A stretch of DNA of 64,000 nt from Tubiluchus corallicola. Taxonomy: Eukaryota; Animalia; Priapulida. The stretch lies in contig JAQGDQ010000007.1 in NCBI GenBank assembly GCA_030141605.1, positions 483,173-547,172 on the forward strand. The letters are read 5' to 3'. Below are positions 1-64,000 of this stretch, one piece after another (positions within the stretch are counted from its first letter, which is position 1; each line of letters opens with the position of its first letter). A program made the translations under genes and the position numbers. Below the pieces are notes generated by a model. The model made no database searches and had not been told where the DNA came from. It was given only the letters and a program-made list of their open reading frames with translations.

Positions 1-243
1 TTGACGGAATTATTCAGTATTATATGTAAACTATGTATTTAGTTGTGTATAGGCAATGTTGAGTAGTAAGAATGAGATTTAATATGCTACTAAAATATGC
101 TATAGGTTACTTACACTTTTTTATTTTGTGTCAAATGTTGGTGAACCCAAGAGTGGATGATATTGCTCACTCATCGGGAAGGTCCGTGTTTCCTTCCGAT
201 TCTTGTCAAAATCTATTTTTTGTTTTTGGTTTTTTCATTGCAG

Positions 244-534
244 AAGCTCGTTCTTATCATGGCTGTTTTGCAAATTATAAAACGGAGTCGTACTATCCTT
301 TTACTGTGTCACTTGCAAACTTTACCTCTGACTTGGACACTGAATGTCTCACGCTATGTCAAAATAAAGGTTATTACTTTAGCAGTCTTCATTATTTGGA
401 GACAGACAACTACACTTGTAAGTGTGGCAATGGTTTTCCATTCAAAAGGTTCTCATTAAACTGTGCAAGCTGTACAGAGACAACTCATGGATTTTGTCCG
501 AAGAAAAATGCAGTTTCTGTTTATGCTACAGAAA
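244..534 (+). CDS. PKD1-like exon: WSC domain 1
   Basis: YHGCF...CLTLCQNKGYYFSSL...CKCGN...C..C....FC....VSVY. Acceptor ttttcattgcag, donor gtaagt, phase 1-1. Confidence 0.85.
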
Positions 535-3500
535 GTAAGTTTTGGTCCAGTGTTACTGGGTGTTTATTAAATTTATTTTGAATAAATATTGCACTGGAGT
601 GTTTACATGTTGATATGCAGTAAATAATTTTGATAGTTTGTGATTTGGCTTATTTTCACTTAACGTAATAATTGTTTTGTTTATTTCTGTTTGGGAAAGC
701 AGTCTCTAGTAAAATTCATCATAATTTTTTGTGTTTTTATTGTAGATTTTCCAGTTGACTCTGACATGTTAGGCTGCTGGGAAAACAAAGATTCAAAACA
801 ACCAGACCTGAAAGATAGTCACTTTGAAGTCAAAGACATGACACCAGACAAGTGTGAAACCCACTGTTCTGAAGAGCTGTATGGTTATGCTGGCGTACAG
901 AATGGTACGCACTGTTACTGTGGCAATATATACGGACATCAGTTGCCTGCAAAAAACCCTTGCAACTATGTCTGTGGTTATGAGAAATATGGCAATTGGA
1001 TCTCGCATGAAACAGAAAACTGCAGTGTTTATGAACAAGACTGTATAAGTTGTGGTGGTAGATGGGCTCTGCAACTACACCCGACCAATGGTAAGAATAG
1101 CTCACTGATTTTTACAGTGTTTCACATTTGTGAAAAGCAGCTTGCAGGAAATATTTTGCCCAGTTTGACGTAAATGTATTTAACTATTGTATTTCGAATT
1201 TGCTATAACTAGTAGAAATGATGGTGCCTTGCTCCAAGATCTCAAGGGGATTCACATTGATGGGTTTATACCAGAGAATTAATACTTATAAGCAGTAGTA
1301 TTAATAATTATACTTACAGGCAGTAGAGCTCTGGGTGCCTTGATTGGTAAATATAAAAAGTTAAATGGGCTGGGTTATTATTCTTTTACTAAGTTATTCA
1401 ATGCAGGTGTATGTCCTATACTTGATTATGGTTCAGAAGTATGGGGATATAACAAGTACCCTAAAATTGATACTGTCCAGAATAAGGCATTAAGAATATT
1501 TCTTGGTGTTCATAATTTTGCTGCTAATCAATGTATACAGGGTGATATGGGATGGTCACCATCTTCAGTTAGAAGAAAGTTATCTATGATAAGGTATTGG
1601 AATCGTCTTTTAACATTTGATAATTCTAGACTTGTTAAGAGAATATTTCTTTGGGACCGTAATGCCAACGTTGGTTGGTCATATGAAATTTCTAAAGTAC
1701 TAGAGGAAGCAGGGTTCCAGCAAGCTTTTGTTAATATGGATACTGTACCTCTTAGCAGAGCATGGGCACAGCTGTATGAGAAACACTGTGTTGATTGGAA
1801 AGCAAAAAATGCAGATTACCCCAAACTTAGAACATATATATTGTATAAGAACAGCTTTGGAGTAGAACCATATGTTTATATTAATATGCAAGGAAAATAC
1901 AGGTCTGCGCTTGCAAAGCTAAGAAGTGGTACTCTTCCCCTGGAACTGGAGCATGGTAGGTTTAGAAATGTTAAGGTTGGTGAACGTTTGTGTAAGATAT
2001 GTTGCTGTGGAGATGTAGAAGATGAATCTCACTTTATGTTTGTTTGTACACATTATAGACTAGAGAGAGAAGAATTTTTCCAAGATATTAACATGGACCC
2101 GGAACAATTAGATAATGTAAATAAATGGAAATATATTATGTCAGAAGAGAATGTCCTTAGGACTGCAAAATATGCTTATAAGATTTTTAGAATGAGGCAA
2201 AGCAAGATATATATTTAATACATGACTTGTCCATTCATGTATATGTTAAAATTCCATATTATATATTTTCTTTTATTTGATATTCTATGTAAATGAACTG
2301 CACAGTTATTATGTGATAAATTTTCATGAAATTGACTTGTAAGCCCAAGTGGGCTGGAAACAGCTTTAATAACATTTTACAGTATTAATTAACACATGAA
2401 TTATTACATTGTTATTATCATATGTTTATGTCAATAAAGATATTCAATCAATCAATCAAATATAAGCTGATTGTATTAAAATCTAGATGAGGGTTATCTG
2501 TATTGCAATAATTTAATAATTTTTGATGGGCGACAAACTGGTGTATAGAACTTGACAAAACAATTCATTCAGAATGTTTCTGCTAAGTTTCCAGCTTTCT
2601 TCAGCTGAGCACATCCTATAAATTCAAAACGAAGCTAATCAAAACGTTGGGTTTGATTACTAGAGGCTGAAGCTGAGTCACTTGCTACTACATCAACTGA
2701 CTTATACAGTAAAGCGGCTAGCTCGCTGAAATTGAGTTGGCTTAAAGAAAAAATCAGCTAAATCAGCTAAAGCTACAAATTTGTTTTAACTAAGCAAATA
2801 ATAAATTGTTAGTTAACTGTTAAATTATGGAGATAAATTTTTCAAATAATTTGTGTTGCTTATACACAGAAAAAAGCTGATGTACAAACTCAAATAGTGC
2901 ATTAGAGATCAATTTTTTATTATACAAAAGCATTGGATTTATTGAAAATATAATTTAAATCCAACTCTTGGCGAGGCTTACCTTGATTAACGATGAATCA
3001 ATACCAAAGCACCAAAATGGTCCCATACGTGTGACTAATGTTGCTTATTTGTGTATTTACTTTTGAACTGACTGCTTTCTCATGCAAAAATTTCTAAAGT
3101 TTAGTGTCTCTATCAGTACATGCACAATGTGACCGCGAATCTGCTATGCGCTTGCTATATTTCGACCAGTGACTTCATTATCATCACAAGCTCGTTGTGT
3201 CAATTGTAGACAATGGCCCGGCAGAATTCTAAAATAAAAGAAATCTGCCCTTAGGGCAGGTAATTATAATAATAAATCTTTATTAAATAACTGAATATAT
3301 GTACAAAAGGGTCTTTTTGCAGGCTCAGATTAACAATTTACATTTACATATAACAAATCTTTTAAATCCAATTTCACACTATGTACAACGAATAACATGT
3401 TATACTTACATTAGATATAATTTCAAACGAATCAGAAGTATACCATCAAATTAACTTTACACACCTACATAATTTATTTTTGTATACTCGAGCGGGCCAA

Positions 3501-6500
3501 AATTAACAATTACTTAGTATAAAATTGTCTCTGATCAGGTTAGTGAAAGCCATTATTAAATTTTTATCAGATTGAAGCATAATATTACGTGTATAATTGG
3601 CATCAGCTATTTCTATGAAACGCATTCTTTTTGTATTATCTACTTTATTGCATCTGAATAAAATGCACTGAGGAGTTTGCTCTTCTTCTCCACATGGACA
3701 TAAACTAGTATCACACATATTAAGTCTATACAAAAAGCTGTTAAAATTCCCCTGGCCAGTTAAAAAAGACACGGCAATGGATTCTATTTTTCTTTCATTA
3801 TTTCCAAGCTGCAAATTCAAGGGTTTACATTTTATATTCTGTATTTCAACATTTTCTCCTCGAAATTGCATGACATGCCTATATTTATTTGACCAGGTAG
3901 AAGAAACATAATCCATAATTTGACGTTTAGTATACTTTAACATATTTTCAGGAACTTCTTTAAGATCTGTAGTACGAAAGTTTTCATTCCAAACAAATTT
4001 TAAAAAGTGTCTCACAGTCTCGCAGGTAAACACAGCAGTAATCCAGCAAAAAACTAGACCCTGTTATGCCAGTGGCTTGTTCGTGAACACAAAAATTTTC
4101 GCAGCTGCAAAAATGTCGTCTAGCTCAACTCCTATCACTGGGCGGCTGGCACGACTAAGCTGGGTTTCTTATCAGCTGGGTCTACTGTAGAAATAAACCA
4201 TCTGGAGCTCAACTGAAACGTCGTGGTTCTGGCTTCTATTGATTACATTTTTACTAGCTTTTGTTATGTTTTATTGTCTCTGCTTAATAGTCTTTTCTTT
4301 TGTCTGTGAACATTGCTGATCTAAAGGAATCCATAATTATGCTGATTTCCTATTATTGTTTTGCTAGGCTTGCAGATTTTTGGCATCGACTCGTAACATT
4401 CAGTGACTTGCAAACTTTAATATGCAGAGTCATGAAACATGCAGGATAGACGTCTGGTTAAAGTAGACTATGGTGCAGTTAAAGATTCTGAGATTGTTTA
4501 AAGTACCTGAGATAGGAGTCAAGATGTGAAAATTAGGACAAACTGTTCAGTCAAGCAGAGTAACCGCACAGTTTCAGACATTTCAGCACTGGATATAAAT
4601 TTAATTAGCTTTATTGACAGTTTAATGTGACATTTGTTTCATTTTAAAGCTTTTCTTCCGGGAGAGAAACTTAGCACCGGCTGCTACGTTGCAAATAATT
4701 TACACAAACTAGATACATCAACTGCACTGGTACGAGAAACTATGGATCCAAGAATGTGTGTTTATCATTGTTTTTCACTGTGTAAGTTAGACCTGTGGTA
4801 CTTATGCTTTTCTAGAAAATTATTTTTGCTGTTTTGCAAATTTTTCCTAACTGATTCTTCCTTCATGTGACATTTTGAAACTTTCTTTCCGGCATTGTGA
4901 ATTCTAATGTTGACTTTATCCCAAAAACAAATTTACAATTTTTGACATTTTTATATTTTCTATGATCTGTCTATACTTAGCACCTGCTACTTGTTTTATG
5001 GTGAAATTGATTAGTGTGTATCATCCAAAAACTTTTATGCGTAATAAAGTGGGTTATGCAAATGCTTTGTAATTTTTTGTAAGTGATTCTGACATCTCAG
5101 ACGATATGGAAGACTTTCTTCCAAGCATCATGAAATCTAATGTTGAATTTATCCTAAATTACATTTTGATGTCTTTCAAATTTAAGATGTGCTAATACTT
5201 TTTGTCACTTGACACCTGTTACACCTTAACATTATGTTGTCAATACAGACACTATTATTTATTTCATTGCAAAGCTGTTTAGTGTGACCCATTCAGAATT
5301 TTCTTGTGTATAGAGCAGGTGTAGTTGATATTTCATTCTGCAAGAATAATGTATAAAAATCATTTCATTTGTCACTAGAAAATGTCAAGAGACTGCAAAT
5401 TAGAAAATTTCCGATGTGCAGGCCTTTTGTTAAGAGCAGAACTGACCAACAGAAGACAAATAACTGGCTTTCAAACTACAATACACCACAACTATGGCAT
5501 CTCTTGTTTGTTATTTTTAGTCTCTAAAACAAATTGTGTATTTTGCCTAACTAGCCAAAAATTAGGAAAACAGGCACGTAGAAGATGATATTGGTAGAAT
5601 GTTGAGTTGTAATAGATTGCATCAAACCTTTTATTGCGGGCCAACAGTGAGTGGAAAATGAGAAATATTTGCAGGAAAACGTCCACAAATGATAACAGCT
5701 GCAGAGAAGTTGTGTGAATTAGTGGCTTGGATGTCTAAAGGCCGTGGTCAAAACACTGTGAATAATTGGATGGGTTAAAAATTTGGTAGTAAAAAATTAT
5801 ATTTTTACCCACATTAATAAGTATATCAATATCACATGTCTCATTGTTTAGTTGAAATAATAACAAACTGTATAATAATATATAATTTCTGTTTAGATCA
5901 AAGCTTTGCTGTATTGACTGATTATCACACATGCATTTGTGCATCTAGTGGTACACCATTTAATGATACAGCAGATGGAAAGCGCTGTGATATTGTGTGT
6001 GGTTCAGCTTTCACTGGAAGAAGCAACACTCATTTCTGTGGTGGAACCAACTATATCAGTGTGTATAGAATCTATGGTAGGTACTCTACATAATTTACAA
6101 TTCAATGGTTAAGCAAAGTTTAGGATTAACATAACAAAAGTCCTGTCATTCTTAGTGTATGTAAATTTATTTGTGATCACTTAACTTTGCAAGTTTGTAA
6201 ACTTTTTATAGAAATGGTCAAGTGTTTGAATTTAGGATAGCTGAAAAGCAATTTGAACTAATTTTATTATTTAAAACAGACTTCTATAATATTTTACTTG
6301 CAAATGTGCAAGTACTACACTAGCTTGAAATGTAATGAAAACAAGACTGGTGTGATAATGTGTTTGAGTAAGCATTTTGTAGCAAGCCGCCTAACACTTT
6401 TGAGTATAATTATGTATATTGTGAATAGTAATAGCAGTCACTGCTGATTGCCATGACAACACTGAGAAACCCTGAATGACATTTGAACACATCCTAGCAG

Positions 6501-9500
6501 TGCTGCAATTTCTCTGTGTGTGTGTGCGTGTGCGCGTGTGTGTGCCGTGATATCATCATGGTAATCTTTGATTTAATAACGAAAAATATGTCAAACTTTT
6601 TAGGCATACTACGTTAATGTCATTGCCATTTATGAAGAATGATATCTGATATCAGTTATTTTACCAATTTATTAGAACTCTTGTCTTGTATCTTATAAGT
6701 GAGTTATTTGACCTTCTCTGGATTGTTTATGCCATGTCTAACCTGGGCACCAAAGGCCCTGAACCTATATAAAGGACCAGATATTGCTTCTCTAGAGTTA
6801 GAGTTATTTTTTTCATGAACAATTTACCAACGGTTTTACTGTTTTTTTTTAATTTTCAGAGGTTGTTTCTGGTTTAAAAATATACAGAGAAGGGGCTAAC
6901 TATTATGACGTCGGCGTTCCTATTAGCTTTGTCTTACATGCTGATAGTATGTTGCCAGGTGTCAAGTTTTACTGGTCTATGGGTGACGAATACACCTTTA
7001 CAACGTTTCATAGGCATTTCATACCTGCACAGGAACTTCCAGAAGCTGAAAGAAATCTAGTTAATATGACTGTAAATGAAACTGCTCCTGGTGTAGCTTA
7101 CCTGGTTAAATATGCATATTTTTTGCCAGGTTTATACACGCTAAATGTCACCAGATTATATCCAACTTTAGCTTTTGATACATTTTTTTCTGTCGTGCTG
7201 AATGTTACGGGTATTCCTAGTGACTGCATAGTGGAGGTGGAACTTATAAATGCTTTTCACAATGCAACCATAGCTAAAGAAAATCCATTTAAAATCTCTT
7301 TTGGCTTTTCTGTTTCCTCCAAGACATATATAAGCTGCCATAGTCCTCTGAGCTCAACCAGCTACGTATGGACGATCCATAAAATCACTGAAACAAAACC
7401 TTTCCCGATGGAGGGAAACCTCGTGGAGATACCTAGATGGGTGGATGCTACCAGCAGTCACATTTATATACCACAGTATCTTCTGTCTGAAGGTTCTTAC
7501 TTGATTCTGTTTACTGTGACTGTAACATCTGTTGAAAGTGTTACACTCAGCAGAGCAAGGGTAATGGAGATTCAAATTAACATTTAAACATTTGCAAATT
7601 TGCAATCCTTGTTAAAATTATGCTCAGTCTGTTAACTTAAACAAGTTGCAGTACTGTGTTGTAGTAGGTTGGTAACTTGTTTGTTCTGTGCACAGCATAA
7701 ACTCCCAGGGTACTACACGATCCTTAAAGTCATAGACTTTCGGTTATAAGTTTTCTTGGAGTTATTCTGATTTAAAAAATGTGGTTTTTGAGAAAGGGGC
7801 ATTTGGATAAAGTGCTTCCTGCCAGTTTTGTAACCTCTTATACATTTCAAACTTATTTTTTCAGTTTGAAGCCATTCATTTTCCTTAAACATAAAAGATT
7901 AAGTACTGACTACTTTGAATACAGCAAATGATACCAAAGCAGCAAAATGTGTTAAGAAAAACATTATTGGCTATTCATTGTCATTTTACCATTGATACTG
8001 TTGATTTTAGTCTTCACACAATTCACAAGATTTTATTTGTGACTGGAAGATTTCAGTTTAATTATAAACTCTAAACTAAGAATGATGATTGATATCATAT
8101 TTAACCCACAGAGTACATTAATAAATCATCTCATTGCTGTGAAATTGATGCAGCAGAACAAATTGTCTATTTGCAAAAGATAAGATCAATAATTTTAGTA
8201 GTAAATGACTATATAACTTGATCTTAGTGGCTTAATCTTTTTATTTTTTAAAACCACTAAAATTCTCTGCTGGCAGTCTAGAGTTCAGTGACAAAATTGG
8301 CATGGTGGCAAAATAAGCAACATGTGAAATCACGTTCGCAATCACAAATTGTTAAGAAAGACTGCACGTTATCCAAGACCACACACTAAATAGACTGGTA
8401 TACAACAGCATACCATGACAATAACTACAGCAATGTTTATACCTTTAATATAGCCCGGTATACTTTTATACTTTAGACTGGTATACAACAGCATACCATA
8501 ACAATAACTACAGTAATGCTTATACTTTATATACAAGAGGAATATAGTATCTAGGCAAATTATTCGGCATGTTGACATCAGGAATTTTTTTGCAACTAAC
8601 TGTTGTGAGACCAAAACTTTAGTCGATGCAAAATCAATATCATTGTTATTAGAATAAACACGCTGGGCAACTTTTGAATGTCCGTGGTTTTTCCTTACTT
8701 TATGTTTGTGCTCTGTGATACAAGTCTTTAAAGAGAGACCGGTTTCACCAACATAATTCCAATAGCAGTCCACACAATGTATATTAAACGTGATATTAGT
8801 CCTGTTTTATTTTAATATTCTTAAACTAAAATTTATTACTTATTCAAACCAGAGTATCTTAAAGTACTGCACTGATAAATGCTTGTCGTGAGAGTAAACA
8901 CCCAATGAGAAAGCAACTTAAAGCTAATTTGCAAAGCATCACTAACATTTTGCAAGATGGTTTCTTTCTCAAAAGTGTGTAAATATTAAGAATTTATCTT
9001 ATTTCTCTGCTGTTAAGTTGTACATTACATGTATTTTACTTTCTAGGGCTGGGTTGATGTTATTCATTCACGTTTAATCCCAGTCATTCAGGGTGGCCCT
9101 TTTAGAGTTATCACTTGGGAAATGGATGCTGTTGTGGATGCATCACCATCCTATGATCCAGATATAAATCCAGATACTGGCGAGCAAAGAGACGGTCTTC
9201 TGTAAGTGTACCATGTACACACTTTGGTAGCAAGCCCTCCTACTTTTGTAACAGTAATTGGCACTCAGACACTAACATTACCGTTGGAAGATAGTTGATG
9301 TTCCTATAATGTGGTTGTCTGTAAGATATGTCTGGCATTGGTAATGGTATGTTGGTACTTGATAGGGGTACAAATATTTGCTGACAATCTGGCATAATAT
9401 TGCCTTTTCTTGGTCTTATTTTGGAAGCATGGACATTCTCCAAGCATTGTCAAAATGGCGAATAATGAAGTTTCTCAGTTCAAAAGCATCAGTTTTGAAA

Positions 9501-12500
9501 AAGCTACTAAAAATGTCACGAGTAACGTTTAATTGCCTAGCATGTTGTCCATCTAAAATGTTCCTTGGTACCATTTTGAGAGCATGACTTCAGTGTGCAT
9601 TTCTGATTTGAAGAACATATTTATTGGTGAGACACCAATACTGTTGGTTTGAAATGCTGTTTTTTTTTCAGAAATTGCCACTTTGGAATCTCATAATCTA
9701 TCTGTTATTACTAGCATGATTTTTGCATGTAATTTCTAGTTTTTTATGTAATCAAAGTGAAATAATGTGATTGTCAGTTCAAGAATATGGTTTTTCTTCT
9801 ATTTATTGAAACTGCAATGAAACAAGTAGTTTCCTTAGAAGAAATTAGAAAAAAATTTACTTGGAATGATTAGTTTAGAACAGCAGACTTAGCTAATTTA
9901 ATTTTTTTCTTGAATTTTTTAACTAAATTTTTCTTCTTTGTCTTCATAGGTAATATAGTTTATACAAGATTTTGTGTTCATAAAAACTTGTGATTAAGCT
10001 GTTGAAATCAGGATTGCTGTAGTACTAAAATGTTAGGCTTGTACTGAGTTTATAAGCTTTGTTGGAAGATGCTTTTTCACTCACGTTTTCACTTCACTAC
10101 TGCTTTTTTTATTTTAATGTTATTTTTAAAGACATTTTCTTTTGTTTTTTATAAACTTGCTTGGTTTTTTTAGTTTTGAATGGTACTGCTACATGGGAAC
10201 TGGTCCCATGCCTGCAGATGATGATCCAGGATGTTTTGGCAATTACACTGTTTTACTGCCGTTCAATGGTAAGCAGCTAAATTTTGGTAGTAATTTTTTT
10301 TATATTTGTGTACCCAACAACATTCGTCTTTAGCACAATAAGTAACTACACACTTACCTTCTATTAGTTGAACTAATGTTACAAAAATTGAAATAACTGG
10401 AAAGTTACTAATAAAGACTAGTACAGACTATACTATGTATTGCTCTATTTGCCAATACAAACATGATACTTGTTCACGTGAATGCCACATGTTATATGGC
10501 TGACTTTGATCGTGGTCACAGAGTTTTAGTGAGTTTTAGTTTTAACCTTGATATGTTCGGTGATCATATAATGACAAATAGTACTCTTTTAATTTCGATT
10601 TGTATTCATACGAAGTCTTTATTTGTTTTATGGTTTATTGTTTTGTTTAGCAAACACTTTGTAAGATAACTTAGTTAAAATGCTCCATTTGCACAAAGCA
10701 TTTATAAAAGGATAGTATTAATTGTTTAACTGCTAACATTTGTGAAATATTTTTGCTAGATGAAACATTTATTGACCAAGTGATATAGTACCCTAACCAG
10801 TGCTTGAAGTGTGCCGGGTCTTTTAGGGTTGCAGACTCAGAACTTAGCATTATAGACCCTGCATTTGAAAAAAAATGTCTTGCTGGGTTGCAAATTTAGT
10901 TTTCTCACCATTTAATTAGCTACAGGTATCCATAAGACATTATTATTGTTGTTTCCATGTTTTGGTCAGCCGAATTGAACTGTAGATGACAACAATGGAC
11001 ACAAATAATTTATTGTATTGAGCTGCTGCTACCCCTTCATAATAATGTGCTGGAATTCATTTTTCTTACAACTTTTCAGGAAAAAAGTAAAATGTTTCTG
11101 AACAAGTTGTAACTTATCGTAAGGGATCATGTCATAACTTATTTTGCGTTTTAGACTTGAAGAGTTAAGTGCAACTAAGGTGCATTGTGGTGCAACGAAG
11201 GTGCACTGTGGTGCAACAAAGTTTAACATAGTTAGTATGATGTCTTTGGCAGAAGTAAGTTAACATGTAAATTGGAGCTAGTGCGCCGTCGTTTACTCAC
11301 GGTTAAATGGTTTGAATTGGCCAAAAACTTAATGACGAAAAACAGTTGAGAAACTGCTTACTGAACTGACCTTTTTTGACCAGTAAAAGCCTCAAATGTC
11401 AAAATCAAGGAAAATGCATGTTTTTTGCCCTAAAGTAAGCCCTGGACCCCAATGGTGGAGCTTACAACACTCTCCCAGACTTAGCTGTTTATTGCTCTGT
11501 CGTGTAAAGAAAAAACCCTTTACCTAAACAAATGCACTTTCAGCACTGCCTGCAACATAATTATCACAGGACAATAGTTCTATTATCCCTTTCCTATTAT
11601 ACCTGCATTTCTGTTCTGTTCTCCTGCTTTTTCCTTTTCCAGCATCCACAGTAACTGTTCCGGCTCAAAGCCTACCTCAGTTCTCCCAAGTAACTTTTGT
11701 CGTAAAAGTTGGCAAAGAGAACCGATTTGAGGAAACTGCCCATCAGACATTAGAGGTACTTCCTGGGAAACGACCTGATATCTACATCAAGTAAGGAAAC
11801 ATTATAATTTTCTTGACAGCGATATTGGAGCCAGTTTGACTTCTAATTTTTTTGCGGAGTTCTGTCAAACAGTAGAACAATAGTTATGCTTAGTATAGTA
11901 GCAGTTTGAAAATACTAGTAGCAGAGTAATTTATACAACTTTTTTATTGTGTGCTAAGCTTCTTATAGAGGTGTCTAACTAAGTATTGTTTTTTAAATGT
12001 TTTGTGAGTCTAGCAAAACCTGGCATCATCATTGGACTTTTCCAAATAACTTCTTCATTTTTCGGTTTTCCTGTTGAAAAAATTAAGTCACACACTGGAA
12101 TTGAAATTGAATTTTGCAGTTTATAATCAGATTTTCCGCACTAGTCCAACAGTGTTTTGAGGCCAAGAGTACGCACAAGCAGCTTCCATATTTGTTGTTC
12201 AAGTTTAAAGTTTCGGTTGCAGCACTTTTATCACTCTTGGTCTCTTTCTCTTTATGCTAATCAGAAAATTCCCATAATAAAAATAAACAATATTACTAAT
12301 GCATAGATATAAACTCTTATTTTACAGGTTTAGGTGCTTGGACTTGCGAGAGATCTTTAGGTTTCTATTAATTAACATTTTTTTAATGTTGTACAACATC
12401 TGCTATATTTTAATGAGTTTGTTTACAGGGTCATTATCGAATTTTGTTTTCGGTTAAGATGTTTTAAATCTTTGTTTGTAAATTATGTTTAGCTGATCGG

Positions 12501-15500
12501 CTCAGAATTCATTCATGCAGAATACAATTCAATTATTGTAACAAAATCAGAGAATTGATCGTAAATGCTGTCTGAAACATTGCTGTCAACACTGTGTTTT
12601 TTCTAGTTTTGAACATTTAGTGTGAGTTTCCCTTGGTAGGTGTCTAGTAAACTGTGGGCAAAGAGTTAATCACAAAGAGTTGCTGTCCCTGGAAGCCGTA
12701 TGCACTAGCTGTACAGAGGAGGAAGAAAAAACCGTGGAATATTTTTGGTCGGTGGAAATTCTAGGGGAAAATAAAAATAAACTGAATATTGATTATGGAA
12801 CAGATACGATTTTGACACACGAACATTATTTTGCTGTGAAAGCAAATGTGTTTGTCGAGAATGAAAGATACATGGTGACGGTTAAAGGTAACTTTCACTC
12901 GAATTTCCAGTTCAGAATTATTTACTCTTTAAACAATGTTAGATTAATTCTAAAGTTTGAGTACCTACCAGGCTACACTTAGAGATTATTGACTGCTCAT
13001 GGTGCCCAGACTGGCCGTGCACTATTTTGACCACAATGTTAATATGTTACAAACATTAAATGGCAAATTTGCTTAGGTCATCAGTATAAGCTTTTGTAGA
13101 TTTTCCTATGGTAGACTGTAGTTTTAATGAATTATGGTCAAGGCTGGCTCTACCATCAGACAAACTAGTCAGTTGCCTAGGGCACCAAATTTTGGGAGGG
13201 GTACCGAATACTGGACGTTTTTTCTTAATTTTGAAGTTTAGCCTAAGTAATGACATAGCGTATGTGTAATTCTTTAAGTATTTCTTTCTGTAAATCAAAA
13301 AGTTTCTTATTATAGCATTTACCTAATTACTGTAGATAAAACTTTAAGAATAGAAGTCTTCCGGGAGTGGAATAGGAAAGGAAAAGTAAAAAAGGAAGGA
13401 TGACAATGAGCAGGAAATAGATTTGCCAATGAAGTGTTTAGGGCTGTGTTATGGAGCATTTAAATGAAGCTACGATTGTGAAGATGATAATGATAGTGAA
13501 ATGGATGCATAAATGAAAAAGAGGAGTTAGGGTTTTGGAAATTTTGTGAGGAAAGGTCTGAGGGAAAAATCTATAAACAGTAATAGCTAAAATTGCAGAA
13601 ATATGATTGTTCCTGAAGATCCAGAAAGCACAATTGGGTCATAAATTCCATTCCAAATTCCTTCAACACAAGCTGTAGATAGGCAATTGAACTAGACGTT
13701 TATTGGTAACTATAATACACGCATAAGTCTAACACATATTTACCATTATACTTTATTATAATATTATACAAGAAAAGTTCTAGTTTGGTGAGTGTTACAC
13801 ACTACAATAATATTAGCAACCAGACGAATGCGTGCATATTAAAGTAGTATTTATAAAACTATCTAGAAACTTAAACAAAGACGATCACGAGAGCCATACA
13901 CAATCCATATCTATGGTATTGGTACAGTGAGGACCATTGGAGAAGGGGTTGACTGTAGAGGAGGGGGCGATAAAAATACGCCTAGGGCGTCAAGCTACCT
14001 AGAGCTGCCCCTCATTATCATCATACAAAATAATCAGTTGGGCCAATTTCTATCTGAATTACTGTTTTTAATTTGTAATCAGCAGTTTTAATAACATGTA
14101 AAGTATTTTCCAATTAGCTGCTCAAAGGTATTGTCATTTTGTTACAGCAATGATCAATGGCCATGTTTGTGTTTGGTTATTAAGTTAAGCAATATTGTGC
14201 CTGGTCAGTGAACAGATGGGCGATTACCAGGAAAACTGGTTTTGAACAGTTTCACGAGTCATACTCCTTGCAGGTGCTTCATATCAACGATTATTATGAT
14301 CGTAATATGACTGTGAAATGTCTGGCAGTTCAGTTATTGAGGAAGGCACCTTGAGGATGATCCTTGAGGCTTGATTATGATCTAGATTCTGCTCCCACTA
14401 CAACAATCTACACATTGTACAGGTCTTGCCACTGAGTGTTGGATCTGGGGTGACACTTTAAAATTGCATAAAAACATGCTATCTCTTTGCAAGAAACTTT
14501 GCGGTCTCCTTAGTATTAAGAAAAACGATAGATGTAATTAATGGGGAGTCTGTGTTCAATAATTCTTGGTATCTAATGAGAGGAATAGCAACATTATAAC
14601 TGAAATTATCATTAGTAACAATTCGTAGTAATACCTGAATATACAATTCTCTTAATTACAGGTGGGCCAGCAGATGCAGCTCTTGGAATTGCTGTTTACG
14701 TATTTCACGTTAACGATGAACCTATTGTAAGCACTTGCAAGCCTGTACCTGAAACAGGTATTTTTTACACACATGGTGTGATCTAGTGTAAAAGTAGAAG
14801 ACACCACTTTTAACAGGAGATCACATATTAATGTCTATAAAGTGCTGTATAGTGTGTGTGAAAATTGTTTATTGAAAAAATAAGGCATGTTAGCTATGAT
14901 TTCTGATAATGCAGTGTTGCATCCATAACAGTTTTTGCCTTTACCTTTACCTTTTATTGAGTTTGCTCTGTCACTTCGGTTTTGCTAAAATACTTATAAA
15001 AGTTTTTAAGTCAAAAACTTTTTTATCAATTATCATTTTAGTCATCTTAAAATATTTATTTTTTAGGCCCATCTCTTTTGACAGAATTTACACTGAGCTG
15101 TGGTAGATTTAAAGACAGTGATCTGCCTCTTACTTATGAGTTTTACTACACTTCTGATGATGCCAATCATTTGCTAAGTGGTAAGAACTACAGGCTTGGG
15201 TTGTTTTATTAACTTTGATGATTGAACCTCGTAAGTTTAGTGTAACTTATTTATAGTTACGGAATTAGTTTCTTAGGAGGACAACAGTTTATGTAATATT
15301 AAGTATATAAGTAAGTAAACAATTTGTGTGATTGTAAATAAACAATTTGTGTGATTGTAAGTAAACAATTTGTGTGATTTTACAAACTACAACAAAAGAA
15401 AATGAATTAATCACTCGTTACTTAATTGCTAACAAATTATATACAGTGATATAGAGAATACTATAAATTTACTGAAATTCACTGTTCATACCGTCAACTG

Positions 15501-18500
15501 CAACAGAATACAAAGAATTTAAAGTCCTTGTAGTTTTAGCATTAAGTGAGTGGTATCTACGACCAACAGGGAACATTTCAAAAAGTTTCTTACCAGGGTG
15601 ACATTCATCACTAATAATTTACGTGCTCTCTTTGCTACCCTTGTTTCCTACAAATGTGCCATAGGTTGCTGTTGAACTCTTATTAATTTTGAAGCGGATA
15701 TAACAACCTGGATCTTCTTGCATGATAACACCGTACCAAACAGTGAGGGATGTCGCAAGACACTATAAATTACTGTGCGATAAAAACTCTCCATATGAAG
15801 ATTCTATATAGGTGCAGCAACTATAGTGTTTATGTTTACACGTTTGTGTATTTTGTAAAAAACAAAACATGTAAATACTTTTTAGAACAAACATGACCCA
15901 TAATGTTATTTATATTTTGCTTTTCAGATGTTTTCTTGTATTATTCAATAAACCCAAACTTACCGGCAACTTACCTGCCACCCGGCAATCTGAAACAGAA
16001 CTACCAAGCAGAGCTTACGATTCGAGCTTATGATATTTATCAGGAAAGTGTTAACACCACAGTCATTGTCACTGTAAGTTTTCAGCTCGTGTAAAGAATC
16101 CTTGTTTTTTGTTTCAACGTATTTTTGCCCAAATGTCTTGGTTAAAGATGAAGGTTGGAGATTAGTTTAAAAGGAAAATGATGATTTTTCATATTCTACC
16201 CCATTTCGAAGCATGGTAAAAAGTACACATTTTAACTCCTATAATAATGCCAAAATGTAATAAGTTAGAAACTTAATTAAAGGCAAGAGAGCCAAACTAG
16301 TGATGACATCACAACTGAACACAATTCTCAACAGCACAAACATTCCAAGAGCATGGTACACATGTTTGCAAAAGTGCAAATTGAAGTGTAATGCTACTTT
16401 ATGTAATAGATGTAATGGCCAAGAACTAGTTGCGTGATCATGAAAATACATTTCTGTGGTAATAATATTTTCACGTAAGTCTTTCTTGAAAAAAAGGCAT
16501 GTTCCTTTTCAGTATTTTGCAGGGTAGATTGTTTTGAGCAACAGTTTAAGATTGGGTCCGGTTTTTCTTTAACTGTAATGAAAATTCAAGTTTTTTACGC
16601 GCTATAGTTTGCAGTCGCATATTTTATATCCAATGCATCCGTTATTGATCCATTATAAAAAGACATTGCGAAGATTAGTGGCAGTAATTATTCGGATTTA
16701 TTATACGCATTTTGTTGTGATTATACTAGCATTCATATTCATTTGCTACAATTAACAGTTTTTCTTCTTAGGTTTACCCGTATGATGCTTTTCTTCTGGG
16801 GCAGGTAAACGAAACTTCGCCTTTGATGGCTCTGAATGTTTTGAAGAACTTGATAGTGCCAGATTACTTGCCAGAGAAGAGCAAACTTCAGTCTTTATTA
16901 AATTCTGGTGATCTTCAAGGTGCATTCACTAGTGATGTATTTCCCTTATGAAGTGTTGCTAAAAGTGTGTATGTCTCCATAAAAGCAAAGAGTATTTTCT
17001 TTCCCCAGAGATGTGCAGGCATACCATCAATTCATTGATGCCATGTACATAGACTATTGCATAAAAAATATTGTTGTTTTCTGCTGATTATGATTTTATT
17101 TGATGAAAAGGTTCTGACTTACCGTGTTCTCATAATGCATCCTTATTATATCTGAGTTGTGAGCAACATGTCTTTTTGTGCGTGGAAAACATTTGTAAGA
17201 TGTTTATTTCCTCACATCATACTTAATTTAAAATTACAGTTAGTGTAATGTATGCAAATTTCCAATACCTTTTACTGGCTTTATTTAGTTTAGGTGATCG
17301 ATTTTTACTCAAGCCTTGTAAATATATACAGTATGTATGTCATATTTTTTGCATTGCAGTTTAGTGGCATATATGAATCACATTTGCAAGTTCTTTACAT
17401 GTGCAAATGATTTGTGGGATAGCAAACTCTGATATCTTCGATTAACTTTATTTTGTTTTATCAAAATTTTCTTAAAAACACGTGACATTTAAGCTTGCTC
17501 AAGAAGTTTTCACTTGTACCCTGCAAAACCATACTCATTGTAACAATTTACTAGTTTGAATATCGCTACATTTGCAGGGCTTTTAGAATTTGTGGCTATG
17601 TCACTTGCTGTACTGAATAAGGACCTGTCAGAATCTCCACCTGGTGTAACAATAAAACCACTCACTGAAGATGAAACTGCTGAAGCACTTGCTATTAAAA
17701 CAAAGGTATAAAGGTTTTAAGTCTCCTGAATTTTTTAACTGTTAACAGCTGTGTCACTTTTTCGAATTGCCGGAAATTGTGAGTTAACAGCTGTGTCACT
17801 TTTTCAAATTGCCAGAAATTGTGAGTAGCATAGTTGTTTGTTGTAAGATCTTTTTTTATCTGTCATTTTCTAAATGTAGAAAACATTTTGTGTTTAGTAC
17901 ACGTTCTTCCATTACTTCATGTTATAATGTACACTTTAATGGCATTTGTTGATTGGTAAACTGAAGTGAAAAAAGTTTAGAGACTGTTACAAAACTTGTT
18001 CATACTGTTTCCTGAAGTCACTTCACTGCTGTAAGACTCATGTGATGTGTGACTATAGTGAGTGATTTTCATTTTCTGTTGCAGTTACATTGTATGACTA
18101 AAGAATAGGTATCATTGTTTAGTATTTGTCGTGTAGCAGTTTCATTGTACGCTCGCTAAATATATTAATTTACCTTAAAAATATCTAAAACACTGTTGGT
18201 TCTGCCATTAACATTATTGCGGCTCATTGTGCAGGTTATTAATTGTGTAAACTTGTTTGAGTAAAACTTGCGTTCCAAAAAACATGTACATGCAGTGAGA
18301 AACGTTTTCAACTTGTGATATTTTCTTGCATTATTAAGAGTAACTGAACCTCTGTGCAGCACTCAAAAACTTTCAACATGTGCTGCAACATGTAGAATGC
18401 AATAATGCAAGAAATAATGGTGTTTGGGTTGGAAGGGTACTCATCTTGATGTTATTGTTGTTCTTGTTGGGGATAACCTTTTGAAGAAACCCAAGATTTT

Positions 18501-21500
18501 ATGGATTTAAAATAAATTGTCTAGAGAACCTCACATGAATAAAGTAGAATAAATTCTGCATCGATTGGCAGAGTTGGATTTTGAATCCTTCCATCTTGAT
18601 TTCAATAAGTCTCCACAAGTCAACATATAGTTGTAGTTTAACCTGCTGTTGACACTTTGTTGTTAATGAATAATGAAGCCTCTGTGCATTTTAGGGTGTA
18701 TATACACATGATGCATGCATCTTGCTTTTGCATTCTAGACACGGTGACTCATTTTCCAGCATGGGGTCAACACTGAAAAGTTGGCTCAAAAGACCAGACG
18801 ACTTAAAATACTTTAAAAGAGTGGAAATCATTGGGCCTATATTGTTTTTTATTCGCACTAAATCTTCACTGTGCCTACTTACCACTGGCTCCCAGGCTAT
18901 CAAAATGTCAAGATTGTTGTTTCCTTCCCCGAATGCCCCTAACAGTGACAACCCACATGGCCCAACCTCACTTATCTGACTGGTCTGGTTCTTGCATCCT
19001 GGTTGTGATGTCGCAAGAAATTGGAATATGCGTTTAAAGCACGAGTCATAGACTCGCATCGTATGTACAGCTTACACCATGCATTTTTGACGCATGTTTC
19101 AAAAATGCACTGTGCAGATACTTCTTACTGCATTTCATAATTTCAGGTGAGAAATGTACTTGCACTTGTATTGGTAGAATTGCCACTTTATTCTCATCAG
19201 TTTATGAAGCAGGTGGCTCATTTACTGGCACAAAGTACGGTAATCACTGACGAACTGAAAACACAGTCAAAGGTATCTTAATCTGGTTTTGTATTTCTGC
19301 ATCATTTGTGATGTTACTTGCATAAATACATTCTAATATATAGGTTATGCGAAAAAGAGTGTGTATTGAATTTTTAATTTTATGTTAAAAACTGTGTGTG
19401 CACGTGCGTGCGTATGTGTACAGTGTCACATATAATTCATGTAGAAATGTAGTGATGTAACTTAAGAGTATGGTAATTTCTTGCTTAATGTCAAATCAAT
19501 AATGCCATGCTCAAATTTCATGAAATAGCTGTGCAGTAGCTGCACGTTTTGTATAAAATTATTGCAAATGTACAATGATTTCTCTAAACTTGTTTTCTTA
19601 ACAAAATTGAGAATTTTTTTTTACATATTTTCCTCTGTTTGCTCCCTTTGTATTGCTTGTCTTTTGTTTCGCAAGATGTCTTTTCTTTGTGTGTGTTTTT
19701 AGCTCTTTAGTACTTTGTAATGAATATTAGTGCCATTGCATCTCACTTATAAGCTTCGCTCTCTATCTGGGGGTCACTTTCACAAAGAATTTCAGAGCGA
19801 ATATTCTTGAGAAATCCATACAGATGATTTATGGCTAATTTGCAGTGGAACGAGGAGTTTCTTTTGTGTTTTGTCCTAGCTGAACGAGGTAAAAGCTGCA
19901 ATTAATGCAGCATTTCGTGTACGTGCAACAAGTAAAAAGTTTATCTGTGCCTGAGAAGCACTATTATTAATCTTTACTGTATATCTGTGTTTCATTCGCT
20001 GCTGGCAGAGTTGGTGTGCAAATTGTTACATGATTTAGGATAGTAATGGCTTCTTTATTCAAAAGCCAGTGCACAAAACAAAATTCCAGCATGTAAAATA
20101 GAGCTAAATATCATTTTTAAATATAAAAATTTGGCATTAAGAGAGAAACAGATATCAATGTTGAGCATTGTTAAAACAAAGTATTGCTAAAATAGGAGTC
20201 CTTTAAAATGTGTCCAGTTACTGGAAATGTTGCAACGTGATTAAGTGATTTCTTACAGTAATTCTTATTGTTGAAATACAATTACAATTTTCAACTTTCT
20301 AATACGTGGGAAGGAAAGCTTGGTCAGAAATGCAACCTTCTGGTAAATGATTTCTTTTGTTATGCTATCAAAGTGAGAATAGTTCAGCGATGATGTATGG
20401 GTCTTGGTTTTTGTCTACTTAAAACTTATTTTTTATAGAGATTTATCATGGACAGATTTAAAGATATAGCACAGTTTTTGGATGATTTCACTTTCACATT
20501 TGCTGATGAGTTTCATCTAAATGATCCTGTTAGGTATTTTCTTTGTATATTTTGATTCTTTTTTAAATTGCACTTGAGCTAGAATCTCATAAGTGACTTT
20601 TTTGCAAAAATAAGTTATGCCCATAGTTTACATCAGAAGCATTGCTTGTATGAGTGGTGGTATTTTAGTGCTGCCATCTAGTTTTAACAGCATTAACCTT
20701 CATTTTTATACTTTTGTAACTACACATTTGTAAATGTTCAGTTAAAAATATTGTATTTGCTGCAGTGGCAACATATCGTATTCTCAGTGCAAAAGTATTG
20801 TATCTGCAACAATTATAAAAAATATTTTATGATTTTAACTGCTAGTGTATGTGTAACATTTATTAGGATCTGTCAATAATCTTTTATCCTGGTAGTCTTA
20901 TTGCATATTTACTTATAGTGCACAAAGTAAATGAATAGTTTCAATGGACAGGGGACTACACAACTATTCAGCAACTATTCTTGTCATCATTCATCAAGTG
21001 GATTGTGATTGGTGACAAGAATAGTTTGCTGAACTCTACATTTGAACTGATGCGACTCTAGCAAAATTTGGAAAGAATTTACTGACTAAGTTGGCAAACG
21101 AAACTGGCCTGGACAGCTCTCCTGATTGGAGAATATTTTTACCTGCACTAGAGCAGTGAACCACTTCCATGTTCGTTGTTCACTTGTGGTCACCTATCAA
21201 GACATGTGTACAACATGTGCTCTAAGCATACTTGCGAGTCTGCGCTAGCAGTGTATCGTGCATTAATATAAAAAAAATTAATAATGAAATAGATCCGAAA
21301 ACAGAGAGATAGAGAAAGGTCTGTCTATCTACAGTCAAGTGCATGCAAATAAGCACGAGATCATTCGATATACTACAAAAATAAAATTGGCAGGTTGCCA
21401 AAAGTTTTCAAAATTATAAAACGAAACTACTTTATTAAAAAGTTAAAATCATGCCAAACATTTCAACTAGCTCTGCTGTCATCATCAATGGTGCATTCAC

Positions 21501-24500
21501 AAACATGCAATCATTGTATGTTTGTAAATTTACCACTGATGATGACAGTCATGATTTGTCGATTTTTTTTATTTTCTTATGTAATATTTGTGTGTATGAT
21601 TCTTGCAAACTAGTTCATTTATGTTGTATCTCACAGGTATTTACTTATTGGAATGTCTAACATCCTTGGTACATCAGTGAAAAGAGTGAAAGAAGCTATT
21701 AAGGCTGACAGTAATGCGTCTACAATTGAGAGAGAAAGAATTTTACGCATGAAAGGCGAGGTAAATTTGATAGTTTGTTACATGTAAAAGATCTACTATC
21801 ATGCAATATCATTCAGAATTGCATAACCGAGGTCATTGTTTATAAAATCTTTGCAGGTGAGTCAGAACTGTGTTCTAGCATGAAGTTGATTTTTTGAGGC
21901 ATTAACGTAACTCTTCATCTTATTTTATGAACCTAATACAAAGTGCTCGATGTATAGTCACTTACATACTCGTTTTGATAACTGGTTGTTACATACTTTT
22001 TATCATTACTTTAGGTTAAAGAATTAACCAATAAAGCTTTTGCTGTTACATCGCTTATCTCTTCAGCGATGTTTCACCACAAGACTTTGCTGGATGATCC
22101 GTCACATTTCCAGGAAGATTTTCTTGCACTACATTTACAGAGGAGAAGTGTCAGAGAATTTGCTGGTATTTGGACATTAATGTTGCTGTTATAATTTATT
22201 AAATTGATTATAGTTTCTGCTGCTTTGAAAAGAGTGTGCTGTTTGCTTGCATCAGTTTTCATTGAAATTCAATTAATTCTGACCTCGAATCATTTTTTTC
22301 GGGAATTTTTTTTTATTTAAAGAGGTAGCACATGTATTTTTGTCTAATTTTATGTAATTTTTTCATGAACTAAATGGTTATTGAATGTGCTGAATGATCA
22401 AATTTAAACATGGCTATACCTGGTCAGCAAATGGATGGGTGGCCACTTCATTGAAAATGCTTCTGGATAGTTTCATCTATCAAGCATCCCATTTGTATTT
22501 ACTTCATTGAGGAAATTTGGCCAAGACATCTGTGGTAATTCAGTGTCTCATTTTAGAATATTCATGAGTTGGATAATGAGGATGGGTAAAAACAAAACCT
22601 TACTAATAAAATTTTTCACTCTCCAAATTTAATGAATTTAATTTGATAAAAAATTCAATACCTAAATAAACCAGCAGTAAATCATGTGCACTATGTATAT
22701 GTAGCTACTTATCCTAATGGGGATGCTGGCTGTGTTTTCAGCGGCACACAGGCCCATTTTTGTAATTAGTTGCAGCCACACAGGGCATACTCATCTGCAG
22801 CAAGCTGTTATGTTCCTGCACAAATTTTGTAACACATTGATGCATTTAAATAGCTGTCAAATTTAGAAAATTGAGTGATTTCAATACTTTTCGCAAAATG
22901 CAGAAAAGAATGCTGTATACTTTTTATGTTGAACAGTTTTAGATACAAGGTCTCACTAACAAACCAGAAGGCTTTAAAACAATAGTTCTGTCAGAACTAC
23001 ACAAATATTCGTCATCGTGAAGGAGTTAAAGTCCACTTATGTCAAAAAAACTCTCTACATTGGGTAGATGCCATTCAGTGTGATATCCCAGGTTTCACAG
23101 TGCAGCAAAGCGTATAAAAATTGCACATGCAACTGATTATATTGTAAAGTTCATTAACTTAATAATGGTTTTTTACAGATTTGAATGTCAAGGTCAAGAA
23201 TTTAGGCACGTTGAATATGCCAGCATTGCATGAACTTGTGCACAATGACACACTGCTTGATTTGGAGGTTTGAATTTTGATTTTCTGTGTTACTTTGAGT
23301 AAATTCAAAAGTGTTGTTATAGCGTGTGCTAACATTCTAAATACTAGGTACATGTGATTTAACTTGTGAGGTAACACAAGTAGCTTTTTGTGCAGCAGTT
23401 TTGGAGCTATTATGTCACTGCTTTTTGCATTATACATATATGTGTACAATGCATAGACTAGCCGCTTTTTCTAATTGGAACATTTATGCTTTTGTAGATA
23501 TTCTCTATGTCTGAGGATCCTTTTGTTTGGTCGAGTTCTTTGGGCAAGGTCAATACCGCAATAGCAGATGTAGTTGTTAGCATCAACCATGGTAAATCCA
23601 CACTTGAACGCTTAGATTTCCCGCACTTAGATGACCCAGTTGAGTTAATATTTGACATATCAGGTAGGGCCTGTTCCAGTTACGTTTGCAATAACTTCTG
23701 AGTATGAGTTGGTACAATTTGTATAAAAAATAGTCATGGTTATACAATCTTTTAGCCAATACTTTTAGGTTTGAAATTTGAACTGCTGATTAAATTTATA
23801 CAAATTTGTATACTTGATAAGCTTACTAGCCAAAGACTTTGTATTTAGGTACTGAGAGGGTTGATTCATATTTCTACATAAATCCATTTGGACCAAGTAA
23901 CAGAGACATCACTGTTCACAGCTTTGAACTACAAGCACATAGCACTGGTAGCCTGTCATTTCTAGATGTACCTGTCGATGTTTCTTTAAAGGTCAGGTGC
24001 TGTGTTTTAGTAAATACAAGTGTGAATAAAAGCTTACATCAAGTGTAGACATTTTTCCACCAGATCGGTGAAACGGGGCTCCTTCAAACTTTAATGCATT
24101 GGCATAGTTTACTAGCAAAATTGACATGTTTGCAGATAGTGATGTGACATTTTGTAAAAAAATTACCTGATAAACTTTCAATACAGTTAAAATTTTGTCA
24201 CTTACTGAGCACAAGGAGAGGGGAATAGTTAGGTGATCATACTTGGTTGCAAAGTTAGGCAATGCTAGGTATGACTAATAAATGGATTGATGACTGGCAG
24301 GAACAGCTTCTTTGTGATTTCATTTTGGAGGACTCAGTTGACTGAGGATGTGGCTAAGACATTTTTGCTGGTTCACTGTTTTATGCTACAGAATTATATT
24401 TGATGATGCAGGAGGTTCTAGTTCTTCCATAGCCATAGCAATGTGCTTGAAAAACCAAAATGATGAGTCTATTTGCTCACCATTCTGTTTAAAGTTGCAA

Positions 24501-27500
24501 AGCAATTGTAATGCTGTTATCTATGATAAGTAGAAATTTTACAGTGAATCTGTTAATTTCATAGTTTTTATCAAATGACAACTTTCACATATTTTTTTTT
24601 GTATTGTAGGTTGTTTTTTCAAAATTTAGACCGGTAATGCACGACTTTTCAAAAAACTCTGATATTCTCCATATCCCAACATCTCGCAATGAGACTTATG
24701 CTAGTCACCATCCCATGGATACATTGCAGGTTTTTAACAATAACAGCACTTCAGCTACATTGTTTGTTGGCATTTTATTTGATTCATATTATGATCCATC
24801 GTGCTATAAACCATCTCTGATGTGCAAAGATGAAGTAAAGAACTGTAGTGAAGAAAATGAAACGTGCAGTGTAAACTCTTGTATGGAGAAACATATTTGT
24901 TATGATGATTGGGTAGACTACTGTAAAAAGGGTTATTCAGAATGTGTGCAGCAGAAAAACAAATGTTTTACTGACCAAAAGAGAACTTGTGAGCGATATC
25001 TCAAATACTGTCGTGAAGGATGTTCACAGTATCCAGACGTGAACTTGTGTAATGTACGCTGTTTGCAAGAGAAGAACAACTGTACAGACACTGCTGAACT
25101 GACATGCTCGTTTAAGGAAAGCTGTATACATAATGTTGAGAAGGCATGTGAAGAAACTTTAACAAAATACTTTCAGCGTGAAAAGTGTAAAACCCTTTAC
25201 TACAATTGCTCGAAGGCTTATATTGAACCATGCAATGCTGAATTGGCTGGGTGTCGGAACATTTGCATGAAGTTGCATTGTAATCCATCATGTGATTCGG
25301 CTCTTTTAGATGAATGTACTGCCTCCTGCGAGAAAAAGGCCCATACTTGCCGCGAGCCAATTTTTGAAGCTTGTAAAGAAACCACCGTGCAAACTTACCC
25401 TTTGTGTGCAGATAAACTATGGTTGACAGAGAATGAAAATGGGAGCAAAATTGAAGAGTGGCCAGAAAATCCAGGTAGTTCACAGATTTTACAGGTTATT
25501 TTACTAAAGAAACTTAATAGCTATTCAGAAATTTGTAATGCTACTGAAACATTGAAAATGTGCATGACTGATGCCATACAGTGCAATGTCAAATATTTTG
25601 TTGGATTTTTGCGTTTTTGTTTCCACGTTTGATGCACTCATAAAGAGTATATATATATACTAAAAAACTGTCAATGATTGAACATTTTAGATTTCACAAT
25701 CTCATCTTATCAAAGACTCTTGCCGAACTAAGTTGATTTTGTTGGAGAAAGATGACTGTAATACATTTATTTTTTATATTATGTCTCTACTGTTGGTCTA
25801 GAAACTTAAATTTTACATTACAATTTTAGTTTGTTCATGTCTTAGGTGATGTTATCGACTATCTTATTGCTACTTACACTGCGGATGTTTTACATGCCGG
25901 AACTAGTGCCTGGGTTTACATTGTGCTGCATGGTTCTTTCAATGCTTCTGAGCAATACCAACTGCAAAGCACAAGACACAATTTTGATCGCGGAAAGTGA
26001 GTTCATGCATCCTAAATTATTTAAGTGGCTGTGTCCCTTATTTTGTGCATTTTGTGGTACTGAAAAAAATGTTTTTTCCAATTTTTTTTGCTTATAGGTG
26101 CTGTACCTGTATTCCTTTACCCAGCAAATTTTTTTGGTTCAGAGACTCGACCAAAATCACTAATCACCTAAATGTTATTGTTGCTGTTTTTCTTGTTCTT
26201 GAGGATGAACTTTTTAAAAAAATATTACATATTTAAAAAAAATTATTCTCGTACTGGTTTGCATTCTAATAATTTTTTTCAGTACTTTTATTCTTATTTC
26301 TTTTTGCTTGTTGACTTTTACTTAGTAATAATAAAAACTAATAATACAAGTTTGAATATTTCAGGGTTGACTTGTTTCACGTACGTGTGCTGTCAGTTGG
26401 TTTTGTAGAGAGTATCACCATTTGGCATGATAACACAGGACCTGGGTCTGGTTGGCTACTAGAAAAGGTATCCTAGAAAAATATAGAAGTATTACATTAG
26501 TGGTGATATCCCAGAAAAGGATAGAAGTATTACATTAGTGGTGATTTCTAATACGTTGTCTTATAATGTGAAAACACTTATTGAAGTATTTCCTAGCAAG
26601 TGCAATTTAACAGCAACATTTTGCTGTATGCGGTTGCTTACTGTAACTCATTGAGCTCGATATGAAGCTGGATGTTTAATAGAGCTATTGTGATGATGAT
26701 GATGACAATCATAGTGATGGTGATGATTACATTAATAATATGTTTTTCCTGACAAAGAGTAATAATGTTAATGACAGATATTCTTTTCAACCATGCATGA
26801 TCATACTTAAACATTCTAAACTTAAAAAGAACATGTGTATAATATTGCGTGCATATACCAATAAATTATTGTTCATTAAAAATAATTCTTGATAAAGATT
26901 GATCATATTTTCATCAAAATTAACCACCAAAAGAAGTAACTTCTCCTAAGTAGGAGAGTTTACCTGCCTTGACAAGTTTATAACATTTTTTTACATTTAC
27001 TTCATTAATTATCCTGACATTGTTTTTTAGGTGATAGTAATCAATGGGTATCTGCAGTTTACGTGTCCTTGCATGAAGTGGTTAGAAGGCAGTCCTGAGC
27101 ACAATTTTCAACTCATTCCTTGCTTTTTCAGTGCTAATAACACTCCTGCAGGTATGACAAGTTTAACATCTACTATGAGGATACTCTTCTAGTCATTGCT
27201 CATTTAATAATTAGTAAGGAACATATTGATATAACAAGAGAAGCGACTGGCATAGTGTGCTTTGTAGAAAAACTAGAATATTTCCCTCTCTAAAGCCCTT
27301 AACCAAAACCAGCATTAAACTGTAACTGTTTTACAAACCAGTTTAACTTTAATTGTATGTATTTTTATCAAATTCCGGGACAGTTTTTTGTGAGCAAAAA
27401 AAATACATAAATATCTATATTTTTTGGTTTAGAGCCACCAAAGAGAGTACAGAAGAACTTCACATTGATTTTTACTGAATCACACTGTCTTTACTGGAAC

Positions 27501-30500
27501 AATGTATCAGTGACGTGGTCACAGGAAGGGTGTAAGGTAGCAATAATATTATTTAGTTTCAAATTTATAGCTTTAATTCACTGTTTATCTTCAAAGTAAG
27601 GATGCCAGCAAAGTAGTAAGTAAGAGTGTTTAGCAAAGGAGTAAACATGTTCAGCATAGCAGAAGAGCTAAGTTAAAACACAGTAAGAAAACCTAGCAAA
27701 GTGGCAGGAATGCTTAACAAAGCAGCAACAATGTCCAGCAAAGGAGGAAAAATGCTGAGGAATGCAGCAAGAATGGCAAGCAAAACATTATCAATGCTCT
27801 GAAAATTTATACAAAAAAGAAAACGTTGAATACTCCTGTAGTCTCAAAATAATTATTTGTATTTATTTACAGAAGCTTTCAGTTTAGAGAGCATCATCAG
27901 CTAAAAATTATAGAAAAAAATTTATATATAAACAGTTTATACCAGTGTGAAACAAGGATATTAAAAGCAAAAATAGTAGCTAAACATAACTGATTTAAGG
28001 TATAATTTAAGGTTGAAGAAAGAGTAAAAAGTGTCTCCATAATGACTGCATGTTTTATTCTGTCTTATTCTAACTTATTGTGTCTTAAATCAGTGAGTCA
28101 GACTGTGTCAGAGTACTATAATATCCAAGTAACTTTTTCCTCATATTGCCTACATAAATGCCGCCATCATTGCTGCCACCACTGTATTATCATTTTCATC
28201 ATTCTAACAATTGTCATTGACATCGTTATCATTCCTGTTGCCACTGGCATTGCAGGATAATGAAGAGCCGGATAACGTAATTACTGAAATCTTACACAAA
28301 TTATTGAAAACGTAGGCAAGGTAAAATTTATAAAATTGCTTAGTCATTGTTCTAATTGGTAATTGTTGTCGTAATTGTTATCTTTCATTATAGGTGGGAA
28401 ATCTTGGATCTTGGAATAAGCTTCATTGCCTCTGTTATCATCTAACTGCATTTGGCGGTCACTTCTTTGGTATGCCAAATATGGTCCATCATTTCAAGGA
28501 GCCTTCATTTTTTACAAGTGCCTTTCCTAATATGGTTATTGTCGTGGTTGTTTGCTTCCTGTGGTTCATCTTTTTTCTATTAGTAATTTATGCAAGAAGA
28601 CGCGATGAAGAAGATGAGTTACGGGTTGGTATACCTTAACTGCTTCATTTGTTTACAGAATAAACATGTTAAAAGATCTGATTTAATTAGAAGTAAATTT
28701 TGGAAGGTGACAAAAAAGTTGATGGCTCAGATTTAGAATGTGCGACCTGACATTGCAAGGTTGTCTGTCCTGGTTGACTTACAAATTTTCAGCACATTCC
28801 TTAATTAATTAGCAGTAAGTTTAATAGTTAGTTACATATAAAGACTGTTAGGTTCATTAATTCTGGCTTATCACAGCCAATGTCTCAAAAAATTTTGCTT
28901 TTAAAAATCTTGACATATAACTTAAATTTTCGCATAATTAATGGCTTTTCACAAAATGAATTATTAATCTGCATGCTATTATTGAAACTGTGCACTATTA
29001 TCTTACAAAGATTGTAGTAACATCTATGCAAAGTTTGGAAGTATATTTTTATATACCATTTTTATAATTTTTTAAATCTGTAATATTGTTGCATACACAT
29101 GTTTTATTACATAACAATAGTGTTTAATGCTATTGTGGCAGCTGTACGACTATGTATCTAATTGTGACCATACTGATAATATTTTTACGGGTTATTAACT
29201 ATAGCTTGTCTTAATTACTTGTGTTGACAGTGCAGCATAATTTTCCTAGAAGATAATAATCTACGGGATACATATGCTTACCTCATAACTGTCTACACGG
29301 GTTTAAGGTACGGATCTGGTACAACGTCTACAGTTACTATAAGTTTATCAGGTATGGAAAGTATGTTTTTGTTTATTCTTGGCAATTATTTTAAGAATAG
29401 CGTAAACTGCTGAAACATTTTGTCATATGTAAAATTTTATAATTAAAGCATTAATTTATTTTTTAGGTGAAGATGGAAACAGTTTGCCAGTATTACTGAC
29501 CAGCCAGAACAGGAAGATTTTTTCCAGAGGTTCACAAGATTGGTTTCTAATGACTGTATCTCGCTCTCTTGGTGAATTAGTCTGTTGTGAGTTGTGGCAT
29601 GACAATTCAGGAAATGCTCCATCTTGGTATGTGTGGTATTAGGACCTGTAAAAAGACATCTGTAAGGGATGAGGAGAATAACCATGTGGTCATAGTGTGT
29701 ACTAATAATCAATGTTAAGCAACGGCAAGTGTAATTTTAAATGATGGGTGACTGCTGGATTAAGATTAATTACTCATACTGGTATTTTCATTCACTGATT
29801 CTGGCTGCTTATCAGCAACAGCAGCAACAACAACAGCAACAGCCATAACCACAACAACGACGACAACAACAAACTGCCTGTCCAAATATCGAACAGTTTT
29901 CAACAAAGACAAGTACAGTAGGTGCCACTTAATAGACTCACTTTGGGACCGACATGTTTTGACCCAATTCACCTACTGAACCTATTAACCGACGGATGTA
30001 GTATTACAGGTATAGATGTATGAGTCATCAACTTACTATGTAGTACAGCAGTTTTTAATAAATTTTGGAAATGAACTAATCTCTAAATTCCTTTGTGCCG
30101 TTAAAAATTGGATAAAAAATTTTAAATATTAATTTGTATAAGTGAAAAACCAATAAGTTAAAAAGTATACTTTTTTAAATCACAGGTTTCTAAGTCTGTT
30201 TATTTGCAAAAATTACAAGAATTCCTTTAATATTGGCTAGTTCATTTTCTTGCGAAGTAGTTGGCCCAAAAAGTTCTTGTAATTATAAAACGTTGAAAAT
30301 CTGTTGTTGTGTGTGACTCAAACATCTGAATCATCTGCTCACTTTGTTTGCTCTTATTTGCTGTACATAGTTTTTATGTATATTTGAATAGAAGCTGCCC
30401 AATACCAGGCATTTTTGAGTCAATTAAGCGATTGAGTTTAATAACCATGCGTCTATTAAGCGGCACGTACTGTACTTTATTACTTTCATTACTTTCATTA

Positions 30501-33500
30501 CTCTGATGACTTACATTGCATTGCATGATAACTTACCACTGCTCTGTTATTTCCATATATTTGACAGAAAAACAGGAAATGGCCATTCTGAGTCTTTGCT
30601 GTTTCCCAGCTGTAGGATTCAGCCCACAATTTTTTGGGACAAAAATCAGGCAAGCATGCAGTCAAGCAACCTATCACTTCCTTAATTTAACTGAACTTTA
30701 CATTTATCAGGTTTTTGAGTCAAGTGGTTATTAGAGATACACAGACTGAACAGGTTTGGTTTTTTCTCTACAATGACTGGCTATCACTTGACCGTGGTCC
30801 ACAAACTGTTTACTGCATGTTGTACCCAACTCCGGAGCTCACACTCAAGGTATATGATTATCTACTGTTTGGTGATGCCATTAACATGTGGACTGTAAGA
30901 AAATAAGCGTCGACACACAATTCTTCTTGAAGAATTTAGCCGTGTTTCTGCTTGAGCTTGACCTTCTGCTATTACAGATTGCTACTGACAAATATTGCTT
31001 ATTTCAATGTCATTCACAGATTATTATGATCATATTAATTAGAATATTGTCAGAATGGAAGAAAAAATGGTGCTATTGTGTAAAGAGGTAAGTGGGTTTC
31101 TTGGTTACTACTGTGGAAAAAAAGCTTTAGCCTTTAGTTTCAACCAAAATGCCAATTGTTTGAGTTATTAATCAAATTTAAAACTTCTAGTTACTAATTG
31201 ATGTCCAACATAATGTCAATCATTTTCACTAACAGCCCAATCAGCGTGCAAGTTATTTTGCACCCCTGCAGAGCTTAATTAACGCAGGTACGTTTGGGAC
31301 ATTTAGCTACTATTGCGTCTAATGCTGTTATGAAAAATGCTCGACTTTTCATTAGTTAGCGGGAGAAATATTGGCCTTGTTCTATTTTTTATTATTGTGA
31401 ATTGAAATTTCAAGTGAATTAGTGCAAATATATATTCTAGTTTCGTTTATAGGAAGAAATGCACAACGCTTATGTCTATGAGTTGTTGATTAAACCATTT
31501 TGCAATCAAGAAAATATGCAATTTAGTTTAGTTTATGCAAGTTAGATGAAAACAACTATTTGATTAATTTTAAGTAAGGATAAAACAAAATGTTTTCTTT
31601 TCAGGCCAGTTTTTATAAACCTCAATGAGATCTTCACAGTCAAAATTAATTCAAATGTGGTCAAAACTTATATTATACATCAATGTAGTATTAGTTAATT
31701 TTATGCTATTTTTCTGGTTATAATCATGGTTAAAAGATCCCATTGGGACTTATGTGACTTGGGCATTCAATATAAGGGTCGTCTATGGAATGGAACAGTC
31801 CAATTTATTCCATTTCTGTAGCCTGACAAACAGAAAAATACAAAAACTGAATAAATCTTGCAGACGAGCACATGGTCAGTTAATATAGAACAACAAATCG
31901 CAGGCTTGATGTTCGTATGTTTAAAGGCAAGAGAGACTTAATATTTTTGTTGCTCATTTGTGTAAAGCAAGGCTAACTGGCTTAGTTTCTTTATTAAACT
32001 TATGTCTCTGTATTTTGTAGTGCTTTGTAACTTCATCTATACATTCTATTTAAATTGAAAAGTCATTTTTTGGCCACTAGAAGCATTAATTTCGTGTTAA
32101 AATAGCTGCTACTCTGCAAATTTGAATTTATGAAGAAGTGCAATCAGTTTATCTGCTAATTAGACATTAGTCGAGACTGTCTTGTTGTTTAGTTTAGTTT
32201 TGCTTGGGGCAGTTGTTGTCCAACGTGAACTGTTGTCCCAAATGCTACTGAGCATGCTTACGTTACAGTGGGGTCGGAGCGACTAGACCAATATGTTTGA
32301 CGTCAATTGTAGTAATCGTTTTGGAGTTTTTAACAGATCTTCTTGGATTAATGTTTGTCAGTACAGATAAACTGCTTTACTGCTTCTATATTTTTTATAA
32401 TTATTTTTTGCAATATTTAATTTTTAGTTTTACATTTTAAGCCATTTATATTATAAAACTAAGTTGTAACATGACTTCAAATTTTTTCTACATTTTCACA
32501 GTTCTTGTTGGATTACCATTTCTTTCTTCTCTAAATAAAATGATGATTTATTACTACTTTCTAGTTTACCAATATTTAGATTAATTATGAAGTGTTAACT
32601 GGCTTGCCTTACGCTTACATGACAGAATGATTTAATAAATGTTTTGCAAGTGAGGCTTTCACTCACTTAAGCTTTTTTCAAGCAAATGGCTTGCCTGATC
32701 TAAGTTTACCATGATAAACAATTAGGCGGGATTTTTGTTTTTCCTCAATTTTTCTGCTAATTCTTTGTTGTCGACTTATCGGCAGCTTACTGTTAAATGG
32801 CAACTGTATTTTAATAAATGTCTAACTAATACCTGAAATTAAAGTATTTTTTGTAGAGCTTTTATAACGTGTTCAAGAATAAATTTCTGGAAGATGTAAA
32901 GGACAATGATTTATGGACTGGTATTTTTCTGAGACCACCGCAAAGTTCTTTCACGCGAGTTCAGGTTGGTCAAAAATCAAATTTTTCACTGATGAAGACA
33001 TCTGTATTTCTAACAAAAACAGCTGCGGAATAAAAGACTATTTCTACTTGCCCAATTCCATTTGTTTTAAAGAGTATAGTTTCACCTAAATAGAGGATAT
33101 TCTGAATTGTAATTCTAATGAAACCATGTGCCCAGAATGCGATCTTGGGTTCGCATGCTGTGTGTTGTGCTACACACAGTATTTGTCAGCATTAACATCA
33201 GCAAAGTGTTTTATTACTCCTTATGAACGGTCTCAGTTGCGACCCAGTGGCTGGAATGCTGCCAGTTTCAATATGATTCGTAGCTTTGATGTACTGCATG
33301 TTTCATATGTGTACTGTATGCATTACTTAAATAAGCATTATTCCAGTGCATTTTGCTTATTTATGTGTATGATATATGACATATAGATTAAAATATAATG
33401 TGTTGCTAAACTGATAGTTACTGGCTACAGTAAACTTATTGTGAGAGGTACTTTCATAATTACCTAGAATGAGTTTCCAATTATTTGGATATTTGTTTAA

Positions 33501-36500
33501 ATTTGGGTTTAGTTCTGTAATGCAGTAAAGCGATAGGCTGTCACATTTCAAATGTTCTAACTGTGTAATAAGTTGTGTGTTACCAGAAACTTGTGAAATT
33601 TTATGCGGGAATTTTGCTGATAATGAAAAATATCAGCTGCTCTTTGCTTACCCATTAAGTGCCACATTAGAAAGACTAACTTTGGCAGGTTGAGAGGTTT
33701 TAACTGTTTAATCCCAGTATTACATGGGAATACATTACAAAGATGAGTTTATCGAGTATTGTCCAGTCACCGCAGAAGTTACTCCGTGAAGAGAATCACT
33801 TAGCATGGGCAACAAGCAGTAAGCAGCTTAGAGTGCCTAGACTAATATCCCTGTTCATTTGTTCTTTTTTCTAGTAAGAAATGTTGTGTGTGAATATGGG
33901 CAGGGGGCATGTCCTTTGGTTATAACAAACTACTCTTCCCCCAATTAGTCCATTATAATGAAGTCTACTATAATTAAATTCTGGAAACTTTTCAAACGTG
34001 TTTTAGTACCAGTGCTGTGCTTACCTACTATGTACTGAGCTGGTAGCATTTATCACACAACTTTCTTGAAAGTTTCAATGTTATATATTTCTCCTTACAT
34101 TTTTGTGTCACAATATTTTCAGAGATTATCATGTGCTTTATGTCTGCTGACTCAAGTCATGATGGTTACCATCATGTACTATGGTGTTAATGATAACCCA
34201 GAGGATCAGTACGATGTTGGACATAGAGGAATAAGGTTTTCTCTATCATCCCTTTATGTGGGTAAGTTTAACTGTTTTGTATTTTAATGACTACTGTGAT
34301 TTCAATCACGAAAAGAAACTGTATGTTTTAAAAATGTTTAACTGCGAAACAATTAGGCTTTTTCTATTTTCAGGATGTATAATAGGTCTCCTTCTTTTTC
34401 CACTCAATTTTCTGATATTCTTGTTGTTTCGTCTTACAAAAGCACATCCTAGGAAACATCTTACAAATAGGAAAAGGTAAGATTTGTTTTATTTACTCTT
34501 AGTTTTATAGCATTGTATACCCATTTGTTGCATTTATGTGCTGCTTTTTCTAACTTTTCTAGCTTTTTTTCTGTTTTATTGATTGTATGCCAAACTATTC
34601 TTTGCACTAGGTTTTTGATATCAGCTTGCATGAATTTGTCATTTCTATTTCTATCTTCTTTTTAATTTTTTTATTGCTTATTCTTTTTAATTTTTCATTA
34701 TTTCTATATCATTTTTCTTATTTTTATTGCTATATCCCTAGCTATTTTTTACACAATTTTTTGTTTTATATCATTGTAATCTGGTTAGTTGATAGTAAAA
34801 TTCCTGTGGTTGGACTATTGCTTAAGCATATTTAATTATGACCCATGATGAACAGGTCAAGTTTTCTGCAACAAACTGTTCGAAAGTAACATCTTTTGTG
34901 CAACCAAATTTCCTGACTGAATTTTCAGTTTGCTGCCTGGTGCTTTCTTTTTACACATATTAATATATATTTCTTTTTCGTTTTGCATTTTAAGGAAGAT
35001 GAAAAAGGCCAAAGCTTCGTCGATTAAAGAAAATGAAAGCTTAAGCAGTGCAAGTTCAGTGGCTTCCAAATACTCTAATATATCGGTAATTTTCTTCTTG
35101 TTTGCCTGCTATGTATATAATAAACTTGACATTTAACCTGTTGACTTTGCCAGTTTAGTTATATTTTTTCACTTTGTAGTATTATAATTACAGGAATCAG
35201 GAAGGAACCTACGCAGTTGAACAGTCTTAAGAGACATCTGGTTTCTGATTAATCCACTAGTATAGTATGTCTGCTGGTAATTTTTTTATTTCTTCAGGAA
35301 CTTGAGCCGAAATTTCAATCAGAGTCGAGACGGCTGAGTTGGGTCAAAATTAGCAATCAAAGATTGGATAATTATGTGCAAGAAATGCGCAGAAACATCA
35401 AAGATGTCGAGAACATTCTAGTCGATCTGGCAAAAGATTTTGAAAATGATGAATGCCAACAATTTGTAAAAGTTCATTGTGAAAGAAAAGTGTTCTTGCG
35501 CAGTCAATCGGCAACGAGTGCCAATATAGATGATGATGAAACAATTGTCAAACTTGAAATTGATCCCTCTACTGGATTGGCATTGCCATCAGTCTTAGTT
35601 GCTACTGATACGTTGGATAAATATCAGGACGATGAGACATTTGCCTTGTCAGAGTCATGGTCTGAAATGGATACCACATTAAAAAAGGGCTTTGCTGCAA
35701 CTTATTGCCCATGTCTGGTCAGAATGTTGCAGAATTTTTCATCTAGTGACCGTGAGGTACGGTTGCCATGGTGGTGTGTGTACGTCGGGTGGATTATACT
35801 TATCACTACATCAATTTTGTGTACCTGTATGACTGTGTTCTACGGTTTTAAATACGGGTACCAGAAGAGTGTCAACTGGTTAACTTCTATAGTAACTTCA
35901 TTCCTTCAAAGTGTTATTTTTATTGAGCCCTTAAAGGTTCTGTTTTTTGCTGCTATTTTTGCTATATTGTTCAAAAAGTCAGAGCAGTCAGAGATGAAAG
36001 GGAGTAATTTTACAATAGAGGAAGAAGATAGATATGTGAAAGAGACAACCGATGAATATCAAAGGTATGTCAAATTTGTGGGCTTTCGTGAAAAAAACTT
36101 GAATATACTGCATAGAATTAAATTGGTAATTTAAATGCTAATCATGTGGTCATCCATTCTTCAAGTTTGGATGGACACTATGGCAGGAAGAATGGATATA
36201 GTTATTAGAAAATAATCAGCTTCTGAAATAATATCGCAAATCACTTACCCACGGAATAACAGGCCAGAAAGAGTTAAGCTATAATTGCTTTATTCTACTT
36301 CATTGGTCCCAGGAGGTCTTAATAAATTGTGCAGCGGATATAAAATTGGTACTTAATACTAGAGAGACATAAGTGCAAAAGCAAAAAGAAAGCAAGTTGC
36401 AGTTTGTTAGGTGATTTTACAGTGGAGTGCTGTTAGTCATATGGATCTTCATTTGCTATTTTCAGACAGCTCTACTGTCGATGTAAACCACGCCATGAAG

Positions 36501-39500
36501 AAATTGCTCTTGCCAGAAAAGAATACAAATACAAACAGAAAATGAAGCAAATATTGAAGGACATTATCCTGCTTGCAGTTTTCATACTTGTACTAAGCAG
36601 ACTATACTTAAGTTTCTTCGATAAAAGGTGGGTAATTTCACACTTATTTGTTATCAGAAACTTGGTGTGGAATTTATACAGCATGACGTATATTTATCAT
36701 TGCCTCCAAAAAATCAAATGTATATGTGACAATGGTGAGCTTTTTATAGTAGGCATTTGTGCATCTTTGACATAATTATAAACCCTTAGAAATGAAAAGT
36801 GAACGAAAAAATGTATTTTTGGAAGACAAATGGTATGCGTGTTAAGAGTGCGTAATGCAGTAGTATAGTTGACTCCTGTCTGCATGACTTCTCTGTGCCG
36901 GTTCTCAATGTTGAGGATGCATAAAACTGGAATTAGATACAGGAAATTAAGGGAAGAGGAGGCCACTAATTCGTTAGTCACTTTATAGAATTCATTTGCC
37001 TTTTTCCTATAGAATTTTCTTCTGTTATTTGTTACACTTTTGTGTTTTTCGTGCTATGTTCATTAGGATGTTAAGTTTATGTTATTTTGGGTTTCTGCAG
37101 ATCTTCAACTGCATTGCTTTTCAGTTACATTTTGTAATTGATCAAAATGGAATCAAGATTAAACCATTTTGCATGGCCACAGTGCCATTAACTTATTGTT
37201 TTTTTCATATTTTTACAGGAGCTACATGGTGACAAAGACAGTGAAGGATGTGGTACTAAATTCAGGCAATCACACAAAATTCAGTCAGGTAAGCACTTTG
37301 TGATTCAGATATGCTTACAGTCAACCTGTTATGCATTAGTAACTTGATCAATTATGTCACTTACCAATCTTTTTGTAATTTGTTCTAAAACTATTTCAGT
37401 TGATAATATTGTGAGTGTTTTTTATGTATACGATAATGACTGATAAGTTATCAAGAGCTGTCAAAAATGTTTATGCTTATATCAAATCTGACAGCAGATA
37501 TCACTGAAATAACGTTGAATTATCTTTCGTAAAACTTTTTTATAATTGCAACTAAAATCATTTATAAAAGAGAAGCTGTCAAAGTATAATTTGATCCTTG
37601 TCAAAACAATGCAGAAAGGAAATTTACTTGAAAATTGTGGACAGAAAAATTGACTGCAATAAATGAATAGCCCTATCACTACAGCTTTCGTGTTCTTTAA
37701 GTTCAAGACTCATGAAACTTTAACTATTATGTCAGCATCCACCTTTCTCATAGGAGTTTTGACTGAGCCGGAATGTGTACATTATGAGGATGTATTTTTC
37801 CCGTAAATGAGTAGTTTTTTTAGTTAGACGTTGATAATTTCGTGATAGCCTAATGTATTTATTTTTCGTTGTTGTTTCCAAAGGTCATCTTTTGTAAAAG
37901 TGTGAGATGTTTTCTAGATAAAAGATGTAGATAGCATGTGGGATTATATTCGCAACACTCTAAATCCCAGTTTATTTATGCCAAAAATGTATAATGGACA
38001 TGAAGCACCAGTTGGTTTTGCTATAGATTTAGTGAACCGGCCGATAGGGGTCACGCGATTACGCCAGTTACGAGCACTAGAAGGTACAGAACATTTTTTG
38101 TTTTACTCTTAGCTTTACATGGTGTTTATAGATTGTTTAGTCCTAACACCCAGACTTTGCTAATAATAAACTTTTTCTACTTTCTGGTGAGCTGGATAAA
38201 TAAGTAAATGTTGAATACTGAGAAGGGAAAAATTAAAATTAAATTAAATCTCTAAATTAAAGAAAAAACTCGTGGCATAAGAATGGTTGGTAATACAGAC
38301 AATTGGATTTGAATATTCTTGAGACCTGTTATAGTAGAGATCAGAGCTCAGTGCGATAGTTAGTAAAACGTGTGATGCTAATAGAAAGTTACAACGTCTA
38401 ATAGAGAAACAACTTTAAAGTAAAGGCAGAAGTGAAGCTACTATAATTTTGTTGTAAAATTATGTCGAGAAATACCTGCAAGCCTGTTAAAAGATTTTTG
38501 GAATGCATCTTCTTCAAAGCTGAACCAAGTATCTCTCCAACTTTATCTCTGTTTATTTCTCAAAGAACATATCCTCCTCAAACTGAACCAAATTTATCTC
38601 CAACTTTACCTTTGTTAAGTTCATTGCTCAATTAACATATCTTCCTCAAAGCTGAACCAAATTTATCATCAACTTTATCTTTGTTAAGTTCATTCCGCAA
38701 AAAACATGTTTTCCTCAAAGTTGAACCAAATTTATCTCCAACTTTATCTTTGTTAAGTTCATTTCTCAAAGAACATGTCTTGTTCAAAGCTGAACCAAAT
38801 TTATCTCCAACTTTATCTCTATGAAGTTCATTCCTCAAATAATGTGTCTACCTCAAAGCTGAACCAAGTATATCTCCAACTTTATCTCTGATATATCTCT
38901 ATAATAATAGGTCTATATATTATATATACAATAACTGCAATTTGATAATTTGATTTTTTTGTTCTTTTGTACAAAAGTTGGCTGTCAAAAATTGGCTGTA
39001 TAGATATGTTTTCATTTTGAAACAGGACTTTTTCAAATGATCAACTTTTTCGAGGACAGACAAAATGGCCAATTGTCATTGTAATATTATTAAAGTAAAA
39101 ACATCTGTTTTTAGTTCCTTGTTTAGCTTCTTCCAAGGTCAAATCATTTGGGAAAAAATGCATAGCTGAGTATTCATGGCTAGATCAGGATACCACATCA
39201 TATAAACCAGGATGGCATTATCGGGAGTATCCAAAATTCCCTCCAGATGAGTGGACATTTCAGTCTACACTGGAACTTGGGACGTTACCATTTGTTGGTT
39301 AGTAAAATAGTAAAACTTGCTAATTCAGTAGTTCTATATGAAGCAGCAAGGACATCAGTATTAAGACATTTGTTACATTCAAACTGATTTTTTAACGTTG
39401 ACAAATAGCTTGTAATTTATTTTCATTTCTAAGAAACTTGACCTGCAATTTGTTATTACAGTGAAACCTTTTAGATTAAAGGTGCGGGTGTTTGCTGGCG

Positions 39501-40725
39501 ATTGCAAGTATTTTTGCTGCACAGAATACATGCTTTTTGCACATTAATTTCTGGCACTTTTTCTAATTTTTTTTCTAAACTAGTTCCTGTTATCAACTTG
39601 GGGAACATCAATACTAGTGTATTTCCAATAGTTAATTATTGTTTTTCAGGAAAAAGTGCAGTTTATAGTGGTGGCGGCTACGTGAAGAAGTTAACCCGCA
39701 ATCTGACTGCAAATTACGAAATTATTGATTCTCTTGTCAACTCTCGTTGGATTGATGATCGAACCAGCGCTATAATGATCGAATTTGTGTTATATAATTC
39801 CAATGCAGATTTGTTCTCAGTTGTTGTTTTAGTTATAGAATTTAGTATCACAGGAGGATTATCTCCAACCCATGGAATCTTCACTCTAAACTTTACTGGA
39901 CACCCCACTAGTCTTAGTTGGGGACTCCTTATAAGTATGACGTTATACATCATATTACTCTTCATATTTTTCAGTAGGATAATATTTATTTTATTTTCTA
40001 AAGGCATTAAATATATCAGTCGTTTTGCAGAGCTCATTGACGTATTCATTCTCATTTTGTCTCTAGCAGCTGTTGGTGCCATAGTTAACAAGGCATCAAT
40101 TATTGATGGCTTATTAGATGATTTTTCTGAAAAGGACACTGATAAATTTCTTAATTTTTACCCTGCTGCGGTTTCAGATGCCACACTAAAATATGTATTA
40201 GTGGGTTTGTTTTTCATAGGATATTTAAAACTTATTCAGAGGTTATCATATCACAAAAGAACATCAAAATATTTGCTTTGCTTAACATTATCTCTGAGTT
40301 TGTTATTCCATTTTGCTATAATTTTACTATTGTGGATATTTTTATTTGCAATTGTTGGTGTACTTTTGTATGGCTCTGTGTCACGTGAATTTAGTACATT
40401 TTTTATATCGTTTGAACTAGTACTAAACGTGCTTATTAGAAATACACACTATTCGCTCACAAATGACCAAGATAGCTTGATTGAGAGTGTGTTGTCCAGA
40501 TCAAGATGGGAGAACATTATAATTTTATTTTTCATGTCAGCTTTGGTTCTCAGTGTGTTTTTTATATCTAACATGTTTCGTGCAATTTTAATAAATATGT
40601 ATGCAACAGAAACAAAGCTCCGTAAAGATGAACACTTGCAGTATGAAATTCTGCCGGTTCTTGGAAAATTGACAAGCAAAATAAGTAAATATAAATATTA
40701 CAGAAAAAGGTATACAAGTGAATAG
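244..40725 (+). CDS. Polycystin-1 family (PKD1-like / PKD1L2-L3 / REJ-type) receptor-channel subunit; 40 coding exons, 5' end probably upstream of the window
   Basis: Manually spliced exons, all AG/GT-bounded and phase-compatible: 244-534, 746-1090, 4650-4781, 5897-6076, 6860-7560, 9047-9201, 10174-10268, 11643-11790, 12640-12887, 14662-14757, 15067-15180, 15928-16073, 16772-16919, 17578-17705, 19147-19272, 20439-20533, 21637-21760, 22015-22165, 23179-23267, 23498-23663, 23849-23991, 24610-25474, 25846-25996, 26365-26467, 27031-27151, 27433-27536, 28394-28624, 29231-29351, 29467-29626, 30711-30849, 32857-32964, 34123-34261, 34374-34476, 34995-35085, 35298-36064, 36466-36627, 37219-37288, 37918-38083, 39115-39297, 39650-40725. 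Total 8,681 nt = 2 + 3x2,893, as expected for a phase-1 start. Family motifs: REJ DASPSYDPD, GPS CLCYHLTAFG, PLAT WHDNSG, FTRVQRLSC, RLRQLR, YSGGGY, WIDDRTSA. Confidence 0.93.
746..1090 (+). CDS. PKD1-like exon: WSC domain 2
   Basis: LGCWEN...MTPDKCETHC..YGYAGVQNGTHCYCGN...CNYVCG...CGG is a textbook WSC pattern; phase 1-1. Confidence 0.9.
1294..2460 (+). mobile_element. 5'-truncated non-LTR retrotransposon (LINE) 3' end; clade uncertain (RTE-X or CR1/L2 group)
   Basis: Uninterrupted ORF 1340-2218 (LDYGSEVWG, KLRTY, GRF...RLCKIC...EDESHF..C..Y zinc-binding tail). AATAAA near 2433 followed by a (TCAA)n tail. Candidate TSD TATAAGC at 1287-1293 and 2461-2467. Confidence 0.85.
3264..4021 (-). mobile_element. 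5'-truncated LINE 3' end (R1/LOA/I-group-like C-terminal CCHC region)
   Basis: ORF 3503-4033: FLTGQGNFNSFLYRL...CPCGEEEQTPQCILFRC. Minus-strand AATAAA plus (TTA)n tail. 8-bp TSD GCAGGTAA at 3256-3263 and 4022-4029. Confidence 0.82.
4650..6076 (+). CDS. PKD1-like exons 4650-4781 + 5897-6076: WSC domain 3
   Basis: Spliced product GCYV...MDPRMCVYHCFSL-Y-QSFAVLTDYHTCIC...RCDIVC...FCGGTNYISVY. Confidence 0.85.
6860..16073 (+). CDS. PKD1-like exons encoding a PKD/Ig-like domain and the REJ module
   Basis: FYWSMGD...YFLPGLYTLNVT (PKD-like). REJ motifs: YVWTI, LIPVIQGG..VVDASPSYDPD, FEWYC, CLVNCG, FTLSC...DLPLTYEFYY, TYLPPGN. Confidence 0.85.
8560..8800 (-). mobile_element. Degraded Penelope-like element fragment (GIY-YIG endonuclease)
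   Basis: DC..NYVGETGLSLKTCITEHKHKV.....SKVAQ.....DIDFASTKVL matches the PLE YIGETGR-L--R--EH pattern. Confidence 0.7.
10798..11548. mobile_element. Non-autonomous DNA transposon (hAT-like MITE)
   Basis: 14-bp terminal inverted repeats CAGTGCTTGAAGTG / CACTTTCAGCACTG (2 mismatches). Internal gccctggacccc...ggagcttaca motif. TSD not clear. Confidence 0.55.
13139..14013. mobile_element. Degenerate hAT-like MITE
   Basis: Ends CAAGGCTGGCTCTA / TAGAGCTGCCCCTC with subterminal GCCTAGGGC at both ends; degenerate 8-bp flanks ATTATGGT / ATTATCAT. Confidence 0.45.
14150..14260 (+). mobile_element. Degenerate SINE with a 5S rRNA-like segment (related copies near 22395-22475, 24255-24305, 29700-29760)
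   Basis: AAGTTAAGCAA...GCCTGGTCAGTGAACAGATGGGCGA resembles the 5S internal control region (AAGCTAAGCA...GCCTGGTTAGTACTTGGATGGGAGA). Copies 1 and 2 share a downstream gaaaa...agtttca segment. Confidence 0.45.
15311..15380. repeat. 24-bp tandem repeat, ~3 copies
   Basis: (g/a)taaacaatttgtgtgattgtaa repeated. Confidence 0.85.
16772..23991 (+). CDS. PKD1-like exons encoding the GAIN domain (helical subdomain A and start of beta subdomain B)
   Basis: Nine short, phase-compatible exons of amphipathic helical sequence, then DPFVW...VNTAIADV..LDDPVELIF, resembling the NPF-W / P-I-I segment of PKD1L GAIN-B. Confidence 0.7.
17742..17826. repeat. ~43-bp tandem duplication
   Basis: taacagctgtgtcactttttc(g/a)aattgcc(g/a)gaaattgtgagt x2. 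Confidence 0.85.
24610..25474 (+). CDS. PKD1-like exon: GAIN-B strands plus a ~200-aa, 30-cysteine insert
   Basis: Acceptor ttgtag at 24604-24609; donor CCAG/gtagtt after 25474. Open frame with TLFVGIL followed by 30 Cys between 24802 and 25407. Confidence 0.8.
25846..27151 (+). CDS. PKD1-like exons 25846-25996, 26365-26467, 27031-27151: additional PLAT/LH2 domain upstream of the GPS
   Basis: Spliced product DYLIATYTADVLHAGTSAWVYIVLHG...FDRGKVDLFHV..SVG.VESITIWHDNTGPGSGWLLEKVIVING...CPCMKWL matches the PLAT consensus. This frame is absent from the supplied ORF track. Confidence 0.85.
27433..28624 (+). CDS. PKD1-like exons: GPS autoproteolysis motif and TM1
   Basis: CLYWNNVSVTWSQEGCK/VG...LHCLCYHL-TAFGG, then a hydrophobic TM1 ending YARRRD. 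Confidence 0.93.
29231..30849 (+). CDS. PKD1-like exons: canonical cytoplasmic PLAT domain
   Basis: YAYLITVYTGLRYGSGTTSTV..LSG...FSRGSQDWF...LGEL..ELWHDNSGNAPSWFLSQVVIRD...WFFLYNDWLSLD. Confidence 0.93.
29813..29873. repeat. Imperfect (CAA/CAG)n trinucleotide microsatellite
   Basis: Seen directly, in an intron. Confidence 0.8.
32857..36064 (+). CDS. PKD1-like exons: TM2-TM5 and cytoplasmic loop
   Basis: LWTGIFLRPPQSSFTRVQRLSC; LFPLNFLIFLLFR; LPWWCVYVGW...YG..KSVNWL.S...SFLQSVIFIEPLKV. Confidence 0.9.
36466..40725 (+). CDS. PKD1-like exons: polycystin (TOP + six-TM TRPP-like channel) domain and stop codon
   Basis: MWDYIRNTL...MYNG, GVTRLRQLR, YKPGW, YSGGGY, WIDDRTSAIMIEFVLYNSNADLF, multiple TM helices, NMF.AIL; TAG at 40723-40725. 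Confidence 0.92.
38505..38890. repeat. ~60-bp intronic minisatellite, ~6 copies
   Basis: Unit cctcaaagctgaaccaaatttatctccaactttatctttgttaagttcatt... repeated. Confidence 0.9.
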
Positions 40726-41949
40726 TAAAATTTTTTCCAGAGAAGTCTATTAAAATTGCCTCCGAGGTATTTGCGTATACTATATAGTATTTATTTGATA
40801 ATAACCGAACTTTAAATTTTAATGTTGTCACTAGCATATTGAAATGTGTTGTTGCTTTTAAGGCTGTAAAATTTTTGTACAGAGATGAACAAGTTAAATT
40901 ATACCTGTTAAATACAGATTAAATTATTTATAATTATCATATTTGTGTTATTACTAGTTGTATTTGATCTTCTTATTGAGATTTTATAATACATATCAAG
41001 TTCTGCTTTGCAAAACTCCGCTTACCAGAGTTTTTGTACTTTTTTGTTAGTAATTTACCCTCATACCCAGGCACTGTCCCGTTGCATCATACACAACTAT
41101 TTCTCCCTTGCCATGTTTGCAGTGACATTAATACTGGTCTTGATCTCGCCGAGATTATATCTATTTTTTATAAAGCTGCAAGTCTCAGTAGTCAGTCTCG
41201 GCGAGAATCCAAACAACTGTGGTGTCGAGAAATGCACCCAATGGCGTATCTTGGAGAACAGTGTTTATTGTTAATCTCACCCTTGTTGCTTGGATCTGTG
41301 CCTGCAAACAGATTTATTAATGAGCATATGACCTTTTCTGAATAAATCTGTAGATAGTAATTCTGCTTAATTGTTCGTTAAATGTACTATTTATTCTAGT
41401 TCATAGTTTCTATCAAACAATGTTTCCCAGTTTGATGCTTCATTCAATTTATACTTACATAAGTAAGTGTAAGTAATTTTATTTTTTAATAAATATTCTT
41501 GCATTTGTTTTTTTTTGTTTTGTTTTTACAAAACCCTCTCAATTTCAAAATTTAATTTAATTCGGCTTATTCACACACAGTGGTATGAATTCTACGGAGC
41601 AGCCTAACCATTTTCCATAACCGATTCACTGCCTTAGCTTAGTTGCCATTGTGAAATTAAAGAAATGTCGTTGTTGGACTTATCATGGATAAGATCTTAA
41701 TAAAGCTTAAATTGATTAAACTGTATTACGTTGAGTATAAATTACTGTATCTTGGCAATAAGATTGAAAATATGTTTTTGGCGAGTCAATGACGTCATTC
41801 TTACCATTTGGTGCCATGGTGTGAACATTTCAGTGACTAAGAATTTTCTTTTCTAGAATAGTCTTTCAAGCAGGTAAGTGTAAAGCTAAGTAACTTAACT
41901 TTGTCTGCTATTTAAACTCCAGCAAATAAGGATTTCAGGACAACTTTTG

Positions 41950-42125
41950 AAGTGGTTCTTACATGTTGTTGTTAATGATTCATCCTATATTTTCAAGTCC
42001 ATCAAGGCAGGTGTGCTGCAAGAACTTGTCCTCAGGTCCTTGCTCTTTCTTATATTTATCAATGGTTTTATAGTTGACATCAATTTGCTCAAATTTGACT
42101 GTTTGCAAGCAACACTGCTGTGGAG
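41950..42125 (+). mobile_element. Highly degraded LINE reverse transcriptase fragment
   Basis: SIKAGVLQELVLRSLLFLIFIN resembles the RT motif GVPQGSVLGPLLFLIYIN. Confidence 0.55.
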
Positions 42126-42479
42126 TTTTTCAGATATAAAACCAAAATTTAAGTGGTAGCAAAACTAAATTGGCTTTAAATTACTTAAAAGCACTCTACA
42201 ACATTTTACATACATGGGAAGTATTGTAAAAAAACTGACTGCCTTACAAGCAATGTTTTAGCTAACTTAAACCCAAGAGAACAAAGGTGGCTTACAGTGA
42301 TAAAGGAAGAATTAAACTAAATATAAAACACACACATATATATATATATATATTTATATAGCCAATACTGCTACATGTTCAAGCAGAATTAGTTCGATAT
42401 GCAGGAAAAACGAAATGCATATTACACATTACAGTCACAATTGGTTACAATCATCAGGTCTGCTAACTTGTAAATATGC

Positions 42480-42779
42480 TGTAAATCTAACTGTTCAATA
42501 TTACCATTAACATCAACACATTAAATTTTTAAGTTAAGTATAGAACAATAGTTTAACTTAAGTTAACATTTAGAGATCAAGACACTGTGGTGGCCTAAAT
42601 TCTCTTCCAGAATGTGCGCGCCTAAAGCTTGTAAATCTAACAGTTCAATATTACCATTAACATCAACACATTAAATTTTTAAGTTAAGTATAGAACAATA
42701 GTTTAACTTAAGTTAACATTTAGAGATCAAGACACTGTGGTGGCCTAGATTCTCTTCCAGAATGTGCGCGCCTAAAGCT
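42480..42779. repeat. 150-bp tandem duplication at the 3' end of the old gypsy element
   Basis: 42480-42629 and 42630-42779 differ at about 2 positions. Confidence 0.9.
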
Positions 42780-44039
42780 GTTTTGCGTTGGAGTGAAAGT
42801 TCTTGGCTCATACACTTTCTCAGTACAAGGGCTAGAGTGAACTGAATCTGCAAATGTTTCTTCATTTGCTTGAGAGCTTGAAATGCCAGTATCAGGCAAA
42901 TTTGGTGAATGGTAGTATCTACTACAAGGCAACTGTCATCAGAATCTTGCATTTTTTGTATAAGATCATCCTGGCCAGGTGCCAAGTGGTGTGTGGACAT
43001 AGGGTCAATGTGACCATCTGAATACTAAACCTTGGGAAACTGAGGAGAAAGGATCTCAACAAGTTTTACTCTTTCAACAAGTGGGTCACCTTTACGTCTC
43101 ATGTGTAACTTGTGGAAAAGTTCCTTCCCAGGCTCTACTAAGAAGTCAAAGAGCTGCATCCCAATAACATATGATCTAGGAAAGGTGAACATGCATTCAT
43201 GAGGTGTGCTGTTTGTCGAAGTACGCAGAAGTGTACGTATGGATTAATGCGGGGGAGGGGGACGTTTTCCCAGTGTTGTTTTGGTAGGCCTTTATTGCAA
43301 AGAGCTAAGTTAACTGTAGATAAGATTGTGCCATTGTCTGTTACCTTGTAGGAGGTAGGGCGTGGAGAAAGACTTCACTACTTGTTGTGGAGATCGCTGA
43401 CGTCAAGTAGAATTGCATAGAACATCGTAGAATGTTCCGTCGGAATGACCGCCTTAGCGTCTGGATTGTTCTCGAACATTTGTTCGAGAAGTTTCTGGAG
43501 TGCGTCATTATAAAGCGAAGCAGGCTGCCGACAGGGGATCGCACATCGACAGAGATCTAACACGGACTTATACTTATACTTACTTAAACGTTTTCCAGAT
43601 TTTCACGTTTAGTATAATCATTTCTCGTTCCTCCATACTTGTGTTGTAAGAATTTTCGCTCAATAAAGTAATAACATTTAACGGCGTGTTTTCTGGTTTT
43701 CTCTACGAGCCTTCCGAGAGAAACAAAACACAACACTACTCCGTGTTGCAGGAGAAAGTTTTTGAATTGTTGATCTTTGAATGCACCACCACGTGAGTGA
43801 ATGGCTGTAGGTAAACTGAAAATGGCAAACAGGTTGAGCAGGTGTTTAATGACAATATTGCTACACAGGAGGGCAAAGGGATAGCACGAATATTCATCTT
43901 CTATTATGAGTATGAATTGGTTATTGGAGCAAGTCGGCAACGGCACGTTGAAGCCTAAAGATAACCTCTCCCGCAGTTTTGTTGCCGAAATAAGTTACCC
44001 ACTGGAAGCTTGAAAAACCATGGTTTAAATTCTGTGCAC
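42720..44039 (-). mobile_element. Old, degraded Ty3/gypsy integrase (core and C-terminal part), split by the Gmr1-like insertion
   Basis: CTEFKPWF, PLPTCSNNQFILIIEDEYSCYPFA, LFAIFSLPTAIHSRG, STNSTPHECMF, DPLVERVKL, STHHLAP, RESRPP; frameshifts and stops. Confidence 0.8.
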
Positions 44040-45229
44040 TGTAACATTCGGGTCACGAAATTCCTTGCTAGCCCAACTGAGGCTCGAACTTGGGTCGGGC
44101 AACTTAAGTCAAGATGGATTACTGAACGGGTTGGTGACTCCAAATGTTAAAGAGCAGCAATATTTGTTTAAATTCTAAGGCAGTTACAAGCGCAGGAGGG
44201 GTCGGTCCGTCCTAAAGTACAGAGAATGGGCCAATGGTGATACAGTGTGAACGGAAACAGTGAACACAACAAAGTATAAATAAACAAACTGTTTGCCATA
44301 GGTTTAACATTTTAATTGGCAAAATTAATTGATTAACTAATTCAAAGCAATAAACAAAAAGAACTCACAACTTGCACCAGAGCAGCAGGGTACCCCTCAT
44401 TTAATAACCGTCTGCTAGCGTTTCACGTAGCGGGACGTCTCCCGTAAAGTTCCGGGTTTCACACACTTTTGTGGCTGGAATCACTTTGCTAACAGTCTTG
44501 TCGACAACGGCGACCGCATCAATGTCCCACTCGCTTGACTGGCTTAATGATATTAGCGGACGATGACAGACCACCAGGATTCTTCTGAAGACGTCTCCTC
44601 CTAATGAGTCAGGTACCAGGCTTTCAGAATATATTAGAAGTCTACTTTTAATGTCGTCTTGGTTGAAAACTTCACCATCATGGAAGCATGCCCATCACAG
44701 GAAAATGTCAATTGCCAAATAACAGACTTATGGCTCACGTTCTGTCTACGCAAGATAATGACTGGTAGTGTGAACAATTCAATTCACGTAGCTATTGCAA
44801 GTCATGAAGTTGATTATAAAAGTATCCGAAGTGACGTCTTGTCGGCCAACGCCCCGACAAAGACAAAAACAATTGGCCTTTTAGCTGAGTCGGCCATTAA
44901 ACCACAATCTCCCTAACCTTCGTATAATCTGCACCTCTCAAGTTATACCTGTCGTGACCCAGTTAATCATCCAATCACAGCAGTACTATAGGTATGAGAT
45001 CATGAAGCCAGAATTTAGTCCAAAAAGTTGAACTGTAACATTTCTTTGTTGAACTCCCGATAGGTGGAGCCACCAGTTTATAACGTTTACCAAATTCGGT
45101 TAATTAGTTATTAATGGCAGGTTCAATACAATACATTCAGATATAGCTAATAGTTTTTCAAATGCCACATAAATGTATTATTACAGTTAAATGGCTATTC
45201 GTTTTAATCTGCTAAACACGACCGTGACA
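44040..45229 (-). repeat. 3' LTR of the Gmr1-like element
   Basis: TGTAAC...GTGACA on the + strand; about 10 substitutions against the other LTR by eye, no indels seen. Confidence 0.96.
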
Positions 45230-45232
45230 GAG

Positions 45233-45240
45233 CTCCCCCC
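45233..45240 (-). promoter_or_regulatory. Polypurine tract
   Basis: GGGGGGAG just before the 3' LTR on the minus strand. Confidence 0.75.
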
Positions 45241-45764
45241 AAAGAATATATCCCATATACTTCATAACAGACATGATTATAACAAAGCCATTTAAATGCG
45301 CAAGTAATAACACATAATAACACAAAAGCATATTTATGCCAAACCAATACAAAATTGACTGAGTCAGTAATTAATCATTCAATTAACATTCAGAACAACA
45401 AGGATATAAAGGAACATATCAAACTTTAACTTTGGGTATAACTGAAATTGGGTTGACTTTTCCTTTAAACTAAACACATTACTCAAGTCTACTTCGTATT
45501 AAACGCAAATGAAATATGGCAGTTGCATGTATGATCATTGACGAACAGCATTAATATTAATAAAAATGCTATTTTCCCGTTGATAATAATAGCTTCCCTC
45601 CTAACGAATAAGCAGAGTCATTAAATAAATGATAAATATTCTCATGGAAAAAACAAGGGTTTATCCAACCATTGGTGAAAATTAACCCACTGACATGAGA
45701 TAAATGATTTAAATTATTTTTTTAAATCAACAAAGAAAAGGGTATTCATAACGCAAATGCATGT

Positions 45765-48700
45765 TTATAGACGGCTTAATGCATCTGCCACCAAATTTTG
45801 TGAACCTGCCACATGATCAACTGTGAATGCAAATTCACTCAAAATTAGGGTCCAGTGACAAAGACAACGGTTATTGCGCCGCATTTTGTCAAGTGCCAAA
45901 AGGCTTCTTTGGTCTGTGCGCAGGGTGAAATTCCGCCCCTCTAAGTAATAACGTAACTTTTGAACGCAGTAAACCACACTCAGCAGTTCAACTTCAACAA
46001 CAGAATATCTAGTTTCTGTGGTGGTTAACTTTCGGCTAACAAAAGTTATCGGCACTTCACCCAAACCATCCTCTCTATCCTGAGACAACACGCCACCTAT
46101 ACCAACAAAACTGGCATCAGAGGTGAGAATGAAGGGTTTGGAAAAGTCAGGTGAGTGTAGTACAGACTTAGAGGTCAGGGCATTTCGGAGCTGGAGGAAA
46201 CTTTTCTCACAAGCATCTGACCATTGGACCTGAATAGAAGCGTGCTTTTCAGTCAAAGCAAATAGGGGAGCAGCAATAGTACTAAACTGAGCGAGTAGAA
46301 ACCTACGGTAGAAACCTACCATTCCAAGGAATCGTCTCACTTGGGATTTAGTTTGAGGACGAGCACAGTTATGGATCTGTTCTAGCTTTTGGGGCTGTGG
46401 CCGTAAACGGTTCCTGCCAATTACGTAGCCTAAAAAGTTGGCCTGTTGCAGAGCAAAGTGACATTTGTGGGGTTTGGCTGTTAAGCCTGCTTTGCGAATG
46501 TATGTCAATGTGTCTTCCACGTGTCTCAGATGGTCTGCCCAATTTGATGACTTAATTAGTACATCGTCAATGTATCCACGTGAAGAGTTGGAGACAGTTT
46601 CTAAGATGCGATCCATCAATGACTGAGCTGAACTAGCAGCATTCATTAGCCCAAATGGCATCACAAGGAACTCAAACTTCCCGAACGATGTTACAAATGC
46701 TGTCAATGGGATCGACTCTGGCGTAAGTTCTATCTGCCAGTATGCCTTGGCTAGATCGATAGTCGAGATCCATACGGCATTGTGGAGGTCATCCACTATG
46801 TCATCAGGTCTGGGCATGACGTACGGACAAAAGATGGTATGTGCATTCAACTGTCGATAATCGACGCAAGGTCTCCATTCATCATGAGGCTTTGGCACAA
46901 GAAGCATAGGGGACGCATATTCAGATTCTGAGCGTCTTATAATCCCGAGGTCCAACTTTTGTTGCAGCTCCTGTCGTACCACTTCATTGCGTGCCTGGGG
47001 AATTCGATATGGATGTTGACGGACTGGTGTTTTGTCAAACAAGTTGATGTGGTGTCTAACTACCATGGTCCTCCCTGGCAAGTCGGTAAACATTTCAGGA
47101 AATTTGTGGAAGACTGTGCGAAGTTGGGTATTAGCTTGACTGGAGAGGTTTGAAGACAGCTCTAAATCATCTACAGATTGTGTAGCTTTAGCTGTCGGCA
47201 GAAAAGCATACTCAGGGAGCCCAGAAGATTGTACAACACCTTGGCCAATCGCTGGCTCAGACTGCAACTCTTCTACTTCCTCTTCATTTCCAGCCCAGAA
47301 CACTTCACCCTCAGTAATACTGACTTCACCGGTGTAGTCTCTTTCTAGATCAGGAACTTCACTACTAGTACACATTGCCCACAATACCAAGTTTTCCTGA
47401 CGGTCAATGTAGTGCTTCAGTTTATTCACATGATAAACTCGGACATCGCGCCGCTTGCCTTTTGATCCTACGCATACTTTGTAGTTCCAGTCTGACAGTT
47501 TATCCACTACTGGAAAGGGACCACGCCAACCTGGGCTCATCTTTTTGCCCATACGGATATTGCGGATCAAAACACGGTCACCAATTTCAAAGCCTCGCTC
47601 CTTGGAAATCCTGTCATACCAGCGTTTTTGGGCTAGCTTAGCCTCCCTCAAAGACTGGTGGGCATCCTCTGTAGCTGTTTCTATCGTATTGATAACTCGG
47701 GCTACATATTCATCGATGTCCTCTAAATTGGGGGGCTTGGAGCATCCCCAGCGTTCTTTGAGCATAGCCAAAGGACCACGTATAGGATATCCAAAGACAA
47801 GTTCATTGGGTGAGTAATTGGTCGATTCCTGGGGCACTTCCCTGTAAGCAAACAGGACGAAATCTACAGCTTGGTCCCAGGGTAAAGAAGGATTGTCTTG
47901 TTGTAGACGAAGAATGGAAGCTTTCAAAGTGGCATTATATCTCTCGACAAGACCACAAGTGGAAGGAGAGTAGGGACTGGCAAAGATACCCTTTACTCCT
48001 AATTGGCGCTCTAACTCTTGAGTAAGCTCAGAAGTGACTTGTGTACCACAATCCGTAATTATCTGTCGAGGGATTCCATACCTGCAGCAGAACTTAAGGA
48101 GAGCATCCAGTACAGTGATTGTTTCTATGTTAGGAAGTGGATAACAATCAGGGTAGCGGGTTGAGTGATCAACCAGTACCAATGCATATTGGTTTCCACT
48201 AGGAGTACGATCCAGGGGGCCAATGATATCCATTCCAATAGTACGGAACGCAGTGTCGGCTATGGACAGTGGTTTTAGAGGTGCTCTGTCTGCCTGACGT
48301 ACTCTAGCTGTACGCTGACAAGTATCACAAGAGCGACAATAGTTACGAACACTTCGTTTTAAGTGTGGCCAGATAAATTCTTGAAGTATACGTTGCGTAG
48401 TTTTGTTTATGCCAAGGTGCCCAGCAAGTCGACTGCCATGTGCTAAAGCAAGCACTGTCTTGCGTCTAGGTTTGGGCAGTACGAGAAGTTCACGGGGAGA
48501 TCGTCCTTTCCTTTCCCGGCATAAATAAAACAAAATGCCATCATGCAAGAAGTATCCGCTTCCTTTTTTGTAGGCTGCTTCGGAAGTTCCTGCGTTATCA
48601 ATGAGGTTACGAATGGACACATCTTCTTCTTGTTCTTGCCCCAACTCCTTTGCACTAGCTTTGAGCAGTTGATCGTGCACTTTTGTGGATTGGTGCAGAT

Positions 48701-50633
48701 CCGTTTGTCCACTCTCCGCCCTATTCAACGCGTATTGATGCTGTTGCGAGTCGCGCCTAGCATCAGCCTCTTGCTTTGCAGCTTGTGAGCGGGTTACAAC
48801 ATAAGCTGACTCTGTCATTTGCACTCTTGCTTCGGCGATGGCCCGACGTGGCTTGGGAAGGGGCTTTAAAGCAGAAAGGTAGTTATTACCGAGTAGAAAA
48901 TCTGTAGGTAACTTTGAGCTCACACTCACAGTAAGGATGCCGGAAAAACCAGGACCCTCAATTTCAATCTCTGCAGGAAAGCAAGTGCTTAGATCGCCGC
49001 AAATACAAGTGAGTTGCTGAGGTGATTTATCTAAATATTGGTCAGGCTGCACAAACCTCGAATTCACCATAGAAACAGAGGCGCCTGTATCACGGACGCA
49101 ATCGGCATGCAACCCATTAATGAGAGCCTTGAAGCAAACAGGTTCTGTCTGTCCTGGCACATGCCGCCATTGATTGTTAGCTAAGTCATCACTGTCAACC
49201 TCGCCGAATAATTGTTTTCCAGCGGAAGTAGATCCAGCAGCTTTGAGACTTGCCTCCGTATTAAGGTTGGCACGACATTCATTCCGTTTGTGCCCGGCCC
49301 TGCCACAACGATAACACTGTATCCGTGTGCTCTTTATTGTATTGCCACCTCCACCACTAACTCCACCTTTATTTTCTTTGGAGCGCTGACTGGATTGGGC
49401 AGATCTATTGTAACGACGCGAAACCAGAGTACTCCTTTCGTGTGGGGTTACTAAGTTTGCAGCCACGTATCGATCTGCGCGTTCCGTAAGTTCTTCTAAT
49501 TTCATAAGAGTTTTCCTCCTTAGCCATGCCGCCAAGTCATTCGGCATCAAGGAAAGTATCTGTTCAATTGCGTCAATTTGACAAACTCCCTCATAGGTAG
49601 AAACACCGAGAGCTTTGTGATAATCTCGCAGGCTACTATCCAGCCTGCGACCGAGTTGAGTATAGCTTTCATTTTTCAGTTTGCTAATACTTCGGAATCT
49701 TTCCAAGTACATATCAGGACTGAGAATGTAAGCACCAAGCAACGCCTTACGTAATGCATCATAATTTCGCAAACTGTCTGCTGGCAATTGCTGAAACGCA
49801 TCAGCAGCCCTGCCAGTCAATGCTGGCCCCAGGCAGGCTGCCCAAGATGTCTTAGGAATATCATTGGCAACCGCACAAGACTCGAACCAATCCAAGTACT
49901 TCTGAATATCATCCTTAGATTCTTCATATGTCCGGACTTTAAAATGCCTGATCTTGTCGGCAGCAGAGTCTAAAGTTGAAGTATTAGGGTTAGAGAAGGA
50001 GATATTTTGTGCGGGGGATGACCTAAGTTCTTGACGTCTCAATTCAACTTGAGCCATCTGTTGTTCATGTTCCATTTTCTTTATGGACACTTCAGCTTCA
50101 AGTTCCAATCGCCTAATTTCAAGTAAGGCTTGGGTTGTCTTCTCATCAGTAGTAGAAAGCGCTTCTAAATTAATTGACGCAGTTTTACGACGCCTAGGAG
50201 TAGGCAAAGGTACACTATTTACATGCGTTGGCACCGAGACCGGATCTAGCAGGGGCTTTTCGGCAGCAATGGTTCGCACCCCTGTTGTAGCGAAATGAAG
50301 CGGCTTGCGCTTGACACTAGTATCCTCTCGTTCACTTAAAGCGACTGTAGCGGGTAGGGGCAGCTCCATGTCATTATCCGAGAGAGAACCCTCCTCTGAC
50401 ATGCGATCCAGTTGATCCAGTGGATCTTTCATCTCACCACCTTCTGGATTTTCCAAGTCCGCCCTAGTTTCCGCTCCTTCTTCGGGAAGCCCGGCTGCTT
50501 CAAAAATTGTAGTAATCAACTTCGCTCTCGTAGGTCGTGGGTCAACCAGGAGCAAATGCTCTGCAACGATATCTTGCAATTGTTTCTTGCTAAGGGAAAC
50601 TAATTGTGACAGTCTATATCGTTTCTCAGACAT
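45765..50633 (-). CDS. Gag-Pol polyprotein: Gag (capsid/SCAN-like, CCHC knuckle) - protease - integrase - reverse transcriptase - RNase H
   Basis: CYRCGRAGHKRNEC; RDTGAS; H..LAGHLG..CDTC, MDIIGP, ITDCG, GLVERYN, GPF; RPCVDYRQLN, YIDD; TSDAS, ADALSR. First ATG at 50633; the frame is open from 50657. Confidence 0.96.
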   Translation of the reverse strand: MSEKRYRLSQLVSLSKKQLQDIVAEHLLLVDPRPTRAKLITTIFEAAGLPEEGAETRADLENPEGGEMKDPLDQLDRMSEEGSLSDNDMELPLPATVALSEREDTSVKRKPLHFATTGVRTIAAEKPLLDPVSVPTHVNSVPLPTPRRRKTASINLEALSTTDEKTTQALLEIRRLELEAEVSIKKMEHEQQMAQVELRRQELRSSPAQNISFSNPNTSTLDSAADKIRHFKVRTYEESKDDIQKYLDWFESCAVANDIPKTSWAACLGPALTGRAADAFQQLPADSLRNYDALRKALLGAYILSPDMYLERFRSISKLKNESYTQLGRRLDSSLRDYHKALGVSTYEGVCQIDAIEQILSLMPNDLAAWLRRKTLMKLEELTERADRYVAANLVTPHERSTLVSRRYNRSAQSSQRSKENKGGVSGGGGNTIKSTRIQCYRCGRAGHKRNECRANLNTEASLKAAGSTSAGKQLFGEVDSDDLANNQWRHVPGQTEPVCFKALINGLHADCVRDTGASVSMVNSRFVQPDQYLDKSPQQLTCICGDLSTCFPAEIEIEGPGFSGILTVSVSSKLPTDFLLGNNYLSALKPLPKPRRAIAEARVQMTESAYVVTRSQAAKQEADARRDSQQHQYALNRAESGQTDLHQSTKVHDQLLKASAKELGQEQEEDVSIRNLIDNAGTSEAAYKKGSGYFLHDGILFYLCRERKGRSPRELLVLPKPRRKTVLALAHGSRLAGHLGINKTTQRILQEFIWPHLKRSVRNYCRSCDTCQRTARVRQADRAPLKPLSIADTAFRTIGMDIIGPLDRTPSGNQYALVLVDHSTRYPDCYPLPNIETITVLDALLKFCCRYGIPRQIITDCGTQVTSELTQELERQLGVKGIFASPYSPSTCGLVERYNATLKASILRLQQDNPSLPWDQAVDFVLFAYREVPQESTNYSPNELVFGYPIRGPLAMLKERWGCSKPPNLEDIDEYVARVINTIETATEDAHQSLREAKLAQKRWYDRISKERGFEIGDRVLIRNIRMGKKMSPGWRGPFPVVDKLSDWNYKVCVGSKGKRRDVRVYHVNKLKHYIDRQENLVLWAMCTSSEVPDLERDYTGEVSITEGEVFWAGNEEEVEELQSEPAIGQGVVQSSGLPEYAFLPTAKATQSVDDLELSSNLSSQANTQLRTVFHKFPEMFTDLPGRTMVVRHHINLFDKTPVRQHPYRIPQARNEVVRQELQQKLDLGIIRRSESEYASPMLLVPKPHDEWRPCVDYRQLNAHTIFCPYVMPRPDDIVDDLHNAVWISTIDLAKAYWQIELTPESIPLTAFVTSFGKFEFLVMPFGLMNAASSAQSLMDRILETVSNSSRGYIDDVLIKSSNWADHLRHVEDTLTYIRKAGLTAKPHKCHFALQQANFLGYVIGRNRLRPQPQKLEQIHNCARPQTKSQVRRFLGMVGFYRRFLLAQFSTIAAPLFALTEKHASIQVQWSDACEKSFLQLRNALTSKSVLHSPDFSKPFILTSDASFVGIGGVLSQDREDGLGEVPITFVSRKLTTTETRYSVVEVELLSVVYCVQKLRYYLEGRNFTLRTDQRSLLALDKMRRNNRCLCHWTLILSEFAFTVDHVAGSQNLVADALSRL

Positions 50634-51338
50634 TATTGAAACAATAATTAAATTCAAGCCTGAAAACGAAAATGCAATTAGCTACGGGTTATAGTTTGAT
50701 AGGTTTTCTCTAATTTTCCACTTCTCACGCCTCCACACACTCTTGCACTCAAACACAAAGAGAAACGTTCTTTAAACTTATTTCTTATTAACGAGCTTCA
50801 ACCCGTACAATTAAACTGGAGTTTTTGAGCGTAGGCCTTTAGTATCAAATGTATGGCCAGAATTTTGTATGCGCAAAGTAAATTTAAAAAGCTATAAACG
50901 CTTAGAACAAGCAACAGAGAAGCCAGGTAAACATGCAGCATGTATACTTCCTGCCAATGAAGCTTTTTCTATATTTAGTTTGCGAAGAAACTGGACTTAT
51001 GCCAAATTTTCAATAACGTCCTATGTAAACCTGACTAGACACCAGAATACAGTTAGGAAACAATATATAGGTTAAACTGCAAAATATTGAATTAATTGGT
51101 GTACCTACAAAGTTTAAATAGAAAAACTGTTGTAACTACTATTTTCTGCCCGGTTTTTCACTTTTCGTTTAAGTAAAGCTGAATCGTTTATCACACGGAC
51201 AAAAATATTTCCTACTAGTAGTTAATGAAAGAAATTAACATTTCCGTGGCATTTGTTTAGCCCACACTGTATAACCAAGACTTGTACAAAACGGATGAAG
51301 ATATCAACTCAAGTTGATATTAGACACGACAAAAAACG

Positions 51339-51348
51339 TCTGACACCA
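51339..51348 (-). promoter_or_regulatory. Primer binding site, tRNA-Leu-like
   Basis: TGGTGTCAGA lies 1 nt downstream of the 5' LTR and is complementary to a ...TCTGACACCA tRNA-Leu 3' end. Confidence 0.8.
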
Positions 51349-51349
51349 G

Positions 51350-52539
51350 TGTAACATTCGGGTCACGAAATTCCTTGCTAGCCCAACTGAGGCTCGAACT
51401 TGGGTCGGGCAACTTAAGTCAAGATGGATTGCTGAACGGGTTGGTGACTCCAAATGTTAAAGAGCAGCAATATTTGTTTAAATTCTAAGGCAGTTACAAG
51501 CGCAGGAGGGGTCGGTCCGTCCTAAAGTACAGAGAATGGGCCAATGGTGATACAGTGTGAACGGAAACAGTGAACACAACAAAGTATAAATAAACAAACT
51601 GTTTGCCATAGGTTTAACATTTTAATTGGCAAAATTAATTAATTAACTAATTCAAAGCAATAAACAAAAAGAACTCACAACTTGCACCAGAGCAGCGGGG
51701 TACCCCTCATTTAATAACCGTCTGCTAGCGTTTCACGTAGCGGGACGTCTCCCGTAAAGTTCCGGGTTTCACACACTTTTGTGGCTGGAATCACTTTGCT
51801 AACAGTCTTGTCGACAACGGCGACCGCATCAATGTCCCACTCGCTTGACTAGCTTAATGAGATTAGCGGACGATGACAGACCACCAGGATTCTTCTGAAG
51901 ACGTCTCCTCCTAATGAGTCAGGTACCAGGCTTTCAGAATATATTAGAAGTTTACTTTTAATGTCGTCTTGGTTGAAAACTTCACCATCATGGAAGCATG
52001 CCCATCACAGGAAAATGTCAATTGCCAAATAACAGACGTATGGCTCACGTTCTGTCTACGCAAGATAATGACTGGTAGTGTGAACAATTCAATTCACGTA
52101 GCTATTGCAAGTCATGAAGTTGATTATAAAAGTATCCGAAGTGACGTCTTGTCGGCCAACGCCCCGACAAAGACAAAAACAATTGGCCTTTTAGCTGAGT
52201 CGGCCATTAAACCACAATCTCCCTAACCTTCGTATAATCTGCACCTCTCAAGTTATACCTGTCGTGACCCAGTTAATCATCCAATCACAGCGGTACTGTA
52301 GGTATGAGATCATGAAGCCAGAATTTAGTCCAAAAAGTTGAACTGTAACATTTCTTTGTTGAACTCCCGATAGGTGGAGCCACCAGTTTATAACGTTTAC
52401 CAAATTCGGTTAATTAGTTATTAATGGCAGGTTCAATACAATACATTCAGATATAGCTAATAGTTTTTCAAATGCCACGTAAATGTATTATTACAGTTAA
52501 ATGGCTATTCGTTTTAATCTGCTAAACACGACCGTGACA
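51350..52539 (-). repeat. 5' LTR of the Gmr1-like element
   Basis: Near-identical to 44040-45229 and adjacent to the PBS. Confidence 0.96.
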
Positions 52540-52690
52540 TGCACATTGGACAATCTTGCACAATTTATTATTCAGCTTACGAAACAGAAATGTTTCTTTG
52601 CCTACTGTAATGGTAGAAGTTAGTGACCCCAAGATGGCAAAGAATTTCATGAATTTTGCTCAATGACTTAATACCTTTCACTGCAGCAGA
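52540..52690 (-). mobile_element. Old gypsy integrase N-terminal HHCC zinc finger (other half of the split element)
   Basis: Minus strand reads LSKIHEILCHLGVTNFYHYSRQRNI...IVQDCPMC and joins TEFKP across the insertion site. Confidence 0.8.
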
Positions 52691-54364
52691 GTCATAAGTC
52701 ATTTATTTCACATTGCACATTTACAATAGTTTCGTGTACAATATATGGTGAAAAGGCCTGAACATAATACAAATAAGTTTTTGTTTCTGCGCAATATTTG
52801 CCTATACACAAATATATATAACAGGGCTTGTTAGATTGTCGCACACTGCGAAAGAAAAAAATAATGAAAATAATCTGAAAGTTTGAAGTGATAAAGAAAA
52901 CATTTAGTGCTCCAGAATGGAATGATATATAATGAATGAAACACATACATGAGATTATTTAAAAGTTAGAAAGACTATTATTTGTCAAAATGCACGTATG
53001 CAAATTAAGGCAACTTGATTAAGAAACCTGGACTGTTTTGCCACGACTGTGAGGATGGATCCTGATAGAAATTTTGATTGCTCACCGGTACTGCTTAAAA
53101 TTTGATTTTTTAGCATTTTTAAAATGTAGTAATAGATCTGCTATATTTTAGAGAGTTGTGCTGGAACAACCAGCGCCTAATTATAAATATTCCCATAAAG
53201 CACAATGCGACAATATGGTGTCCCCCCAAGTTAGTGTGGTTGTAAATGAAGGTGTAGATCTCACACTCACATGACTTTGCAATACACAGCCTTAAATGGC
53301 CACTATGCTTCGTGGCTATATAGAGAAAATGGACAACTTAAGACAGTGTGTGTGGTCAGATTTCGTATACGTTCGCCTTTTATTTTATGATAAGAATCAA
53401 AATTGTAGTGCAATTCACGTAGTTCGGTTCTTGGATCACTACTTTATCTATATAAGTAGACAAGTAAATCTATTCCATTTCCGTGGCCTAACAAACGGCT
53501 TTAAATGTTTACAAGCATTTGAAAATCCAGCTAGGACTGACAAACATTTCCAAAATAGCCTTTGAAATTTGACAAAACAACAAAATTCTGTTCTTGTTGC
53601 TGTTAATTTTAAATTACTGCTTAGTGCGAAGTTTTGCCCATAGATGTCACGATTGTCGGCCTTGACTTGGCTTTCATAGCAACTTGATAACAACGTGGTA
53701 CAACGTGGTAAATAACTTAAACGTTGCAACTAACTTGCCACAAGATGTTTAATAGAAGCTGCACCACGCAACTAAGACACCACAAGTAGTTGTTTTAGAA
53801 GTCATTTTCTCATAATTATTTACATTTTGGTAAGAGTAAGTTAAAAAATGGGAGGGTTGGAGTAGATCCTTGCTTCTTCAGTCAAGCAAATGTTGACTCA
53901 GCAAGGGCTTATCCTTTCAACGATCAGCTCTTCATTGTTGTAAGTCACAAGGTGCATCGTGCAGCCAGTTGTGAACTGGAGAACCACAAAATACGTCATA
54001 GAGGGTAAGCTGTGATCTACACTGTGATGAACCCAGCTGTGTGTACGACACCCGTTTGCGAGACGGGAGCGACAGGTAGATCCGATCTCCGAACTCGAAT
54101 TTTCAATTTTTAAAACATAAGTTTCAGCCAAGCCAATCTCGCCCGCGAATATTTAGTTTTGAAAGGAAAAAGTTACTAGACATAGGAGCTACATTTAGTA
54201 TCGGATCTCCGAAGCCCGAATTTACTCGGAATGTCCCGATTTCTCTTATGCTTCTTAGGTCACAATAGAGGCGGAGCGAAAGGCCAATATGCTTGACCTT
54301 AATTTTCCATAAAACAGTGTGACGTTCTTTTGAGTTACTGAAACATAGTTACTTTTGAGTTTTG

Positions 54365-54482
<118 letters not shown>

Positions 54483-55767
54483 GCAGCGTGAATTTATTTT
54501 TTCACAAACCAATTTTTTTCAGTGGCACTTTATAATTTTATTTATTTATCTCCACAACTGCGAGGCAATACTGCTAAATATAAACATTTTCATCAATGAG
54601 GCGGTGTCAAATGTAAGTGCTGCCCTGGCATCGCAAGCGCTCGCTACTGGTAAAAAGGCAGTGTGCAAGTTACGTTGAATTACACTAAGAAACCATTTAA
54701 CTAAACATTCAATGCAATGTATCATGTGATTGCTTGTTTTATCGAACTTTGATTATGTATTTTTATTTTTATTTTGTTGGACTCCCAGAGTGCACCGCAA
54801 AGGGTGCGAGACTGTGCTACCCACGTTGCAAACGATGTTACAAAATAGGGTAGCCAACAAACGCTTTGCACTCTTCTTTGGTACTCAATCAGATGGCGGT
54901 GTTGTTTCGAAATAGCACCAAAATATTAGTTGTGAAACGAAACCACCTTATGAGAGGTGGTTGGAACTTGGCTAATCGTTTACATTTTCTGTGTGTAACA
55001 GGAACACACGAGTTAGATAGCAAATAAACTAATACACCTTGTAGCACCTTTTAATAAAAAGAAAGCATTTCCTGATTTAGGACGTTCGAGCATGGTTCCA
55101 AAGTACTCGAATAAGCTACCAATTAAAATTGTGTGTAATGACTGGTACCCAGAATTACTGGTTTTCCATTTGGTCGAATTACAAAAAGGAATTTTTGAAG
55201 AGCTTTTCCAATCTCCATTCACCGGGCGTGGTTACTTGTTGCATGTTTTCTTACACATGTAAAGGTTGGTATCGCCATCTAGTGTCTAATTAAAGAGGAA
55301 AACCAGAAGTTTTACGCAGAGAAGTTAAAGCCTTTACTACATGAAGCAAATGCTTTAATTTCTCTGTTTCACACAGTATACTCAATCACACACTGGATTC
55401 TGTCGCCATCTAGAGCAGGGCGACTCAAGTATTAGATTAATTTCGTTGGTTTGTTTGCAACCTTTTAATAATTTTAAAGTTAATAGCAAAATAATTTTGA
55501 GAAAATCTAGTGCTCTATAGGCCTAAGTAATTTGCTCTCTATATAGTGTTGATGCGTTAAAAACTACATTTCTTGAAGCTTGTAGAGCAAGAACCTTGTT
55601 TTGGAATAAAATTTTTAGGCATTTTCGCATGGCAATGATGACGTTAATTGCGCCAAAAAACCCCACGGCTCTGTTCATTTCAAAAGGGGTCAAGGCGAAG
55701 TATAAGATGTTGACACTTGGTTACTAGAATGTAATTCCCCTAATAAACCGCTGCTGGAACGACTGTT

Positions 55768-55844
55768 AATGATGATGATGGTGATGACGACGACGACGAT
55801 GATGATGATAATGACGATGATGATGACGTTGATGATGATGATGA
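55768..55844. repeat. (GAT/GAC)n microsatellite
   Basis: Seen directly. Confidence 0.9.
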
Positions 55845-57628
55845 AACTCTTTGGCTTTGGAATTTTTTCTCCTGTAAATTTGACATCTTTGCAATAATAA
55901 TTAGAGACTTCTCGTGAGAAGTATGTCATTGTGCTAAACATCAGATTTAATATACGCAGCTTGTGGAAGGAGTGAATGCTTTTTGAGTATAAAGCGTTAG
56001 AAAAAATCATTACCATGATGTATCTAATACTTTAAGCTTTGTATTAAGATTGATCTTTTACAAACGTTATCTTTTGTTTCATTTGGCAGATAAAGTTTCT
56101 TTGCGATAATATCGTCTTGCTAGCTTGAAATACACTATTATCGAAATATTTAAGCTACAAATACCGGTAGTTGGTGACATGTTCTGAAAATTACCAACCT
56201 CCTGAAACACTTAGTCTCCTTGTGACAGACGAAGCTGCTGATTTGATCATGTGACATTACCAAGTAAAAATATTTACTATACAATTAGTAAATACTTTAC
56301 AGCTTTTAGTGGAATTTACTTTTCGTTGAATTCAATCTACATAATGAAAGTAGGCTTACCTTTTTTGATCATTATCTGACATTTTATTTACGTTATTTAT
56401 CTGAATTCTTTAATGTTTGATGGTATGCAAAAGAGAGATGCATTATGGTGTTAACTTCCTTAATTATTTCTGCATTTTGACATCTCTGAAAATCTCTGAA
56501 AATTGTCATTACTATAATGTATTAGTTTTTCATCATTACCATATCATACTATTTAGGCAGATCCTGTGTGACAGCAATGATCTTTCAGTATTTATCACAA
56601 AATCCTTATTAAAGTAACATGATGAACAAAAAATAATGCAATTTTATACATGTATTTATCAAGAAAAATCCAAATGATATCTTTATTGCACTTTATTTGG
56701 CCAAAGAAAAAAATCAAAGCAGACTTAGTTAGTACCATCATGCTGAGTCATTACCACAACACAAAAGTTATTAACATGATTATCATTGTTGTGCAGTATT
56801 TCAGTTGTTTTATTAGTCTCTTGTTTTATAACAATGTATCAAAAATAATTAATGTGCAGTAAAAATATATTTGTTTCAATAAACTATACAACCCAAAGAC
56901 AAGTGCAATAAAGAAACAGTGCTTCGAACACTGAATTCTTTTTAGATTATAACTGATTATTGTTAAAAGACCACATCCTATATTTATTTTTGACGCCTTG
57001 CGGATTTTCACTTTTACATTTTTAACTTCTCAACAGTTTAAGAATGGAATTTATTTACAACGAGCCATTGGATTAATCAGGAAAGCCACATTTTTAAAAG
57101 TTATTTAGAATTTGAGCAACAGAACTAACTTGTGGTAAGAAATTTGATCCTTGCTTAGATTACTGCATATAACACGCTGGCATGTCATTTTGCAACTCAG
57201 AGCAGACATAATAGATAATGCACCGCTTTCCCTGTGGGAGGCTGTGTGTTCGATTCTGCAACGTGATATGAAAGACATATTTAGTGTGAAAGCGGAGTAA
57301 TACTCTCTGTTTATGTAATCGTACAGTTTGTTATTTACAATCGGCCATAAGCTCTTTAGGCTTCTGCAATTGTTAATTCAAAAGCTCACTTCAAATAAGG
57401 ATTATTATGATAGAGCAAAAGTTCATGTAAAAATAATTAGCCTTAAAACGGAGAATGGCCTCTTTTCAGAGAATAACCTATTTGATGCAAAATATGCTAT
57501 AAAAAAGTCTTTTTTCACTTTCTCGCCGAGATAAATCGTTGACAAAAAGTCATAAAATCAACATTACTGCGTTTCTCGGCGTTTTAGTTTTACTTAGTAT
57601 TTTTACTTGGTCTTGGTGACATTTCGTA

Positions 57629-58410
57629 TCTTTTTATAGGTTTTACGTGTCAAATGTAGACCTGCGTTAACTCAAATGTAGACTTAGGTAGTTCAAATGT
57701 GTTAGCATTGGCTTCCAAGAAATCTTAAGCGTTTTTGGTAAGTCAAATGTAGACACATGTCAAGTCAAATGTGACATTGGTATCTCAAATGTGGATAGGT
57801 GGTAAAATTTAAGAATGTTAAATTTAATCTTCTTTAATTTCAATTTAATAATTGCTCTTAAGTTAAAATAACAACGTTATAGGTTCACTAATATTCTGCA
57901 AACTTTACATACCATTGGAACTGTTAGAGAAAACAATACATTCTTAAAATAAACAATGTTTCTTGAGAGAAACGAATTCATTAATGCAGTGCTAATGCAT
58001 TACTTGGAAAACTAATTAGTGATTCACTGTTCATTGGGAAGTGGGAACCGACAATGTAAAACATTGACAAATAAAATGTAGAATTTGTGTATATATTAAT
58101 AATTGTATAATTGTTAACATTTATGTACAACACTTTTAAGTGTTCTTATCAAATAAACATTTTCTTTACATTTGAAATATTAACGTCCATACAAATAGTT
58201 GCAAATTAATTAAATATAATAAAAATTGATGCTGCCGATAGCACCATGACCATAAAATATAAGTTTAATTTGGTTTTATCTTTTTGTAATTTGCACTTAA
58301 ATGAGTTAATTACCGATTTATGCAAAGTACCGCATCTACATTTGACTTACCTAAGTCACACTTGAACTTTCCTGTGTCTACATTTGACGTGTAAAACCTA
58401 TATAAAAGAC
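57629..58410. mobile_element. MITE / foldback-like element with ~80-bp imperfect inverted ends
   Basis: tataggttttacgtgtcaaatgtagac...gacttaggtag is mirrored by ...cttacctaagtc...gtctacatttgacgtgtaaaacctata; reiterated TCAAATGT subrepeats. Confidence 0.7.
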
Positions 58411-59444
58411 GGAAAAAAGTAACAATTGAATATCATATTTTTAATTTGCGCCACAATAGGGCTGCAAGATCTCACGAAAAGGAAAAGTGTGTGAAACTTT
58501 AATCTATTAATGGAGAGACAGAGACATTCTAGTACACTCCGTTTATACTTCCCTCTCTCTTAGGCAGAGAGTCTATGCGCCATTTAAAGACCCTATCCCC
58601 CTCTCTTTTTGCACCCCGTTTAAAGACCCTATCCTCCCCCTCTCTTCGATTTAAGTCCGTAATTTGCTAAAATTGTGTTTACGAAAGGAAGCGGGCTCGA
58701 ATTAACGACAATTTGCCTAATTTGGGATTTTGGATGGTTGTGTTGGTTTAGCTCGCGTTTGAAATTAAGTCGTTACTTTGGATTGTTGGTGAAACATTAC
58801 TAAACGGTAAAGTTGGCAAACAGGAGAGCAGGCTACCTGTGTAGGTAAATGAAGGAAAAAAGCTCACCTGTGAAATTAGACAATAATGATAACTTAAATT
58901 AAATACCAAGCTGTATAGTTAAGCGCAGGGTAAAGTAAATGTGCCTGTTTGATTGACAGAGTCATTAGGGCATTAATGTGTGGCAAGGAAAAGTGTTGAT
59001 AAACGCTTACATCCGGTCTCAGAACAGGAAGTGAGTAAACACGGGAGTTTTTTGTGAGATAAACTATAGGAAGCTTTATGTGACAATCTGTGCTGATTGC
59101 GATGCCTTCGAGTTCTTAAGATCTTAAGCAAATGAGTAGCTGTTGCGGAATATCAATTTTGACAAATCTTCACTACAATTTGGATTCCGTGACAACTGTA
59201 AACGCGTATCTATAATATGTTAACAGCTAGCTTATTATCATGATTTCAGCCGAGTTTTTTTATATCGTCTTGATCATCATGTCCTAGACTAGAGAGTGGC
59301 CACTACGCATTCGTTGTTCGAAATATTTATTTGTGTCCGAGACGATGTTGACACTGGCACAAAACTGTATTCTAATTACATGCTCAACATGCTCACTCAA
59401 TTTCACAGGGCAAAGCTAAATAGGCAACGACTGTCAATATCTGG

Positions 59445-59700
59445 ATAGAAAGAGACTGAGCGTAAAAGAGAACGAAAAAGAATGAGAGAAAGAAAGATGA
59501 GAGATAGAGATAAAAAGAGAGGAGGAAGAACGCAGTGAGGGAGGAGAAAATGAAAAAAGAGAGGGAGAGGGAGAAAGGGCGGGAAGAAAACGAAAAAAGA
59601 AGAAGGGACGAAGGGTGGCACGGAGTGGAAGAGGGAGAGAGAGAATGGGAAAGATGAAGAGACAGGGAATAAGAGCGAGACAAGAGAAAAGGAAGTTGCA
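59445..59700. repeat. Purine-rich (GA) low-complexity tract
   Basis: Seen directly. Confidence 0.85.
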
Positions 59701-60093
59701 TCTTGAGCGAAATGAGTTGTGAGTGTAGCAAGCAGCGATGTAAGCGTCAAAGCTCGTCATCTAGTCATGGGTTATTCTAGTCATGGGTTATTCTAGTCAT
59801 TTTAAAGAGTCGTAGCTCAGCATGTAGAGCAGCTAGAAGGCTAATATTTGTCGGATACTCTGACACGGCAGCGCTCTCCACGACAACGGTGTTCTGAATG
59901 ACATACATTGGCAGTTGGGGAAAAAACTAAATATGCGAGTAACTCTATGCTTCGCATTCCAGACTAGTTCTTGCTAAATTAGCACTAGTCCTCGTGAAAA
60001 CCACGTGCTTCTCTATAAAAGAGACTAAACTGTTTTTAAAGTCTCATCTGGAATTCGCTAGCGAAACAAGTCAGAAGGGCTGAAACATTTAAT

Positions 60094-60161
60094 ACCACCA
60101 ATGGGATTCGAACTGAGACTTTCTGCTTTCCATGCTGCTACCATTTACTCATTAGGCCACC
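60094..60161 (-). pseudogene. tRNA-derived relic / SINE head
   Basis: Minus strand GGTGGCCTAATGAGTAAA...GTTCGAATCCC (A-box-like and B-box-like); stems do not pair cleanly. Confidence 0.45.
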
Positions 60162-62139
60162 AAGAAAATTCGTTGTTTTCATTCGGCATTTTCTGTAACT
60201 ATGCTAGCAGGGCTTTCAATAATGAAACATATTTGAATCACGGAGTCACATAAATGAGAAATGATATGTGCTGCCATCCGTCGTAAATTTATAAAGTTTA
60301 ACGTTGATGAGACACAATAACTTTGAAAAGTATAAAGCGAAGGTTTGCTTAAAATGCACACCACGTGTTCCTGCCTCTTGTCCTGTTTAATCAGTTGAAA
60401 GAAGCCAGGCGAAATTGTTGTCTCTAACATGCTGTTTAGCTTGTTATCCTATTTGGCAGGGAGAATTAGCTATAAAGCTTTGTGCTGATGCAATTTTGAC
60501 AACTCAATAAACATGAATAGCGCTGTTATCGGTTCCCTAATATGAGCGTAATGGGAAAATGTGAGTGCAGCGCTGTGAGTTAACAAAAACTACCAAAAGT
60601 TTTCAACGAACGCGTGCAGTTCAAATAGTGAAAGTAGTGGAGATGCGTTTTTTCCGGAATGTTATTATTGCACGTTCTGTTGATGATTGCCACTGAAATG
60701 AATATTTTTGTTTTTTAACTATAAACTCATATACTGATGGATGTTTGTCAGTTCGTCCACCTGTTCATCCCATATCCATCCATCCTTTAGTTTCTTTGCT
60801 GTCAGTCCATGGACTCACATTAGCAATGCATTCAAAAGGAAAGCCAAGTCTTCTGCGACGTTAAGCTTGTTTCAATGTTCGAGAAAAACGTTATGGAAGC
60901 CACGACGCGCTTACGAAAGGTCACGGAGTCAAGCAGCAATATTATGCTCTATAGACCAGTTTTGTTACAAACTTCTTTGTTATATTATTCTAACTTTAAG
61001 TGATAACAGTAACATAAATTCGACATGCTAAGCGACTTGTCGTTTCCGTTGATTTTGCCAGAATTGAAATTGTCATGTCAGGCTGTAGCGAATGAACAAG
61101 TCGCTTCGAACACAGTTAGCTTCGAACACTTCCAATTCTTTTAAAGCACTGCCCAACGTCCACATTGAGTCTGAAAAACAAGCCCCGGGTTTCCAAATAC
61201 AGATCATATCTTTTGACAACTGACACGAGACTACCTTTATGTCTTAGAGGAGGCGTGGATTCTATGTATTGAGGTTGAAGTAGTAAAGATATGTTTTTCC
61301 GAGTGCAGGGCGCAATCACGAATCCTAAGATGTATTATCTATGCCTTAGAAGTAGTGAAGGTTGACATTTCCAACACTGTGGAAAACCACTATTTCTTAT
61401 TTAATCTGCTGCTAAACTACCAATACCACCTGAAATTTCGGAAGCCTTTGTGAGCATTTTTAAAAAAGTATCTAACTGGCTGCATAGATGTTCCCGTAAA
61501 CCTAAACCAAATCTGACTATCAGAAGGTCTTGTACAAATCACAAGATTTCAGTTTTCTCAACATATAAAGATTTTAATGTTTTATCTATGTTAAAGTTTA
61601 AAATGATTTAAATCGTGACTGACTGTTCGCCTGCTGTATCCTCTCCCTATTTTCCTTCATTACCATAACATTGTGTGTGTTGCCATAGTATGAAGGATGC
61701 CATACCTCCCCCGTGACCTGAGAAATGTGGGTTTTTGTGATCGGTTCTGACCCTACTTCCCGCCCTCATTGTTGTATGACCAAGGAAAATCAATCATAAC
61801 CTTTACAATAATGTAGGTTAACACGATGCATGGTCCTTCAGACTTCAGTACACTTGTCTTCTGTTCAGTATTTGAATAAGACTTCTTTAAATAACCCGAA
61901 GACATGTATTTTGCATGTAGTGTCCCATTTTACTTTGAATGACCTTGAAATGACCTTGGACCCGGTTTGAAAACATACCACTTTATTTTTTAGAAACTGC
62001 AGAGCCACAAAACCTTAAAACCATTGAGTGATAAAAACTATAGTGAGATGCCAGAATCTTAGATATTGTACATGATTGCCCCTGGATTATTAAATCGCTT
62101 TAAGCTTACATTAAACATTAAAATCTTCATATGTTCGTA

Positions 62140-62223
62140 GGTTTTATATATATGTAAGGTTTTATATATATGTATTATAATATATAGGTTATATATATAT
62201 ATATATGGGTGTGTGGGTGGTTC

Positions 62224-62270
<47 letters not shown>

Positions 62271-62290
62271 ACACGCGTGTGTGTGTGCAT
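62140..62290. repeat. (TA)n and (GT)n microsatellites
   Basis: Seen directly. Confidence 0.93.
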
Positions 62291-62619
62291 ACATTTATAT
62301 ACATTGATCAGTAAAGGCCTCATTGATACACATGAAACATTAATCAGTACAGGCCTCTAAAGTGTTTATTGTAATGTAAACTAAAAGATGTGGTTATCAG
62401 GAACAATATCCCAGCAGATTTCTACGCCATTTTAACAGATCTTGCATGCGTGCTAATATCTGACAATAAATTCAATTACTTGTGTCTTGAGTTGCAGGGC
62501 AATCTCAAATCCCCTGAACTTATTGATGTGATATTAAAGGATAATGGTTTAGATAACGAGCTGGGATTATTCCAAATTGAATATAAGTTTGAACTCGCGC
62601 TGTGGGCTCTTTAGGAGGC

Positions 62620-63300
62620 TGGGTGAATGAAGAAAATACAAGTGCAGAAACGAACAAAAGAAATGACAGACAGACAAACAAACAAACACAAATAGACAAC
62701 AGCAAGTGACTGAAAGACCAGACAAACGAATAAATAAACAAATAAACAAACGAACAATCAGCAAAACAAATGGCTTGAATTATTAAATGCCTATAACAAA
62801 CAGACCTTTTATTTAAAAATGTTGCTGCAATAGATAATCGATTGGTCGGACAATCAAATGCCAAAAGTAAGCAACAAATAATTAAGCTAATAAATAAGTA
62901 TTGTTTATTGCAATAAATAAATAAGCAAACAAATGACGGAAGATGTTTTTTAGAGAAAGTGTAGAAAAGAAAGAACAAATAAACAAAAATAATAAACGAA
63001 TAATGAAGGAGGAAGGAAGAAGTAAAGGCGCAAAAAAGAAATCACCAACAAAAGTAACGAAAGGAGAAACAAAAAGGCAAGTAGAAAGAAAAAGAAAGAG
63101 AGGAAAAAAGAGTGAATGAAAGGAAGAAAAAAGAAAAGAATTAAGAAAGAAAAACAAAAGAAAAAGATGAACAAAATACGGCAGAAAGAAAGAAAAATTG
63201 ATAAAGGAAAAGAAAGGAAGATCACAGCACAATCGCAAACATCTAGAGCAAAAGAAAAAGAACGCAAATGTAAGAACACTCAAATGAACAAATAAAATTT
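62620..63300. repeat. A-rich / (AAAC, AAAG) low-complexity tract
   Basis: Seen directly; it explains the F/L/S-rich spurious minus-strand ORFs. Confidence 0.8.
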
Positions 63301-63754
63301 AATATTGATGATGTGATAGCTTAATGCAGGAAATAAATGCTCCATGAGTATTAAATCACTTTTGCGTGACATGGTTTGAAGCACCATTGCTCAAATAATG
63401 GCTCCCAGATCTCCTATATTCTCCATACATGATTTATGCAAAGTGCCATTTCACTCTGTTTTAAGTATTTTTATTTCTACTATTTTATGGTCTTGGGCAT
63501 TAAGTCTCTGATTCAATATGTATGAAAAGCGTCTGTCTGCCGAAATCACCGTCCATTTTACATGTAGTGACTGATGCATTCATTAATTCTAATCCCTTGA
63601 TTCGCACAAGCTCATGTTCATGTCGTAGGAAATGGCGATAAAAGCACGACAACTGCTGTCTGTCGGTGAAAATTTTACCCTGCAGCTGGTAAACTAATTC
63701 TTCGCTCCCTCGTTCTCCGAATCTCCGTCTTTTTCATCCACCATGCTACACCCT

Positions 63755-63900
63755 CCATTTTCCTCTCCCTTCTTTTGTCTCTGTCTCTCTCTCGCTCTAT
63801 CTGTTTGCCTCTGCCTCTGTCTCTCTTTCTCTTTCTCTGTGCTTTTCACTTCATTTCTCTTTTCGCATTTTCTTTACCTTTCTTTCGCTTTCCTTTCAAC
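63755..63900. repeat. Pyrimidine-rich (CT) low-complexity tract
   Basis: Seen directly. Confidence 0.8.
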
Positions 63901-64000
63901 AGTTTTTGGAATTTTAAATTTTGCTGTTTAATAAATGAAAAACTATTTTTCCCTGATGAAATTGTTTTCTTTCCTCTATAAACGCAATACCATTTAACGT

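What the first reader, a model, noticed from the sequence alone, without database searches (positions are those of the whole stretch)
25846..27151. A second, predicted-extracellular PLAT domain inserted inside the GAIN domain of a polycystin-1-like protein, as a symmetric phase-1 cassette
Seen: three small exons (151+103+121 = 375 nt = 125 codons, phase 1 on both sides) splice into a complete PLAT/LH2 domain upstream of the GPS and TM1. The normal PLAT is also present after TM1 (29231-30849). Known: PKD1-family proteins normally carry one PLAT, in the first cytoplasmic loop. Seen: the extra copy has a different motif style (TADVLHAGTSAWV, FDRGKVDLF, GWLLEKV, CPCMKWL, closer to LOXHD1/lipoxygenase-type PLATs), different intron positions from the resident PLAT, and N-glycosylation sequons (NAS, NNT). 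Inference: it came by exon shuffling from another gene rather than local duplication. It would put a putative Ca2+/lipid-binding module on the cleaved ectodomain next to the autoproteolysis site, and it could be skipped in frame. I do not know of a described polycystin with PLATs on both sides of the membrane, but I could not search.
Basis: partly seen in the sequence, partly recalled or inferred. Interest (0 to 1): 0.82.

Follow-up and report, generated by a model that had tools for sequence, protein, structure and literature searches.

The report
Borrowed PLAT module inside polycystin GAIN
An intact invertebrate relative of the kidney-disease protein polycystin-1 carries three extra exons that encode a second PLAT domain, likely borrowed from a LOXHD1-type gene; together with an unrecognised cysteine-rich rod it is predicted to sit outside the cell inside the self-cleaving GAIN domain, where it would likely act as a binding handle on the receptor.

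Summary
Three GT-AG exons (151+103+121 nt, phases 1|2|0|1) splice in frame into a 39-exon, 2,850-codon polycystin-1-like gene with no internal stop. A profile built only from homologues' PLAT domains matches the spliced cassette (E 7e-19).

The insert is larger than reported, about 345 residues. A ~200-residue, 30-cysteine, predicted helical rod with no database match precedes the PLAT. Both lie in a loop that spans 19-98 residues in 62 homologous units, in the polycystin-specific GAIN subdomain C rather than the catalytic core.

None of 69 GPS-bearing homologues has a PLAT upstream of its own GPS. Local duplication is rejected (AU p=0.001). The domain scores as LOXHD1-type, and 7 of 7 mapped human LOXHD1 inter-repeat introns are also phase 1, so exon shuffling is likely; no donor was identified.

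The sequon argument fails: 154 of 392 LOXHD1 and resident polycystin PLATs carry one. No RNA holder and no orthologue covering the cassette was found, so splicing, skipping and function are untested. My searches of the scan's earlier notes did not show this architecture on other DNA. Verdict: a new variant of a known, highly shuffled family.

The parts
244..40725 (+). Polycystin-1-like gene, 39 exons in the window, 2,850 codons; 5' end (signal peptide) not identified and probably upstream of the window
   Evidence: Hand-built model, all introns GT-AG, no internal stop; WSC, REJ, GPS (weak, single exon), PLAT, Polycystin_dom and PKD_channel Pfam hits on exons
244..6076 (+). N-terminal WSC-type exons (244-534, 746-1090, 4650-4781 + 5897-6076)
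   Evidence: PF01822 E 3e-14 on 748-1125 and E 0.0017 on 5899-6072; no Pfam hit on 234-578
6860..16073 (+). REJ region (limits approximate)
   Evidence: PF02010 E 5.5e-9 on 12641-12880; exons
22015..24801 (+). GAIN subdomain B/C strands N-terminal to the insert, ending in the 'LFVGILFD' strand
   Evidence: Profile of 49 homologue regions matches model residues 55-300 of the 889-aa sub-model, E 1e-12
24802..25407 (+). Cysteine-rich insert, 30 Cys mostly 7-8 apart, predicted antiparallel helical rod; same exon (24610-25474) as the preceding GAIN strand
   Evidence: Cys spacing; single-sequence AlphaFold2 helices with block pLDDT 55-83 over residues 121-270; no Pfam, Foldseek, Atlas or homologue match
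25846..25996 (+). Extra PLAT exon 1 (151 nt, phase 1 to 2)
   Evidence: own PLAT HMM E 4e-11 in a six-frame scan; Atlas PLAT clusters at 0.93-0.94
26365..26467 (+). Extra PLAT exon 2 (103 nt, phase 2 to 0)
   Evidence: own PLAT HMM E 3e-11; covered to 26458 by a contig of run X1 with one difference
27031..27151 (+). Extra PLAT exon 3 plus linker (121 nt, phase 0 to 1)
   Evidence: aligns to the last PLAT strands in the spliced match; not hit alone
27433..27536 (+). Extended S10 strand and first half of the GPS motif
   Evidence: PF01825 E 0.013 on this exon alone; profile match E 1.5e-40 for residues 638-762
28394..28624 (+). Second half of GPS with HL|T at 28439-28447, tethered-agonist strand and TM1 (about 28532-28588)
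29231..30849 (+). Resident cytoplasmic PLAT, three exons (29231-29351, 29467-29626, 30711-30849), phases 0|1|2|0
   Evidence: PF01477 E 1.5e-4 on the middle exon; own HMM 141 bits
32857..40725 (+). TM2-TM5, TOP/polycystin domain and six-helix channel half
   Evidence: Hydropathy; PF20519 E 2e-20 and PF08016 E 7e-19 on the last exon

Best explanation
The gene encodes an intact polycystin-1-like receptor whose GAIN domain carries a ~345-residue insert, a cysteine-rich predicted helical rod followed by a second PLAT domain that likely arrived by exon shuffling from a LOXHD1-type multi-PLAT gene and likely serves as an extracellular binding handle. Shown: the exons, frame, splice signals, PLAT identity, the insertion point, and the intact GPS residues (C-x-x-W, W, C, C-x-C-x-HL|T). 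Inferred: the exons are spliced in (about 0.85); the donor was a LOXHD1/RP1-type phase 1-1 PLAT module (about 0.7); the insert lies outside the cell on the N-terminal fragment and leaves autoproteolysis intact, because it occupies a loop that tolerates inserts in homologues. Least certain (about 0.45): the PLAT binds a membrane surface or protein partner. Extracellular Ca2+ is high (own knowledge), so any Ca2+ site would be loaded all the time and would act as a constitutive tether, not a switch. The insert is joined directly to the extended S10 strand, which shares subdomain C with the tethered-agonist extension leading to TM1, so binding or pull on it would be passed to the stalk and would tune receptor or PKD1/PKD2 channel activity.
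For: Open frame and normal splice scores across three exons. Near-invariant PLAT columns are kept (Y, T, AGT, G, L, F, RG, D, F, G, HDN, G, W, L, F, C, WL) despite a long branch. LOXHD1-HMM minus PKD1L-HMM score is +22 bits for the extra PLAT, -56 for the resident, -21 to -74 for 69 PKD1-like PLATs and +18 to +70 for 323 multi-PLAT domains; the 75 best phmmer rows (self included) contain no PKD1-like PLAT. The tree places it outside the PKD1-like clade (SH-aLRT 89; 94). AU rejects extra+resident as sisters (p=0.001) and, marginally, extra+all PKD1-like (p=0.03). 7 of 7 human LOXHD1 inter-repeat introns mapped are phase 1 and lie a few residues before the first strand, as here; one of 5 mapped internal introns (c.1809) is 1 nt from the cassette's first internal intron. 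Loop length is 378 here against 19-98 (median 34) in 62 homologous units. In the AlphaFold2 model of a scallop homologue the loop lies between strand 617-624 and one long strand 639-659, matching the published subdomain C/S10 topology (PMC11697300). No hydrophobic segment precedes TM1.
Against: No orthologue covers the cassette, so conservation is not shown. No specific donor: the extra PLAT sits in an unresolved fork, best identity about 40%, on a long branch (1.2-2.3), and long branches weaken both tree and AU test. It keeps W in WHDN (100% of PKD1-like, 13% of LOXHD1 PLATs) and lacks the D of AGTD and the E of FERG that are commonest in LOXHD1, so Ca2+ binding may be reduced. Phase 1 is common in this gene (17 of 38 introns), so the phase match alone is weak, and the second internal intron matches none of the 5 mapped LOXHD1 internal introns. 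The LOXHD1 HMM is broader and attracts any divergent PLAT. Not all PLATs bind membranes alike (Alox5a versus Alox12, PMC8740744 passages). The signal peptide was not identified.
Confidence: 0.55

Rival explanations
1. The cassette is spliced in but is a tolerated structural passenger or spacer: it folds and is kept for stability or as part of one rod-plus-PLAT unit, with no lipid or Ca2+ binding and no effect on signalling.
For: The loop tolerates varied inserts: Thr/Ser-rich stretches, small Cys pairs, and R-x-K/R-R furin-like sites in 6 of 62 units. Two acidic positions common in LOXHD1 PLATs are changed or reduced here. The kept residues are largely core residues.
Against: HDN-x-G, the D after the first strand and N-F-D-R-G loop residues are kept as well as core residues. 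No other sampled homologue carries a folded domain here.
Confidence: 0.2
2. The three exons are a regulated or mostly skipped cassette, or a recent relic; the main product joins 25474 to 27433 and has only the Cys-rich rod in the loop.
For: Skipping all three keeps the frame. The only variant seen in the cassette is a missense change (26391 T>C, Leu to Pro, one contig of run X1).
Against: Three exons with normal splice scores, exon-like GC and no stop or frameshift on a long branch. Partial skipping gives early stops, so coordinated skipping of three exons would be needed. Pro is the commonest residue at that column in PKD1-like PLATs (40%) and occurs in 12% of LOXHD1 PLATs.
Confidence: 0.12
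3. The extra PLAT descends from a polycystin PLAT (an old duplicate from this or a paralogous gene) and drifted to a generic PLAT pattern after moving outside the cell.
For: WHDN is the polycystin signature. AU p=0.03 for extra+all PKD1-like is marginal and the branch is long.
Against: Sisterhood with the resident is rejected at p=0.001. Intron positions and phases differ (HMM columns 52 and 86 against 30 and 82; flanks 1-1 against 0-0). Held-out PKD1-like PLATs (for example P0152, P0144, P0115, P0136, P0071, P0134) still prefer the PKD1L HMM by 22-70 bits.
Confidence: 0.09
4. The exons belong to a separate nested gene, or the arrangement is an assembly artefact.
For: No contig of run X1 spans the whole cassette with its flanks, and exons 1 and 3 are not covered.
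Against: No start or stop of its own: in-frame stops lie just upstream of exon 1 and just after exon 3, the flanking introns are 371 and 281 nt, both phases fit the host gene, and no further PLAT fragment lies in the window.
Confidence: 0.04

Closest known systems
Polycystin-1 family (PKD1, PKD1L1-3, PKDREJ; sea-urchin SpREJ; coral and abalone TRPP1-like proteins)
   Same: WSC-REJ-GAIN/GPS-TM1-PLAT-11 TM with TOP and channel half; HL|T site. The resident PLAT groups with molluscan PKD1-like PLATs and three further rows (SH-aLRT 88).
   Different: A second PLAT and a 30-Cys rod inside GAIN subdomain C. The papers read describe one PLAT after TM1, 'always found intracellularly' (PMC1934368). 0 of 69 homologues have it.
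LOXHD1 and related multi-PLAT proteins (including RP1 multi-PLAT forms such as P0186)
   Same: PLAT style; ~125-130-codon repeats bounded by phase-1 introns, with human PLAT4 a 384-nt, three-exon unit.
   Different: A single repeat, embedded in a receptor ectodomain; LOXHD1 consists only of PLAT repeats and lies along the stereocilia membrane.
P0091 and P0203, the only fetched polycystin-like proteins with more than one PLAT
   Same: More than one PLAT in a polycystin-type chain.
   Different: P0091 is two whole REJ-PLAT-channel units in tandem, each PLAT after its GPS. P0203 (unnamed ENA record) has 2-4 N-terminal PLATs and a polycystin domain but no GPS or REJ.
PLAT/C2-like domains of lipoxygenases and of secreted proteins (lipoprotein lipase, bacterial alpha-toxins, Plasmodium gametocyte proteins)
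   Same: Same fold family; exon 1 gives weak hits to 5-lipoxygenase and an alpha-toxin PLAT (E 0.28 and 0.62). These families are listed as PLAT-bearing in PMC13162036; that several are secreted is my own knowledge, so an extracellular PLAT has precedent.
   Different: Those are appended to enzymes or adhesion proteins, not inserted in a GAIN fold.

Membership tests
Polycystin-1-like (PKD1/TRPP1) family | REJ domain | tested here: met
   PF02010 E 5.5e-9 on one exon
Polycystin-1-like (PKD1/TRPP1) family | GAIN/GPS with HL|T just before TM1 | tested here: met
   Profile matches E 1e-12 and 1.5e-40 on either side of the insert; HL|T at residue 1696/1697
Polycystin-1-like (PKD1/TRPP1) family | PLAT immediately after TM1 | tested here: met
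   Residues 1767-1888, E 2e-40 with own HMM; PF01477 on the middle exon
Polycystin-1-like (PKD1/TRPP1) family | [quoted passage not shown] | tested here: met
   12 hydrophobic peaks, of which I read one (2545-2563) as a strand of the polycystin domain; PF20519 and PF08016
Polycystin-1-like (PKD1/TRPP1) family | Signal peptide / extracellular N-terminus | tested here: inconclusive
   First coding exon not identified in the window; no hydrophobic segment before TM1
Polycystin-1-like (PKD1/TRPP1) family | Autoproteolysis at GPS and assembly with a PKD2-type channel | not testable with these tools
   Needs protein work
PLAT/LH2 domain (extra copy) | Full-length match to a PLAT profile with conserved core columns | tested here: met
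   Own HMMs: 61 bits, E 7e-19; 91 bits on the LOXHD1 HMM, columns 4-107; column table
PLAT/LH2 domain (extra copy) | Pfam PF01477 gathering score on the whole domain | not tested
   Only single exons were scanned, with no hit at E<=0.1
PLAT/LH2 domain (extra copy) | Ca2+-dependent lipid or protein binding | not testable with these tools
   Needs binding assays
LOXHD1-type PLAT repeat | Closer in sequence to LOXHD1 than to polycystin PLATs | tested here: met
   +22 bits; the best PKD1-like row is 76th by phmmer
LOXHD1-type PLAT repeat | Supported clade with a specific LOXHD1 repeat | tested here: inconclusive
   Unresolved fork, no starred group holds it
LOXHD1-type PLAT repeat | Phase 1-1 flanking introns and shared internal introns | tested here: inconclusive
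   Flanks match 7 of 7 mapped human boundaries; one internal intron is 1 nt off c.1809, the other is unmatched; only 13 human sites were available from papers

The most novel reading that the evidence does not exclude
A PLAT repeat from a LOXHD1-type mechanotransduction gene was moved to the outside of a polycystin and mounted, with a new disulfide-stapled helical rod, on the strand pair that holds the tethered agonist. The result is a Ca2+-loaded membrane grip that pulls directly on the receptor's stalk, switchable by skipping three exons, and a natural experiment showing that GAIN subdomain C is a force- or ligand-input site of polycystin-1.
Probability: 0.2. Interest if true: 0.8.

Novelty: new variant of a known kind. 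Interest (0 to 1): 0.5.

Why it matters
How the polycystin-1 ectodomain controls cleavage, the tethered agonist and the PKD1/PKD2 channel is open, and PMC11697300 (2025) states that no experimental PKD1 GAIN structure was available. This gene marks one loop of the polycystin-specific subdomain C that can carry about 345 residues with the GPS residues intact. That makes the loop a candidate site for tags, sensors or force handles, and a candidate natural input point. The gene also gives a clear case of a usually cytoplasmic module redeployed outside the cell, plus an unclassified Cys-heptad domain. The weight is limited: invertebrate PKD1-like ectodomains swap domains freely (Fz, LDLa, EGF, CUB, F5/8, kelch), and this is one gene with no transcript or orthologue support.

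Tried and rejected
RNA evidence: no RNA holder listed. Run X1 covers introns and shows no splice joints, so it behaves as DNA; X2 (RNA only by guess) gave 7 short partial pieces of 85-95% identity. This says nothing on expression. No whole genome is held.

Orthologue searches: Cys-rich exon, 0 hits among 209 candidates of 505-2000 aa; cassette exon 1, 0 of 2 candidates; metagenome scans, 0 confirmed of 29 and of 235 pattern matches; alignment A2 had no usable pattern. The nearest relatives, P0001 (57%) and P0002 (44%), cover only the last exon. Proteins over 2000 aa were reachable only through the last-exon search (best 150 of 1,794 hits).

Cys-rich rod: no Pfam, no Atlas hit, no Foldseek match at E<=0.001, no match among the fetched proteins. 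VIA-align libraries were not tried.

Rejected: sequons as topology evidence; P0091 as a precedent (tandem units); high-scoring PKD1-like hits as double-PLAT proteins (one PLAT each); bird and reptile LOXHD1 for intron mapping (poor anchor match); c.5085 could not be mapped.

Trees: the careful tree did not finish, so both are 'quick' trees. One search used 107 and one search used 40 of 444 PLAT rows; 30 PKD1-like rows were drawn at random after dropping three near-duplicates, and multi-PLAT rows came from 6 chosen proteins. The spliced GAIN with and without the insert was not folded; a homologue's GAIN was folded instead. No complex prediction was run.
Full report
Observation. Between the upstream exon (24610-25474) and the GPS exon (27433-27536) the phases are 1|2|0|1. 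I built the gene by hand across the window: 39 exons from 244 to 40725, all 38 introns GT-AG, 2,850 codons, no internal stop. Removing all three exons keeps the frame; removing any one or two gives an early stop in 6 of 6 cases. Exon-wise Pfam scans show WSC, REJ, a weak GPS, the resident PLAT, the polycystin domain and the channel, and hydropathy gives TM1 at 1726-1744 with nothing hydrophobic before it. The signal-peptide exon was not identified.

It is a real PLAT. Pfam did not hit the three exons singly. A profile built from 59 PLAT domains of homologues, without window sequence, matches the spliced cassette at 61 bits (E 7e-19). Alone it scores 67 bits against at most 10 for 1000 shuffles. 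The near-invariant columns are kept, exon 1 finds PLAT clusters in the Atlas and weakly finds the 5-lipoxygenase PLAT in the PDB. Splice-site scores and GC content look like those of the other exons. No other PLAT fragment lies in the window apart from the resident one.

The insert is larger than reported. A profile of the 330 residues before the resident PLAT in 49 homologue regions matches the model in two pieces with about 340 residues between them. From the 'YVGI'-type strand to the first GPS cysteine there are 378 residues here and 19-98 (median 34) in 62 homologous units; 6 of those carry R-x-K/R-R sites and some carry Thr/Ser-rich stretches. The first ~200 residues of the insert have 30 cysteines, mostly 7-8 apart, in the same exon as the preceding GAIN strand. 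Single-sequence AlphaFold2 gives long helices with block pLDDT 55-83 there (mean 53 for the whole exon), with no match in Pfam, Foldseek/PDB, the Atlas or the protein search. I read it as a disulfide-stapled helical rod; the disulfides are inferred.

Where it sits. In a model of the scallop homologue P0192 (50-row alignment, mean pLDDT 78) the loop lies between strand 617-624 and a single long strand 639-659 that runs into the GPS; the model matches BAI3 and BAI2 GAIN structures and PKD1/PKD2 complexes. PMC11697300 (passages; supplement passages) describes a polycystin-specific subdomain C between S9 and S10, in which S10 may run uninterrupted through both sandwiches and the tethered-agonist extension is the last strand. 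So the insert is in the last loop of subdomain C, at the start of extended S10. The PLAT ends at residue 1624, the S10 cysteine is 1663 and cleavage would follow Leu1696. It would be on the N-terminal fragment, away from the catalytic core but attached to the sheet that holds the agonist extension. I had no coordinates, so distances in space are not measured.

Origin. The extra PLAT prefers a LOXHD1-type profile by 22 bits, whereas the resident prefers the polycystin profile by 56. All 69 PKD1-like domains and all 323 multi-PLAT domains fall on their own sides (they are in their own training sets), and held-out PKD1-like domains also keep to theirs. In quick maximum-likelihood trees it lies outside the PKD1-like clade (SH-aLRT 89 with 107 rows, 94 with 40 rows) in an unresolved fork on a long branch. 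AU tests reject sisterhood with the resident (p=0.001) and marginally reject a clade with all PKD1-like PLATs (p=0.03). Variant tables for human LOXHD1 (PMC9196635 parts 2-3 of 5; PMC7538254 whole text) gave 13 exon boundaries, which I mapped on sperm-whale LOXHD1 (P0173; 23 of 24, 13 of 14 and 10 of 14 anchor residues match). Seven fall between repeats (five so labelled by the paper, two by my mapping), and all seven are phase 1, a few residues before the first strand, as in the cassette. Of five internal introns, c.1809 is one nucleotide from the cassette's first internal intron, none matches the second, and one site could not be mapped. The resident PLAT has other positions and 0-0 flanks. 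Against over-reading this: 17 of this gene's 38 introns are phase 1, the domain keeps the polycystin-type W of WHDN, and no donor was found. Shuffling from a LOXHD1/RP1-type module is likely (about 0.7), not shown.

Is it common? Among 235 fetched proteins, 69 have a GPS by my profile, 51 of them with at least 350 residues upstream; near-duplicates are included. 68 are GPS-PLAT and one (P0091) is two tandem units; none has a PLAT before its own GPS. P0203 has several N-terminal PLATs and a polycystin domain but no GPS or REJ. Ten literature searches showed no description of such a protein. PMC1934368 (part 1 of 4 and passages) says the PLAT is always intracellular. PMC4890752 and PMC12980990 (passages) describe one PLAT in coral and abalone proteins; their figures and supplements were not seen. 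PMC12716839 had no whole-word PLAT. PMC7049443 (part 2 of 4) added nothing. InterPro was not available and the library lacks most subscription papers, so this is absence in a sample. Four look-ups in the scan's earlier notes did not show this architecture.

What did not hold. Sequons do not argue for an extracellular site: 132 of 323 LOXHD1 and 22 of 69 resident PLATs have one. Topology rests on position before TM1. No RNA holder was listed. Run X1 behaves as DNA, covers most of exon 2, much of the Cys-rich exon and the GPS exon, and shows one Leu-to-Pro variant at a column where Pro is common in PLATs; it may be the sample the window came from.

Mechanism. Shown: an intact gene with rod and PLAT coded in frame inside GAIN subdomain C, and intact GPS residues. 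Inferred: inclusion, extracellular location and retained cleavage. Proposed: the PLAT acts as a binding handle. PLAT domains bind lipids and proteins (PMC8051682, PMC9672506, PMC9682198 passages), some with Ca2+ and tension dependence and some without (PMC8740744 passages). Outside the cell Ca2+ would be saturating (own knowledge), so a tether is more likely than a switch. Its attachment to extended S10 would pass binding or pull to the agonist extension and TM1. The changed AGTD and FERG acids leave room for a protein partner or for no binding; the assignment of these loops to Ca2+ binding is recalled, not taken from a call.

Verdict. A real and well-formed feature and a new variant of the polycystin-1 family, seen in one unidentified invertebrate. 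The resident PLAT groups with molluscan proteins, and earlier notes on this genome suggest a non-arthropod (unchecked). The family shuffles ectodomain modules freely, which lowers the surprise; an insert of this size inside GAIN, with a second PLAT, was not seen elsewhere. Interest 0.5.

Noticed in passing
window 24802-25407 (+): A ~200-residue segment with 30 cysteines in mostly heptad spacing, predicted helical, with no match in Pfam, PDB folds, the Atlas or protein searches; possibly an undescribed disulfide-stapled coiled domain.
   Followed up: partly
window 45768-50681 (-), with repeats at 44037-44336 and 51347-51646: Open 1,638-codon LTR-retrotransposon frame with SCAN, zinc knuckle, protease, integrase, then RT and RNase H: integrase before RT with gypsy-type domains (Gmr1-like order, name recalled); 99% identical direct repeats 7,310 nt apart.
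   Followed up: partly
homologues P0057, P0081, P0093, P0131, P0135, P0229: The same GAIN subdomain C loop carries R-x-K/R-R furin-like sites in 6 of 62 invertebrate PKD1-like units, which would be a second cleavage just upstream of the GPS.
   Followed up: no
protein P0203 (ENA, 1,907 aa, cluster of 50): Polycystin-domain channel with 2-4 N-terminal PLAT domains and no GPS or REJ.
   Followed up: partly
protein P0005 (Branchiostoma), residues 1995-2081: A CARD domain hit between the PLAT and the polycystin domain of a PKD1-like protein.
   Followed up: no
window 1292-2215 (+), 3506-4063 (-), 8372-8806 (-), 18694-19071 (-): Long open frames in introns of the gene that read like retroelement remnants by eye; no Pfam hit at E<=0.01.
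   Followed up: partly
window 35194-35240 (+): A 47-nt AG..GT segment in intron 33 that does not fit the frame of my model and was left out; it may be a cryptic or alternative exon.
   Followed up: no
window 42480-42779 and 38480-38890: A 150-nt near-perfect tandem duplication and, by eye, a run of ~60-nt degenerate repeats in intron 37.
   Followed up: no
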